64,000 nt of DNA, taken from positions 10,399,432 through 10,463,431 of the forward strand of contig NC_092679.1 in assembly GCF_964355755.1 (NCBI RefSeq), in the 5' to 3' direction. The stretch comes from Antedon mediterranea (lineage: Eukaryota > Animalia > Echinodermata). This document shows positions 1 to 64,000 of this stretch, piece after piece. Below the pieces are notes generated by a model. That model was not told the DNA's origin and made no database searches. It saw only the letters and a program-made list of their open reading frames with translations. The translations under genes and the position numbers were made by a program. Position 1 is the stretch's first letter. The number at the start of each line of letters is the position of its first letter.

Positions 1-1958
1 CAAGAATCAATAGACGTTAGATCTTTTTGAATATTTGGGTCTGAATCCCTAGTGCAAACATTGCGAAAAATGAACACATCATCAGCGTATTGTATAATAC
101 TAGATGTAATGTATAGATGAAGGTCATTAGCATACATGACAAAAAGCAACGGACCCAAAACAGACCCTTGCGGCACGCCTGATTTAACAGGCAACCAGTC
201 TGAAGATTTGCCTTTATATACAACACGCTGTACACGATTTGATAAAAAAGAAGTTATCCAGCTTAACGCAGTGTCATTGATATTGAATGTCAACAATAGC
301 TTGCGGAGAAGAATATCGTGGGATATGGTATCAAACGCACGGCTGAAATCCAAAGTAATAAGGTCAACGGCTGGCGTTTTCGAATCAAGTGCACGTAACC
401 AGTCAGTGGTTGCCGACACCAAGGCTGTGGTACAGGATCGACCAGGAAGAAAGCCGTGTTGATGACTCGCCAACAGGCTGTTACTTTGGCAGTGGTTAAG
501 AATTTGTTGGAAAACAAGTTTTTCCAACATCTTGCACATCACCGACGTAAGAGACACTGGACGATAATTAAGTAAGTTACTTTTGTCACCCTTTTTGAAT
601 ATAGGAACAACATTTGCACGCTTCCACAAAGTAGGAATTTTACCACATAACAGCGATTGATTAAAAAAGTGTGTGATAGCCGGAATAATTACCGGACAAG
701 CGAGTTTAAGCATCCGAACAGTCACACCATCAGGACCAGAAGCTTTATTAGCTGCGAAGTTTTTGATAACAGATTCCACCTGACAACGTGAAAGATGAAA
801 ACCGGCAAGAGATGGAATGTCCAAAGTTGGTGAAGTGAGGCTCACATAATTAGGGGAGTCACTAAAAAAACTCACAAACAACTTGTTAAACTCGTTGGCG
901 ATTTGAGTAGGTTGTCTTATGGTATTGCCGTTAACCACAAAGGAGTCAATGAGTTGAGATGACTTTCGCTTGCTTTTTATAAAAGACCAAAATGACTTCC
1001 GGTTATCTTTCTTTCTAAACAGATTGGTAATGAAGTCACTGTATGCTTTCTTAGACGCGTTGCGTACTTTATTTCGTATACATTTGTATTTATTCCAAGC
1101 CAAAGTACTGCTTACTCTACGAGCTTTTTTAAACAGAGCCCGTTTCTCAAGAATAAGTCTATAAACCACAGGCGATATCCAGGGTTTGGCTTTTTTACGG
1201 GATCGACGAACTGGAATACTATCATTGACACAAGCTAGAAGGAAATCCGAAAACTGATCCCATGCCACATTGATGTCAGTGAAATCAATTAACTCCCATG
1301 GAGTCAACAAAATTAGGCTCTGATAATGTTCAACGTCTGCTTTATGATACTGATAACTTTCACGGACCACGTTGGGAAGTTTTCCAGGAGATCCGCGAAT
1401 TCTAAACGTTACCATGTGATGGTCAGAATTGGCAAGACCTGCATCAATTTTTACTTCACACAATCGATCAGGACGGGAAGTAAATATAAGATCAATTATT
1501 GTATTAGAACTAAAATCATTTGATGATCTAGTTACGTCAAGAACTAGTTGATCAATACACATAGCATCTGCTAAAGACTTTAGGTTAGTTTTTAAGGGAG
1601 TATTGACATTATGCGAATAATCAATGTTAAAATCTCCCTGCAAGATGACGCCTGCATAGGAATCCAAATCCAGATTAACCAGAATATCCTCTAATTTGTC
1701 GATACTCCCAATCTCAGTAGGAGGTCTGTAATATGCTCCACAAATCCATTTTTCTGATCCTACAATCATTTGAACAAATATAATTTCAGTTGTTACATTT
1801 TGCGGAAGCTCAATAATAGAAGGAGAAAGATTATTTGCAACCGCTAACATCACACCACCTCCATGGCGATTTCTGTCCTTTCTAAATATCGTGTAACAAT
1901 CAGTATCCAAGATTAATGAAGATGGTAAAGTAGAGTCTAGCCATGTTTCAGTAACATG
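1..1958 (-). mobile_element. 5'-truncated CR1/L2-group LINE, ORF2 (APE endonuclease + reverse transcriptase), runs off the left edge
   Basis: Minus translation gives APE motifs VTETWL, FRKDRNRHGGGV, YYRPP, GDFN and RT motifs RPVSLTS, QHGF, LDFSRAFD, GVPQGSVLGPLLF, YADD (Y at 89-87). The V codon at 1955 and YADD share a frame; absence from the ORF track fits an ORF with no stop before the edge. Confidence 0.93.
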
Positions 1959-2915
1959 TTTTCTCAACACAAAAATATAATGCGCTCCAATGCCATGCAT
2001 CTCTGTAAAGATATAGAAATATTGTCTGAAGCAATCAATTTATTACATACACAGTATGGAAAGGAACATCAAAGGAATGAGAGAATTTTGAATTGATAAT
2101 GTACAAATTGCAAAATATACAGTAAAAGTAAGTTAGTAACATTCAGTGTTTAGAAAACAAACATTGAATACATGATATAAATTTACCTTTCACGAATTGG
2201 AAATATCAGATATTTCTTGTCTGCAATGTCACCAGGAAGTGACTTTTTCAGATAACTTTTCATTGTCAATTTGTTTTGGATAAACTGTGAATCTACAGCT
2301 GTAAATATGTGAGTATCAGCACATGGATACTCGTGTTGTAGGTGCCTGTTAGTATAAAATGTGGGTAAAAGTTGAGTGTTAACAAAGTACAGATAAAAAT
2401 AACCAAATGGTTTTTCACTTTTGGTGATGAGTAAGCTTGATGCAATTATGAAATCATGGTCAAATAAGCACATTTCAATCATTTGACAGTATTATTATAT
2501 ACAATTTACACAGTGCTACACAACACATTTATTACATTTTACAAAACAATTCAAACCGTTGCAAACCAAGTTAGAATTTATTCTCCACTGATTGTTAGGG
2601 CGTTTGTTGTATGGGAGAATCTATGATGATACTGTCTTTGGTTATGCAGTCTAACAGTACACTTGCCCTGTAAGTGAGAGGTCGCAGGTCCGAATTCTGC
2701 CAGACACGTTTTTTATACAATAACAAAAAACTTTCAGTAACATGAGATCATGTTTTCGAAAATGAGCACTTCCCTACCTTACATAAAAATCCACAATGGC
2801 ACTGCTTATTCCAGCATTAAGGTTGGTTGAATTGATGTCTGTCATTTTTATATTTACAGATTTGGTTCTGGCAGTTGACTCTTTCCTTTTTGAAATAGGA
2901 GGCCATTGTAACAAG
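1948..2915 (-). CDS. Exons 17-19 of the minus-strand gene: N-terminal half of a Ulp1/SENP-like (peptidase C48) domain
   Basis: VNIKMTDINS...ISSAIVDFYVRHL...HIFT...DIADKKYLIFPIRERDAWHWSALYFC follows the Ulp1 pattern (IxxxD..., IIDFY, FIPI...HW); the sequence switches to LINE right after the HW strand. Confidence 0.72.
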
Positions 2916-5900
2916 CTGAAAACAAATGTAAAATAATATTTTTAAGGAAATAAGAATTTAAAATCATACATAAATTACTGAAAGGAAAGAATAACCAAAT
3001 ATAATTTAAACCTACTCAAAATCTTTGTCCACTATACAACATACAAAATCCTCATCTTCCTTGAAAACATTGCTGGCCACACCAGCACACACACAGTGGT
3101 ACCATGCCTGGCACTTTCCACAGCAAATCATCTCTTTATTGGTAGATGTGTGTCCTGTATCAATGACACAAAGGCCCAACTTCTTTGCAACACACTGACT
3201 ACCCAGGACATCTTGGAACCAAGTTGTCTTTGCAGCAGGTCTTCTCTTTTTTCGAGTCTTTATATCTGTAATTACCAATAATATTGTCATGTCTGTTAAC
3301 AGATTAAAAAAAAGGAAACAATTGTCGTATTTAATTGGGAACTTTCGTGTCCAACAGAAAATTCATTGAGCACTTTTTGCATAATTACTCAACCACTGAC
3401 AGAAAAATTTACCAGCAATGGGTAGTAATGGTACTACATGGTTGATGAGTCTGGACTCTGATAAAAATCGACACCAAAGAATTCCTATAACAGGGCGTTC
3501 CTCAAATTGGCAACAAGGATAGATGTATTGCTTGCTTCCATCCTCAATTAAATTTTGTATTTCACATCCAGTTGCAATTGAAATGAATTGAACTTGTAAC
3601 ATTCCTTGAATAAGAAAGAAAATTATCAAATTATAACTTGAAAAACATAATTATTAGCAAAGTCATCCACACCCCGAACACCATCAAATTACAAACTATC
3701 AATAATTTTATTGTTCAAAACAGTTCAATTGAGCATTACAGAAGAGATAGAATTTGCTATGGTTACTTAATTTTACTTAATCTTTATTAATACAAATATA
3801 TTTATTGATTTCCAAAGTGGTTCACTAAAGTTCTACAAAACTACAAAATGAAAGTGATACACATTAATAAAACACAAATTCAAGAAATTTGTCTACACTT
3901 CATACAAAAGAAAACTTTTAGAGGAAATCATGGAAGTGAATTGGATTAACGCATCTACTTTGCAGAAAAATAATACTGTAACTGAATTGATAATTATAAT
4001 AATAATGTATACAGTGTGCTGTGGTCAATGTTTTATGGAAAAGGTAAGGTAAAAGTGAGTCCCGTGTTCTCTGAACGTAGGGGAATGGGCTGTTAGGAGC
4101 TCATTGTACTAAACCTCGGCATTATGTGGTAGGATGGCCAGTTCCTTTCCACGCCGCCTTTTTTCTCCCTAGTATTTTCAACCAGGTACTCGTTTACAGC
4201 TGAGTGGACTGGGAGTTGTCGGGAATTGAACCCGGGTCTATCTGTATGACAGTCAAGTGTCCTAACCACTCAGCTATCAACAACTCTTTTTTATGGAACC
4301 TTCCTAAAATTAATTACAATTTTGATCTTTTCTTTTTTATCGCTATTGTTTTAAAGCGGAGTGTGTCTAGTCAAAAAATAAGTATAGATTGATACATTTA
4401 TTAATATTAATAATGTGATATCGACTTTGCAAAAAAATAATTTTTCCAGACAAAATATCTAAAACTAGAGTGTGCATTTCATACAAGGTCTCAGTCTTCA
4501 TATTCATAATAATTATTATTTTTTGCAGCAGTAATCAATTTGCTAAAATATATGAAACACACCTGAATATGCAAAGTTTTTTGCCAGACAAAACAATTCT
4601 GCTTGGATGATGTAGTCTAGCAGCATATCAATTGTAGGATTTTCCTTAGGCCTCATGTCAAAAATTTCAACTGAGGCAGATACAGCTGCTAAAAAGGCTA
4701 CCACCATAGCTATGTCAGCTTCACCATTAGTTGACAAGCCAGTAAGTATCTATTTCAACCAATGAGATAAAATAATTCAAACTTTACTATAAAACACTAT
4801 CAATTACAAAGAAAAAAAAACATGTTTCCACTTACTTATCTTATTTTTAATTAGATTGATTGCACAACTTAATGATTGATATTTTGTTTTACTCAATGGA
4901 TTACATATGAAACAAGATAAATTTATTCTTTATTCATACTTTAAAAAACTAAACATTCCAAGTAATTTTATGGTATGATGGTATATTTGGCAAACAAATA
5001 TTAAGATACAAGTACTGTACATACACAAAATAAAAAATCTTTTATTAATTATAAAAATATAATTAAAAAAACAAATATGTAAAATAATTTTTTTGGTCAC
5101 CAAAATAGTAAATTATCAAGACTTACATGTTGCTTTAGGTGGTTGTAATGTTCTACAGTCCTCTTAATTGCCATAAGGCGTAGTTGACATGGCTTGCCTT
5201 GCTTTCCAAACAAAATACGGGATATTGAATGATAAAGACAATTACCATCCCCTCGGCTTTTTACTGCAACGCAGGACTTTCCATTTACAGAAAAAAACTT
5301 ATTTTGAAATCTGTAGGGTAAGAGTGGAACAAACATTTAGTGTTATAAACATGTACGACAGGCAATTTCTCAGAAAAAGGCTTTGCACACATCATGACTT
5401 TGGTTTGCTCTTTTGTTGTGGAACTTTTTGTATTTTATGATACAAAAAACCTACAAAGTCTAGATATATTTTAGTGATAAGACTCACCTTTCAAATAGCG
5501 CTTCATTTGTTTTATGGGTGATAAGTGAATAACATGGAAGCGTGCCTGGCACCTTTAATGCTATGTCTTTAAATTCTTGAAAGGAATTAACCTGGCAAAG
5601 TTCATTCAAAAGTTTTTCTGCTCTTTTCTGCACATAAATAAAAATTAAATACAAATTTCAATTAGAAAAAAGATATTACACATTATCATATTAAAATCCA
5701 CATAATTATGATGATAAAATATCATAAATAGAAACAATAAAAAATGTAATACATTTAAAGATTTATTTGATTTATAGATTGAATATCATTGATTGCTTTA
5801 AAAGTAAAAAAAGAAAAATTTAACAACATTAAAATTTCTGCTACCTACAAAAATTAAGAACAAAAAAAAACATATTTACTTACCTCATCTAAAATCTCAT

Positions 5901-8900
5901 CATTGTCTCCTTCTTCATGCTGTTTTTAGACAAAATAATTATTTAAAAAATAATGGACGAGAAAAAAACTATTTTTACCCTGAAATTTGGGGTAAAAATG
6001 TCAACATAACTGAATATTGTTTGACGGTTTGCAAGGGGAAGAATATGTATTAAATATTGTTTGCGGTAGCACCACGTATTAGTTCAATTAAGAACTTATG
6101 TGTTAATTGAACTAATACGTGGTGCTACCGCAAAAAATTATTTTAATAACATAACTGAAGTCATATATTCTTTAATATTTTAATTAATTAATTAATAATA
6201 AAGTAATAAAAAGTGTGTACAGTAATTAACCACAAACATTTTACTCCCACAGTTTATCATTTAAGATCAAATAATTAGATTTGGATTTGATCTTGGAATG
6301 GCACAGGAAGTGTAAATAGGGTGTGGTCTCTAACCTACAAACAATAAAAGAATTGTTTACCTCTTCATCTTCATCATTCTCTGTTTCTACATCTTCGTTG
6401 ACTTCTTCTTTATGCTATTCAAGTTAAAATGTAAATAAATTCATAAAAAACCATAACATATCTACTACAATGTTTCAGTTGCTTAATATTCCAAATTTAA
6501 TATTTTAATTAATCGATGAATAATAAAGTTATAAAAAGTGTGTACAGTAATTAACCACAAACATTTTACTCCCACAGTTTATCTTTTAAGATCAAATAAT
6601 TAGATTTGGACTTGATACTGGAATGGCAGAGGAAGTGTAAATAGGGTGTGGTCTCTAACCTACAAACAATAAAAGAATTGTTTACCTCTTCATCTTCATC
6701 ATTCTCTGTTTCTAAATCTTCGTTGACTTCTTCTTTATGCTATTTAAGTTAAAATGTAAATAAATTCATAAAAAAACCATAATATATCTACAGTACTACA
6801 ATGTTTCAGTTGCTTAATATTCCAATTTAATATTTTAATTAATCAATGAATAATAAAGTTATAAAAAGTGTGTACAGTAATTAACCACAAACATTTTACT
6901 CCCACAGTTTATCGTTTAAGATCAAATAATTAGATTTGGACTTGATACTGGAATGGCACAGGAACTATAAATAGGGTGTGGTCTCTAACCTACAAACAAT
7001 AAAAGAATTGTTTACCTCTTCATCTTCATCATACTCTGTTTCTAAATCTTCGTTGACTTCTTCTTTATGCTATTTAAGTTAAAATGTAAATAAATTCATA
7101 AAAAAACCATAATATATCTACTACAATGTTTCAGTTCCTTAATATTCCAATTTAATATTTTAATTAATCAATGAATAATAAAGTTATAAAAAGTGTGTAC
7201 AGTAATTAACCACAAACATTTTACTCCCACAGTTTATCGTTTAAGATCAAATAATTAGATTTGGATTTGATCCTGGAATGGCACAGGAAGTGTAAATAGG
7301 GTGTGGTCTCTAACCTACAAACAATAAAAGAATTGTTTACCTCTTCATCTTCATCATTCTCTGTTTCTAAATCTTCTTTGATATCTTCTTTATGCTATTC
7401 AAGTTAAAATGTAAAAAATTTCATTAAAAAAACCATAATATATCTACTACAATGTTTCAGTTGCTTAATATTCCAAGTCCTTATCTATTACAGTTAATAA
7501 AATTTTCATATTTATGAGAGCTTCAATACAAACACATGACAAATTATAGTAATTAATTTATTCACTTACCCTTTTATATGCCTCACTATTTTTGTAGCTG
7601 TCTACAATGCGAATCAAGTCTCTTTTTGTTAACATACTTCCATCTATAAACATTTATTCTGTTACTTACAATTTATACAATAATCAAGTTTTTGATTCAA
7701 GAAGAGAGTGATGGATTTGCTTTGTTATATTGAGATAGCAGAAATGTTCTAGTTGAATAGCCTTAATAGAGTGGTGGATAGCTAGCCAAAAAACTGTCAT
7801 ATAGATATCAACAAGATTTCTTGAAGATGATACTATGTGAGAAAACATTAAAAATTAACCCAAAAAATAACATTTTTACACCCTAATCTGTTAATTTTTT
7901 TATTAGAATTTTTAATCAGTAGTTTTACTAAAACTTAAAATGGCAATGGCCATAATGTCATCACATTGTTTGTTTTTTTCATAGTATGTGCGAAAAATGT
8001 CAGCCCATATCAATTTTGCATAAAAAGTATTACCATACTTATTTGAGTGTTGTTTAATCAAATAAATATATGGTTATCAAATTTGCATTCCTTTATGATG
8101 AATTAGTTCAAAGTGATTTGCAAGTTAAAAATCATTGAATATTTATTTAGTTTAAGCAAAATAAAAATATTAAATATACAGTACAATACCTTCTGCTTTG
8201 TGAGTGGGTGAGATAAATTTTATGTTTTCAGGCCACCAATCTGGCTTATTATTAGCTAAATATACAGATTCACCTACCAGTGAGGGACCTAAACATCAAA
8301 ATTAAAACAATATATATACAATATTAAAGAATTTCAGGCATATGGGATAACCCATGAAAAAGGAGGATATATACTGCAAAATAAAATAAAATTAAACGTT
8401 AACAGTAGAGAAAATCCGAACTTGATTGAAAAAATAGATTAAGAGACAACTAGAAGATATTTCGAATATCTGCAGACGGTACCGTTTCGACCTTTCGGGT
8501 CTCATCAGTGCAGAGCAGGATAGAAATATTGTAATGGATTGAAAAAATAGATTAAGAGCCAACTGGATGGAAGATATTTTGAATATCTGCAGACGGTACC
8601 GTTTCGACCTTTCAGGTCTCATCAGTGCAGAGCAGGATAGAAAATCAATGCATGTCCACTAGACTAGCTTAAGCAGGGCCTAGACCAGCCCATGCAGTGT
8701 ACATTGTAATGATGTGTGTGGCCAAATCAGGACACTTTATATACATCACTCAGGTGGATGCGAATTAATTATATTTGTTATATTAATTAATTATAATTTT
8801 AATTATACAATATTATATAGCTCGTAGTGAAATTAAATATGAAGTCAACTTAGTTCACCTCATTATTGTTTTATTTTTGCAATAAAAAGCTTACCTATTT

Positions 8901-11900
8901 CAGTCACTAGCCTCACAACTATCCCCCTTAAACGCATTACGGAGAGTCCAATAGTTTCTTCCTTCAATAAATTATTTAATGTTTTGTACTCACAATGCAC
9001 AGCTTTTTCCTTCTTTCTCATCTCAAATACATAATCTCCTGTTGTGAAAAATGATGAAATCTACTTAAAAACATTTGATAAAGAGCAGCAAATTAAGGTA
9101 ACAGCTATATATTGGTTCTTTAAAGAGTAATGTCACACTTTAACCTACCATGATTTTTACCATCAAGTAGGGCATTATGAACCCCTACTTCAATACTACT
9201 TCTAACCTTTTGGAACACATCACAAATCTCGTTTGAACCTGCAGTAAATGAAATATAATAAATAGAATAAAATAAATCTGTGTTCCAATGAAATATAAAG
9301 TTGAGAAATGTCTTCCAGAATAGTGTGGACTTTATCATACAATTCATCTTTTTTTTTAAAAGTAACATACACACTGTACTATAATACATATATAATATAG
9401 TACTTTATAAGACTGCATGACTAGTATTAGACTAACCATCATATTTCACTATAATGTAATAAAGCTATCCCCATAAGGTTTATCGCAAATACCATTCAAT
9501 CAAGAGGGTGCTGCATGGTTTTTTTATTTATTTTTTAAAATTTTATTTCATCTTCATCCAACAGCGACCAAAGTCGCCCATAATCAATAAATATAATTTA
9601 TATAGATAATTAATTAAAGCCCCATTCCCTACGTTTTTTAGATCTAATTTAAGATCACAAACTATATTTAATGTAAAAATAATACTATATGGTCCTATTG
9701 CGATAACTTTTTTCGTGTTTAAACGGTTAAAAATGTGAAAAATAAGTCGATTCTAATAATTATAGCGGCCCGCTATAAATCCCAAAATGCATTGCGCGCG
9801 GATTGATATTTTTGTTTTTCACCTGTAATTCGCCCACTTTTCGATCGATCGTGAGGCCAAAACAAATGGAAGACTCCTAACTTTTCAGCGAAAATACCGG
9901 GTTTTCCTCAATTTGTATCAACGGAGTCTGGCAAAAATAGAAAGACAATTAATGCAGCAACTATACAACGTCAGGCTAGGTATATAGCTAGCGTACGATG
10001 TTCGTACGTTACCGATGTTTACCAGCTAGGCCTACAAAACTAAGCCTAGCTAGGCTAGGCCTAAGACCGTCCACGAGAGGTCGATCACCGCGAGCTACTT
10101 AGGTAGTGCATTGTTTTTCACTTTTTATCATAATTTACCATAAAACGTACATTTAAGACAAGGAATGACATGGTTTAATGTTTTTAAAGTGATATATATG
10201 TATTATTTTCCAAAAAACGTCCAAAATTGCAGGGAAGGGGTCTTTAAACAACACAATTAGCTAAAATTACAGGTAAATCAATACGATAGCAAATTATCAT
10301 AAAGAAAGTAATTAAGTAGATGTAATAGCAACAGTAATCTTACAACGAAAACAATAAATAGTATCACAAAAAATATCAATAAACAGATTACAATAGCAAA
10401 CAGAATTAAATAATCTAGGAAGACGACAGATCCAACCATCCCTAGTTACATTAACCCTTCCCGGTGGAACAAAAAATAACCCAGGATTTCTTAATCTATA
10501 AACAGGAAAGTTTAAAATAAGAAATAAAGTTACCATCAACAACAGAGTTCATACATTTATACAAGAAAATTAAATCCAATATATTCCTTCTATCTTTAAG
10601 TAAAGCTAACTCAGGATTTTGACCAAATTTACGGAAATAAAATCTACAAAACTTATTTTGAACACGTTGTAACCTAATAGACTAGAAGAAGAAATTGAAT
10701 TAAAAATAACAGAGCAAAACTCAAGATTAGACCGAACTAAAGATTTATTTTATCAATGGTGGGATTGATTTGGGGGAAAATCAACCCGAAAGCCATGCTG
10801 TTTATGAAGGGAAACAATGTAAGAATCAGTGGACAATGCAATGTAAATGACAATTAACGGTCACCACCACCTAAGATTATGATATATTTAGACTTCCAGG
10901 CCTAGAGGGGCCTAGTTCTAGTACTAGGCTAGTCTAATAATGCTACTGCACTATCACTTACACGAAAAATAAAACAGTTTGATGATGCGATCAAGCCAAT
11001 ATCTCTTCATTGATGAAAGGTTTTTGGCCCCAAAACCTTTCAATCACCGTACATCGTACTCTTATTTGCAATATACCTTGTTGTTTATACTTACCAGAAA
11101 ATTGCAACTTTCCATCTAGAAATGCAACTGTTGCAATAGGAAGGTTCTTTGAAATACTATTTGTCTGGAAACAAATAGAAATTGTTACATTTGTCAAATT
11201 GTTAACACATAGTTTATCTTTCTTATACTTACTAATTAGTAATATTATATAGGACCTACTGTACTAACAACAGATAGTCCTTAGGCCTAGACTATTGTCA
11301 TTTGTAAAAAGTGCTTTTTTTGGAGGATGATGAGGCCCCTATTTACTGTAAAAAACCTTTAAAATGATTATTTTAGGCCTGAAATTAATTCTATATAATA
11401 ATATATGGCAATGTATATAATAAAGTTACAGAGCAAAAAATAAATAAAATGGATGGCCTAAGTCATGTAAACATTATTCTACTGCAGTTACTGCAGTAAT
11501 GACAATTTTCACTTTAAATTACCTATTTAGGCCTAGGTCTATTCAATTATTTCCATAAAACTATATCGTCCAAAACTTAAAGGAAATCTGATGTGCAGGG
11601 TCTTTTTTTACCATCAGAGCCATACATCACTGGAATTCTCTGGTCTGCCTAATTAATTATTTAATTAATATAATACAAGCCTCTTCAGTCAGTGAACATC
11701 TTTAGGTCTAGAATTGACAACTATTTTCAGCTAGAAATGGAAACTAAACTATTTCCATCAAACATTAAGTTAAGTTAAGTTAAGCCTTTTTTTGGATAAA
11801 TAGGCTAGGCCTACTAACTAGGCTAGGCTTCGGCCTAATTTTAATGCATTGTTTTTTAATAATATTCTGCCTAATAAATGTCTGCATTTAAACATTGCAA

Positions 11901-12366
11901 TCATACTTTATTGCAGTAAATATAAACGGTACTGCAGTAACTGCAGTAGAATAATTTTGAATAAGTACGTAGGGTCTAATTTATTAATTAAGACTCGCTT
12001 ATTAGAGTAGGCAGGCCTACTCTAGTCTAGGTTTCTAGTTCCAGGCCTCTTAGTAGGGATAGATAGGGGCTATGCCAAGCCTACATCATATATAGGCCTA
12101 GGCCTAGCTAGTACCCAAGCTACGCGTAGCCTAGGTAGCCTAGGCCTCCTAGGCCTACTAGGCTAGGCTAGGCATAGCCCTGCTGGGCTAGGCTAGGCCT
12201 AATATTAAATAATTATATTTCATTATTTGGGACCATTTTAATTCAAGGCAAAATTAATATTATATAATTAAATTATACATACTCTTTTTTGTAACCGTTT
12301 TAAGGAGACACGTAGATATTTCTTCCTTAATTTTACTGCCTGTGACTGTGACTTTTTTTTTGCCAT
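1948..12366 (-). CDS. 19-exon multidomain gene: NRF1/Ewg-like DNA-binding region, acidic repeat, vertnin-like OTU protease, PHD finger, Ulp1/SENP-like peptidase (3' end interrupted by LINE)
   Basis: Exons (minus): 12283-12366, 11095-11164, 9149-9238, 8895-9038, 8190-8273, 7570-7643, 7341-7394, 7016-7069, 6686-6739, 6361-6414, 5884-5919, 5488-5627, 5127-5310, 4563-4749, 3413-3604, 3016-3292 (alternative in-frame acceptor at 3265), 2778-2915, 2187-2345, 1948-2002. All GT-AG, phase-compatible, no internal stop; begins MAKKKSQSQAVKLRKKYLRVSLKRLQKR. Confidence 0.8.
3016..3292 (-). CDS. Exon 16 of the minus-strand gene: PHD-type zinc finger
   Basis: CVAKKLGLC...EMICCGKCQAWYHCVCAGV...FVCC; donor GA|gtaggt precedes the apparent TAG and joins in frame to exon 2778-2915. 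Confidence 0.8.
3413..5627 (-). CDS. Exons 12-15 of the minus-strand gene: vertnin-like OTU cysteine protease domain
   Basis: Cys motif SRGDGNCLYHSISRILFG (exon 5127-5310), AELFCLAKNFAYSGMLQVQFIS, and His motif IGILW...INHVVPLL (exon 3413-3604). Confidence 0.8.
4041..4288 (-). mobile_element. tRNA-derived SINE
   Basis: Minus strand A box TAGCTGAGTGG, B box GGTTCAATTCC, non-tRNA body, TTACCTT-type tail; flanked by direct repeat TTTTATGGAA (4031-4040, 4289-4298). Confidence 0.8.
6060..6134. repeat. Short foldback palindrome (likely MITE remnant)
   Basis: TTTGCGGTAGCACCACGTATTAGTTCAATTAA and its exact reverse complement around a short spacer. Confidence 0.7.
6165..7476. repeat. Tandem array of four 325-330 bp units, each holding one 54-nt coding exon
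   Basis: Near-identical units; exons at 7341-7394, 7016-7069, 6686-6739, 6361-6414 (minus) encode HKEDIKEDLETENDEDEE, HKEEVNEDLETEYDEDEE, HKEEVNEDLETENDEDEE, HKEEVNEDVETENDEDEE, each with tag acceptor and gtaaac donor. Confidence 0.9.
7570..12366 (-). CDS. Exons 1-6 of the minus-strand gene: NRF1/Ewg-like DNA-binding region
   Basis: Spliced product ...LQFSGSNEICDVFQKVRSSIEVGVHNALL...LSVMRLRGIVVRLVTEIGESVYLANNKPDWWPENIKFISP...LTKRDLIRIVDSYK parallels the NRF1 domain order (KVFG..LENVV, QLRAFI, KPIWWPEDIPW, ALRTIVKNCY). Similarity judged by eye. Confidence 0.65.
8469..8514 (-). ncRNA. Minimal type I hammerhead ribozyme, copy 1
   Basis: Minus: TCTGCA CTGATGA GACC-CGAAA-GGTC GAAAC GGTACC GTC TGCAGA = stem I, CUGAUGA core, stem II, GAAA, short palindromic stem III, GUC cleavage triplet, stem I partner. 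Confidence 0.88.
8586..8631 (-). ncRNA. Minimal type I hammerhead ribozyme, copy 2
   Basis: Minus: TCTGCA CTGATGA GACC-TGAAA-GGTC GAAAC GGTACC GTC TGCAGA, 117 bp from copy 1. Confidence 0.88.
9618..10243. mobile_element. Kolobok-type non-autonomous element (626 bp), copy 1
   Basis: TTAA|AGCCCCATTCCCT...AGGGAAGGGGTCT|TTAA; near-identical inverted copy at 19015-19640. Confidence 0.8.
10290..10745 (-). mobile_element. 3' fragment of a CR1/Jockey-group LINE
   Basis: Minus translation RLQRVQNKFCRF...LLKDRRNILDLIFLYKCMN, then (frameshifted) LRNPGLFFVP...RLPRLFN...IDIF. Confidence 0.65.
11685..11784 (+). mobile_element. Tiny 3' end of a CR1-like LINE with (TAAGT)n tail
   Basis: SVNIFRSRIDNYF followed by TAAGTTAAGTTAAGTTAAG. 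Confidence 0.4.
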
Positions 12367-12728
12367 TTTTGTTAATATAACAGATCACACAGGGCCTAGG
12401 AGGAACGCTAAAAAAAGGTTCTGTGTTCCGCTCTCCATCCTCTACTACTCTAAAAGTTTAAACCAATCACAGAATAGACAAAGTAAACCCCCTAAGTTGT
12501 TAAAATTGATAGACTTATAAACTAACAAATCATAAAATGTAATTGTATATTAATTTATATTAATCTAAGCACAGCTGTAATTTATGGTAATATATCTTTA
12601 ATTGCTTTGGTGGCATCTTTTATTTAAAAACAAACCAACAAACACGTAATGAATATCCACCATGAGCATGTTCATGTCTTCATTTTGACGGTCCGAATAT
12701 AGCTCAATACAGACAAGCATATTTTAAA
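12367..12728. promoter_or_regulatory. Putative bidirectional promoter / 5' UTRs between the two divergent ATGs
   Basis: Divergent start codons at 12366 (minus) and 12729 (plus); CCAAT box AACCAATCA near 12461; YY1-like AAAATGGC overlaps both start codons. Confidence 0.55.
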
Positions 12729-13212
12729 ATGGCGGCCCTTTACGGCAGCATGTGTTTGCGACTGAAAACTGTTAAAACAATAAATAATTTTGTGAAACCT
12801 GAACGAATTCGTGTGAATAAATCTTCCAGAAGATACCAAATAAATATGTATCCATATGACGTACAACATACTCAATATATTGCCCAAATTTCAGTGTTTT
12901 CTACTGCTTTAGTGCACAATCTGCACCAAGGGCCAGGCTGCGGCAACAACACTGCTCGCAAACAACAGAAGCAGCAGAATGATACTCATGTATCCCCGAA
13001 GGCGGGGCCGTCATTTGATGGAGCAAAGCCTAGTTCTAGTACACTACCTATTGCAGAATTACTTAAAGAAGCTGAGGAGAATCAAAAGAAGCGCCAACAA
13101 GATGAGGCAAAAACTAAAGGGAAAAGGGGAATGGGAAAAGCTCAAAAGATAGCATTTGGATTTTTTGCAGTTGGAAGTATTGGGGCTGCATTACTCTCGT
13201 TTTATGAACTTG
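12729..13212 (+). CDS. TIMM50: TIMM50 exon 1 (presequence, matrix segment, TM helix)
   Basis: Basic N-terminus, hydrophobic [21 protein letters not shown], donor G|gtaaga in phase 1 matching exon 2. Confidence 0.88.
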
Positions 13213-16200
13213 GTAAGACCTCTACTACGCGGATCTCTACTACTACTACTACTACTACTACCACCTACTAGCCTAGAGTCTAGGCCTAGGTTAGCTAGTA
13301 TTATTAAGGCGAGGCGGCTAGGCTAGCTAGGTAGGCCTAGAACCTAGATGTTTTTGAATTTTTCGTGTATATTAGGCCGGTGTCAGATGAAATCGGTCGC
13401 GTTTGAAATCGGTCGCGATAAAATCAACTTCCGGTATTTTGTATGGCGCGCCGCTAGAACTATACGTTTAATGAAAACGGTCGCGCTATTTTGCATGGGA
13501 CGCACTAGATACATTTTTAATGAAAACACTAATTATGTTTTAGTTAATTTTGAATATAGAATTTCTAATTTTACCTCGATCGTTATTATTTTTTTAGTAC
13601 AGTAAATATAAATATTTATCTCATTATTTATAAATAATTTGTGTTTTCATTTTATCTTACAGGTGTCAATGAATAATTGTAATGTGTTCGTTTAGAAAAT
13701 CGTTTTTAAAAGTGTTATTGAATAAGTTTTTGAAAAGATTAGCATGCCACTGTTTAAAGTTTTTAAAATGTTGAAATAATTCAACTGGATACCAGCTCAA
13801 TGAGGTTTATGCAATAAAGGAAGATGATGTATGACGATGATTTTTAAGTTCGATATCCGCCACTCTTACGTGAGCATGGTTTTAGGATAATACTAATAAA
13901 ATAATATTAGTCCAAGAGCATTATGCACTTGTCAATTGTATGACCCACTATACGACCCCCGGGAGAGGTGCGTCATTTACAAATAATTATTGACGCAGGG
14001 GTGCGTCAAAAAGCCTAGATGGTACGTCACATCAATGAACAAGGTGTGTCAATGTCCGTCACTTTACCACCCACCATATCATAAACAACATGGCCACAGT
14101 GCGTCAAAATGGGTGCGTCATGGTCACCTAAAGGTAAGTCACCTTTTTGACGCACGGGTGCGTCATGGTATTCAAACGTATGACGCACATCTGACAAATG
14201 ACGCACCTCTCCCGGGGGTCGTATAGTGGGTCATGCAATTGACAAGTGCATTAGTTCATAAGTATAGGCATACCCGGACATTTTTGGTAACAAGCTAATT
14301 TTTTCAGGAAAGGTCCAGAACTATGATTGGAACATCATACTAAAAGTCCTGAAAATTCCTCTTTGTGCTCTCCGAGAAATCCAAGATGGCGTCCAAAATG
14401 GCTGCCATTTTAATTAGTCTATAACTTTGTAACCGCTTGTCATAGAGTAATGGTTTTGGTGTCAAATAGTTCACAGTATATACATTCCTATTTGCTCTAA
14501 CAGAAAATTTTGTCAAAAAATGGCCGCTACAACAGTTTCTGGTAGTTTGACCTTTGACCTGGTCTTATCATATTTCGGTAATGGCTTGTCATAGAGAATT
14601 GAGATTAGGCCCAAATTGTTCAGAACTTGCATATTTTTATTTGGTGTAATGAAATATTTTATCCCAAAATGACCGGAAGTGAGGTTATTGACCTCTTATT
14701 GACCTATTCATATATCTTTTACCGTATCTCAAGAAATATTTATCGTATAGCGTTACTTTTGGTGTCAAATTGTTTGGAACATATACATTACTATTTAGTC
14801 TAATACAACAGTTTGCCCTAAAATGCTCGGAAGTAAGTTAAAATATTGAAAATTTAAAAAATCAAAGAGCTGCATAGGCAGAGTATATGAATACTGTAGA
14901 TAAAATCAAACTTTTAACTTTTAAAAAATGCCTTAAAACATGTTTTGGGCATAGCACATCATCAGGTAAAGTGAATTGTTACGAAAAGAAAATCAATAAA
15001 TTACAAAGAACAACTGTCAGTGGCTAATCAAAGTTGGTTAAAGTAAACAAAAGACAATATATATATATATATATATATGGCATATACCATGGCACATATC
15101 CGGATTGTCAAAAACAAATGTCAAAGACCCTTCTGCAATTTTTAGATTAGATTTTTAAACGTGACTTTATAGCTCACGATGTCGGTCGGTAAACACTAAC
15201 TCATATTCATATTTTTTCGTTATTTGGACACAGGATATTAATACTTGGAGGCAAATATAAATGTTTTTAAACATTTTTTAACATTTTCAGCAATTTCGGT
15301 CGGTTGGTCGGTCAGTAAACATTAAACTCATATTCATATTTTTTCGTTATTTTGACAGTCAATATTAATACTTGGAGGCAATTATACATGTTTTTAAAAA
15401 TTCAAAAAATCAACATTTTCAGCAATTTCGGTCGGTAAGTCGGTCGGTAGGTCAGTAAACAATAATTCAAATTTGCGCAAGCGCATGCAGCCATGTATAT
15501 GGCCTTGTTGACTTATTAAAAATAACGCATTTTGAAACATTACTTGTTTTAAATGTTCGTTATATGGTTTATTTATGATAAAAAGAGAATGTACCCATAT
15601 TTAACTGTTCTAAGATGAAAAAAATTATCGCCATACAGTATGCCCTATATAGGATTTATTATATATTGAAAATATGCAAAATCACTGTAACATTGATCAG
15701 CAGCATTCTGTTACAGTCATTCTTCATCTGATGTTGCATCTTCAACATCTTGGTGTTTGTTGCTTTTTTCATATCATTACCATCATGTTCATCTGTATGG
15801 ATGTTGTTTCATGTTTGCCAAAAACAGTTATGACATTAATTTGTTTTCATCTTTAAACAGTTAAAAAGTTAGAGTCTAGGCTTGCCAGTTAGAGAACATC
15901 AAGAGTGCATTCTCTTTTAAAACAAGGAATGACCTGGTTTCATGTTTCAAAATGCATTATTTTTACAAATAAAATGGTCTTTACATTCGTTTTTTGACAA
16001 TCCTGAGTAAATATATGCCATGTACATACTGTAGTGTTTGCCATTTGGGTATTTTCATGTGAAATGTATATGACCTGAAAATTTCATTTTCACAGTATCA
16101 TAACGTCTACCGGTATACATTTCCTAAATTCAGGGAAAATTTTCATTAAAAAATTTTGTTTAGCAATATTGCTAATCAAACTGATTTTTAAGTCGAGAAA

Positions 16201-19200
16201 CATAGTTTTGTATTGTATTTTTTGCTACACAATTTTCAAAATGTGTAGCAATAAGGTTGTTTTGTATAGCTTTTTGCTACGCTACACTGGCGAAAATGTT
16301 CTCTGAAATTACATAAAAGTTATACTTCTATGAACAAAAATAAATATCGTAATTTGTATATAAATAAAATAATAAAAATAATGACGTTATTTCAACAAAG
16401 CACTAATTCGCGTATGTAACGCGAGTTAAAGACAAATAAAGCATTTAAAATGTATTCATGACAATTGACATCTACATGGGTGACATTTTGTAGCAATAAC
16501 ATTTCAACCATAACTAGTATGAGAATTTAAGTTTCCCTGTGTTTTGGTCATGTCCATTTTTTGTAACAAGTGTTATGCTTGGTTCCCACTAGCGACGCAA
16601 CACAAGGACGTAACGCAATGCAAGTGAATTGACCAATCACAAGCGATGGCGTATTCGCTTGTGATTGCTAACTGTCTATAACTTCGCTTGTCATTGGTTA
16701 AAACGCTTGCGTTGCGTTTACGTCCTTGCGTTACGTTCTAGTGGGAACCAAGCTTTACCGATATTCTTTGTTCTATCGCAGCAAAATTTACCCTCAAGGT
16801 TATTGTTCAAAACAACAAAACACTATTCAACTACCCAATAAAATGTAACGCTTGTTGTGGAATAACCCATTTTTTTGTTTAATTAACCAACTTTGATTAG
16901 TAACAATTCACTTTACCTGATGATGTGCTATGCCCAAAACATGTTTTAAGGCATTTTTTTTAAAGTTAAAAGTTTTATTTTATCTACAGTATTCATATAC
17001 TCTGCCTATGCAGCTCTTTGATTTTAAAAATTTTCAATATTTTAACTTACTTCCGAGCATTTTAGGGGAAACTGTTGTATTAGACTAAATAGAAATGTAT
17101 ATGTTTCAAACAATTTGACACCAAAAGTAACGCTATACGATAAATATTTCTTGAGATACGGTAAAAGATATGAATAGGTCAATAAGAGGTCAATAACCTC
17201 ACTTCCGGTCATTTTGGGATAAAATATTTCATTACACCAAATAAAAATATGCATGTTCTGAACAATTTGGGCCTAATCTCAATTCTCTATGACAAGCCGT
17301 TACTGAGATATGATAAGACCAGGTCAAAGGTCAAACTACCAGAAACTGTAGTAACAGTCATTTTTTGATAAAATTTTCTGTTAGAGCAAATAAGAATGTA
17401 TATACTGTGAACTATTTGACACCAAAACCAATACTCTATGACAAGCGGTTACAAAGTTATAGACTAATTAAAATGGCAGCCATTTTGGACGCCATCTTGG
17501 ATTTCTCGGAGAGCACAAGGAGGAATTTTCAGGACTTTTAGTATGATGTTCCAATCATAGTTCTGGACCTTTCCTGCAAAAATTAGCTTGTTACCAGAAA
17601 TGTCCGGGGCAAACCCTAATGCTCTTGGACTATATGCCGTTATAAATCAATCTACCGGGCCTATACAGTAGGACTATGCAGTATGCTGTACAATGATAGG
17701 CCTAGATGTGAGAATAATAATGGATGGATAATAAAGGTGGGCACGATTCTCAAAGAGGTAATCTTGCTTGCACTGATATTTAAACATTTAGATTTACGAA
17801 CGGCGTACTGATGTGAGACACTGAGTGGTACTTAATTATTTACATAAAGTGATTATTATAAATGAAGAAATAAAAGATATTCAAATTAAAAACTATAGTA
17901 TCGCTGACGTATACGTAAATTATATACATCGTTTCACCATGGAACTATGTTTCACAAAAACACGTGCAGGCCTATGTTTCAAACGTATGGTTATTAGTAA
18001 TAGGCCTATACGTCATCTTTACATGGCCATGGACAAACGATCGTACGTGTTTTGTCCATGATTTGACACACTAGTGCGTGTTTTTTTTTTTAAAGGGAAT
18101 CCCCGTCAGCAAAATAACGTGCAGTTAACGTCTGCACGATCATAGAAGGCGCATCCACGATATGGCCTATTTCGGGGTTTATTTATTTTATTTTTATAGT
18201 AATTCGCCTTTTAACGATCCGCATATAATAATCATTTTTACTAGAAACTATTTTAGGCCTAAACATTAGAAATAAAAATATACCGTGCAACAATAATCAT
18301 TATAGGCCTATACTTAATATTATCCTACATAACGTACGGACATAAATAAAATAGAAATTGAAATAAGGTGTTCCAATAGTAAGTTTTTAACGACATGGAT
18401 ATGATATATCTGCCACAGTATGCATAAGTATAAAAATGGATACGCTGGCTTTACGGGCTATACATTGTAACAATTATTGTTTTTAAATAAATTGTTCTCT
18501 TTTACGTAATTGTTTGCATAATATTAATAAAAGACAGACGTATATTCTCTATACAGTATAATATATTAATTACAGTCAGTGGCGTATCCAGGATTTTGAA
18601 GTTGGGGGGGGCCGGGAATTGCCAATTTGCCGACAAAATTGGTGTCATTATCTGTACATACACGACATCTCTGATCAATATGTGTTCTAGGATTCATATT
18701 GTCAGTCATATTGTCTTATATGGGATAACGATGCAAAATTAAAACCAAACCAACATTATCTGTTAGTATGTTGTATTCATATTACAGTAAAGAAAGAATT
18801 AGGAAAATCTGATTGGTAGTTTTTGAAATATAGGGTCTAAAACATCGCCGAAAATGATCGTTTTTAGCCACGAAAGAAGTAAAACCATTTGCGGCCTCAG
18901 TCGACAATTCTATTAACTACGCCATTTTTGGTTAAAATAATTACATATAATTACGTTTTTTAGTAATTTATTTTATATATCACCATTGAAAATATCAATA
19001 AAACATGTTATTAAAGACCCCTTCCCTGCAATTTTGGACGTTTTTTGGAAAATAATACATATATATCACTTTAAAAACATTAAACCATGTCATTCCTTGT
19101 CTTAAATGTACGTTTTATGGTAAATTATGATAAAAAGTGAGAAACAATGCACTACCTAAGTAGCTCGCGGCGATCGACCTCTCGTGGACGGTCTTAGGCC

Positions 19201-22200
19201 TAGCCTAGCTAGGCTTAGTTTTGTAGGCCTAGCTGGTAAACATCGGTAACGTACGAACATCGTACGCTACCTATATACCTAGCCTGACGTTGTATAGTTG
19301 CTGCATTAATTGTCTTTTTATTTTTGCCAGACTCCGTTGATACAAATTGGGGAAAACCCGGTATTTTCGCTGAAAAGTTAGGAGTCTTCCATTTGTTTTG
19401 GCCTCACGATCGATCGAAAAGTGGGCGAATTACAGGTGAAAAACAAAAATATCAATCCGCGCGCAATGCATTTTGGGATTTATAGCGGGCCGCTATAATT
19501 ATTAGAATCGACTTATTTTTCACATTTTTAACCGTTTAAAGACGAAAAAAGTTATCGCAATAGGATCATATAGTATTATTTTTACATTAAATATAGTTTG
19601 TGATCTTAAATTAGATCTAAAAAACGTAGGGAATGGGGCTTTAAATGCTTATAAAATATATAAAGTTGTTTGGAATTCGGACAAATTCATTGCTCTAACT
19701 TTGTGTAGTAACGATCAGAGAGATTCATGGTACACGCGCGAGAGAAAACATTCCGCTGCGGGCAATTCGCATCCACCAATCAAATCAGCTAGAATCCTAA
19801 ATCATTCAACCGTGAGCAATGCCAATCGCGAGAAAGCTCAGCTTTGATTGGCTTACAATGACATCATATCACAAAATGGTGGTTTTGTAGTTGAGCCTCA
19901 CGGAATATTCTGTTCCAAAAATGAAATACATGGATATTTTTTATGGTATATGTGCTTTTTCTTTAAAAATTTTGAATAATAAAGGCCTCATATCGAGAAA
20001 AAAAACCGGGTTTTTGGCACTTATAATAAATATCTTAGACAAAAAAGCACATGGCATGTGGAACTATATAATCTCTTAGCGTAGGAAGACATACAAATCC
20101 CAGGTCATGAGAGGCTCAACTGCATGCAAAAACAAGGTTTTAGGGTAAGGTCAAAGACTTTTGAGTAAACAATCTACCGCGTAAGGCCGTACGTACATGC
20201 TACACATTTTTTACGTGTTTCGTTAGATGTAATGAAAATAAAAAATAGTTGATCTGAAGGGATCAATGATGATATGATATGTTAATAAACAAACACTCAA
20301 AAGAATTATGTTTACAGTTCAATTATTGTCAGAATAAATAGTTTATTTTTTTCCCCGGCACCTTTGTTTGCCGACGGCCGCGATGATGTGCCGACGGAAA
20401 CGAAATCAGGGGGGCCCGGGCCCCCCGGCCCCCCTACTGGATACGCCACTGATTACAGTACATAATAAAATAGAGGTAAATTATTATATGCCTAATAAAA
20501 TATTTTAGTGTCTAGAAATGGCCATTTTGAAAAGACACAGTCCTTCTCCGAGACCTGTGAAATAAAAAAAAAATGATTGATAATAAATATTTATTAACCG
20601 AAATAAAAAATATCCACATAAATAATCTGGTTCCTAAAAAATATCAATTAAATCTAGACTATATAAACGAAGAAAATGTAAATCCCGCTAGCATGCATCT
20701 CGATCACTCCATACAAAATAGCGCGACCGATTTCAAACGTATAGCTCTAGCGGCGCGCCATACAAAATACTGAAAGTTGATTTCATCGCGACCGATTTCA
20801 TCGTAAACCATTAGGCCTAGCCTAGGCCATCAGGTGAAAATTCTAGTGTTCAATCCCGTTCCAATTTCTTAAGACTAAAAAAAATCCTCATGATAATTAT
20901 TTGGCTTTGTTTTGTTTGTTTGTTTGTTTTATCTTTATACTGGGTGACCTCTTCAGTCAAAGACTGATCTCCCAGAGGGCCCAGTTGGTGATCAGTGGCT
21001 GTGATGTACTAATACACCGGGGTAACCCCCTACTCGTCTCGAAAGATGTACTAGGTTCTTTAAAGTGCACACGAGCAAGTTGTGTACACTGGACCTACGG
21101 TTTATAGTCCTTATCCGAGAAGACTCGTTCTACCACCAGAACCATGGAGTGAGTAAGCCTCGAACCCCTGCCGATGTTATGGCTACGTGATTACGGTTCC
21201 ACTGTCTTAACCGCTCGGCCACTCACTCACTTCCGTTTCGCACCTGTCACTTATTTCGACTCAAAATTTGTTAAGTAACTTTATCGTGAGTACCACACCT
21301 TAGAATTAGGCCTCAAAAACACTTTTACGAAGGAGATCACACAAAAAGTACATTGTCGTTTACTTACAGAAACGAATAAATATTGTAAAATTAGCACCCT
21401 GGGATTTACAGTAGGCCTTGTCTTAAAAATGAGTCCAATTTTTTTATTTGAACTCATTTAAACAAACCCAATTTGTGTTTTGTATATACCATTAGAGTTG
21501 AGGGATGGGGAAGAGGATGGGAAGAACAATTTTTAAATATATTCTCTATTAGTCCGGTGGCAGGAGGGGGGAATCACCACCCAAAAGGGGACAAATTGCC
21601 ATCCAACTTTTCTAGACCAGAATTTTCCGTAGATTACGAATATGGAAGGTAATCGATCAGGATAGGAAGCGTTTTCGAGATATAAGGGGTCAAAGTTCAA
21701 AATTGACCAATTACAACAATTTATTATGTATAATTATGTATTATAACAAATTTATTGAAGCACAATTTGGTCTTTTATTACATTTTTATGATTATAGGTA
21801 TCTATTCAATCATCTTATGAAAAAAAATCCTTTGTGATTAAGGGTCAAATGTCAATATTGACCAATCATAGAACGTACCTATAAAACCAAATAAAAACTA
21901 ATATTTAATAAAAATCGGATGTTTTCTCATCCTGTTAATCAATCATACGCAATGTAAAAGAGCGAATACATCATTTCATCAGTTGACATAAGGTCAATTT
22001 CATCAGTTGACATAAGGTCAAAGGTCAACATTTTAATACGCGTATTAGTTAACAAATAAATGCAAAGTTGTTATTGATGGTTTTACAAGTAATCAAATTA
22101 TTGGATTAGTAAAGTTATGTTATTTCATTATAATACTGTATTTAATCAAATCAGACTTCGATCAGGATAGGAAGCGAATAGGAAGAGATAAGGGGTCAAA

Positions 22201-25200
22201 GTTCAAAATTGACCAATTATAACAATGTATTATATACATATGTATTATAACCAATTTATTAAAGTTCAATTTGGTCTTTTAATACATTTGTATGGTTATA
22301 TGTATTGTATGGTGTTATTCAGTCGCCTTATAAAACAAATACTTTGCAATTAAAGGTCAAATGTCAATATTGACCAATCAACCAATTTTCATTTAAAACC
22401 AAATAAAAACTAACATTTAGGACAAAATGTTATGTTTTATCATTCTGTTAAGACATCTATCAATCATACACAATCAAAAGAGCACATTTATCATTACACA
22501 AGTTGACATGGGTCAAAGGTCAACATTTGAATAATGATATACTAAATAATGCAAAGTTATTCAAACTATGAGATCGATGTTCATAAATGTAATCACGTTA
22601 TTTGATCAGTGAAGTTATGGTATTTTTATATTTTTTCTAGTGCGCATTATTTTAAATGTATTAATATACTGTAAAATAAATAATGAAATTAATATTATGA
22701 CGATTAAAATGTTATGATGTTAAAATGTTGCGCTGACCTTCAATGATTTGCCACTATACAGTTGCATTTATTAGGGCTACGATATTCGTTTTTGGAAAAT
22801 AAACTACTATTCATCAGAACCAGAGAATAGCATAGCCAAATCCAGGTGACCAAACTCAATCCACAACTCACTACACAGACAGACCACAATTTTTATATAG
22901 TTTGGCCCATACAGGAAAGAGTTTCCTGTATACAAAGGATTCTAAAATAACCTATATGGATTTGCCCGAATGAACCCTCTAAGGACCCTTTTGGGATCTC
23001 TATGTGGTGTGCTACATAAGGCCCTGTATTAGAAATTAGTATGGGGTAAATAATTCATAGATGAACTATGGAATAAAACTAAATGTGCACCCTCAATCTT
23101 TAAATAACATTTATGGATTTGCCCAAATGAACCCAAGGGCCGGTCGTTCTCCATGGATGGACATTAAGCCCCATAATGGAAATATAAATAAGGGGTGACA
23201 CTGTGAGTTCATATAGACAGGCGCGGCCCATGAATTAAGCTGCCTGTGCACTCTCGATCCTTAAGAAAAATTTATGGATTTGCCCAAATTAACCCAAGGG
23301 CCGGTCCTCCATGGACATTAAGCCCCATAATGGAAATATAATGGGTGACACTGTGGGTTTATATAGACAGGCAGAACCATGGAATAAAGCTGCCTGTGCA
23401 CTCTCGATCCTTAAGGAACACTTATGGATTTGCACAAATTAACCCAAGGGCCGATCCTCCATGGATGGACATTAAGCCCCATAATGGACATATAAGGGGT
23501 GACAATGTGGGTTCATAATAGACAGGCGGGGTCCATGGAATAAAGCTGCCTTGCACTCTCGATCCTTAAGGAACACTTATGGATTTGCCCAAATTAACCC
23601 AAGGGCTGGTCATCCATGGACATTAAACCTCATAATGGAAATATTATAAGGGGTGACAATGTGGGTTTATATAGACAGGCACATGGAATAAAGCTGCCTG
23701 TGCACTCTCAATCCTTAAGGAACCGATTTAGATTTTGCCTAAAATGAAACAACAGCAGGTCATCTATTTAGACCCTTCTGTGGTTCTCTATTGTATGTTC
23801 AGTTCTACATTTGGCTCCTGTATCGGATCAATGCATTTGGCTACATAAGTTACTGTGTTAGAAATATATCGGGTAACTAAAACTGTAGGTTCCAATATTA
23901 AGCCATGGGAAAAGCCTGTCTGTGCACCCTCAATCCTTTTAAAAGGAACCCATATGGATTTGCCAAAATGAACCAAGGGTAACTTCTGAATTCTCTATGA
24001 GCCGTACATTCCGTTTATTGGAGATACATGGATACCTGATTGAAATTGCTCAAAAGAAAGACATTGTACTGTATAGTAATAGTATTATTCCCCTTCCACA
24101 CCTCTTTGAATTAAATCCGCCCTGATAGGCTCTTATGTACAGGATTTCAAGGCAATAATCACACTTGTATTTTTCAAACAGTATAATCTATTAGATTGAA
24201 TAAAAATATCTATTATAAACAATTTGCCGTTAGAAATCTCTATGCCATATCGTTATTTAGATGAGAAAAACAGGTCAAAGGTTAAAATTACAGAAAAATA
24301 GGTGTTTCAGTCACTTTTTGAAAAAAATGTTGCATTATGGCAAGTATAAATATATATATTGTGAACAATTTAACACCAAAATTGGCTCCTTACGACAAAT
24401 ATTTATTAATTTATGTTTTTATAACCTTATTCAATTATGTCAAAGGTTAATAACTACACTTCCGGTCATTTTCAAGCAATATCATCTGTTATACTGAATA
24501 TAAATGTATATCTTGGGAACAATTTGCTCCTATTTTTAATTCTCTCCGACCTGCCGTTACTTAGATATAGCAAAAAGAGGTCAAAGGTCAAAATTGCTAA
24601 CAATGGGGTTTCCGGTCAATTTTCCAAAGAAAGTTCTGTTAGAGCTAATATAAACATATACATTGTGAACAATTTGACACCAAAATTATCTCACTACGTC
24701 CAGAATTACCAGAGATATAGCATGTTTTTATATTGGTCAATTTTGAACTTTGACCCTTTATATCTCGAAAACGCTTCCTATCCTGATCGATTACCTTCCA
24801 TATTCGTAATCTACGGAAAATTCTGGTCTAGAAAAGTTGGATGGCAATTTGTCCCCTTTCGGGTGGTGATATCCCCCTCCTGCCACCGGACTATATCCAC
24901 ACAGTAACGAAATATTGTTTTATAAGCCTATCAATAATATACCACTAAACACGGTAAAACATTTACGATTTATAATACTTTTTTAAAACTGTCCCTGTTA
25001 TAGTCGATTGAAATAGAAAAGTACATGTAACGATACACCAGGGAAAAATTTTATTTTAAAATTTTGTTTAGTAATATTGCTAATCAAACTGATTTTTAAG
25101 TTGAGAAACATATTTTTGTATTGTCTTTTTTGCTACAAAATTTTAGAAATGTGTAGCAATAAGGTTGTTTTGTATAGCTTTTTGCTATGCTACACTGGCG

Positions 25201-28200
25201 AAATTATTCCCTGTACACCACTACGACGTTTATATTTTTTATAATTAATTAATACAAACGTTGAGAAGCAACTGTCAGTAATCTACCCACAGTCACAGTA
25301 ATAAATGTTCTTTGTATATTTTGTTTATATATCTAACTATGGAAGGCAATCGCCGCTAAAAATACAAAAGTAAAACAAACAACATACTTTCACAAACGAA
25401 CAACGTACTTTCACAAACGAACAACCTACTTTCACAAACGAACGATCTAAATTAAACCAAAGAACGTACTTTCACAAACGAACAAACTAATGTAAAACCA
25501 AGAACGTACTTTAAAAAACGAACATCCTACTTTTTGCGAACAACATATTTTTTACAAACGGACAACGTACATTGATAAACGAACAACCTGCTTTACCAAA
25601 CGATGTAGATTGCCGAATGAACGAAAGAAGGTTGTTCGTTTGTGAAAGTAGGTTCTTTGTTTTAGTTTATATCGTTCGTTTGTGAAATTACGTTGTTCGT
25701 TTGTGAAAGTACGTTGTTTGTTTTACTTTTGTATTTTTGGCGGCGATTGCCTTCCATATCTAACAGTAATCACAATCACAGTAAGACAGTTTCGATTCAA
25801 ATGGAAACCAAAAATGGTTAATACGTACAGTATTTACAATATTGTCAAAGTATTGCAATACTATATATAAGTTTTATTCTCAAAGGGCCCATAAATTTAC
25901 CTACTTGTGTTAAACCAAGGGCTCATAAATTTACCTACAAACTGTGATTCTGAGAGATTGGAATGTTCCATTCATCGCAAATCAATACATTTGAATAAAC
26001 GTATATTAAATCTATCAAAGTAGTATTTTTAAAAGAAAATCTGCCTGTTTTCAACATTATGATACTGTACTTGAGCTGTTCAACCGGTTTTCAGCTGTTA
26101 AAAACAATTATTGTAGGAGGAGATAGGAAAATGCGAAGTATCCTCGTATTATTGTGTGCAGGTATTTTTCATGAGGACATCCATTAGACAGTGTATACCA
26201 TGATCGAAAAACACCCCTATTTGGGGCAAATCGTTGAACCTAAATTCGTTTTAATTGTCAATAGCTAATTATCTAACTAAATTTAATTAGTAAACAGGGT
26301 TACATCAGGTGGTTAAGATCATTACCGAGATTCTAACCAACTCTCTATACCATCGAGTAAACATTCTAGAAATAACGCGCAATTTACCGAATTTTGCCCT
26401 TGCCTAGATTTATATATAGATACAGTATATTTCAATCTGTTATAGCTCCTCGGCATGAAAAGTGACAAACAAAATTAAAACTTATGGAAGCTGTTGAATG
26501 TAGATTTGAAATCATATAAAAATGTTGTCTATTTTATGTCATGACGTCATCATTATTATTATTTTATAAAGCGTCAATTCAAAGACCGAAGTACAACATT
26601 AATGGCGCTATGCATGTTAGTGGTCAAAAAAAGTTTTGAGCCATTTTTTGTAAAAATAAGGCAACAGAAGAGCAGTGTTTAATTTGTTGAATTAAAAAAG
26701 TAGGATTTTCATTTCTTTAGGTTCCAAAAATTCTTATGAATTTTTATAAATGTTTTATTTTGATGATGTTGTCATGTTAAAAATTGAAATATAAGATAGG
26801 TCTCGCAATTTCTTCTATGTACACTGTATATACTGTAATATATGGGGCATTCCACAGTATCTTTTTATTATGGATGGGACATTTTTGAGAATATAACTAG
26901 ACATGTCTTAGAAATAAAAAAGAATACTGTACAAGATTCAAAGTAAAATAAATGTACACATATATGGCCAATGTTAATTAGTTTATGTCAAGTGAAAATA
27001 TTAAAATTCATAAATATGAAATAATATTTATAAACTTAATTATTCGAAGAGTTATAAAGAGAAGCAATATGTTATCAAACTATTTATTTACACTAATTTA
27101 TTACACAAAACTTCAAGCTATTAACACATTTAAGAAGAACCTTTACAAATTGGCGTTGGCGTCTGAATTTGTTAGTGGATCTAAGTTGCATCTCAAATTT
27201 TCTTCTATCCTTGCTTGGATTTAATATTACTGTAGGCCTACTTCTATTAAATTCAATCTTAACTAGACATGAAACTCGTCAATTTGACGAGTTAGTTATC
27301 TGCCCGACAAACGCCACGTGCATGTCATACATTGAAATATTGCACACAGAAAAAGATTATGACCTGATCTGAAGAATATGATATATTGTTAGTGCTGAAT
27401 GCTGTATGTGTCATATTTACAGTATACATAGTATAATCTGTATGCATATTACATACAGTGTACAACAGGTGAAATTACCTGTCCCGCCATTTATTCCTAT
27501 TTTTAACATGGTGACGGTATCAAAATGAAACACTAATATATCAATTTCGGAAGGAAATTATCTCAGCAACAACATATTAACGTGTAGAAGAAATTTGAAT
27601 ACGTAAAATATAGATGCGCGATCTTTTAAATTTGACGAACTATGACGCAAAAGATCAAAATACAACTTTTTTTTATTCAACTGGCCATATGATGTCACAA
27701 CATCTGATTGGCAAAATGTTCACATGAATTCGTATCTACAATCTTCCAGAAAACGTTTATTCATGATTATCAGTTTTTATTCTGACGAGCTATAACAGAT
27801 TGAAATTTACTGTAAAGATGAAAACAAGTGATCCACGTTATTTACATTTTTAGACATGATGACGTCATAAAAATTAAAATATTTTAAACTTAACGAATAA
27901 GCGAGATGCGCTCTATTGAATGTAATGAGCAATAACGAAACAGACAAAAATCCTATATTTTACATTCGTGTGGCCATACGATGGGTAAACATCCGAGAGG
28001 TAAAGATTCAGCATGAATTCATATCTACAACATATCTGCTTACATATTAATTAAATTGGGGGTCACCGTTGATTCTGAGGAGCTATAATAGATTCAAAAT
28101 AGGCATAATTTTGACAATATTTTGTAACTTTTTCAACTAAAACGCGCGCAAATGGTATAAATCAACGTGTTCGTATGACGTCATTTTAATTGGAAATGAT

Positions 28201-31200
28201 GTCAATCTTTTTGAAAATGACTAGGAAAGGCTGGAAAATCACAATTTAAAAGATAAAAACATGATTTTCGTACTCCGTGCGCATCATACGTGTAAATTTT
28301 TTCGAGCGCGTGGGAATTTTTGACATGCTTAAAATGTCATGATCATGCGTAGAAAGTTAATTTTGCACATTTTAAAACTTTAAATTGTGTGCGCGCGTAA
28401 CTTCTTGTACAACATGCCATTTTTAATCCACAGAAAGTTTGCCCTTGATATGACTTAAATTGTCAAGTGTCAATACAAAATGACTTTTTGTTTATAATCT
28501 ATGACCAATCATTGAAATTCATAAATCATGTTGCGCAACTCTTGACGTCTTTTAAAAATAGGAGGTGCACAACTTCAGGTAAATGTCCATATAACGATAA
28601 AGTTATACAAAATATATATTCACAAGGAATAGGGGATGTGCTGCTCACAAAAATCCGGGAAAGAAAGAAGAAAAGATGAAAAAAAACAACGAAAACAAAT
28701 TTTTTTTTAAATAAAATACTTGATTATGAACAATTGGAGCTTACTGTGAAATAAAAAGTTAACTACAGTACTGTATATTTATGTGGAAAATGTTAACAAG
28801 ATACCGTACATGGTTTTATAAAATGAAAAGGATTTAAATGTCCCGTCCTTAACAAAAATGTCTAACCCGTTCCAACAAAAAATGTCATCAATATATATTT
28901 TAAATATGATATTTTTACCAAAAATTTCCAAATATTTGTTTATAATGTATTGCATATAGTTTTTAAAAGGAGAAAACAAAATATTAAATTGTGGTATTAA
29001 TACTTTTTACTGATGTAAAAAAACACCATAAAACTACAGTACTATTAAAATGTCGCGAATGGGACAATTATGAATTTTAAAATGTATTATATGAAATTTA
29101 ATAAACAAAATGTGTTATAAAATGTTTGACTACAGTATGTACAATAGGATCATAGAGTAACTACATCTGGCAAAAAAATGTTTAAAGATTCATGATTTGT
29201 GAAATAATTATGATTTAAATGATAGGTCCCGTCCGTAACAAAAATGTCCCGTCCGTAACAATATATTTTTTAAATATATTTTCATCAAAATATACAATTT
29301 TCACAAAATGTGTCCATAATATAATGAGATTTACGCCCGTATTCTAAAACCGGACTTTAGTCGTAGTTCGAAGTTCGACTTGAAGAAGTTTTGCGCATTG
29401 ATATCACTTTCCATTTTCTTACAACATAAAAAATTATTTTAATCGTTAATTATTAGAACAAGATCAGTATTAATTTAACAGTGAAGTACTTTTGATTAAC
29501 AACAAACAAAATCTTCAAAATATATTTAAGAACCATGGCGGTACGGTAACTTTCACATTTTCTAGGCCTCCAACAAAGTATGATCGCGATGAACCACGCA
29601 CTTCATAGCGTGACAAGAAAGCGCTAGGCCCCCTAAACATTCCATCGCGTGGTGAATTGCCGCATCTCCCATTGTCGCTATGGCGTGACGTAGTTCAAGT
29701 CGGACTTGCGCGAAGAAAATAATGTAATTTGTATACAGTTGTATATAAAGATGATTTTCATTATTATAACTTTAAATACCAATGTATATTTAATTAAGCT
29801 AATATAAATATTTATATTTCATTCTTCAATATCTGGCCAATATAACATCGTTTAAAAACCATTTAGTCGACCATTTAGCCTGCCCCCTCCAGGACTAAAA
29901 AAATTGATCAAAATCCGTCTCGATTTAGTCGAGGTTGGCCTGATTTAGTCGGTGATTTAGTTGAAGTTCTGTTTATGAATTAAAATGACGTCATTTTTTT
30001 AGTTTTAGCTCGAACTACGACTAAAGTCCGGTTTAAGAATACGGGCGATAGTCCTCAGGAGGAGAAAATGAAATATCAAGATTTATGCATCATGACTTTT
30101 TAAATAAATGTTGAAAATCCACCTAAAACGTCGCGGACAGGACATTTATGAATTTGAAATGCGTATGAAATTTATAAACAACAAAATAATAAATAAATAT
30201 TTAAATTTTAAATAAGTATTTAAATTTTGAATAAATATTTAAATTTTAAATAATTACTTGATTATGTATTATTGAGACATAAAGTAACTATGAATATCTG
30301 TTGATAAAACAGTAATAAGATGCATAGTTTATGAAGTAAATAGGATTAAAAATTTCCCGTCCGTAGCGTAAAATATGATTTTTTTCATATTTAATATAAA
30401 TATCAGACAAATTGTGAAGCAGTAATTTCTTTCTGAAACAAAACATATTTATATACATTTAGTCTAGGACCTGGGTCAGATTTGTATGCATTTAATTTAG
30501 GAGAGAATATCTCAACTGTTATAGGATAATTTGACACCAACGAACAACATGGAATGTGTGCCAAATTTGCTATCCGGGACGAACATGCCCAAAATCGGGT
30601 TCAAAGGTTAAAAATGTGTGGTTCTTATATCTCGAGAACCACTTGTCGTACAGATTTGCTTTTGGTGTCAAATTGTTTAGAATATACATATTTATATTCG
30701 GTCTAACACAACTTTTAGCGAAAAAATGACCGGAAATGCTTTTACTGACCTTTGACCCAAAAATGACCAAAAAAACACATTTTCAGTTTAAATTATTCTT
30801 TAAAATGTCAATGGACAAACTGTATGGTATCAAATGAAAGCATACACAATATGCTACCCATTGCTACCCGACTTCTATTGTACATTTTTATTTATGAAGC
30901 TAATTATATGAAAATGTGCATATTTTGATTAATTTTATACAAAAAATGAATATTTGGTAGTGTAATTGTTATGTTTATTTATATATATTAAATAATTTAA
31001 GTGTTTGGAAAAATGATTTGGTATCAAATGAAAGCCCATAAAATATTCTATCCATTGCTACCCAACTTGTATTCAAAATCAGTAATTATGATACTAATTT
31101 TGTTAAAAATGTGCATATTTTATCACTTTTTTACTAAAATGAGTATATTAAATAGTGTAAATTTATTTTGGTTTATTTATAATATTAAATAATTCAAGAG

Positions 31201-34200
31201 TTCTTTTTGTGTCAAATTGTTTAGAATATACAATGTATTTATATTCTGTCTAACACAACTTTTAGCGAAAAAATGACTGGAAATGCTTTTACTGACCTTT
31301 GACCCAAAAATGACCAAAAAACACATTTTCGGGTTAAATTATTCTTTAAAATGCCAATGGACAAACTGTATGGTATCAAATGAAAGCATACACAATATGC
31401 TACCCATTGCTACCCAAGTTGTATTGACAATTTTTTAATTATGAAGCTAATTGTATGGAAAATGTGCATATTTTCATTATTTTTATACCAAAAATGAATA
31501 TTTGGTAGCGTAATTGTTATGTTTATTTATATAATATTAAATAATTTAAATGTTTGGAAAATGTGCATATTTTATTGATTTAAAATGTAACATATTGGAC
31601 AAAGTAACATCCAATATGAATAATATTTTTAGTTAGGAGAGAATATCTCAACTGTTATAGGATAATTTGATCTAGATTTATATCTAAAAGTGATAAAACA
31701 GTAAATGTTCAAAATGCTTGGTAAATTTACCAAGATCTTCCAAACACTTGAATTATTTAATATTATAAATAAACCAAAATAAATTTACACTATTTAATAT
31801 ACTCATTTTTGTAAAAGATAATAAAATAATATAAAAATAAATAAAATAAAATAAACAAAATTAGCATCATAATTACAGATTTTTAATACAAGTTGGGTAG
31901 CAATGGATAGAATATTTTATGGGCTTTCATTTAATACCAAATAGTTTTTCCAAACACTTAAATTATTTAATATTATATAAATAAACATAACAATTACACC
32001 ACCAAATATTCATTTTTTGTATAAAAATAATCAAAATATGCACATTTTCCATACAATTAGCTTCATAATTAAACATTTTCAATGTAAGTTGGATAGCAAT
32101 AGGTAGCATATTGTGTATGCTTTCATTTGATACCATACAGTTTGTCCATTGGCATTTTAAAGAATAATTTAACCCAAAAATGTGATTTTTGGATCAAACG
32201 TCAGTAAAAGCATTTCAGGTCATTTTTTCGCTAAAAGTTGTGTTAGACCGAATATAAATATGTATATTCTAAACAATTTGACACCAAAAGCAAATCTGTA
32301 TGACAAGTGGTTGTCGAGATATAAGAACACACATTTTTAACCTTTGACTTCGATTTTGGGCATGTTCGCCCGGTTAGTGAATTTGGCACACATTCCATGT
32401 TGTTCGTTGGGGTCAAATTATGTTATAACAGTTGAGATATTCTCTCCTAAATTAAATGCATACAAATCTGACCCAGGTCCTAGACTAATTATTGTATGTA
32501 AGATATTAATGGTTTTATAAAATACTGAAAATACTTTGCGCTGTTTCAAATTTCCTTGGAAAAGAAATCCTTGTGCAATTTAAAATTACACAAATCGTTC
32601 AAATTGCTCATAAAATCAACAAACAAAAATGGTAGAAAGAATAAAGAGGAAGAAAAGATTTTTTACAAACACAATAGGTGATCTGCCAAATGTGGATCAC
32701 CTACTGTAATAAAGAAACAGATTCCTTCAATCACAGTACAAACAGATTCCTTCAATCACAGTACAAACAGATTCCTTCAATCACAGTACAAACATATTCC
32801 TTCAATCACAGTACAAACAGATTCCTTCAATCACAGTACAAACAGATTCCTTCAATCACAGTACAAACAGATTCCTTCAATCACAGTACAAACAGATTCC
32901 TTCAATCACAGTAAAAACAGATTCCTTCAATCACAGTAAAAACAGATTCCTTCAATCACAGTACAAACAGATTCCTTCAATCACAGTACAATAGATTCAC
33001 CTACAGTATAGTAGTACTGATCACCAAAAAGATCATCAAAACTATACGTTCAGAAATAATTAAATATAATAATTGTTTGTTTTATCTGTCTCTAGGCCAG
33101 CCACCAATTGACGATAATGGCAATAGAGTAAGTATCTGACATGGACAATTTTTATTTTAGGTTTGTAATTTATTGAATTGATTATTGTTTAGGCTATCTG
33201 CATTAATGTGCGAATTGATGCTTAAAACCAACTAATAATAAAATTAGGATATCATTACAGCATGATAGTAATTGTTAATTTGATGATTGTAATGTGAATT
33301 TTGACATTAACATTTTTACCTTTCACCCACCGCTGCCCCCACTGCCAATGGGGAGGAGGAGCCGGTTTGATCCTCTCTCAATCCGTCTGGCCTCCACTTC
33401 GTACGGATGTGTGAAGTTTATGAGCCAATAAACGTCATCCATGACGATCCTTAGATTGAAGTCGTCTTCCAGAATTCAAAGTATTCTAAAGTTAAAGTAT
33501 TTTTCCATTCAACTAAATATAACAGAGTGAGATGTTGGAGTGTGATGCAAGATTCGCGAGAAACGACATATTACCCAATTCTCCTTTTTTTAAGACGTGA
33601 TACATTCTAATAAAAAAAATTTTGGTGGACAGTAGTCCTACAATGATTATTATGTGGATGGCGGCGGGTGAAAGGAGAAAATGAAAAATGTTGATAAGAA
33701 TTAGACGAATCCGAAGCCAGCCCCTTTGATACGCTCTTAATTTTTGGAAAGTGAAAGTACTACAGGTATCATCTTTGGTATACGCGAAATGAATTATCAT
33801 TAAATGATTGGTTCTTATACTCTAAGATTATAATCGCGAATGATAGTTCAAAATATGCAATGCATTGTGATATCTACGCAAGTAATGCTGTGAAAAAAAA
33901 GAATGTCCAGAATAAAACCAGAGAACTAGGAGATCATTACGCATCCGATAATCCATCATGATAATAGGTATATTAGAGACTGTAATGTGTTTAAATTATA
34001 TAAAATCCCTTTTTTCCATGATAAAAAATAGAAATAAAATGAATTATAATATTCTGCCTCTTTCATTGAAAAAATGGCAATAACTAACAAACCACATCGG
34101 GTTTCTTTAATAATTATTAATACTTTATTATAACCATCCATACGCAAGTATTACAGGGAGTACAAGTGGGCGTATGACGTCATAACACTGCAAAAGCTTA

Positions 34201-37200
34201 CCAACATTAAGACTGATTCTGTATGAAGATTAATTGACATACCAAAGTATGTTGTACACTACATGATCAATCACTTTTAAGTTGGTTTGATGGGCTTGGT
34301 TTGCTATGCTTTTTTTTAACCTCAATTTAATTACTAGAATCAGACCTATCTTGAATAATAAACAACTTTATATTATATTATTTTATATTTACTCAATTAC
34401 TATAGATTCCAGATGAGTATGATGGTAAATTTATATTGTATGCATATTTTATGAGGGGAATTCAAGGATTCCAAAATTACAGAAAAGTGAGTATGATACA
34501 GTAGTTCTGATCGATTGAACTAATTAAGAGAAAAGAAAAGTGTGTATTTTGCTTGATGAGTTGCTGCAACCAAAATGTTTACATTTCTTGGTGTTTCAAA
34601 TCAAATTACAACATTTTAAATGAGATTGGGGAAAAAATAAATAATAAATTTAGAGGAAAAAAAACACTCCCAGAGTGCATACTTCCACCTATTGTATAAT
34701 TTTCCATTCCATTTCCAAAATTCTACTCCTCTCCCACTATTTACTCTGTTCATTGAGAATAACTTATTAACTTAATATTGGTTTTCTGTATTATTTGTGC
34801 TTGCAGATGATTGTTGAACCATCAGCAGAAAAGCTGCTTCCAGATCCATTAACTGAACCTTACTACCAACCACCTTACACACTTGTCTTAGAAATGACAA
34901 ATGTACTTGTTCATCCAGAATGGACGGTAATTTTACCATTCTTTAACAAAATTCATTTGTATAAACAGTAGAATGTTCAAATATTCCCTATTTTCAACTC
35001 ATAAACATTTGTTTGTTATGTCCCAAGGAATCTAAATTTGATACCATTGCATTCTCTCATCTCATTCTCTTAATCTTTTTAAAAAGTATTCTACAGGTTG
35101 GAGATTCAAAAAAAGGCCTGGTGTGGATTATTTTTTACAACAGGTTGGTCCACCAATCTTTGAAGTAGTAATATACACAAGAGAAATGGCATTTGTAAGT
35201 ACTCACAACTCTTACCAGTTAGGCTGTTATTGTACACAATTTTAAAACTATACTTTTTTTTTATTACAAGGACGAATGTAAAAAATAATAATATAGAAAT
35301 TAAATTTAAATACCTTTGACTGCCAGAGGTTTTTCCAGTTAGAAACTGCCACCGCCAGCGTTTTTAGCACAATTCGATGTTTTTATTAAAGCTGATTGAA
35401 ACTATGTATGTGATCTGATTTTTATGTAATTTAGACTAAAATAATCATCAAGATTTTAGCTTTACAATGGTACCAAGAACGATTTTCAAATCGCAATATG
35501 TAAATCGTAATATTGAAATAAAAGTAACCCACTTTTCGAGTTTTTCGTAGTTTCGCGCAAGAAAGTCGAGATATTCGCGATTTTGTGCAAGACATCACAA
35601 TATGAAAATATCGCCCGGTGAGATCAACAAACAACGAAAAAGTTACTTACACGGCACCGATAGGCCTATAAAAACAAGTTATCACTATCGAAAAATGTAT
35701 TACATTTTATAATCATAAATCTTTCATCAATGTTTCGCCAAAATCCACATAGTAAAGACACCAGGCCTAGTTAACCAGGCCTAAAGTTGGTCCGGAACCG
35801 TTTTACGACTAGGCCTAAGGCTAGCCAAAGTACTACTAGCCTAGCTAGTAAACTGATGATCATATCCATACCATTCTAAACAAGTTTTTTGCGTGAAACT
35901 CGGTCACTTACAGTGAAACACCAAAACAATTAGGGTACTGTATACATACAATAATAAAATTAAAGACTTCATATTGAAAATGACTCCATTATTTTTTATT
36001 CAGATAACAAACAAACATGCCAATCCACAAAAACCTTTGTAATGCTTCGGCGGCATAGCTAGCGCGCGACCGATACACAATGCGCCAAGCCATCGCTCTA
36101 CGCGCTACTGTGATTCGCGGTGTATGTTATTTCGACAGGTACCATTTTGACAGTCGTTCCTAACCAGATTAGTTACCTTCAAATAGTAAAATATTGACGG
36201 TCCAGACCGAATCTAGTGTCCATATTTGTAGTATATACCAATAAAACCTATCTACCGGATTTCGTAAAAAAACGCGAAACACGAAGATCTTCGTGTTTGG
36301 CAGTCAAGCGTTGTGTCCAAACACTTCCAGTCAAAGTTTTCAATCAAAACATATCTCATAATGCAATGCGCTTGTTTGGCTACTCTGTATGCATAATCAT
36401 AAAACTTCCTCGCGATCTGTGTGAAAACACCTTCTCAACCGTGACGAGTTGTAAACAATCTTAATTAGCATCATGCATAATGCATACTCTTGGGAAAACA
36501 ATTCCATTTGACGCACACGCACCCCTCTGATAAGAAATTTCACACGGGACGTCGTGTCGTGTACATACATCATCCACGCACGAAAGATCTAGAAGGATCG
36601 TTGGAAAAACAATTCCTTTTGACGTACACGCACCCTCTGATAAGAAAATACCATGTGCGTTCCTGCATGGTGCAGTCCATTATACGTCTAAAATTAGGGG
36701 TGTCCACTTTTAATAACAAAGTTAAACACGCACCTCAATCCGAAGATCGTTGGAAGTATATTATATTTATATTTTATCGCACCCACCTCAATAATCCAGC
36801 CAACAGATCATCGAAAAATCTTGTTTAACAACGTCGTACACTAAATTAACGAACGCGTTTTTACCGACCTCAAAGAAATGGTATAGTCCACAATACATGT
36901 GCAGAATTAATTCTAAATTAACAGAGAGAGAGGGGTCGGCGTCCGTCCGTGTTTTGAATTTTATATTAAAAAAAAGCTTTAAAAATCGAAACTCGGAAAA
37001 TAACTATAATTTATATTCTACTACATAATGTCATTGGCTTGAATTTTACCGTGGTTGAAACCCTGTGTATGAATAGTTGTACTGTGTATGAATAGTTGTA
37101 CTATGCCTACAAACAAATTGTTTTGGTATCATTTTCTCCGTTAGTATCAGAGTAGTTTAAGTAGGACTAGGCCTAGGCCTAGTAGAGTACTAGCCTACTG

Positions 37201-40200
37201 TAGTCGTATTCGGCCAACCTAGCTAGGCCTAAAAAACCGTGCTATTCTGTACTATGATCTCATCTATTTATTAGGCCGCTACCCGCGGAACTCGCGATAT
37301 GTGGGCGGCAACATTTTGATTGTTGATATGAATATTCATCAATTGCGTTCCGCGAGCATTCCGAATGAATATTTTTGTATCGCACGTTCCGCGGAAACGA
37401 GGTTCAATGAACTATGAAGGTAAAATCGCGGAACTCGCGGAAAATTAGTTTTTGGACGGCCCCTTACTTTTATTCAATAAATTATACCTGTAAGAACCTG
37501 ATTCGGGAGTTATCTCTCTCTCGAAGTGCCGTATCATGAGACTTTGGCGATCATATTGTGCCACAATTCTCTGTCTATTGCCATGTTCAGCAACTCCACT
37601 TCTTTGGTATTCTCACCCCTATTCCGAATCCAGCTATGCTGGCCAACCAAGTGACTCTTTTTCTTCCCCTGCTCCTTCTTCCTTCTATCTTTCTAGTTAT
37701 TGCCAAGTTCTCCAGACCTCCCTTCCTCAACACATGTAATATGAATTTCATCTGTCTAATCCTATTATCCTTCAGTAGTTTCCTGCACATTCCAGCTCTT
37801 ATCAACACATCTTCATTACTAACTCTATCTGTCCATGGAATTCTCAACATTCTCCTTAGAAACCACATCTCACAGCTTTCCAATCTTTTTCTGAGATCAG
37901 TTGTTATTGACCAGGCTTCACTTCCATACATCAGCACAGGATAGATGTAGCAGTTTAATACATGCAACCTGGTTTCCATACTCATCGCACAGTTCTTCAA
38001 GATATTCTCCATTTCTCTATTTCTCCAAATGCGAATTTCGCAAGGACTATCCTTCTCTTTATCTCCGTTACACACCTGGCATCATCTGTTATTTTGCTCC
38101 CAAGATAGTTAAAAGAGGACACCTGCTGAATTATCTGGTCTCCTGCTCTAAGGTTAAATGTTGGACTCTTCTTTTTTGACACTACTAAACACTCTGTCTT
38201 GCTACAATTTCAGACCCATCTTTTCACTCTCTACTACAACTACGTCCAGCAACCTTTTGAGATCTTCAGCTGAGTCTGCCAGTAGAACTGTGTCATCTGC
38301 ATATGTGATGTTTGTTATATTTCTACCACATACTTTCAAACCCTTCTCATTCTCTAGCTCTCTCAAGATCAACTCGCTATAGTAGTTAAACAAGTCTGGT
38401 GACATTACACACCCCTGTCTCACTCCTCTTCTAATACTTGTGTAGTCACTGCACTCCCCATCTACCCTCATGCATGCAGTCCGATTCCAGTACAAATTTT
38501 GCAACAATCAAAGATCCTTTCCATGTAGGTCAAGCTTGCTAAGTTCTTGAAATAGCTGCTCATGCCTTACTTTGTCAAATGCCTTAGTGTAGTCTATGAA
38601 ACACATGTATACATATTTCTGCATCTCCACTGCCCTTTCAGTTATCATTCTTATCACAAAGATGGCATTCCTGGTGCCTGAATCCTTTACAAAAGTAAAA
38701 CCAAACTGCTCACTCCCAATCTCTGGTTTTAAGTAGTATCCTCAGAATGATCTTGGTGACATGACTCATGAGGCTGATTGTACAATTTTCACACTCTACA
38801 GCACCTGGTTTCTTTGGAAGGGCAATAAAAATGGACTTACTCAAGTCCTCAGGGAAGCTTCCATCATTTCCGTTAACTTTCCCACTCCATACTCTTCTAA
38901 TGCCTCGATCATCTCAATGACTACACCATCTGGTCCTGCCGCCTTATTTTTTCTCAACATCTTGATTGCTGTTCGTACTTCTGCTTTCAAGATCTTAGGT
39001 CCTTCTTCTGAGTTAGGAAAGCTTGGCATTGCTTGTCTAACATCAAAAAACAGCTCCCCGGTATACTCATCTTTTCAAAATAGCACTCTTTTCAACAAGC
39101 ATCCATTCTTTGCCTTAATGCATCCAGAGTTTGAGCAGCCAGACTTCCTTCCAGTGATCTCATTAAGTCTCTGATAAATCTTGTGGTTGTTGTTCTCTAG
39201 TCCACTCTCAATCTCCTCACACTGGGTGTTGAGCCACTTTTCTTTTGCCTCACTACACTTCTGCTTAATTTCTCTATCTAGATCTTTATATTCTTTACTT
39301 GATCTACTACTAATCTTCTGTCTATCCCTCATCATTGATAGTATCTCTTCCGACACCCATTTGTTCTTCCTTCTTCTCTCTTTCTTGTTTAAGGATTCTT
39401 GGGCTGTCTGCTTATTTAAATCACCACAGAAGTTGCTAAATTGACGTGTAAATGGGGAATAGCCTGACTTGCCTACTGGGCTGAATTGCGCACAGGTGTG
39501 GATGACACATACCACAACTTTTTAGTGTGACTGGCAAGCATGGCCTGTAAACCCCAACGGCATCCTGCACCTGCAGAATTAGCGACTATGTTCTTGGTAC
39601 CATTTTGATGAATACTACCCCCATCTAATCCGGATTTACTCTATAAAGGGAGAACATGGGAAGACCAAGATCCTAAGTCCAGAAAGCAGAAGAAGCGTTA
39701 ATTGCCTGCTATAAAATTGTCTGCTATCATTTCTGGCGAATCCGGATCACCCAAAGAATCTTGATCGGGGTGTGATCTACTGCAACCAGCAAGCATTGTT
39801 TGTGCTGAGTTCAAGCTTGAACAAGGAATAAAAACCCTGAAATGATAAAATTTTGGAAAAATCTCTGAAAATTCCTATCCGGCCCCAGGTGATTTTGTTA
39901 TTCTTTTACACGACTGTTGACTCGTTGAAGTCAACAAACTTATTCTATGGCTTGTTCTCCCATGAAATTCGAATCTCACAGTCACGATTGTACTACAGAC
40001 GCCTCGTGCGAGAGTCACTGCTATCATGGCAGATGCGGAGTTCAGGCTCAGTATGCCGCACAAACCAGCTAAAGCACATGGATATTTCCATGGCCACAAA
40101 TAGTGGCCAGACAATCTGGTCTGTGGACTTCTTAAAGTCTACAGACTTATTTTATGACTTGTTCTTGCATTCAAAGCTAAAAATCTTATATTATATCTGG

Positions 40201-43200
40201 GAGTTGTAAGCTTGACAAACATAACAAGATGATACTCCTGAAAGCCCAACTAGACAACCAATCACAATTCGGTATCAAGTACACACCTTTCTGTGGAAGG
40301 CAGTACTAGCTAATATTCTTCAATAATGAGGCTCCGCCTACTTCCGCACTACAACAGCCTGGGGTTCAGTGACTTTTTAAAGTTATGTTGGCCAATCAAG
40401 GTATACCTTTGACATAGATTCATTAATCGATATAGATCATTAAGCCCTGTCTATTTATCACAACATGGTACACTGACTAAAAAAGGTGTTGCCGATTGTC
40501 CCGATTTCGAGGGCTGTGATGTTTTTAAAATAACTACATCAAATTTTAGATATTAGATTTTTTGTTTTTGGTATATACTATAATGGAAAATATCAAATCA
40601 ATTATTCACGTTTGTATTTCAGACTGCATACCCTTTGTTAGATTCACTTGATCCTCAGGGATACATCATGTATAGGCTTTTCAGAGATGCAACCAAATAT
40701 GCTAATGGAACACACATAAAGGTAAAAGTATAACTACATTTTTCTTAGAAAGGAGTGTTTTTTAAATGATTTCTCTAGGTCTATAGACCTAAAGCATCTT
40801 GAACCTTCTAACACCATCAATATTCCTTGGTCCTCCTCGTACTTGCAACATGTTCAGGGATCCTGTGAAATGCACATAAACATTCCATTATCAAATTTTG
40901 AAAATTTTGTTCATAAATAAAATGTTTTTATGTAAAATCGATTTTTTTGAATTTCCGAGTGGTCAATACTACAAAGACCTAGAAATCCAAATAAATGGTA
41001 TTCTGACTTACTATATAGGGGGAATAACGTTTACAAACACTTAATTATCTATGCGACTATATTCGGGTAATAAGTGTGTTTCTAGAAAACTAACTTTGAA
41101 AATTGATGTCAGATTTAAAACACTTTCTCCTCGATATTTCCTATTAGTAAATAAAATTATGTTTTAAAATTACAAATCACAAATTATAACTCTTGCCTCT
41201 TGTACAAAAATGAAGTATTTTGGACAAGTAGTTCTCGAAAATGCAATTTCAGTTTATTAAGACTGCTCGCCGGCTTTTGAAAAATTCTGTACTATCTTTT
41301 AACACTAGCAGGTCTGAAAAGTATACTCAAAAGTGGTCCAGAATTGGGACCATGGTCCCAAATAGTCCCAAAATGTAATGGAATGGTCCTTGACCACATA
41401 TCTCTGTATATTCATTTTGATAAAGATCTTGTAATTACTTTTTGAGTAATCCTGCTAACAAACAAACAAACAAACACACGCTACCGATTACATATACCTC
41501 CTTGGCGGAGGTAAATGATACACATGTTACTTATTGTGAGGGCGTGTGGCGCAGGGTGTTGGACGTACAACTACTGATCGTGAGATCGAGGTTCAAATCC
41601 AACTCTCGCCGCATTGCTTGTATCCTTAGGCAAGATATTTTACTTGCCTCTCTCCACCGATGTGTATAAAATGGGTACAGATCAAGACACAACTTTGCGC
41701 TGATTACTAGCTGCATTCTGGGAGTATGTTTCCTTGCGTGTTTGATCCAAAAAAATGACTGGGGTAATAATATTCAGGGCATTCACTAGGTTCGTTTGCA
41801 CTTGAACCATTTGAGCAGTGCCCACAGCACACCCCATATGCAGAAACAACGACAATCCTGCCTTAATACAGCTGCATTTCAGTCCTTTGCCTATCGCCTT
41901 CTTTGCAGTTGCAGCATATTCCTTTTAGAAGAGCATCTGGTGCGATACTCCATGTAATTGTTTCCACCTTAGATTTCCGTTACTATCCAGATCCCATCCT
42001 CTTCCAATAGGCTCAAGAAGGGATTTGTTCAGATGTTTCCAGAATACAACTTGTAGATGAACCCGAAAAGAGTGCTGTGTAGCTGCATTTTCTGTTGGTG
42101 GTCCAACCATACTTAAACAGAAACTCTTCCTTGTCACCTATAACTATTTAGATATATCATAGAGGCCATCAGCCGTCATCTTCTGCTTGATGCACACAGA
42201 TATTGTGATGCATGCTCAGTAGTTATCATCTTTGTTTGGGAGATTTGTTACCTATTTCCTACTTTTGTAATTAAAAACATTTTAATGATAAAATATAAAT
42301 AAGTTAAGTTATAAAATTAAGTATTGTAATATAAAATGGACTTTAAAATCAACGCAAAATGTGCACTCCCTGTACTCGAAATTAGATGATGCGCTTGGAC
42401 ACAAACTTTTATATCTAATATTTTGTGGAAACACGACTTTGGAATCATTTTGTGTGTGTGTATGCTTTTTTGTTTTTTTTCCTTTTTCATTTACATTTTT
42501 TTAAATTTTAATGGTTATTTATATTGCGCAATTTTTTGACCGTGATTTACAAAATACATTCTGTTCCCAGGATAGGTGTAATTAAAAATGACGCGATCAG
42601 TCGATACTAAACACCGTTTTAATTTGGCAGCTCGGCATGGTGTTTGTAGATCAGGCCATTGCGGTACACAACGGAGAAGGTTGCATAGTTGATACATGAT
42701 GTAACAACTCGCAAAACATGGTCAAATTATTGCTATTTTTGGACCTTTTTAGTGTTTATCCTTTAAATTCAGGAAAGTGACATAGCCTATCATGTGCGGC
42801 CCCTGAATAAACATCAGTGTGCAAAATGTGAGCACGTACCGTTCAGTGGTTTTGGAGGAGATACGTAAAATATGAAAAAATTTAGTAGCATTAATTTATA
42901 GATAATTGGGAGAGGGTGAGGATGATAAGTCAGTCACTGTAAGCCCACCTTGATGATCTTGGAATATCATCTGATAAACCAGTTATTGATCGACAGCATT
43001 GATATCTGTTCACAATTCTTTACGTTAAATCAGTAATAAATATGTACGTGTGCGACATTTCAACTTGTCAACAAATATTATTTGGTAATGACTAGATGTT
43101 GTTGCTAGGAGTAACTGTGCTAGTGGTAGAGCAGCGCCCCTATTAGAAACTTGGTCTGTGATTTTCAGGTGAAATGAGTGAACATTGCTATATTTATTCT

Positions 43201-46200
43201 ATTGTAGGATCTTTCATGTTTGAACAGAGATCTGTCCAAAGTCATAATGATTGATTGCAATGTAAATGCATTTCAAATACAACCACGTAATGGTGTTGCT
43301 CTCAAGAAATGGGATGGAGATGACAGTGACCGTACCCTCTTTGACCTAGCTGTGTTTCTAAGAAGTAAGAATCATTCTTTTATTTTACATACAATCACAA
43401 TATCATCAATATCTATTTCATACTTAATAATACTTTTTGGTTTGTCTGAACTTTATTTAAATTTCGTCACATTATACATTATTTTGACTTGACTACTCTT
43501 TGCCTGACAGTCTCATCATCTGCCACTCTCGTTTTCAAATGTCTAAACAATTTGACACACATAGGCATGCATAACAAACCTATTCACGCCACTTTCAAAA
43601 ACTAGTGAAACAAGACGGTCCACTGTTATGAAACTTAAGGTCCCTTTTGCACAAAAAAAAGAGTTATCTCACAAGTTTTTGTGTTGGTAGAAAAAATATG
43701 GAACAATTTGCCCGTTGATTTGAGAACTGAGACTTCTGTAAGGGTCTTAAAATCAAAATTGTTTGATGTATTTTTTTATTAACTAAGTCTCTGCTGAGTT
43801 TTTAATGTATAATGTATACCCTGGTTAATAAAATGTAATAATAATAATAATAATCTGCATCCTGACCATTTTTCAAGTTAAACTCTATGGATTTAAGATA
43901 CCATGCACCTTCAAAAAATGTAAAAAACACATCTAAAACAATTACTGCTGAACCGGAAATGCATGTATGTAAAATACATATAAACATACAGGCTTCATCT
44001 ACTAGGCCAGGCCTAGGCCTATAGAGGCCTAGTTTCTTCGTTGAAATTACATTGGTGAAGATGAATTGATCTACTACTATTCTTCAGAAAACAAGACGCA
44101 AACATTAGTAGTAAAGCAATAATACAATTGTTTTGATACATATTAAAAATACCGTTATTTTATGCTTTTTTTGATAAAGTTCGATAGGCCTAGTGTAAAT
44201 GACAACGGTTAATAATATTAACGTTTTAAGACAGTTGGTAGCGCACATGAGCGGATATGACGTAAATGTATCGAAATCGTATCATCGAGCACTCTTCCGC
44301 AAGAGCAAGTGTAAACACTCTTCCGCAAGAGCAAGTGTAAACACAATAGTAGGGGCCCGAGGCCGGCTTTTTGGGTAAGTGTGAACACATTGCGGGCTAA
44401 AAAGAAAGCTGACTTTGCTTCGTGCCGGCTAATAAATCGTCGAAGTATAAATAGGGTCATTGACACATAGACATGTGATCATGTTGGGTGCACTTTATGG
44501 TTGGCGAATCGATGCTGATTGGTGTTTTTAATCTCATATACGCAGCAGAAAGCATGAAATATAGGAGACATTGTTATGTTAAAGAAAATTGTGAATAAGG
44601 TACAGTTACAACAAATAAAATAGGGATAACATGTCGTATTGATTATATTGATTTTACGTTCCCTGAATTTTACGTCGATGACGTCATCATTTTCTTACAT
44701 TGAGGGCGCAAATTTAAAATCAAAGCACAAAGACAACTTAGCCATGGCTGTGTACTCTGCTGTGTGTGAGACAAGCTACACATGTGCATTCCCCCTACAG
44801 CAGCGACTGTTTTTATTGATAGAAAATACAAGAACATTGATACTTTATTTAAACATCAAACAGCCTGTATATACTGTAATTTTCTAGTTAGGCATCGCAT
44901 CCTGCTAGGCCTGCTAGCCTGGTCTAGATTATTCTAGGCAAGGCCTAGCTAGTGATCACCTGCATGCTGTACAGTAAAGTAGGCAAACATATATGGGGGT
45001 CAATTTAAGGTCAACCATGATTTTACGAATCCCATGTTTTACGTTTTCCTTTTGGACCCGTACTGTACGTAAAATGAAGGTTCTACTGTATTTACAATTT
45101 CGTCAGAAGTTATTTTTCAAACATTATAATCCATTAGAGTGAATATAAGTATGACCTGTTATTATAAACAATGTGCGCCTATTTTCAACTCTCTACGCCA
45201 AGAAAGCGGGTCAAATGCTAATACACGAAGAAAATGCATGTTCCGTTCACTTTTGGAAAAAAATGTTTCACTATGACAAGTATAAACATATATATTGCAA
45301 ACAATTAGACACCAAAATTGGCTCCCTATGACAAATATTTTTTAAATATGGAATAAACTTCTGATTAAATTATGTCAAAGGTCAATAACCACACTTCCGG
45401 TCATTTTCAAGCAATATTATCTGTTAAACTGAATATAAATGTATATCTTGGGAACAATTTACTCCTAGTTTTAATTCTCTCCGACCTGCCGTTACTTAGA
45501 TATAGCGAAAAGAGGTCAAAGGCCAAAATTGCTAAAAATGTGGTTTCCGGTCAATTTTACCAAAAAAAATTCTGTAAGAGCTAATATAAACATATACATT
45601 GTGAACAATTTTACACCAAAATTTGCTCACTACGTCCAGTATTTCCAGAGATAAAAGCATGTTTTATGAAAATATCGGCCATTTTGTTTATGCTAATTAT
45701 GCAAAGTGCTGACAGCTGTCCAGTAAAAAAATTCTTCATCCTGATGGTATCGAGAATCAAAATCCATAAAAAAAAACTATAGAAAAGAGAGCGAGCAAAC
45801 CCACTAGTTATTAAGAGAGCCAGTCACTAAAAATCAAACATTAGGTGGCAAGGGTCAAAATTTCGAATTGGCTCATATTTTTCACATTGGTAGACCTTGA
45901 TGTAAGTAAACCTGATGTGTAGATTGTTTGGTAAAATATCGCTTAGTTTTCGAGAAAATCGAAAAATAACGATTTTCGGCCAATTTTGTTAATTTTTTGT
46001 GTATAATTTACATTAATTTTAACAGCCTCTGGAAGCCAAACGTAGCAACCTAGCGTTTTAATATTTTACACTTACGTTAACTAGCATGACAATAATTTGG
46101 TAAAGTTTCAAAAAATTTTATGAAATTTTAAGATTTTGACTAATTAATTACTAATTAGCATATATAAAACTCTTAAAAAGTAGGGTAAAAACAAACGCGT

Positions 46201-49200
46201 TTTTTTTCATGTGCGACGAATTTTTTTAAAATAAAAAAGTCATCAATCTAAAGTTTAGATACTAATATTTATGAATCAAGTAAAAAAAAATTGGGGAAAC
46301 TATTTTCCGCTCCGCGCCAGAGCCACAAAGTTGTAAGAAATTCAAAGATTTTATCTGTCGGCAAGATCAATCAGATGTACCTATTGTTCTCTATTTAGCA
46401 ATCCAAGTGGCTTTAAGCCAAACTTTTATTACGAGAAACAAACTTGAAAGATAAATTTTGAATTAAGTTGTAATTTAAACACAAACTAAAAATACGTTTC
46501 TGGTAAAATTACTAATCAATATATGAAATTAAGCAATTAACTAAAAATCACTCGCTTATTCTTTGTCAAACCACATTATTATAAATTATTCCATCCTCTC
46601 ATAGTTTATAGGATAAAACTGAAAAACAAATTTCTTTTAACTTGTTATCGTTTTCCTGTTTGTCGAACCTGGTCGAACTTACTCAACGAGAATGTTTCAA
46701 AACATTAACCACAGTAGACAAAACACTTTACTGCGTATATTCGATAGATAACGATATCTTCATTGACGTTGACAACGGAACTGATTTGTTATCCATTTTA
46801 GTTTATGTCTTACAATGTAAAGACGTGTTGAAAATAATTCTTATATATAAAAAAACAAACAAAATGGAGATTTCATGTTCTTTTAAATCGGTTGTCGGCG
46901 GAGCTTGTGGATTCGATAGAAAAGACCGCAAACAGAGCATCACTGAAGTCCTACCTTTACAAGCATGCCAGAAGGAAATCGCTGCACACAGATACATGTT
47001 TAGGTTTACGGGCATCGATAGTGAGTGGTACTATTTGTGCAGCAGGAAAATGGAAAGGCGTGAGTCACATCAACAACATAGAGTATGGAAGCAGGTCCAT
47101 GAAGGTGTGGATGGCGTGTATGGTATTGGTGCAGTACAAAATCTACTTTTGAGTAAATACTGTGTGCCCTTGAAGCTACCCAATTGAATTCATAACCAAG
47201 ATACAACGTCTGATCAAAATAAATCAAGTATCATTTATTGCAGTAAAAGCAAGAATATAAGCCAAGACATCTCATGAAGAACAAGCTGATATAAATGACG
47301 ACGACCAAATAGAAAGTGAAGAAAGTCCTGGTACCCCCAGCAAACTGTTCTTTTGTCGCGAACAAGGTTGCATTAGGTCATATCAGAGGTACTCTTCCCT
47401 AGAGAAACACTTAGATTATGAAAATCACAAGAACGCACTAGAACATGAAACACTTTATGACAGGGCAATGAAATTATACGCAACACAACTAGGAGAGAGG
47501 GTACTTCTAAAAATCCAGAACCAACAAGAACCAACGATTTGCCACGGTTTGACATTGGCCCCAAACTGCAAATGGGCTGGGCGTTAAAGTCCTCTGCAAA
47601 AAACCGACCCGATTTTCTGTACCACAGAAAACCTACCTTATTGATGTTTCTGACGCTGGAGAGCAGATGGGACAGAAAGCTGATCCATGTGATGTCTCAC
47701 GAGAGATGAGATCGGCCAGGCACAGCGATGGTTCACATCTAGACTGAATTTTTAACAGCACAGCAAGTTTTTCTCACACTTGGCTAAAAAAAGGAGGACA
47801 GATGCAGTCGTTCATGATGATGATGATGACGAAGATGATGATTACGATAGTAATGAAGATGGTGACAAAGTCGAAGAAAATGGAGATGATTCAAAAACGG
47901 AAAAGGAAAGAGAAATTCAACTTTTGTCGCAAACCGTAGTACTGGACACAATAGGCTTGCAGCATCCAATAATGTTTGAAATGCATAATATTTGTGAACT
48001 GAAAGCTCAAGAAAAACTCTCCAGATTCTCTTTGCCAATGTTGCAAGAAATGTGTAGTTCTCTTGAACTTGATACCACAGATATAACCATAAAGCGCAAG
48101 AAGCCATACATTGATTTGCTGGGAAAGCTGGTTTCCGTGTGCAGTTGCTCGATTGATTAAGGTAGCAATGAATTCTTTAAAATAACAATTTAATATGTGG
48201 GACGATTCTGTTGTCTAAATTGTTAGTATTTAAAGTCGCGTTCTGTAATTTTTTTAATAAAGCGAAGGGATGAAACAATGGTTTACAAGTTTACAAACAA
48301 TAATTTATTGTTTAGGCTACGAATTATTAGGAAATTTCGCACGAGCACATGAACGTTATCGGATGTGTCACCATTCTACTCATTTGCATAACAACAGAGT
48401 TCAGTGAACATTTGCATTAACGTACTTGCTCGTTTTGAATTCCCGCTTCGACGGGAAGTGTAGAACGCAAAGCATGTGTAGCGCACGCAATATACGCCAC
48501 ACGTATTAAAACAAATCATGGAATACCTTGGGTTTATAGAGACTAAGCCTAGCCAGGCATGTTTAATCATGTTTTGGTTAACATTTTCATTTACGCTATT
48601 TTTCAGAAATAAGGTTCTCGACGCACGTAACTAAAGTTTTTCGTAATGCTTGCGCACGCACAGCAAGTTGTTTACAAAGTGGGCGGAGCTTGGAAAATAG
48701 CGTTAACGTGATCGTGCGAATACTCTCTATATGAGAAGATAAGAACATTATGTTATATAGCCTGTTTTCCACTAGGCGAAATTATTCGCGCAAATCAAAC
48801 ATTTTCGCGTATACGCACACGTCAAATGGAACACTTTGTTGATAAAAATAAACTGCGCATGCGCGCGTATAGTGCAAAAAATAATAATATTATTATTATT
48901 ATATTATAATAATAATAAGAATAAATTCACCTAGTGGAAAACATAACAGGTGATGAAGCTAAGCGCGTTATAATGTTGAGCTTAGATAGTAATTGCTTAA
49001 TTTCATGGGTTAGTCGTTTAAATTTGACTAGAAATTTATTTTTAGATGTTTTTATATTAAAACGTAATTCCAAATTATTCAGGACCTTTCAGTTTACCTT
49101 TAAAGTTTGTTTCTCGTAGTAAAATTTACCTTAAATCTGTAAATAGAGAACAATAGGTACATCTGATTGATCTTGCCGACAGATGAAATCTTAGAATTTC

Positions 49201-52200
49201 TTACAACTTTGTGGCTCTGGCGCGGAGCGGAAAATAGTTTCCCCAAATTTTTTTTACTTGATTCATAAATATTAGTATCTAAACAGTAGATTGACTATTT
49301 TTTTATTAAAAAAAAATTCGTCGCACATGAAAAAAAAAGCGTTTGTTTTTACTCTACTTTTTAAGAGTTTTATATATGCTAATTAGTAATTAATTAGTCA
49401 AAATCTTAAAATTACATCAAATTTTTTGAAACTTTACTAAATTATTGTCAAGATGCTAGTTAACGTAAGTGTAAAATATTAAAACGCTAGGTTGCTACAT
49501 TTGGCTTCCAGAGGCTGTTAAACTTAATGTAAATTATACACCAAAAATTAACAAAATTGGCCGAAAATCGTTATTTTTCGATTTTCTCGAAAACTAAGCG
49601 ATATTTTACCAAACAAACTACACATCAGGTTTACTTACATCAAGGTCTACCAATGTGCAAAATATGAGCCAATTCGAAATTTTGACCCTTGCCACTAAAT
49701 TACGAATATGTCTGATTTTTGGTGACAAGCACTCTTAAATAAAAGAAAAAAAGGGTTTTTTTTGTATAAGTAGTTTAATTTCTTTTGTAACCAAGGACTT
49801 TTTGGGTTTCCGGATTTCCTTGGACCTGATGGGATGCTATATCTTACTGCACTGTCCAACACATCTAAGAATTCATTTCAAGAATCGTTAATGTCACTGG
49901 TATTTAAGAAAACTGACCATGGAACCAAATGTAGTAAATTGTTTAGGTAAACCAAAATCACCGTTTGCATATTTTAGAAAGGATCTAGTGGGGTGTCACG
50001 AAAGCTCAGACCACGAAAGCTCAGACCCCCTAAGACCTAAGATTACAAATACTAAGATATACTACAGCTTAAAAACAATACTTGTTTATCCATACATAAT
50101 TTTAAACACAGTAGGTTTCATTTATTACCATAAATATAATTTAATACTACCGCAAAACATAGATAAACTCACATTATTTTCGCCCGTTGAGTAAATGTAT
50201 ATTTTTTCTTTACAACAAACAAACTTGACGGGTTGTTTGTTGGTATATATTTACTCCATTGTGTTGCTTCAGAGGATGTTTTTCTTACGCACCTGCCTTT
50301 CTTGTATTTTGACTCCAAATTTGTTGACTAACTTTATCCTGAACACCACACTTTAAAATTAGGACTTATAAGTACTTTCAGAAGGAGAAACACATAATAA
50401 CAAATAAATAAATCCTTTAAATTGATGATTTTACAGATGTGTTTCTTTGTATACTGTAATGTAACTCCTCGAGCTCCCCATGCTCAATGTTTTTGTTTCT
50501 ATGGAGCGCCAAAAGAGCAACAATAATAGTACAAGTATAAAAACAGAAAGAAAACGAAACAAAAACACTTATCATGATTTTTAAATTAAAATTTATTTGC
50601 CAGTATTTATTTCTTCGTACTTGCATGATTATACTATTATCATTACAATTTTAATTTTACATTGTTCCATCCACACTGTAGATGGACTCCACAGAGTTTT
50701 CAGCCCTCTTTATAATTTTTGCTCTTTTGACGTTCCATAGAAACAAAAACATTGAACATGGCCCATGGGGGTAGGCCTACTGTACTGTAGGCTAGTCATT
50801 TTGTGTGCGAGAAAAACGTCTGTAAAATCATCAATTTAAAAATGTATTTGTTACTTTTTATGTGATTCTTTTTCATGAAAGTGCCAATTCTAAGGTGTGG
50901 TATTCAGAATAAATGTTGGGAGTTAAAATACAAGGCAGGTGCGAAAGATAAATATTTGTAATCTTAGGTGTTGGGTCTTAGCTTTCGTGATCTTAGGTCT
51001 TAGGGGGTCTGAGCTTTCGTGGTCTGAGCTTTCGTGACACCCGGATCTAGTGTGATGATCACTTTCAACTGGATTTTCGCAATTTAGAATTTAAAAAAAA
51101 TTAGGTCAACTAGAGGTTGAGCTCGCGTCACTCTCTCCCCCTCTACGAAGTGTAGACAATGGTTCTAGGAATGATAATGACTCTGCTAAAAGGGTTTTAT
51201 TAGAAGGATTCTGGCCTGGATGTTTGCGGTCGGTTACCATTATTGAAATCATTCCTAAAACTAATCCTACTACTAACCTGTGCCTTAGATGATTAAGAAC
51301 ATTTTTAGGTAAAGTGTTTATTGTTTTGTAGGGTCCTTATAGGGTGGAAGTAGGGAGGCGGAGTTAATTTGAGAAAAGTGCTTATTAGAGGGATATGTTT
51401 AATTTTTTAGTTTTAATAATATTGTAACATTTATAATCAAATAAAATCCTCTAGTAGATAATGAAAAGTGATAATATACAAATAATGAATGTTTATGAGT
51501 GTAATGGTACAAATAATGGCACAAGGTGAATGATGAAAGGTTATATTTCAACGAGGCGATGAGCCGAGTTGAAATATAACCTTTCATCATTCACCAAGTG
51601 CCATTATTTGTACCATTACACGAATACAAAACATTCATTATTTGTTTTATATAACATCTAAATAAATTCTTGTCATTTGAATCAAATAAAATGTAGCCCT
51701 AGCCAAAGCCTACTACATTTCATTCACATTGATTAAAAACAGTAACATTTGGTTTTTAATAATTTTATATTAAATGTTATATTTATATGGATTTCGTAAA
51801 CACACCTACTTTTGTGTTAATTATGTCAACAAACGACCAAACAATCCTAGGCCTAGCAAGGCTAAAACGCCTAGGCTAGGCCTAGCCTAATACTAGCATG
51901 GCCTAGGCTAGACCTAGTAGCCTAGTACTAGCTTGGCTGAAAGGCAAAACTTCGACAGACAATTGGAACTTATCTAAGCTAATTATGGTTTTTCCAATAA
52001 TTCCATGTCTTGTAGGGATGTCCCCATTAATTAATCAAAATCCTAAAAACGATCTAAAGCTAATTTAAATGCCTTTTTGAATGAAATTAGTACATAATGT
52101 CCAAATCATACACAAATATCTGCTGCTGTTGCGTATCTCGCTGTGGTGTTTACAAATGAAACTGAGACCAGACGACGGGTGGCGCTGTTGTATTTCACAG

Positions 52201-53109
52201 TACAGAGCCATATCATAGGGTAATTTGTGTACTAGATTTTTTTTCATCCGCGAAATGTTTTTTTTTTCGTACACAATGTTTAAAAGAAAAACGAAACTGA
52301 GGCCAGACGACAGGTGGCGCTGTTGTATTTCACAGTACAGAGCCATATCATAGGATAATTTGTGTACTAGATTTTTTTTCATCCGCGAGACGGTTTTTTT
52401 TTCGTACACAAAAATGTTTCAAAAAGTACTATTAAACGATCGTGATCGTTTAATAGTGCGTACTATTGCACGCCATGTGACCCACAATCGTCCAATCAAA
52501 TGACAGGAATTTATTTAGGTGTTATATAAAAAAGAATAACAAATGCTTGGTAAATTGTAGATATAACAGTCCGATGAAATCTACTAAAAATAGTATAATT
52601 GTGTCATAAATATAATACAATATTTTACAGAATACAGAATTTTATTTGACAAACTCAAACTATTATAAATACTAAAAGTCATGAATACAAAAATACAAGT
52701 GTGATAAAAAGATCTTATAAAAATATGAATAAACATTGAACATGTTTGGTCTTTCCTTGCCTTTTATATTTGTTTTGTCTTCTTTGTATTGTATATGGCA
52801 GAAAATTGAATAAATAAAAAATAACGGCTGTTTTGCGAACGCACACAAAGAAATCATAAATCTTGTTTATTGTTCTGAAATCATATGTACATACTTAATG
52901 CATAAAAAATATGGTTACCGGTAAAACTGTCCTTAAATAGCTGTAAAGTTCACATTGTTAAACTGCGTATCTAATGCATTTTTCATTTGTTTTTCTACAC
53001 TTTAGCTATAGCAACAAGTGGAGTTGATGATGTTAGACCAGTCTTAGATTTCTATAATAAAGAAGATGATCCAATTGAAACATTTAGAAGGAACCAGGCT
53101 AGGTTACAG
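12729..53109 (+). CDS. TIMM50: Mitochondrial import inner membrane translocase subunit TIM50, spliced, 3'-incomplete
   Basis: join(12729-13212, 33096-33127, 34406-34486, 34807-34926, 35087-35194, 40623-40721, 43208-43364, 53006-53109); GT-AG and in phase; motifs [69 protein letters not shown]. Confidence 0.96.
13924..14250. mobile_element. Harbinger/Tourist-like MITE inserted in the Academ left terminus
   Basis: TIR TGCACTTGTCAATTG...CAATTGACAAGTGCA, TSD TTA; removing it restores the first bases of the Academ TIR. Confidence 0.75.
16131..16305. mobile_element. 175-bp CAG..CTG MITE with 5-bp TSD (hAT5-like)
   Basis: AAATT|CAGGGAAAAT...GTTCTCTG|AAATT; sibling at 25039-25212. Confidence 0.7.
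16576..16754. mobile_element. Harbinger-type MITE
   Basis: TIR GCTTGGTTCCCACTAG...CTAGTGGGAACCAAGC, TSD TTA. Confidence 0.78.
18577..20451. mobile_element. hAT-type non-autonomous element
   Basis: CAGTGGCGTATCCAG...CTGGATACGCCACTG with 8-bp TSD ATTACAGT and G/C-run subtermini. Confidence 0.85.
19015..19640. mobile_element. Kolobok-type non-autonomous element (626 bp), copy 2, nested in the hAT element
   Basis: TTAA-flanked; reverse complement of 9618-10243 with few substitutions. Confidence 0.8.
20902..21234 (-). mobile_element. tRNA-derived SINE with Nin/Deu-like central domain
   Basis: Minus: A box TGGCCGAGCGG, B-box-like GGTTCGAGGC, TCGGATAAGGACTATAAACCG...TTAAAGAACC...GAGTAGGGG, (CAAA)n tail. 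Confidence 0.75.
21550..24893. mobile_element. Academ-type non-autonomous element with internal satellite
   Basis: TAGTCCGGTGGCAGGAG...CTCCTGCCACCGGACTA, TSD TAT, TIR of about 160 bp. Confidence 0.8.
22950..24000. repeat. Tandem repeat of about 150-160 bp units, 6-7 diverged copies
   Basis: Recurring ATGGATTTGCCCAAAT...CCCAAGGGC...AAGCTGCCTGTGCACTCTCGATCCTTAAG near 22956, 23113, 23274, 23424, 23579, 23729, 23954. Confidence 0.85.
25039..25212. mobile_element. 174-bp CAG..CTG MITE with 5-bp TSD (hAT5-like)
   Basis: TACAC|CAGGGAAAAA...TTATTCCCTG|TACAC. Confidence 0.72.
25338..25758. mobile_element. MITE with subterminal repeats of about 21 bp and 6-bp TSD
   Basis: TATGGAAGGCAATCGCCGC...GCGGCGATTGCCTTCCATA flanked by TCTAAC; internal TACTTTCACAAACGAACAAC repeats in both orientations. 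Confidence 0.75.
27261..28700 (+). mobile_element. AACTAG-starting interspersed repeat (Helentron/HINE-like), copy 1
   Basis: Starts AACTAGACATGAAACTCGTC; homologous over at least 600 bp to 63382-64000; ends in an AAG-rich tract. Confidence 0.6.
29334..30047. mobile_element. Harbinger-like MITE
   Basis: TIR CGCCCGTATTCT-AAACCGGACTTTAGTCGTAGTTCGA on both ends; flanks TTA and ATA (imperfect TSD). Confidence 0.7.
30460..32487. mobile_element. Academ-type foldback element
   Basis: TAGTCTAGGACCTGGGTCAG...CTGACCCAGGTCCTAGACTA, TSD ATT, inverted arms of about 700 bp plus an internal duplication. Confidence 0.8.
32714..32991. repeat. 25-bp minisatellite, about 11 copies
   Basis: Unit ATTCCTTCAATCACAGTACAAACAG repeated head to tail without spacers. 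Confidence 0.95.
33096..33127 (+). CDS. TIMM50: TIMM50 exon 2
   Basis: tctag|GC CAG CCA...AGA|gtaagt; (G)[10 protein letters not shown]. Confidence 0.88.
34406..34486 (+). CDS. TIMM50: TIMM50 exon 3
   Basis: [27 protein letters not shown], tag acceptor and gtgagt donor. Confidence 0.88.
34807..34926 (+). CDS. TIMM50: TIMM50 exon 4
   Basis: [40 protein letters not shown]. Confidence 0.96.
35087..35194 (+). CDS. TIMM50: TIMM50 exon 5
   Basis: [36 protein letters not shown]; frame requires the AAG acceptor. Confidence 0.92.
35312..36310. mobile_element. Degenerate piggyBac-like MITE
   Basis: CCTTTGACTGCCA...TGGCAGTCAAGCG; TTAA flanks not preserved. Confidence 0.3.
37515..39415 (-). mobile_element. 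Degenerate RTE (BovB-like) LINE, 5'-truncated
   Basis: Fragments [76 protein letters not shown], split by frameshifts and stops. Confidence 0.92.
40623..40721 (+). CDS. TIMM50: TIMM50 exon 6
   Basis: [33 protein letters not shown]. Confidence 0.96.
41250..41514. mobile_element. End of a HINE/Helentron-like non-autonomous repeat
   Basis: (ACAA)n followed by terminal hairpin ACCTCCTTGGCGGAGGTAA; left boundary not defined. Confidence 0.5.
41536..41780 (+). mobile_element. tRNA-derived CORE-like SINE, 3'-truncated
   Basis: A box TGGCGCAGGG, B box GGTTCAAATCC, CCTTAGGCAAG...TATAAAATGGG; same family as 54076-54390. Confidence 0.75.
41800..42140 (-). pseudogene. C-terminal fragment of an Academ-like transposase (PPT..QH..R..Q..W..GW and Cys-rich tail)
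   Basis: [22 protein letters not shown]...EPIGRGW, then frameshifted [15 protein letters not shown]...GHCSNG. Confidence 0.6.
43208..43364 (+). CDS. TIMM50: TIMM50 exon 7
   Basis: [52 protein letters not shown]. Confidence 0.96.
43595..43790 (+). mobile_element. 3' fragment of an L2-like LINE
   Basis: [22 protein letters not shown]. Confidence 0.5.
45110..45790. mobile_element. Partial arm of an Academ-type element related to 21550-24893
   Basis: 45110-45660 aligns with about 24170-24730. Confidence 0.6.
45815..49734 (+). mobile_element. Sola3-type DNA transposon, internally deleted
   Basis: TTAA|GAG...CTC|TTAA termini, near-perfect TIRs of about 580 bp, internal transposase remnants. Confidence 0.82.
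46864..48160 (+). pseudogene. Deleted, frameshifted Sola3-like transposase
   Basis: [16 protein letters not shown]...GIDSE joined to C-terminal parts: [14 protein letters not shown]2H2 finger [47 protein letters not shown], acidic tract; no catalytic core visible. Confidence 0.7.
49991..51042. mobile_element. Mutator-like MITE with 10-bp TSD
   Basis: GGATCTAGTG|GGGTGTCACGAAAGCTCAGACC...GGTCTGAGCTTTCGTGACACCC|GGATCTAGTG. Confidence 0.85.
51478..52529. mobile_element. Crypton-like non-autonomous element with large hairpin
   Basis: Hairpin with arms of about 72 bp around CAACGAGGCGATGAGCCGAGTTG, plus inverted pair TTATATAACATCTAAATAAATTC (about 51647) and GAATTTATTTAGGTGTTATATAA (about 52507). 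Confidence 0.55.
53006..53109 (+). CDS. TIMM50: TIMM50 exon 8
   Basis: (T)[34 protein letters not shown], ends CAG|gtaaaa. Confidence 0.95.
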
Positions 53110-53865
53110 GTAAAATAAGTTTTCAAGATGTCAGTTGTAAATATTCTGTTTTTAATGTAGCTAAAGTAAAAAATGCCAGTTAATGTCATAAATAACTGTT
53201 AATGTAGAACAATCCACTGCTAATATAGTAAAACCTCCAGCTTATGTAGAAAGACAAAAACCCTAAGCCTGTTTTTCTGTCGACATAACGTTAAGGCATC
53301 AATTAAATTTGTTTTATTTTATAATTTAGTTTGACTTACGGTACACTCGATACAACTCGCATTTGGCCAACAAACCATAATGTAAAATAAACAGAGAATT
53401 GGTCAGGGACTGCTAAAGTAAACAATATGTAGTCAAATAAAGAAATTAATTTTCTTTAAGGTTGTATTTTTTACCTCTCTGGTGCATTATGCACTAAAAC
53501 CATTTAGCTACCCTTTTTGACATGGCTTATGGCTTATAACAAGCTCAAAAAACAACAACAAAAAACTGTAATTGTATATTTTAACATTCAAATATGTATT
53601 TGTTGATTTTTTTGTTGTTCTATATTATTTTTATTGCTAAGGGTCCGGTTATGTCTACTGTAATATACCTACAATCTGAAAAGCTAAACATTTTACATGT
53701 TTCTAAGTGTTTTTTATTACCTCAAAATGTGTACTGGACAAGTCTTTTATTTCTATAGATTTGTTGACTTTTTTGTTCTATGTTTTCTTAAAAAAGAAAG
53801 TATACACAGTACCTGTACTACTCATTGAGATTCAAAAGTGTAAAAATACATGAAAAAAACACTAG

Positions 53866-54650
53866 ACCTACGGGTTTTTTTTTACCTATTTTAAGGTTAC
53901 ACACTACATTTTATAACTACTATGGACCTATGGTGATATTTGTTTCCGTCTTTAAAAGGTTATAATTGTGAAAGATGATTTTAATAATTTTAGCGGCCGG
54001 CTATAAATCCCAACATGCATCGCACACAGATTGATATTTTCATATTTTGATGTGATGCAGCAAAAATACCAGATCGTGAGGGGGTGTGACGCAGGGTGTT
54101 GGACGTTGGACTACTGATCGTGAGACCGAGGTTCGAATCCAACTCTCGCTGCATTGCTTGTATCCTTAGGCAAGATACTTTACTTACGTTTGCCTCTCTC
54201 CACCCAGGTGTATAAATGGGTACCTGGTTAGATCAAGACACAACTTTGCGCTGATTACTAGCTGCATTATGGGAGTATGTTTCCATACGTGTTTGATGCA
54301 AAAAAATGACTGGGGTAATAATGTTCAGCGCATTGAGAGCTTGCTTATATGCGCTATATAAGAATGAACTATTATTATTATTATTATTATCCCCAATTTG
54401 TATTAATGGATTCTTCCAAAAAAGGAAAGACAATGTCAAGCTAGGCCTATAGCTAGCATATGATGTTCGTATGTTTGCTCTTTACCAGCTAGGCCTACAA
54501 AAATAAGCCTAACTAAGCTAGGCCTAGAAATGAGAGAACTATCGATGCGCTCTACTTAGGTAGTGCATTGTTTTTTATCATGATTAACCTTAGAACGCAT
54601 ATTTATTATTTTTACAAAACATCAAAAGTTGCAGTTCTAGTGTCTTCAAA
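53866..54650. mobile_element. Old diverged relative of the Kolobok-type MITE, interrupted by a SINE
   Basis: Shares AGCGGCC-GCTATAAATCCCAA, TTTACCAGCTAGGCCTACAAAA and CTACTTAGGTAGTGCATTG with 9618-10243. Confidence 0.65.
54076..54390 (+). mobile_element. Full-length tRNA-derived CORE-like SINE with (ATT)n tail
   Basis: B box GGTTCGAATCC, CCTTAGGCAAG...CACCCAGGTGTATAAATGGGTACC, GCGCTATATAAG then (TAT)n. Confidence 0.82.
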
Positions 54651-54695
54651 ATACTACAATACAACATTGAAGAAGCCTACTACAGTGTAAATGCT

Positions 54696-55017
54696 TTACT
54701 CATTTTTTTGGCTCTGATTTGTTGCAGCATCTTTCAATGGTCCACGTTTTAAGCTTTTATTGCCTTTCTGCAAACATAAATCGCACATTGGTAGGACCAT
54801 TTTGAAACGCTTCAACATTTCCTTATTCTTTGTTGCCCCTGTTTGGCCACAGTGGGCACAGATACCCTTATTGCCATTTACTTTTGTGGCACAATAGTAG
54901 GCTCATTCAATGGGTCTTGAACATGTTAATTCCAGACGTGCAAACACTTGTCTAGCAAGTGCACTGCCTTCTGACGTTATCATGCATCCACAGGTTTAGT
55001 CGTATTTTTGCTCAATT
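54696..55017 (-). pseudogene. Cys-rich C-terminal fragment of a DNA transposase (Zator/Sola-like, uncertain)
   Basis: YD*TCG...VFARLELTCSRPIE*AYY...ICAHCG...VLPMCDLCLQKG with two in-frame stops. Confidence 0.45.
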
Positions 55018-55329
55018 GATTGGAGTTTATTTATTTATTCATAGGAATCACCTTTATATTGGTGGCACACATTATCAGTTAATGGTGCTTCCATTTTTCA
55101 GACAAAATACAAATAACATAAGCTACAAAGTTCTAAATACTAACACATAACATCAGAACAAATTGTAAACTAATTAATTAATTAGATCTATGAAAATACA
55201 TAATACGTAAACTGTACAATATATATAACTACAAAAATAAAAACAGAACAAAAAAAATACAGGATAATTAATAAAAATAAATAAATAAAATGAAACTTAC
55301 AGATACATCCTCATAGAGATGTCTGTAGC

Positions 55330-55640
55330 TTGTTTACTATATTAATCAATTAGTTGAGAGAGGTAATGCTGATAAAATTGTAGATCTAGTAACCCATGCT
55401 TTCATTAAATATTTTTTACAATAAAAATCAAAGATTTCTCCTAATGTTTCATTTTCAGTGAATAAATTGTCTAGCATAAAGTGGTTTTTTAATTCTTGAG
55501 ATCCACAATTAACATTATCCCAGTACATACTTAAATTATTGTCTATGAGGTTGTTCTTAAGATCCAAGTATACATCATTTCTAACAGAGTTTAAAGGACA
55601 TTTAAATAAAAAATGGTTTACTGTTTCTTTTTCATTGCCG
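55330..55640 (-). mobile_element. 3' fragment of a LINE ORF2 (zinc-knuckle end)
   Basis: EKETVNHFLFKCP...AWVTR on the minus strand. Confidence 0.55.
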
Positions 55641-56785
55641 CTGCTCTCTAGGAGTTAATTGTTGTGAAGAATAGATACATCGTGGCTTTCCACAGTCACT
55701 ACACTTAACGGTGTCTCTAACGTTTTGTGCAGTTGTTTTTGATGTACAGCCCTGAAAAAGAATACTACAGAATATTTCTGTATATACATTAAAATATACC
55801 TGTTCTGTTCTACAGACACTTTCTTTACATCATCAAGTTTTGATGGCATGTGTCTTCACTAGTCACCATATACTTCCTCAAAACTCTTGTAATGTCCAGG
55901 GTTTGATGGATCTGGCATAGGGTAAAGACCAATTTACACAGACGAGCGGCAACGGTAAGCGGTAATTGTAAGCGAAAAACCGTGTGGCTTTTCCCATTTA
56001 CACAGCTTGCGGAATTCGCGAACGGAGTGTTGGAAAGTAGGTGCGTGTAGGCCTTGAAGCTAATGCATGTTACAGTCACTGCTGGCCTGGATGTAACTGA
56101 CTGTCAGTTGGCCTAGCACATACAGACCTAAGTTTTAGAGGGACTTGTTGCCTAACAACGTACTAAAATGTATATTTTCTTTTCACTATCCTTATACGAA
56201 CATTAGTCACGTCGTAGGTGTTTGAATAAAAAGAAGTTGCAAAACTAGGCTAGGCTTACTACGGCACTCGTATTTATTGTCGTCTTTTACTCGACGGACG
56301 CAAAAAAAGGTTTTGATAGATGACGTCATTTCAATCATGTCGTTGGTTGGCCAGAATCCATAATTACCGCGCGGTATTTTCACAAAATCGCATCTGTTTC
56401 TATCCTAGCGGATAGCGGATAACCGCTTGTCCGCTCCGCGTTTTGTGTAAATGGTCACACGCGATCGTAGAGAGAAAATGGGGGAAGCCCAGAAAAAAAT
56501 GCATTTTATGATGTTCGAGATCACTAACGCAGTCTGATTCGATCATCTGTAAAGGGTCTTGCACACCTGTTCACAGTTCCGAACTTCAGGGTGGCGAAAG
56601 TATTTTTCCCAAAGACTTTCTCTGAAAATCCGAGAGAGGGCGTCCTATTTCGTCCCATTGTGTAGGGGGGAGCATTATGCATCTCTCTGCCCTCGCCTTT
56701 TGAATGAACATTTTAATATGCTGCGCTTTCCGAATGAATTGCCGATTCTTACAAAGGGAGGATATCGCCTTGTTGTAACTACGTA

Positions 56786-57143
56786 TACGCCTTTTTCACG
56801 AAACAGAAGACATCTTCGATCGATGACAAACAATGCCGTGCAACGAAGCGTAACCAACAGAAATAACATAACGTTTTCAGGGGATTTCAGGACACCATGT
56901 TAATTAAAAAATCGTAACTCTTCAACGGAGGATCGTATGAGAAAAAAAATTACTGTAAAATGTTCTTAAAAGATTTTCCTATATCACTGTGTGATTTTTT
57001 CACTGCTTAAAATCTATCGAAAAAAACACCACAGTGTATAAGCATAGGCTGAAAACGCTATGTTATTTCTGTTGGTTAAGCTTTGTTGCACGGCATTGTT
57101 TGTCATCGATCGAAGATGTCTTCCGTTTTGTGAAAAAGGCGTA
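56786..57143. repeat. Inverted repeat, arms of about 95 bp around a spacer of about 170 bp
   Basis: TACGCCTTTTTCAC...CGTTTTCAG mirrored by CTGAAAACG...GTGAAAAAGGCGTA. Confidence 0.7.
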
Positions 57144-58942
57144 TTGGTCCCTGGATGTAGCATGACTCAGATATCAATGCCCGCGGCGGCGTGAGCTGGG
57201 CCAACTTCTAAAAATAGAAGAATTGTAACTTTAATTAATTCGTACAAAGGGACACCACCCGGGTAGTGCGTAACTGTACACGCTTTGGCCCTTGTAACTT
57301 TATACAGTCTAGATATCGACGCTTGGACCGCAATGAAAATAAGTTTGAATCGTTCACCTTTGTTCCCGGCCTCAAACCCCTCCCCCGCTCATTGCGCACG
57401 CGCCTATTTCTCCTCTACTACTAGGCCTAGTACTAGTACCAGATAGAGAGTACTACTACCCTATACTATTCATATCAGTTATCCGTGGGTCTCTTATTTT
57501 ATAGCAAAAATATCGCAGTATAGCCTAAATACAGTATTATTATTATTATACAGTACCGGTAATAGGTTAAATGATGTTGCACCTTCTTTTTTTTTGGACA
57601 TGATGAATAGTGTGTGTCACGACGGTGGAGGCAGCAAGCAAATCAAACTTGTTTACACGCATATTAACCGATAGTTCGCACATGCGCGCGCTGTTGGATG
57701 TATCATATCTGTACAACAACAGCACGTGCGCTTTGTTTTGTCTAGACAATTCCAAATCGTGTTTCGGTAATAAAACAGACTGATAGAAGAAGTTACCCAG
57801 TTTCTAATCTAAAAACTTTTTTTTTTACTTTTTCATTTACAATTTTTTTTTTTCGTGTTGATGACGGGGGCGCACGTGCCCCCCCCCCCCCCCTTCCCCC
57901 CCTTAAATCCGCGCCTGAATATACTCCGATGTTTTGTGACGTATATTTGATTTGATCTTTATTAATTTGCTGTACAATTTTTATTTTGCTAACTACTGTA
58001 CCTTCACATGCGCGGTCCAAAAATAAACAAAAAACTAAAATGGCTATCGCCACCAACGACCAACTTAATAGTTGAACCCAGGAAGTTGCAAGAAGGTGAA
58101 CCTGTGAACTCACTGTGAACCCAGAAATTACTTCAACCGCGTACAGTTGAAAGTCAACCGATGAAATCAGAAATTTTGTTTTAAAACCCTTTATAATATC
58201 TTCCTAAGATAGAAATATAGAACAATATCGTAATAGTGAGAAATAATGATCGACGTTTCGCGGTACATCTTGAGATAGATCTGGTAGGTATCCAAGACGG
58301 AGATTTGTCGCGAAGTTTTTCCATTGTGCTCGCCTATGTCAGAATTGACCATTATTTATTTATAGATAATAAAGAAGAAAGGCCCAAGTATGAAGCCTTA
58401 AGGGACTAAAACATTTATTGATTTGGGTACAGATAAAGAGGATTTGATCTTTACAACTTGCGATCTATTAATAAAATTGTTGGCAAGAGAATTGCCAATA
58501 GATGTAAAATAACTATTAAATTGATTGGCTGTTTCTTTGTCAGAAGTTGTGAAACCACTTCCAGTTTTAACAGAATGGACAGAGGTTTTATTTTTAGGGA
58601 TTATTTTTTTTATGATATTCCATAGTTTTTTGAAATTGTTTGTGTTTAATAATATAATGCTATATATATTATTATTATTTGCAATTGAGGAGTTATTTCA
58701 TTATATGATGATCTTAACTAAAATTTGTAGTAGAGCTGTAGCTTGCTTGCCTTCCAATCCCAAGGTCCATGGTTCAATCCTGACATAGAGCCCGTTCGGA
58801 CTTCACAATTTACACATGTAATGTGGTGTAAATTTTGAGATAAACCGGCTGTTTCAGAAACCCAACTCATGAGGTGAATTTTTCAATTACACCTTAAACT
58901 GCAAATAAATTTATAATAAACAATATATTTAGACGTGTATAT

Positions 58943-61900
58943 TAGTCAGGGTCCTCGTGTATTTCCGTAGGATTTTAATGCCCAAAGTGAGATTTCACTT
59001 GATTTCACTTTATTATGGTGCTAGGATACCAAAAGTGCTAGGATACCAAAAATGCTAGGTAACAAATTTTCACGATCCCGTAACCATGGTAACAGCCCCA
59101 AATTCAAAATGGCGACCAAATGGCCATATCTCCATAACCCTTTGGTCTATTGACAAGATATTGCAGGGATGTCACCACGCTGGTCGGCCCCGACCAGCAC
59201 TCAACATTTCCGACCACCACTATTATTTATTAATCATTTACGATATTTATATTAGGCCTAGGCCTAACTAAAATTCGTACTAAAACATTTTACCTAGCAC
59301 ATCGTTAATAACAGACAAGCTAGCCTCATATAGATAAGACAAAAGACTACAGCAAATGTTTCCGTGGTTACGTACGTTACTTTATTTGTAACACAATACC
59401 AGGCCTACCCTGCCCTGGTATTCATTGTTACAGCTTGTGAGTCATGGCGAACAACGTGCTACACAGCACAGTGTACAACTACAAGTTTAAAGTTCACATA
59501 GCGACCATTCAAGCGTTTTATTTTGCACAGATTAAAAATACAAATAAACAAAACAAGTACACAGTAATTAAAAATGTACAACTACATAGACCCAAACAAA
59601 ATCATTTTTAATTGCTGAATGTTTTGTCACCCTGCTTTAATTATATTAATATTAATGTTACTAGTTTTACATTTTTGTACTCTACGAACTATTAAAAAAA
59701 ATAAAAAAACATGCGCATGGTTCAGTGAGACCGGGCAAGTTCGTTCGTTTATGATCGCCGAGCATGGTACAATAATTACACGTCCCTGGGATAACTTCAG
59801 GTTGCTGAACTTCAGTTAACCCATAAACACGTGTCTGTTCTTGCCGGCCATGCACTACATGCTTGCCGCACAGTTGTGAAACAAAAAATCCGGAATTCGC
59901 GAATACGCTAAAAAACTCTCGCGCAAAAGAACACGAACATTATATCGAGCAACAAGTAGTAAGGTCTAGGCTAATAATTTATCTACAGTATTTGATTAGG
60001 GATTAGGCCTAAATAAAGAAGCGCCTGTTTTTGTGGAATTCAGATTTTGGGGCATCTATCTAAGCCTTGGCTAGGCCTAGTGATCGTAGTGTCTACAAGG
60101 CTAGGCCTAAGCCTGACGCGATCTATTGCTATTCATTTCGTAAGCGTTTTTTTGTTTTCGCGAATAATAACGGCGACTCCATGGTGGTACAAGGTTAGGC
60201 CTAGACCTGACGCAATTTGTTGTTATTTATTTTCATAATTCTTTATGTTTCGCTAAAATAACGACAAACCCGGGAAATTTTCCGACCGGCACTCCAAAAA
60301 GCTGGTGACATCCCTGTATTGGTATCAAAATACTCGGAATATATATATTTATATTCGTTGTAATAGAACATTTTTACTAATTGTAACCGGAAATGCTATT
60401 TTTCTGTACCATTGACCCTTGACCTTGACTCGTACTGTATCTTAAAAACGGCTGGTCATAGAAATTTAAAAATTGTCTCAAATTGCTCAAACCTTATATA
60501 TTTATATTTATTGTAATGCAATATTTTGTTAAAAAATGTCCGGAAGCAAAGTTATTGACCTTTGACATAGAGAATAGCTTACAAGAATTTTTATTCAGTA
60601 GTCTATGGTCATATCTCCATAACCCTTTGGTCTATTGACAAGATATTGATATCAAAATACTCGGAATAAATATATTTATATTCGTTGTAATAGAACATTT
60701 TTACTAATTGTAACCGGAAATGCTATTTTTCTGTACCATTGACCCTTGACCTTGACTCGTACTGTATCTTAAAAACGGCTGGTCATAGAAATTTAAAAAT
60801 TGTCTCAAATTGCTCAGACCTTATATATTTATATTTATTGTAATGCAATATTTTGTTAAAAAATGTCCGGAAGCAAAGTTATTGACCTTTGACATAGAGA
60901 ATAGCTTACAAGAATTTTTATTCAGTAGTCTATGGTCATATTATCTTCATAACCCTTTGGTCTATTGACAAGATATTGGTATCAAAATACTCGGAATCAA
61001 CATATTTATATTCGTTGTAATAGAACATTTTTACTAAATGTAACCGGAAATGTTATTTTTCTGCACTATTGACCATTGACCTTGACTCGCACTGTATCTA
61101 AAAAAACTGCTGATTATAGAAATTTATAAATGGTCTCAAATTGCTCAGACCATACATATTTATATTTATTTTAATTTAACATTTTGTTTAGAAAATGACC
61201 GGAAGTAAAGTTATTGACCATTGACCTAATAAACATCAACTCTATGTATAAGCATTTATCTATTTGAGCATAATCGGCATTTGTTTGTGGTAGGGATTAA
61301 AAAATGAGTTTATACGTATTATTATTTAATTTCTAATTCACATATTTAGTTTTATATATTTTTTAAATAGTAGGCCTATATACTTTATAGTGTAAGTAAG
61401 CACATTTATCTATGTAACTTTGGACAATAGTAAAAATTACAGCAGAAATTCATTGCACTGTATTCATTTTCCTCCCATCCACTTCACTAAAATGACGTAG
61501 TCAAATTGATTCTTCCTGCATTTTTCCTGAAATATTAATTGCTATACTTTTACATTTTTCCTGATAAGAAACTGGAGCTCCAAAATTTGATTAAAACATC
61601 TTTAATTACATCAATACCAAGCATTTATTGTGTGAGCATCCTCGTTGCCACTAAGACAGTCAAGGAGTGAGAGTGGTTGATTCTTCAACTTTTGTACCTT
61701 TAATGCTTGTTCTTCTTGAAATATTTTCATAAATGGAGGTTTCTCATACATTGAACTGCTGCCGGCCATACATTATTACGTGGTTAGACGTTCCTTGGAC
61801 ATTGACTGCCATTTTGTGAGTCATTATCACCAAGCCAAGGAACCAATTTAAGGAGTGAGATTGTTAAAAGTGACCAAGAGGTTTTTGATGTTTACAGCAT

Positions 61901-63225
61901 CTTATGATTTTATCTCCTTCAAGCTACTAAATGTTTTTAGTTTCATTTTCTTTTCAGGGAGTCAACCAGACTTTGTTCACAAACTTCAAAAAGCTTGACA
62001 ACTCATTTTTTTTTATTATATCTGTTTAAGATATATTTCTTGACTTCTTTTGCAATTATTAAGACAATGTTAAAAAAGGTGTTTATTTTGTTATGAATGT
62101 ATTTTGATGAAATCTTGAACTATTTACCGGTATGTGTTTTGTGTTGAAGAGTGAGTTCGATGGTATATCTAGTTCGATTTCCTCATCTTAAGTAATGCCA
62201 ACAAGACCACCATCCCATTTAAACTGTTTTCCTTCTGTTCTAGAGCCTGATCCGGGAAGAGAGCACTATTTAAATACAGATTTTTTTTCTTTACATTTTA
62301 AATTAATTACAATCTTTTATTCACTGTTATTGGGTCATCTACATCAAACCAAGCTGGTTCATTTGTGTTTAGATGGCAATAAGACGAGCATATAAATGAA
62401 AACCAGTAATGGGCAAAACAAATCTGCAAGATACCTTCCTAATAATATAGGTTATAATTACTATCAAATCTCAAATCTCACTTTGGCATATACTTTTAGA
62501 CAAATCAGAAATCTTCAATTAATACATTTATAGAGGTTCAAAGTGGCAATTGAAAACAATATTTGAAAATGTGAGTTTAGAAAAGAACTGAATGCATAAC
62601 ATAATTATCCTAGTGAACGCCAGCTAGTGACCTGGAGGTTGTTGGAGTTCCACATTACTTAAGTATTAATGATGTATTCTTAGTAAAAGTGAAAATTACG
62701 TCAGAGTAGGGCCAAAACATCTGACCAATATTTATCCATCCTTGTAATGTAAAGCTATCCTCTATGTCTATGGTGAATAACTTTACTTCAGGCCATTTTC
62801 TCACAAAATATTACATTACAATAAATATAAATATGTATGGTCTGAGCAATTTGAGACCATTTTTAAATTTCTATGACAAGCCGTTTTTAAGATACAGTAC
62901 GAGTCAAGGTCAAGGGTCAATAGTAAAGAAAAAAAGCATTTCCGGTTGCATTTAGTAAAAATGTTCTATTACAACGAATATAAATATATCTATTCCGAGT
63001 ATTTTGATACCAATATCTTGTCATTAGACCAAAGGGTTATGGAGATATGGCCATTTGATCGCCATTTTGAATTTGGGGCTGTTACCATGGTTACGGGATC
63101 GTGAAAATTTGTTACCTAGCATTTTTGGTATCCTAGCACCATAATAAAGTAAAATCAAGTGAAATCCCACTTTGGGCATTAAAATCCTACGGAACCCCTA
63201 TTTTCATACATGAGGAACCTGACTA
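58943..63225. mobile_element. Academ-type non-autonomous element with tandem repeats of about 330 bp in its left arm
   Basis: TAGTCAGG-TCCTC-TGTAT...ATACATGAGGAACCTGACTA, TSD TAT; repeat units near 59124/60317, 60610 and 60940, mirrored at 62770-63060. Confidence 0.8.
59164..60316. mobile_element. hAT5-like element with 5-bp TSD nested in the Academ TIR
   Basis: TATTG|CAGGGATGTCACCA...TGGTGACATCCCTG|TATTG; the empty site GATATTGGTATC is visible in the sister repeat near 60972. Confidence 0.8.
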
Positions 63226-63381
63226 TATGTAAAAAATAAAGAAAACAAACATTATATACAAAATACATGAAAAGCATAAACATACATAGGTTACATTATT
63301 GGATAAAGGATAATTTTATTAGGGTTCATTTTGGAAATATCCTATAGAAAATATATACTTAAATTTAAACTTATAATGATA

Positions 63382-64000
63382 ACTAGACATGAAACTCGTC
63401 ACTTTGACGAGTTAGTTATCCGCACCACGACAAACGCCACGTGCACGTCATACGTTGGAATATTGCACACAGATAAAGTTTATGTCATTATGACAAGAAC
63501 TGAAGAATATGATATGCTGTTAGTGCTGAATTCTGTCAATTTTGTGTCATATAGTATATACATGCAAACACTACAGTATAATCTGTATACATATTACATA
63601 CAGTGTAGAATAGGTGAAATTACGGGACCCGCCATTTATTCCAATTTTTAACATGGCGACGGTATCAAAATGAAACACTTAGATAGCAATTTCAGAAGGA
63701 AATTATCTTAGGAACAACATATTAACGTGTAGAAGAAATTTGAATACGTAAAATATAGATGCGCACCCTTTTAAATGTGATGAACTATTACGCAAAATAT
63801 GAAAATACAACTTTTTTTATTCAACTGGCCATATGATGACGTCACAACATCCGATTGGCAAAATGTTTACATGAATTCGTATCTACAATCCAATAGCTTC
63901 CAGAAAACGTTTTAATCGTGATTATCACATTTTATTCTTACGAGCTATTACAGAATAAAATTTACTGTAAAGATGAAATTAATGACCCACGTAATTGAAA
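63382..64000 (+). mobile_element. AACTAG-starting interspersed repeat, copy 2 (runs off right edge)
   Basis: Colinear with 27261-27850. Confidence 0.65.

What the first reader, a model, noticed from the sequence alone, without database searches (positions are those of the whole stretch)
1948..12366. Hidden 19-exon gene combining an NRF1-like DNA-binding region, OTU protease, PHD finger and Ulp1-like protease
Seen: 19 small GT-AG exons join in phase into about 709 codons with no internal stop, mostly invisible in the ORF track. Motifs in order: KPDWWPENIKF, acidic repeats, GDGNCLY...NHVVPLL, CGKCQAWYHCVC, IVDFY...LIFPI...HW. Known: these match NRF1/Ewg DNA-binding, OTU/vertnin (deubiquitinase fold), PHD (histone-tail reader) and peptidase C48 (deSUMOylase) families; OTU, Ulp1 and PHD domains each occur as cargo of large DNA transposons. 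Inference: one protein that binds DNA, reads chromatin and removes both ubiquitin and SUMO would be a plausible anti-silencing factor of a transposon, or a domesticated lineage-specific chromatin regulator. I do not recognise this four-domain architecture as a named gene.
Basis: partly seen in the sequence, partly recalled or inferred. Interest (0 to 1): 0.88.

Follow-up and report, generated by a model that had tools for sequence, protein, structure and literature searches.

The report
Double-protease chromatin gene in feather star
A many-exon feather-star gene encodes two predicted tag-removing protease domains and a likely histone-reading finger behind a possible DNA-binding domain, a mix of parts known from jumping genes that would likely let it strip ubiquitin-type marks from chromatin; in this copy a retrotransposon has cut off the second protease.

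Summary
The gene is real. Nineteen minus-strand GT-AG exons join in phase into 705 codons. Residues 88-703 equal two RefSeq 'uncharacterized' Antedon mediterranea isoforms, which reproduce 15 of 18 junctions; one junction shows in a probable RNA run. Main correction: a young LINE at 1-1955 breaks this allele just after the Ulp1 His. RefSeq carries 108 more residues that complete the domain, and DNA contigs show a LINE-free form. OTU and Peptidase_C48 pass Pfam cut-offs; PHD is below cut-off with odd ligand spacing; 'NRF1-like' stays a lead (no PF10491 hit, atlas 0.81, folds failed). Haplotype differences avoid exons (0 of 17; 2 of 21 with exon-13 rows). The gene sits head-to-head with TIMM50, encodes no transposase, and no full-length relative was found; exon-level relatives (about 40%) share exon edges. 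An earlier, unchecked scan note describes a similar NRF1-like/OTU gene in bivalves. Best reading: a host-resident, transposon-derived, chromatin-tethered ubiquitin/SUMO-type isopeptidase. No activity is shown and the downstream flank is outside the window.

The parts
12283..12366 (-). exon 1 (ATG; basic N-terminus); not in the RefSeq protein
   Evidence: in phase; donor rank 12 of 210
11095..11164 (-). exon 2; not in the RefSeq protein
   Evidence: in phase; best acceptor of 214 and best donor of 210 in 9030-12700
9149..9238 (-). exon 3; not in the RefSeq protein
   Evidence: in phase; donor rank 2 of 210, acceptor 16 of 214
8895..9038 (-). exon 4; holds the Met at which RefSeq starts
8190..8288 (-). 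exon 5; KPDWWP motif of the possible DNA-binding domain
   Evidence: PF11001 E 7.5e-4, below cut-off; RefSeq match
7570..7643 (-). exon 6; end of N-terminal domain
6171..7476 (.). 4 x 325-bp tandem array, each unit carrying a 54-nt acidic micro-exon (exons 7-10: 7394-7341, 7069-7016, 6739-6686, 6414-6361)
   Evidence: RefSeq X2 lacks 48 residues = exons 9-11
5884..5919 (-). exon 11, acidic micro-exon
5488..5627 (-). exon 12
5127..5310 (-). exon 13; OTU N-terminal part with catalytic Cys342
   Evidence: PF02338 28.7 bits, cut-off 23.3
4563..4749 (-). exon 14; OTU middle
   Evidence: homolog P0008 aligns
3413..3604 (-). exon 15; OTU C-terminal part with His497
   Evidence: NH.VP invariant in 5 of 5 aligned sequences; an X1 contig ends at the donor 3413
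3016..3265 (-). exon 16; basic linker and PHD-like finger
   Evidence: PF00628 22 bits, cut-off 24; X1 contig 3016-3266
2778..2915 (-). exon 17; start of Ulp1-like domain (IVDFY)
2187..2345 (-). exon 18; Ulp1-like domain
   Evidence: spliced joint to exon 19 in X1
1957..2002 (-). exon 19, host part, with the Ulp1 His (HW); the frame runs two codons into the LINE and stops at 1948
   Evidence: identity to RefSeq ends at codon 703 = position 1957
1..1955 (-). 5'-truncated endonuclease-RT LINE inserted in the sense direction in the last coding exon; runs off the window
   Evidence: 651 codons without a stop, YADD motif; RVT_1 98 bits and Exo_endo_phos_2 27 bits; contigs with and without it
12729..13214 (+). 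first coding exon of the divergent TIMM50-like neighbour; 362 bases between the two ATGs
   Evidence: NIF hits in 3 of 4 downstream exon frames tested at 34.8-43.5 kb; the name TIMM50 rests on recalled motifs

Best explanation
This is a spliced, apparently host-resident feather-star gene, likely built from transposon-cargo domains, whose intact product is predicted to be a chromatin-tethered isopeptidase with two protease modules. Steps. (1) Shown: one reading frame carries an N-terminal KPDWWP domain, an acidic micro-exon linker of variable length, an OTU domain, a PHD-like finger and a Ulp1/C48 domain. (2) Inferred, weak: the N-terminal domain binds DNA like NRF1/GTF2I-type domains, and exons 1-3 would add an NRF1-like dimerisation part. 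(3) Inferred: the PHD-like finger reads a histone H3 tail. (4) Inferred from retained Cys342/His497: the OTU cleaves ubiquitin. (5) Inferred from His plus the Asn, Gln and Cys of the RefSeq tail: the C48 domain cleaves SUMO or another ubiquitin-like tag. (6) Inferred: at its target loci it would undo ubiquitin/SUMO-dependent repression. (7) Shown: the window's allele has lost the last three C48 active-site residues to a young LINE, so it can at most keep the OTU.
For: In-phase model and RefSeq identity. Spliced joint in X1. OTU and C48 above cut-off. Best PDB matches of the finger are DIDO1, KDM5B, PPS, BPTF and KDM5A PHDs, E 0.0015-0.017, with the MICC Met and the WxH Trp aligned (their role in the methyl-lysine cage is recalled). 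Differences between haplotypes avoid exons: 0 of 17 substitutions and 0 of 5 indels where exons are 29.6% of 5348 bases, P 0.0026. 362 bases from the TIMM50 ATG, no transposase domain, one cluster on one contig. OTU, Ulp1 and Ulp1+PHD are cargo of Ginger1, Mutator and Helitron elements (PMC2836005, passages; PMC11417382, passages). SUMO is needed for piRNA-guided silencing in Drosophila (10.1101/533091, abstract).
Against: No PF10491 hit and no NRF1 match in PDB. PHD below cut-off and lacking canonical spacing of the first and last Cys pairs. The OTU lacks an Asp/Asn two residues after the His, and the C48 has Asn for Asp and Gly where Ulp1 has a Trp (reference residues recalled). A truncating LINE allele exists beside the intact one. 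With the exon-13 rows added the exon deficit weakens to 2 of 21, P 0.023, one of them Gly338Trp next to the catalytic motif. Only 1 of the 16 introns in the laid stretch appears as a joint among the 15 of 23 joints shown, and X1 also holds unspliced contigs. The downstream flank, where a transposase could lie, is outside the window.
Confidence: 0.5

Rival explanations
1. The gene is still the accessory gene of a large DNA transposon that landed at the TIMM50 promoter; the transposase lies downstream, outside the window, and the protein protects the element from ubiquitin/SUMO-dependent silencing.
For: Domain set is transposon cargo. PHD + Peptidase_C48 clusters are the nearest atlas neighbours (0.79-0.80, leads only). 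Fast divergence: best exon-level relatives 40-46%. Extra, diverged contigs cover part of exon 13 (3 contigs at 5252 in X3).
Against: Only 362 bases to the TIMM50 ATG and no repeat of that spacer in the window. Introns have gathered a SINE, a 654-bp element and a tandem array, which suggests long residence. One RefSeq cluster on one contig, no paralog among 5522 candidates. Exons conserved between haplotypes.
Confidence: 0.27
2. A decaying relic: once a transposon cargo gene, now merely transcribed from the TIMM50 promoter, with no present function.
For: Truncating LINE allele; degenerate PHD; hints of damaged partial copies at exon 13 (a Gly-to-Trp change and a 4-base loss); no full-length relative found.
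Against: An open frame over 19 exons, retained catalytic Cys/His in both proteases of the intact allele, and 0 of 17 substitutions in exons.
Confidence: 0.13
3. A functional dual isopeptidase whose N-terminal domain and finger do not target chromatin (for example protein-binding modules), so the 'DNA-binding anti-silencer' picture is wrong although the proteases are real.
For: NRF1 assignment has no profile or fold support; the only Pfam match is a fungal helical bundle below cut-off; RefSeq lacks exons 1-3.
Against: Basic, NLS-like stretches at the N-terminus and before the finger (sequence); atlas neighbours with a family are both DNA-binding families, GTF2I repeat and Nrf1; PHD matches are chromatin readers.
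Confidence: 0.1

Closest known systems
Ginger1 and Mutator transposases with C-terminal OTU, Ulp1 or Ulp1+PHD; Helitron OTU/C48 cargo (PMC2836005, PMC11417382; passages read)
   Same: Same three modules (OTU, PHD, Ulp1); Ginger1-9_HM has Ulp1 with PHD; some Ginger1 genes have 1-4 introns.
   Different: In the Ginger1 table (16 families) each has OTU or Ulp1, none both, and they are fused to a DDE transposase. Here both are in one protein, with 18 introns, no transposase domain and an N-terminal KPDWWP domain.
OTU deubiquitinases (PF02338) and vertnin
   Same: GDGNC Cys motif, passes the Pfam cut-off; the NH.VP end motif resembles vertnin (recalled).
   Different: Human vertnin lacks the catalytic site (PMC10318531, passages); this protein keeps Cys and His. 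No solved structure matches the C-terminal half.
Ulp1/SENP proteases (PF02902, Peptidase C48)
   Same: Intact allele scores 37.2 bits against a cut-off of 20.7 with His, Gln and Cys in order.
   Different: Asn for the catalytic Asp; no SENP among 45 PDB matches at E up to 10; the family includes ubiquitin-preferring members (PMC7214410, search listing only), so SUMO specificity is open; window allele truncated.
NRF1/Ewg/P3A2 DNA-binding region (PF10491); GTF2I repeat; PF11001
   Same: KPxWWP motif (NRF1 motif recalled); atlas likeness 0.81-0.83; a roughly 85-residue segment upstream could correspond to NRF1's dimerisation domain (layout from PMC10810270, section 16 read).
   Different: No profile, sequence or fold match obtained; membership not established.
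RefSeq XP_071962630.1 / XP_071962631.1 (Antedon mediterranea, uncharacterized)
   Same: The same gene: 616 of 616 residues identical over exons 4-19.
   Different: RefSeq lacks exons 1-3 and has the 108-residue tail that the LINE removes in the window; no function is assigned.

Membership tests
OTU cysteine protease (PF02338) | Pfam gathering score | tested here: met
   28.7 bits for exon 13, 26.0 for P0001, 24.0 for P0002; cut-off 23.3
OTU cysteine protease (PF02338) | catalytic Cys and His | tested here: met
   Cys342 in GDGNC, His497 in NHVVP; His invariant in 5 of 5 aligned sequences
OTU cysteine protease (PF02338) | OTU fold | tested here: inconclusive
   single-sequence model pLDDT 34
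OTU cysteine protease (PF02338) | cleaves ubiquitin isopeptide bonds | not testable with these tools
   needs an assay
Peptidase C48 / Ulp1 (PF02902) | Pfam gathering score, intact allele | tested here: met
   37.2 bits, cut-off 20.7
Peptidase C48 / Ulp1 (PF02902) | complete His-Asp/Asn-Cys triad with Gln, in the window's allele | tested here: not met
   only the His precedes the LINE; the 108-residue tail has no match in the window. Present, with Asn, in RefSeq
Peptidase C48 / Ulp1 (PF02902) | SUMO specificity | not testable with these tools
   needs an assay
PHD finger (PF00628) | Pfam gathering score | tested here: not met
   22 bits for exon 16, 16.4 for the full protein; cut-off 24
PHD finger (PF00628) | Cys4-His-Cys3 ligand set | tested here: inconclusive
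   core C-x2-C, H-x2-C align to DIDO1; first pair is C-x7-C and the last two Cys are adjacent (sequence)
NRF1/Ewg DNA-binding domain (PF10491) | Pfam profile match | tested here: not met
   no hit at E up to 5 or 10 for 13 exon pieces, P0001 or P0002; exons 1-6 could not be scanned as one piece
NRF1/Ewg DNA-binding domain (PF10491) | NRF1 DBD fold | tested here: inconclusive
   model pLDDT 40.6, best Z 2.8; atlas 0.81 is a lead
Vertnin (VRTN) | vertnin-type OTU sequence and architecture | not testable with these tools
   no vertnin profile or sequence was available; the likeness is recalled; catalytic residues are kept here, unlike human vertnin
Ginger1 / Mutator / Helitron transposon | transposase domain in the same protein | tested here: not met
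   none in P0001 or P0002
Large DNA transposon, accessory gene | linked transposase, terminal repeats, target-site duplication | tested here: inconclusive
   nothing upstream; downstream flank lies outside the window and no genome is held
Large DNA transposon, accessory gene | multiple genomic copies | tested here: inconclusive
   one RefSeq cluster; mostly one contig per exon, but extra contigs at exon 13; contig depth is no copy number

The most novel reading that the evidence does not exclude
This is one member of an undescribed, intron-rich invertebrate family of sequence-specific 'de-silencers': an NRF1-like dimeric DNA-binding head brings both a deubiquitinase and a deSUMOylase, plus a histone reader, to chosen loci. 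It arose as a transposon counter-defence against SUMO-dependent piRNA silencing and has been kept as a host gene in crinoids, with linker length tuned by micro-exon duplication and skipping.
Probability: 0.2. Interest if true: 0.8.

Novelty: new variant of a known kind. Interest (0 to 1): 0.5.

Why it matters
OTU and Ulp1 domains ride on many DNA transposons, but what they do there is conjecture (PMC2836005 discussion passages). A single, spliced, apparently constrained animal protein that holds both proteases with a histone-reader-like finger and a possible DNA-binding head would make the idea testable: express two small domains, assay them on ubiquitin and SUMO substrates, and tether them to a silenced reporter. 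The natural LINE allele that removes only the C48 active site is a ready-made comparison. If the assays fail, or the gene proves to be a piece of a transposon, it is one more shuffled cargo gene of modest interest.

Tried and rejected
No genome is held for this window, so copy number, downstream synteny and a linked transposase were not tested. No listed run is on record as RNA; no reads were laid on exons 1-2. A first exon-18 acceptor at 2298 and an exon-16 donor at 3012 gave stops and were dropped; 2345 and 3016 are in phase and agree with RefSeq. Full-length search: 1 hit (self) among 5522 candidates; exon 13 against longer proteins: 1 hit among 2 candidates; these word-based searches are insensitive, so this is no proof of absence. 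The HMMER job on exon 15 gave 6 hits; P0003, P0004 and P0007 were dropped as repeat or unrelated matches; P0009 (E 0.027) is marginal. Viral and metagenome scans found no relative. Both AlphaFold jobs were single-sequence and failed (pLDDT 34.0 and 40.6); the fold search on the second is uninformative (best Z 2.8). PDB sequence searches with exon 5, exon 4 and alignment A1 found nothing useful. The exon-chain shuffle test (0 of 100 shuffles reach the real score) picked a chain with two extra exons and another exon-3 acceptor, so I use only its site ranks. The joint 3993-4779 first looked like loss of exon 14; rejected because separate contigs cover exon 14 without differences at similar depth and the match runs only 55 letters. 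Paper searches for this architecture found no description; PMC12730594 and PMC9297572 hold none of the terms sought. The library lacks most subscription papers and Repbase. No supplements were read.
Full report
Observation. I rebuilt the gene from the minus strand. All quoted motifs are present and in order. Exon 13 retrieved one protein, P0001, a RefSeq 'uncharacterized protein' of Antedon mediterranea; its cluster holds two isoforms, 724 and 676 residues, on one contig. The long isoform is identical to model residues 88-703, which reproduces 15 of the 18 junctions; the short one lacks 48 residues, equal to micro-exons 9-11. RefSeq models are predictions and may come from the same animal, so this confirms the splice calls, not conservation. 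In run X1, RNA by the tool's guess, one contig joins 2002 to 2187 with CT..AC ends, exactly intron 18; another spans 3016-3266, exon 16 to within a base; a third ends at the exon-15 donor. X1 also holds unspliced contigs, and only this 1 of 16 laid introns appears among the 15 of 23 joints shown. Exons 1-3 (87 residues) are absent from RefSeq and rest on phase and splice-site rank.

The broken end. Identity to RefSeq stops at codon 703, position 1957. From 1955 to the window edge runs a 5'-truncated endonuclease-RT LINE, 651 codons without a stop. RefSeq continues for 108 residues that have no match in the window and supply the rest of the C48 active site. Contigs of X2 and X4 match the gene from 1957 and carry about 1715 other letters in place of the LINE, while an X3 contig (same sample) crosses the LINE junction. 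So an interrupted and an uninterrupted form both exist; heterozygosity is the simplest reading but was not shown.

Domains. OTU passes the Pfam cut-off (28.7, 26.0, 24.0 bits vs 23.3) and keeps Cys342 and His497; the His motif is invariant in 5 of 5 aligned sequences. Human vertnin, which this OTU resembles by my recall, is described as lacking its catalytic site (PMC10318531, passages). Peptidase_C48 passes in the intact allele (37.2 vs 20.7), with Asn at the Asp position; no SENP is among 45 PDB matches, so the substrate is open. The finger scores 22 against 24; its best PDB matches are DIDO1, KDM5B, PPS, BPTF and KDM5A PHDs, but the first and last Cys pairs are oddly spaced. The N-terminal domain has no PF10491 hit; it gives PF11001 below cut-off and atlas neighbours GTF2I repeat 0.83 and Nrf1 0.81, which the tool calls leads. 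Both folds failed. NRF1 has a dimerisation domain before its DNA-binding domain (PMC10810270, section 16); exons 1-3 sit where such a part would be, which is inference only.

Context and relatives. The ATG lies 362 bases from that of a divergent TIMM50-like gene. Neither isoform has a transposase domain, and no terminal repeat was seen upstream; the downstream side is outside the window and no genome is held. No full-length relative came up among 5522 candidates. Exon 15 found P0005 and P0006 (40 and 41% identity; 2 kept of 5 non-self hits), and their profile found P0008, which has a 19-residue insert exactly at the exon 14/15 junction and loses similarity at the end of exon 15, as a read-through gene with the same intron positions would. 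These records are unnamed. An earlier, unreviewed scan note (e1-9810255) describes an NRF1-like + OTU gene with PHD-bearing relatives in bivalves and reads it as a transposon helper; I could not test it, and it mentions no Ulp1 domain in the part shown.

Constraint. In six X2 contigs over the gene body (5348 bases, 29.6% exon) all 17 substitutions and all 5 listed indels are intronic, P 0.0026 for the substitutions. Adding the rows at 5088-5252 gives 2 of 21 in exons (one silent, one Gly338Trp from a place covered by extra contigs), P 0.023. One search showed 40 of 119 difference rows; I used those that account fully for these contigs. AT-rich introns may also mutate faster, so this is a hint of purifying selection, not proof.

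Mechanism. Most likely the intact protein is a nuclear isopeptidase held on chromatin by its N-terminal domain and finger, removing ubiquitin with the OTU and SUMO or another ubiquitin-like tag with the C48 domain. The architecture is shown; every activity is inferred. The parts are known transposon cargo: Ginger1 families carry OTU, Ulp1 or Ulp1+PHD on the transposase, and Mutator and Helitron elements carry Ulp1 or OTU (PMC2836005 and PMC11417382, passages). SUMO is required for piRNA-guided silencing in flies (10.1101/533091, abstract), which makes an anti-silencing origin plausible. I put host-resident and transposon-derived at 0.5, still an accessory gene of an element at 0.27, relic at 0.13, and functional but not chromatin-targeted at 0.1.

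Novelty. The gene is annotated but uncharacterised, and eight paper searches found no description of OTU, PHD and Ulp1 together behind an NRF1-like domain; the library is incomplete. It is a new combination of known modules, not a new kind of system. Interest 0.5: real, constrained and testable, but the most exciting parts, DNA binding and dual activity, are unproven, and the window's own allele is broken.

Noticed in passing
window 1-1955 (-): Very young LINE: 651 codons without a stop; run X1 holds a contig with 3 differences in 1687 letters that continues 690 letters further towards the element's 5' end, so a longer near-identical copy exists.
   Followed up: partly
window 6171-7476: Tandem duplication of an exon-plus-intron unit (4 x 325 bp, 95% alike) lengthens the acidic linker; RefSeq isoforms differ by skipping three micro-exons.
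   Followed up: yes
window 5071-5290: DNA runs show extra diverged contigs over part of exon 13 (Gly338Trp, a 4-base loss, a 140-base skip): partial paralogs or a damaged allele; unresolved.
   Followed up: partly
window 9597-10247 and 19011-19664: 654-bp element in two inverted copies, 97.9% alike, one in intron 2 and one in a TIMM50 intron; older copies near 53.9-54.6 kb.
   Followed up: no
window 4070-4278: High-copy SINE-like repeat in intron 14 (up to 96 contigs per run).
   Followed up: no
window 6056-6138: 36-bp inverted repeat, 97% complementary, 11-nt loop, in intron 10; perhaps a tiny MITE.
   Followed up: no
window 46612-48157 (+): Several broken frames, one with a C2H2-like motif and an acidic tract, that look like a decayed transposon gene; no Pfam family near cut-off. 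34 kb from the gene.
   Followed up: partly
window 37590-39521 (-): Broken reverse-transcriptase frames of another LINE inside a TIMM50 intron.
   Followed up: no
window 12729-43486 (+): TIMM50-like gene with a first intron region of about 21 kb filled with nested repeats; NIF domain exons at 35.0, 40.6 and 43.2 kb.
   Followed up: partly
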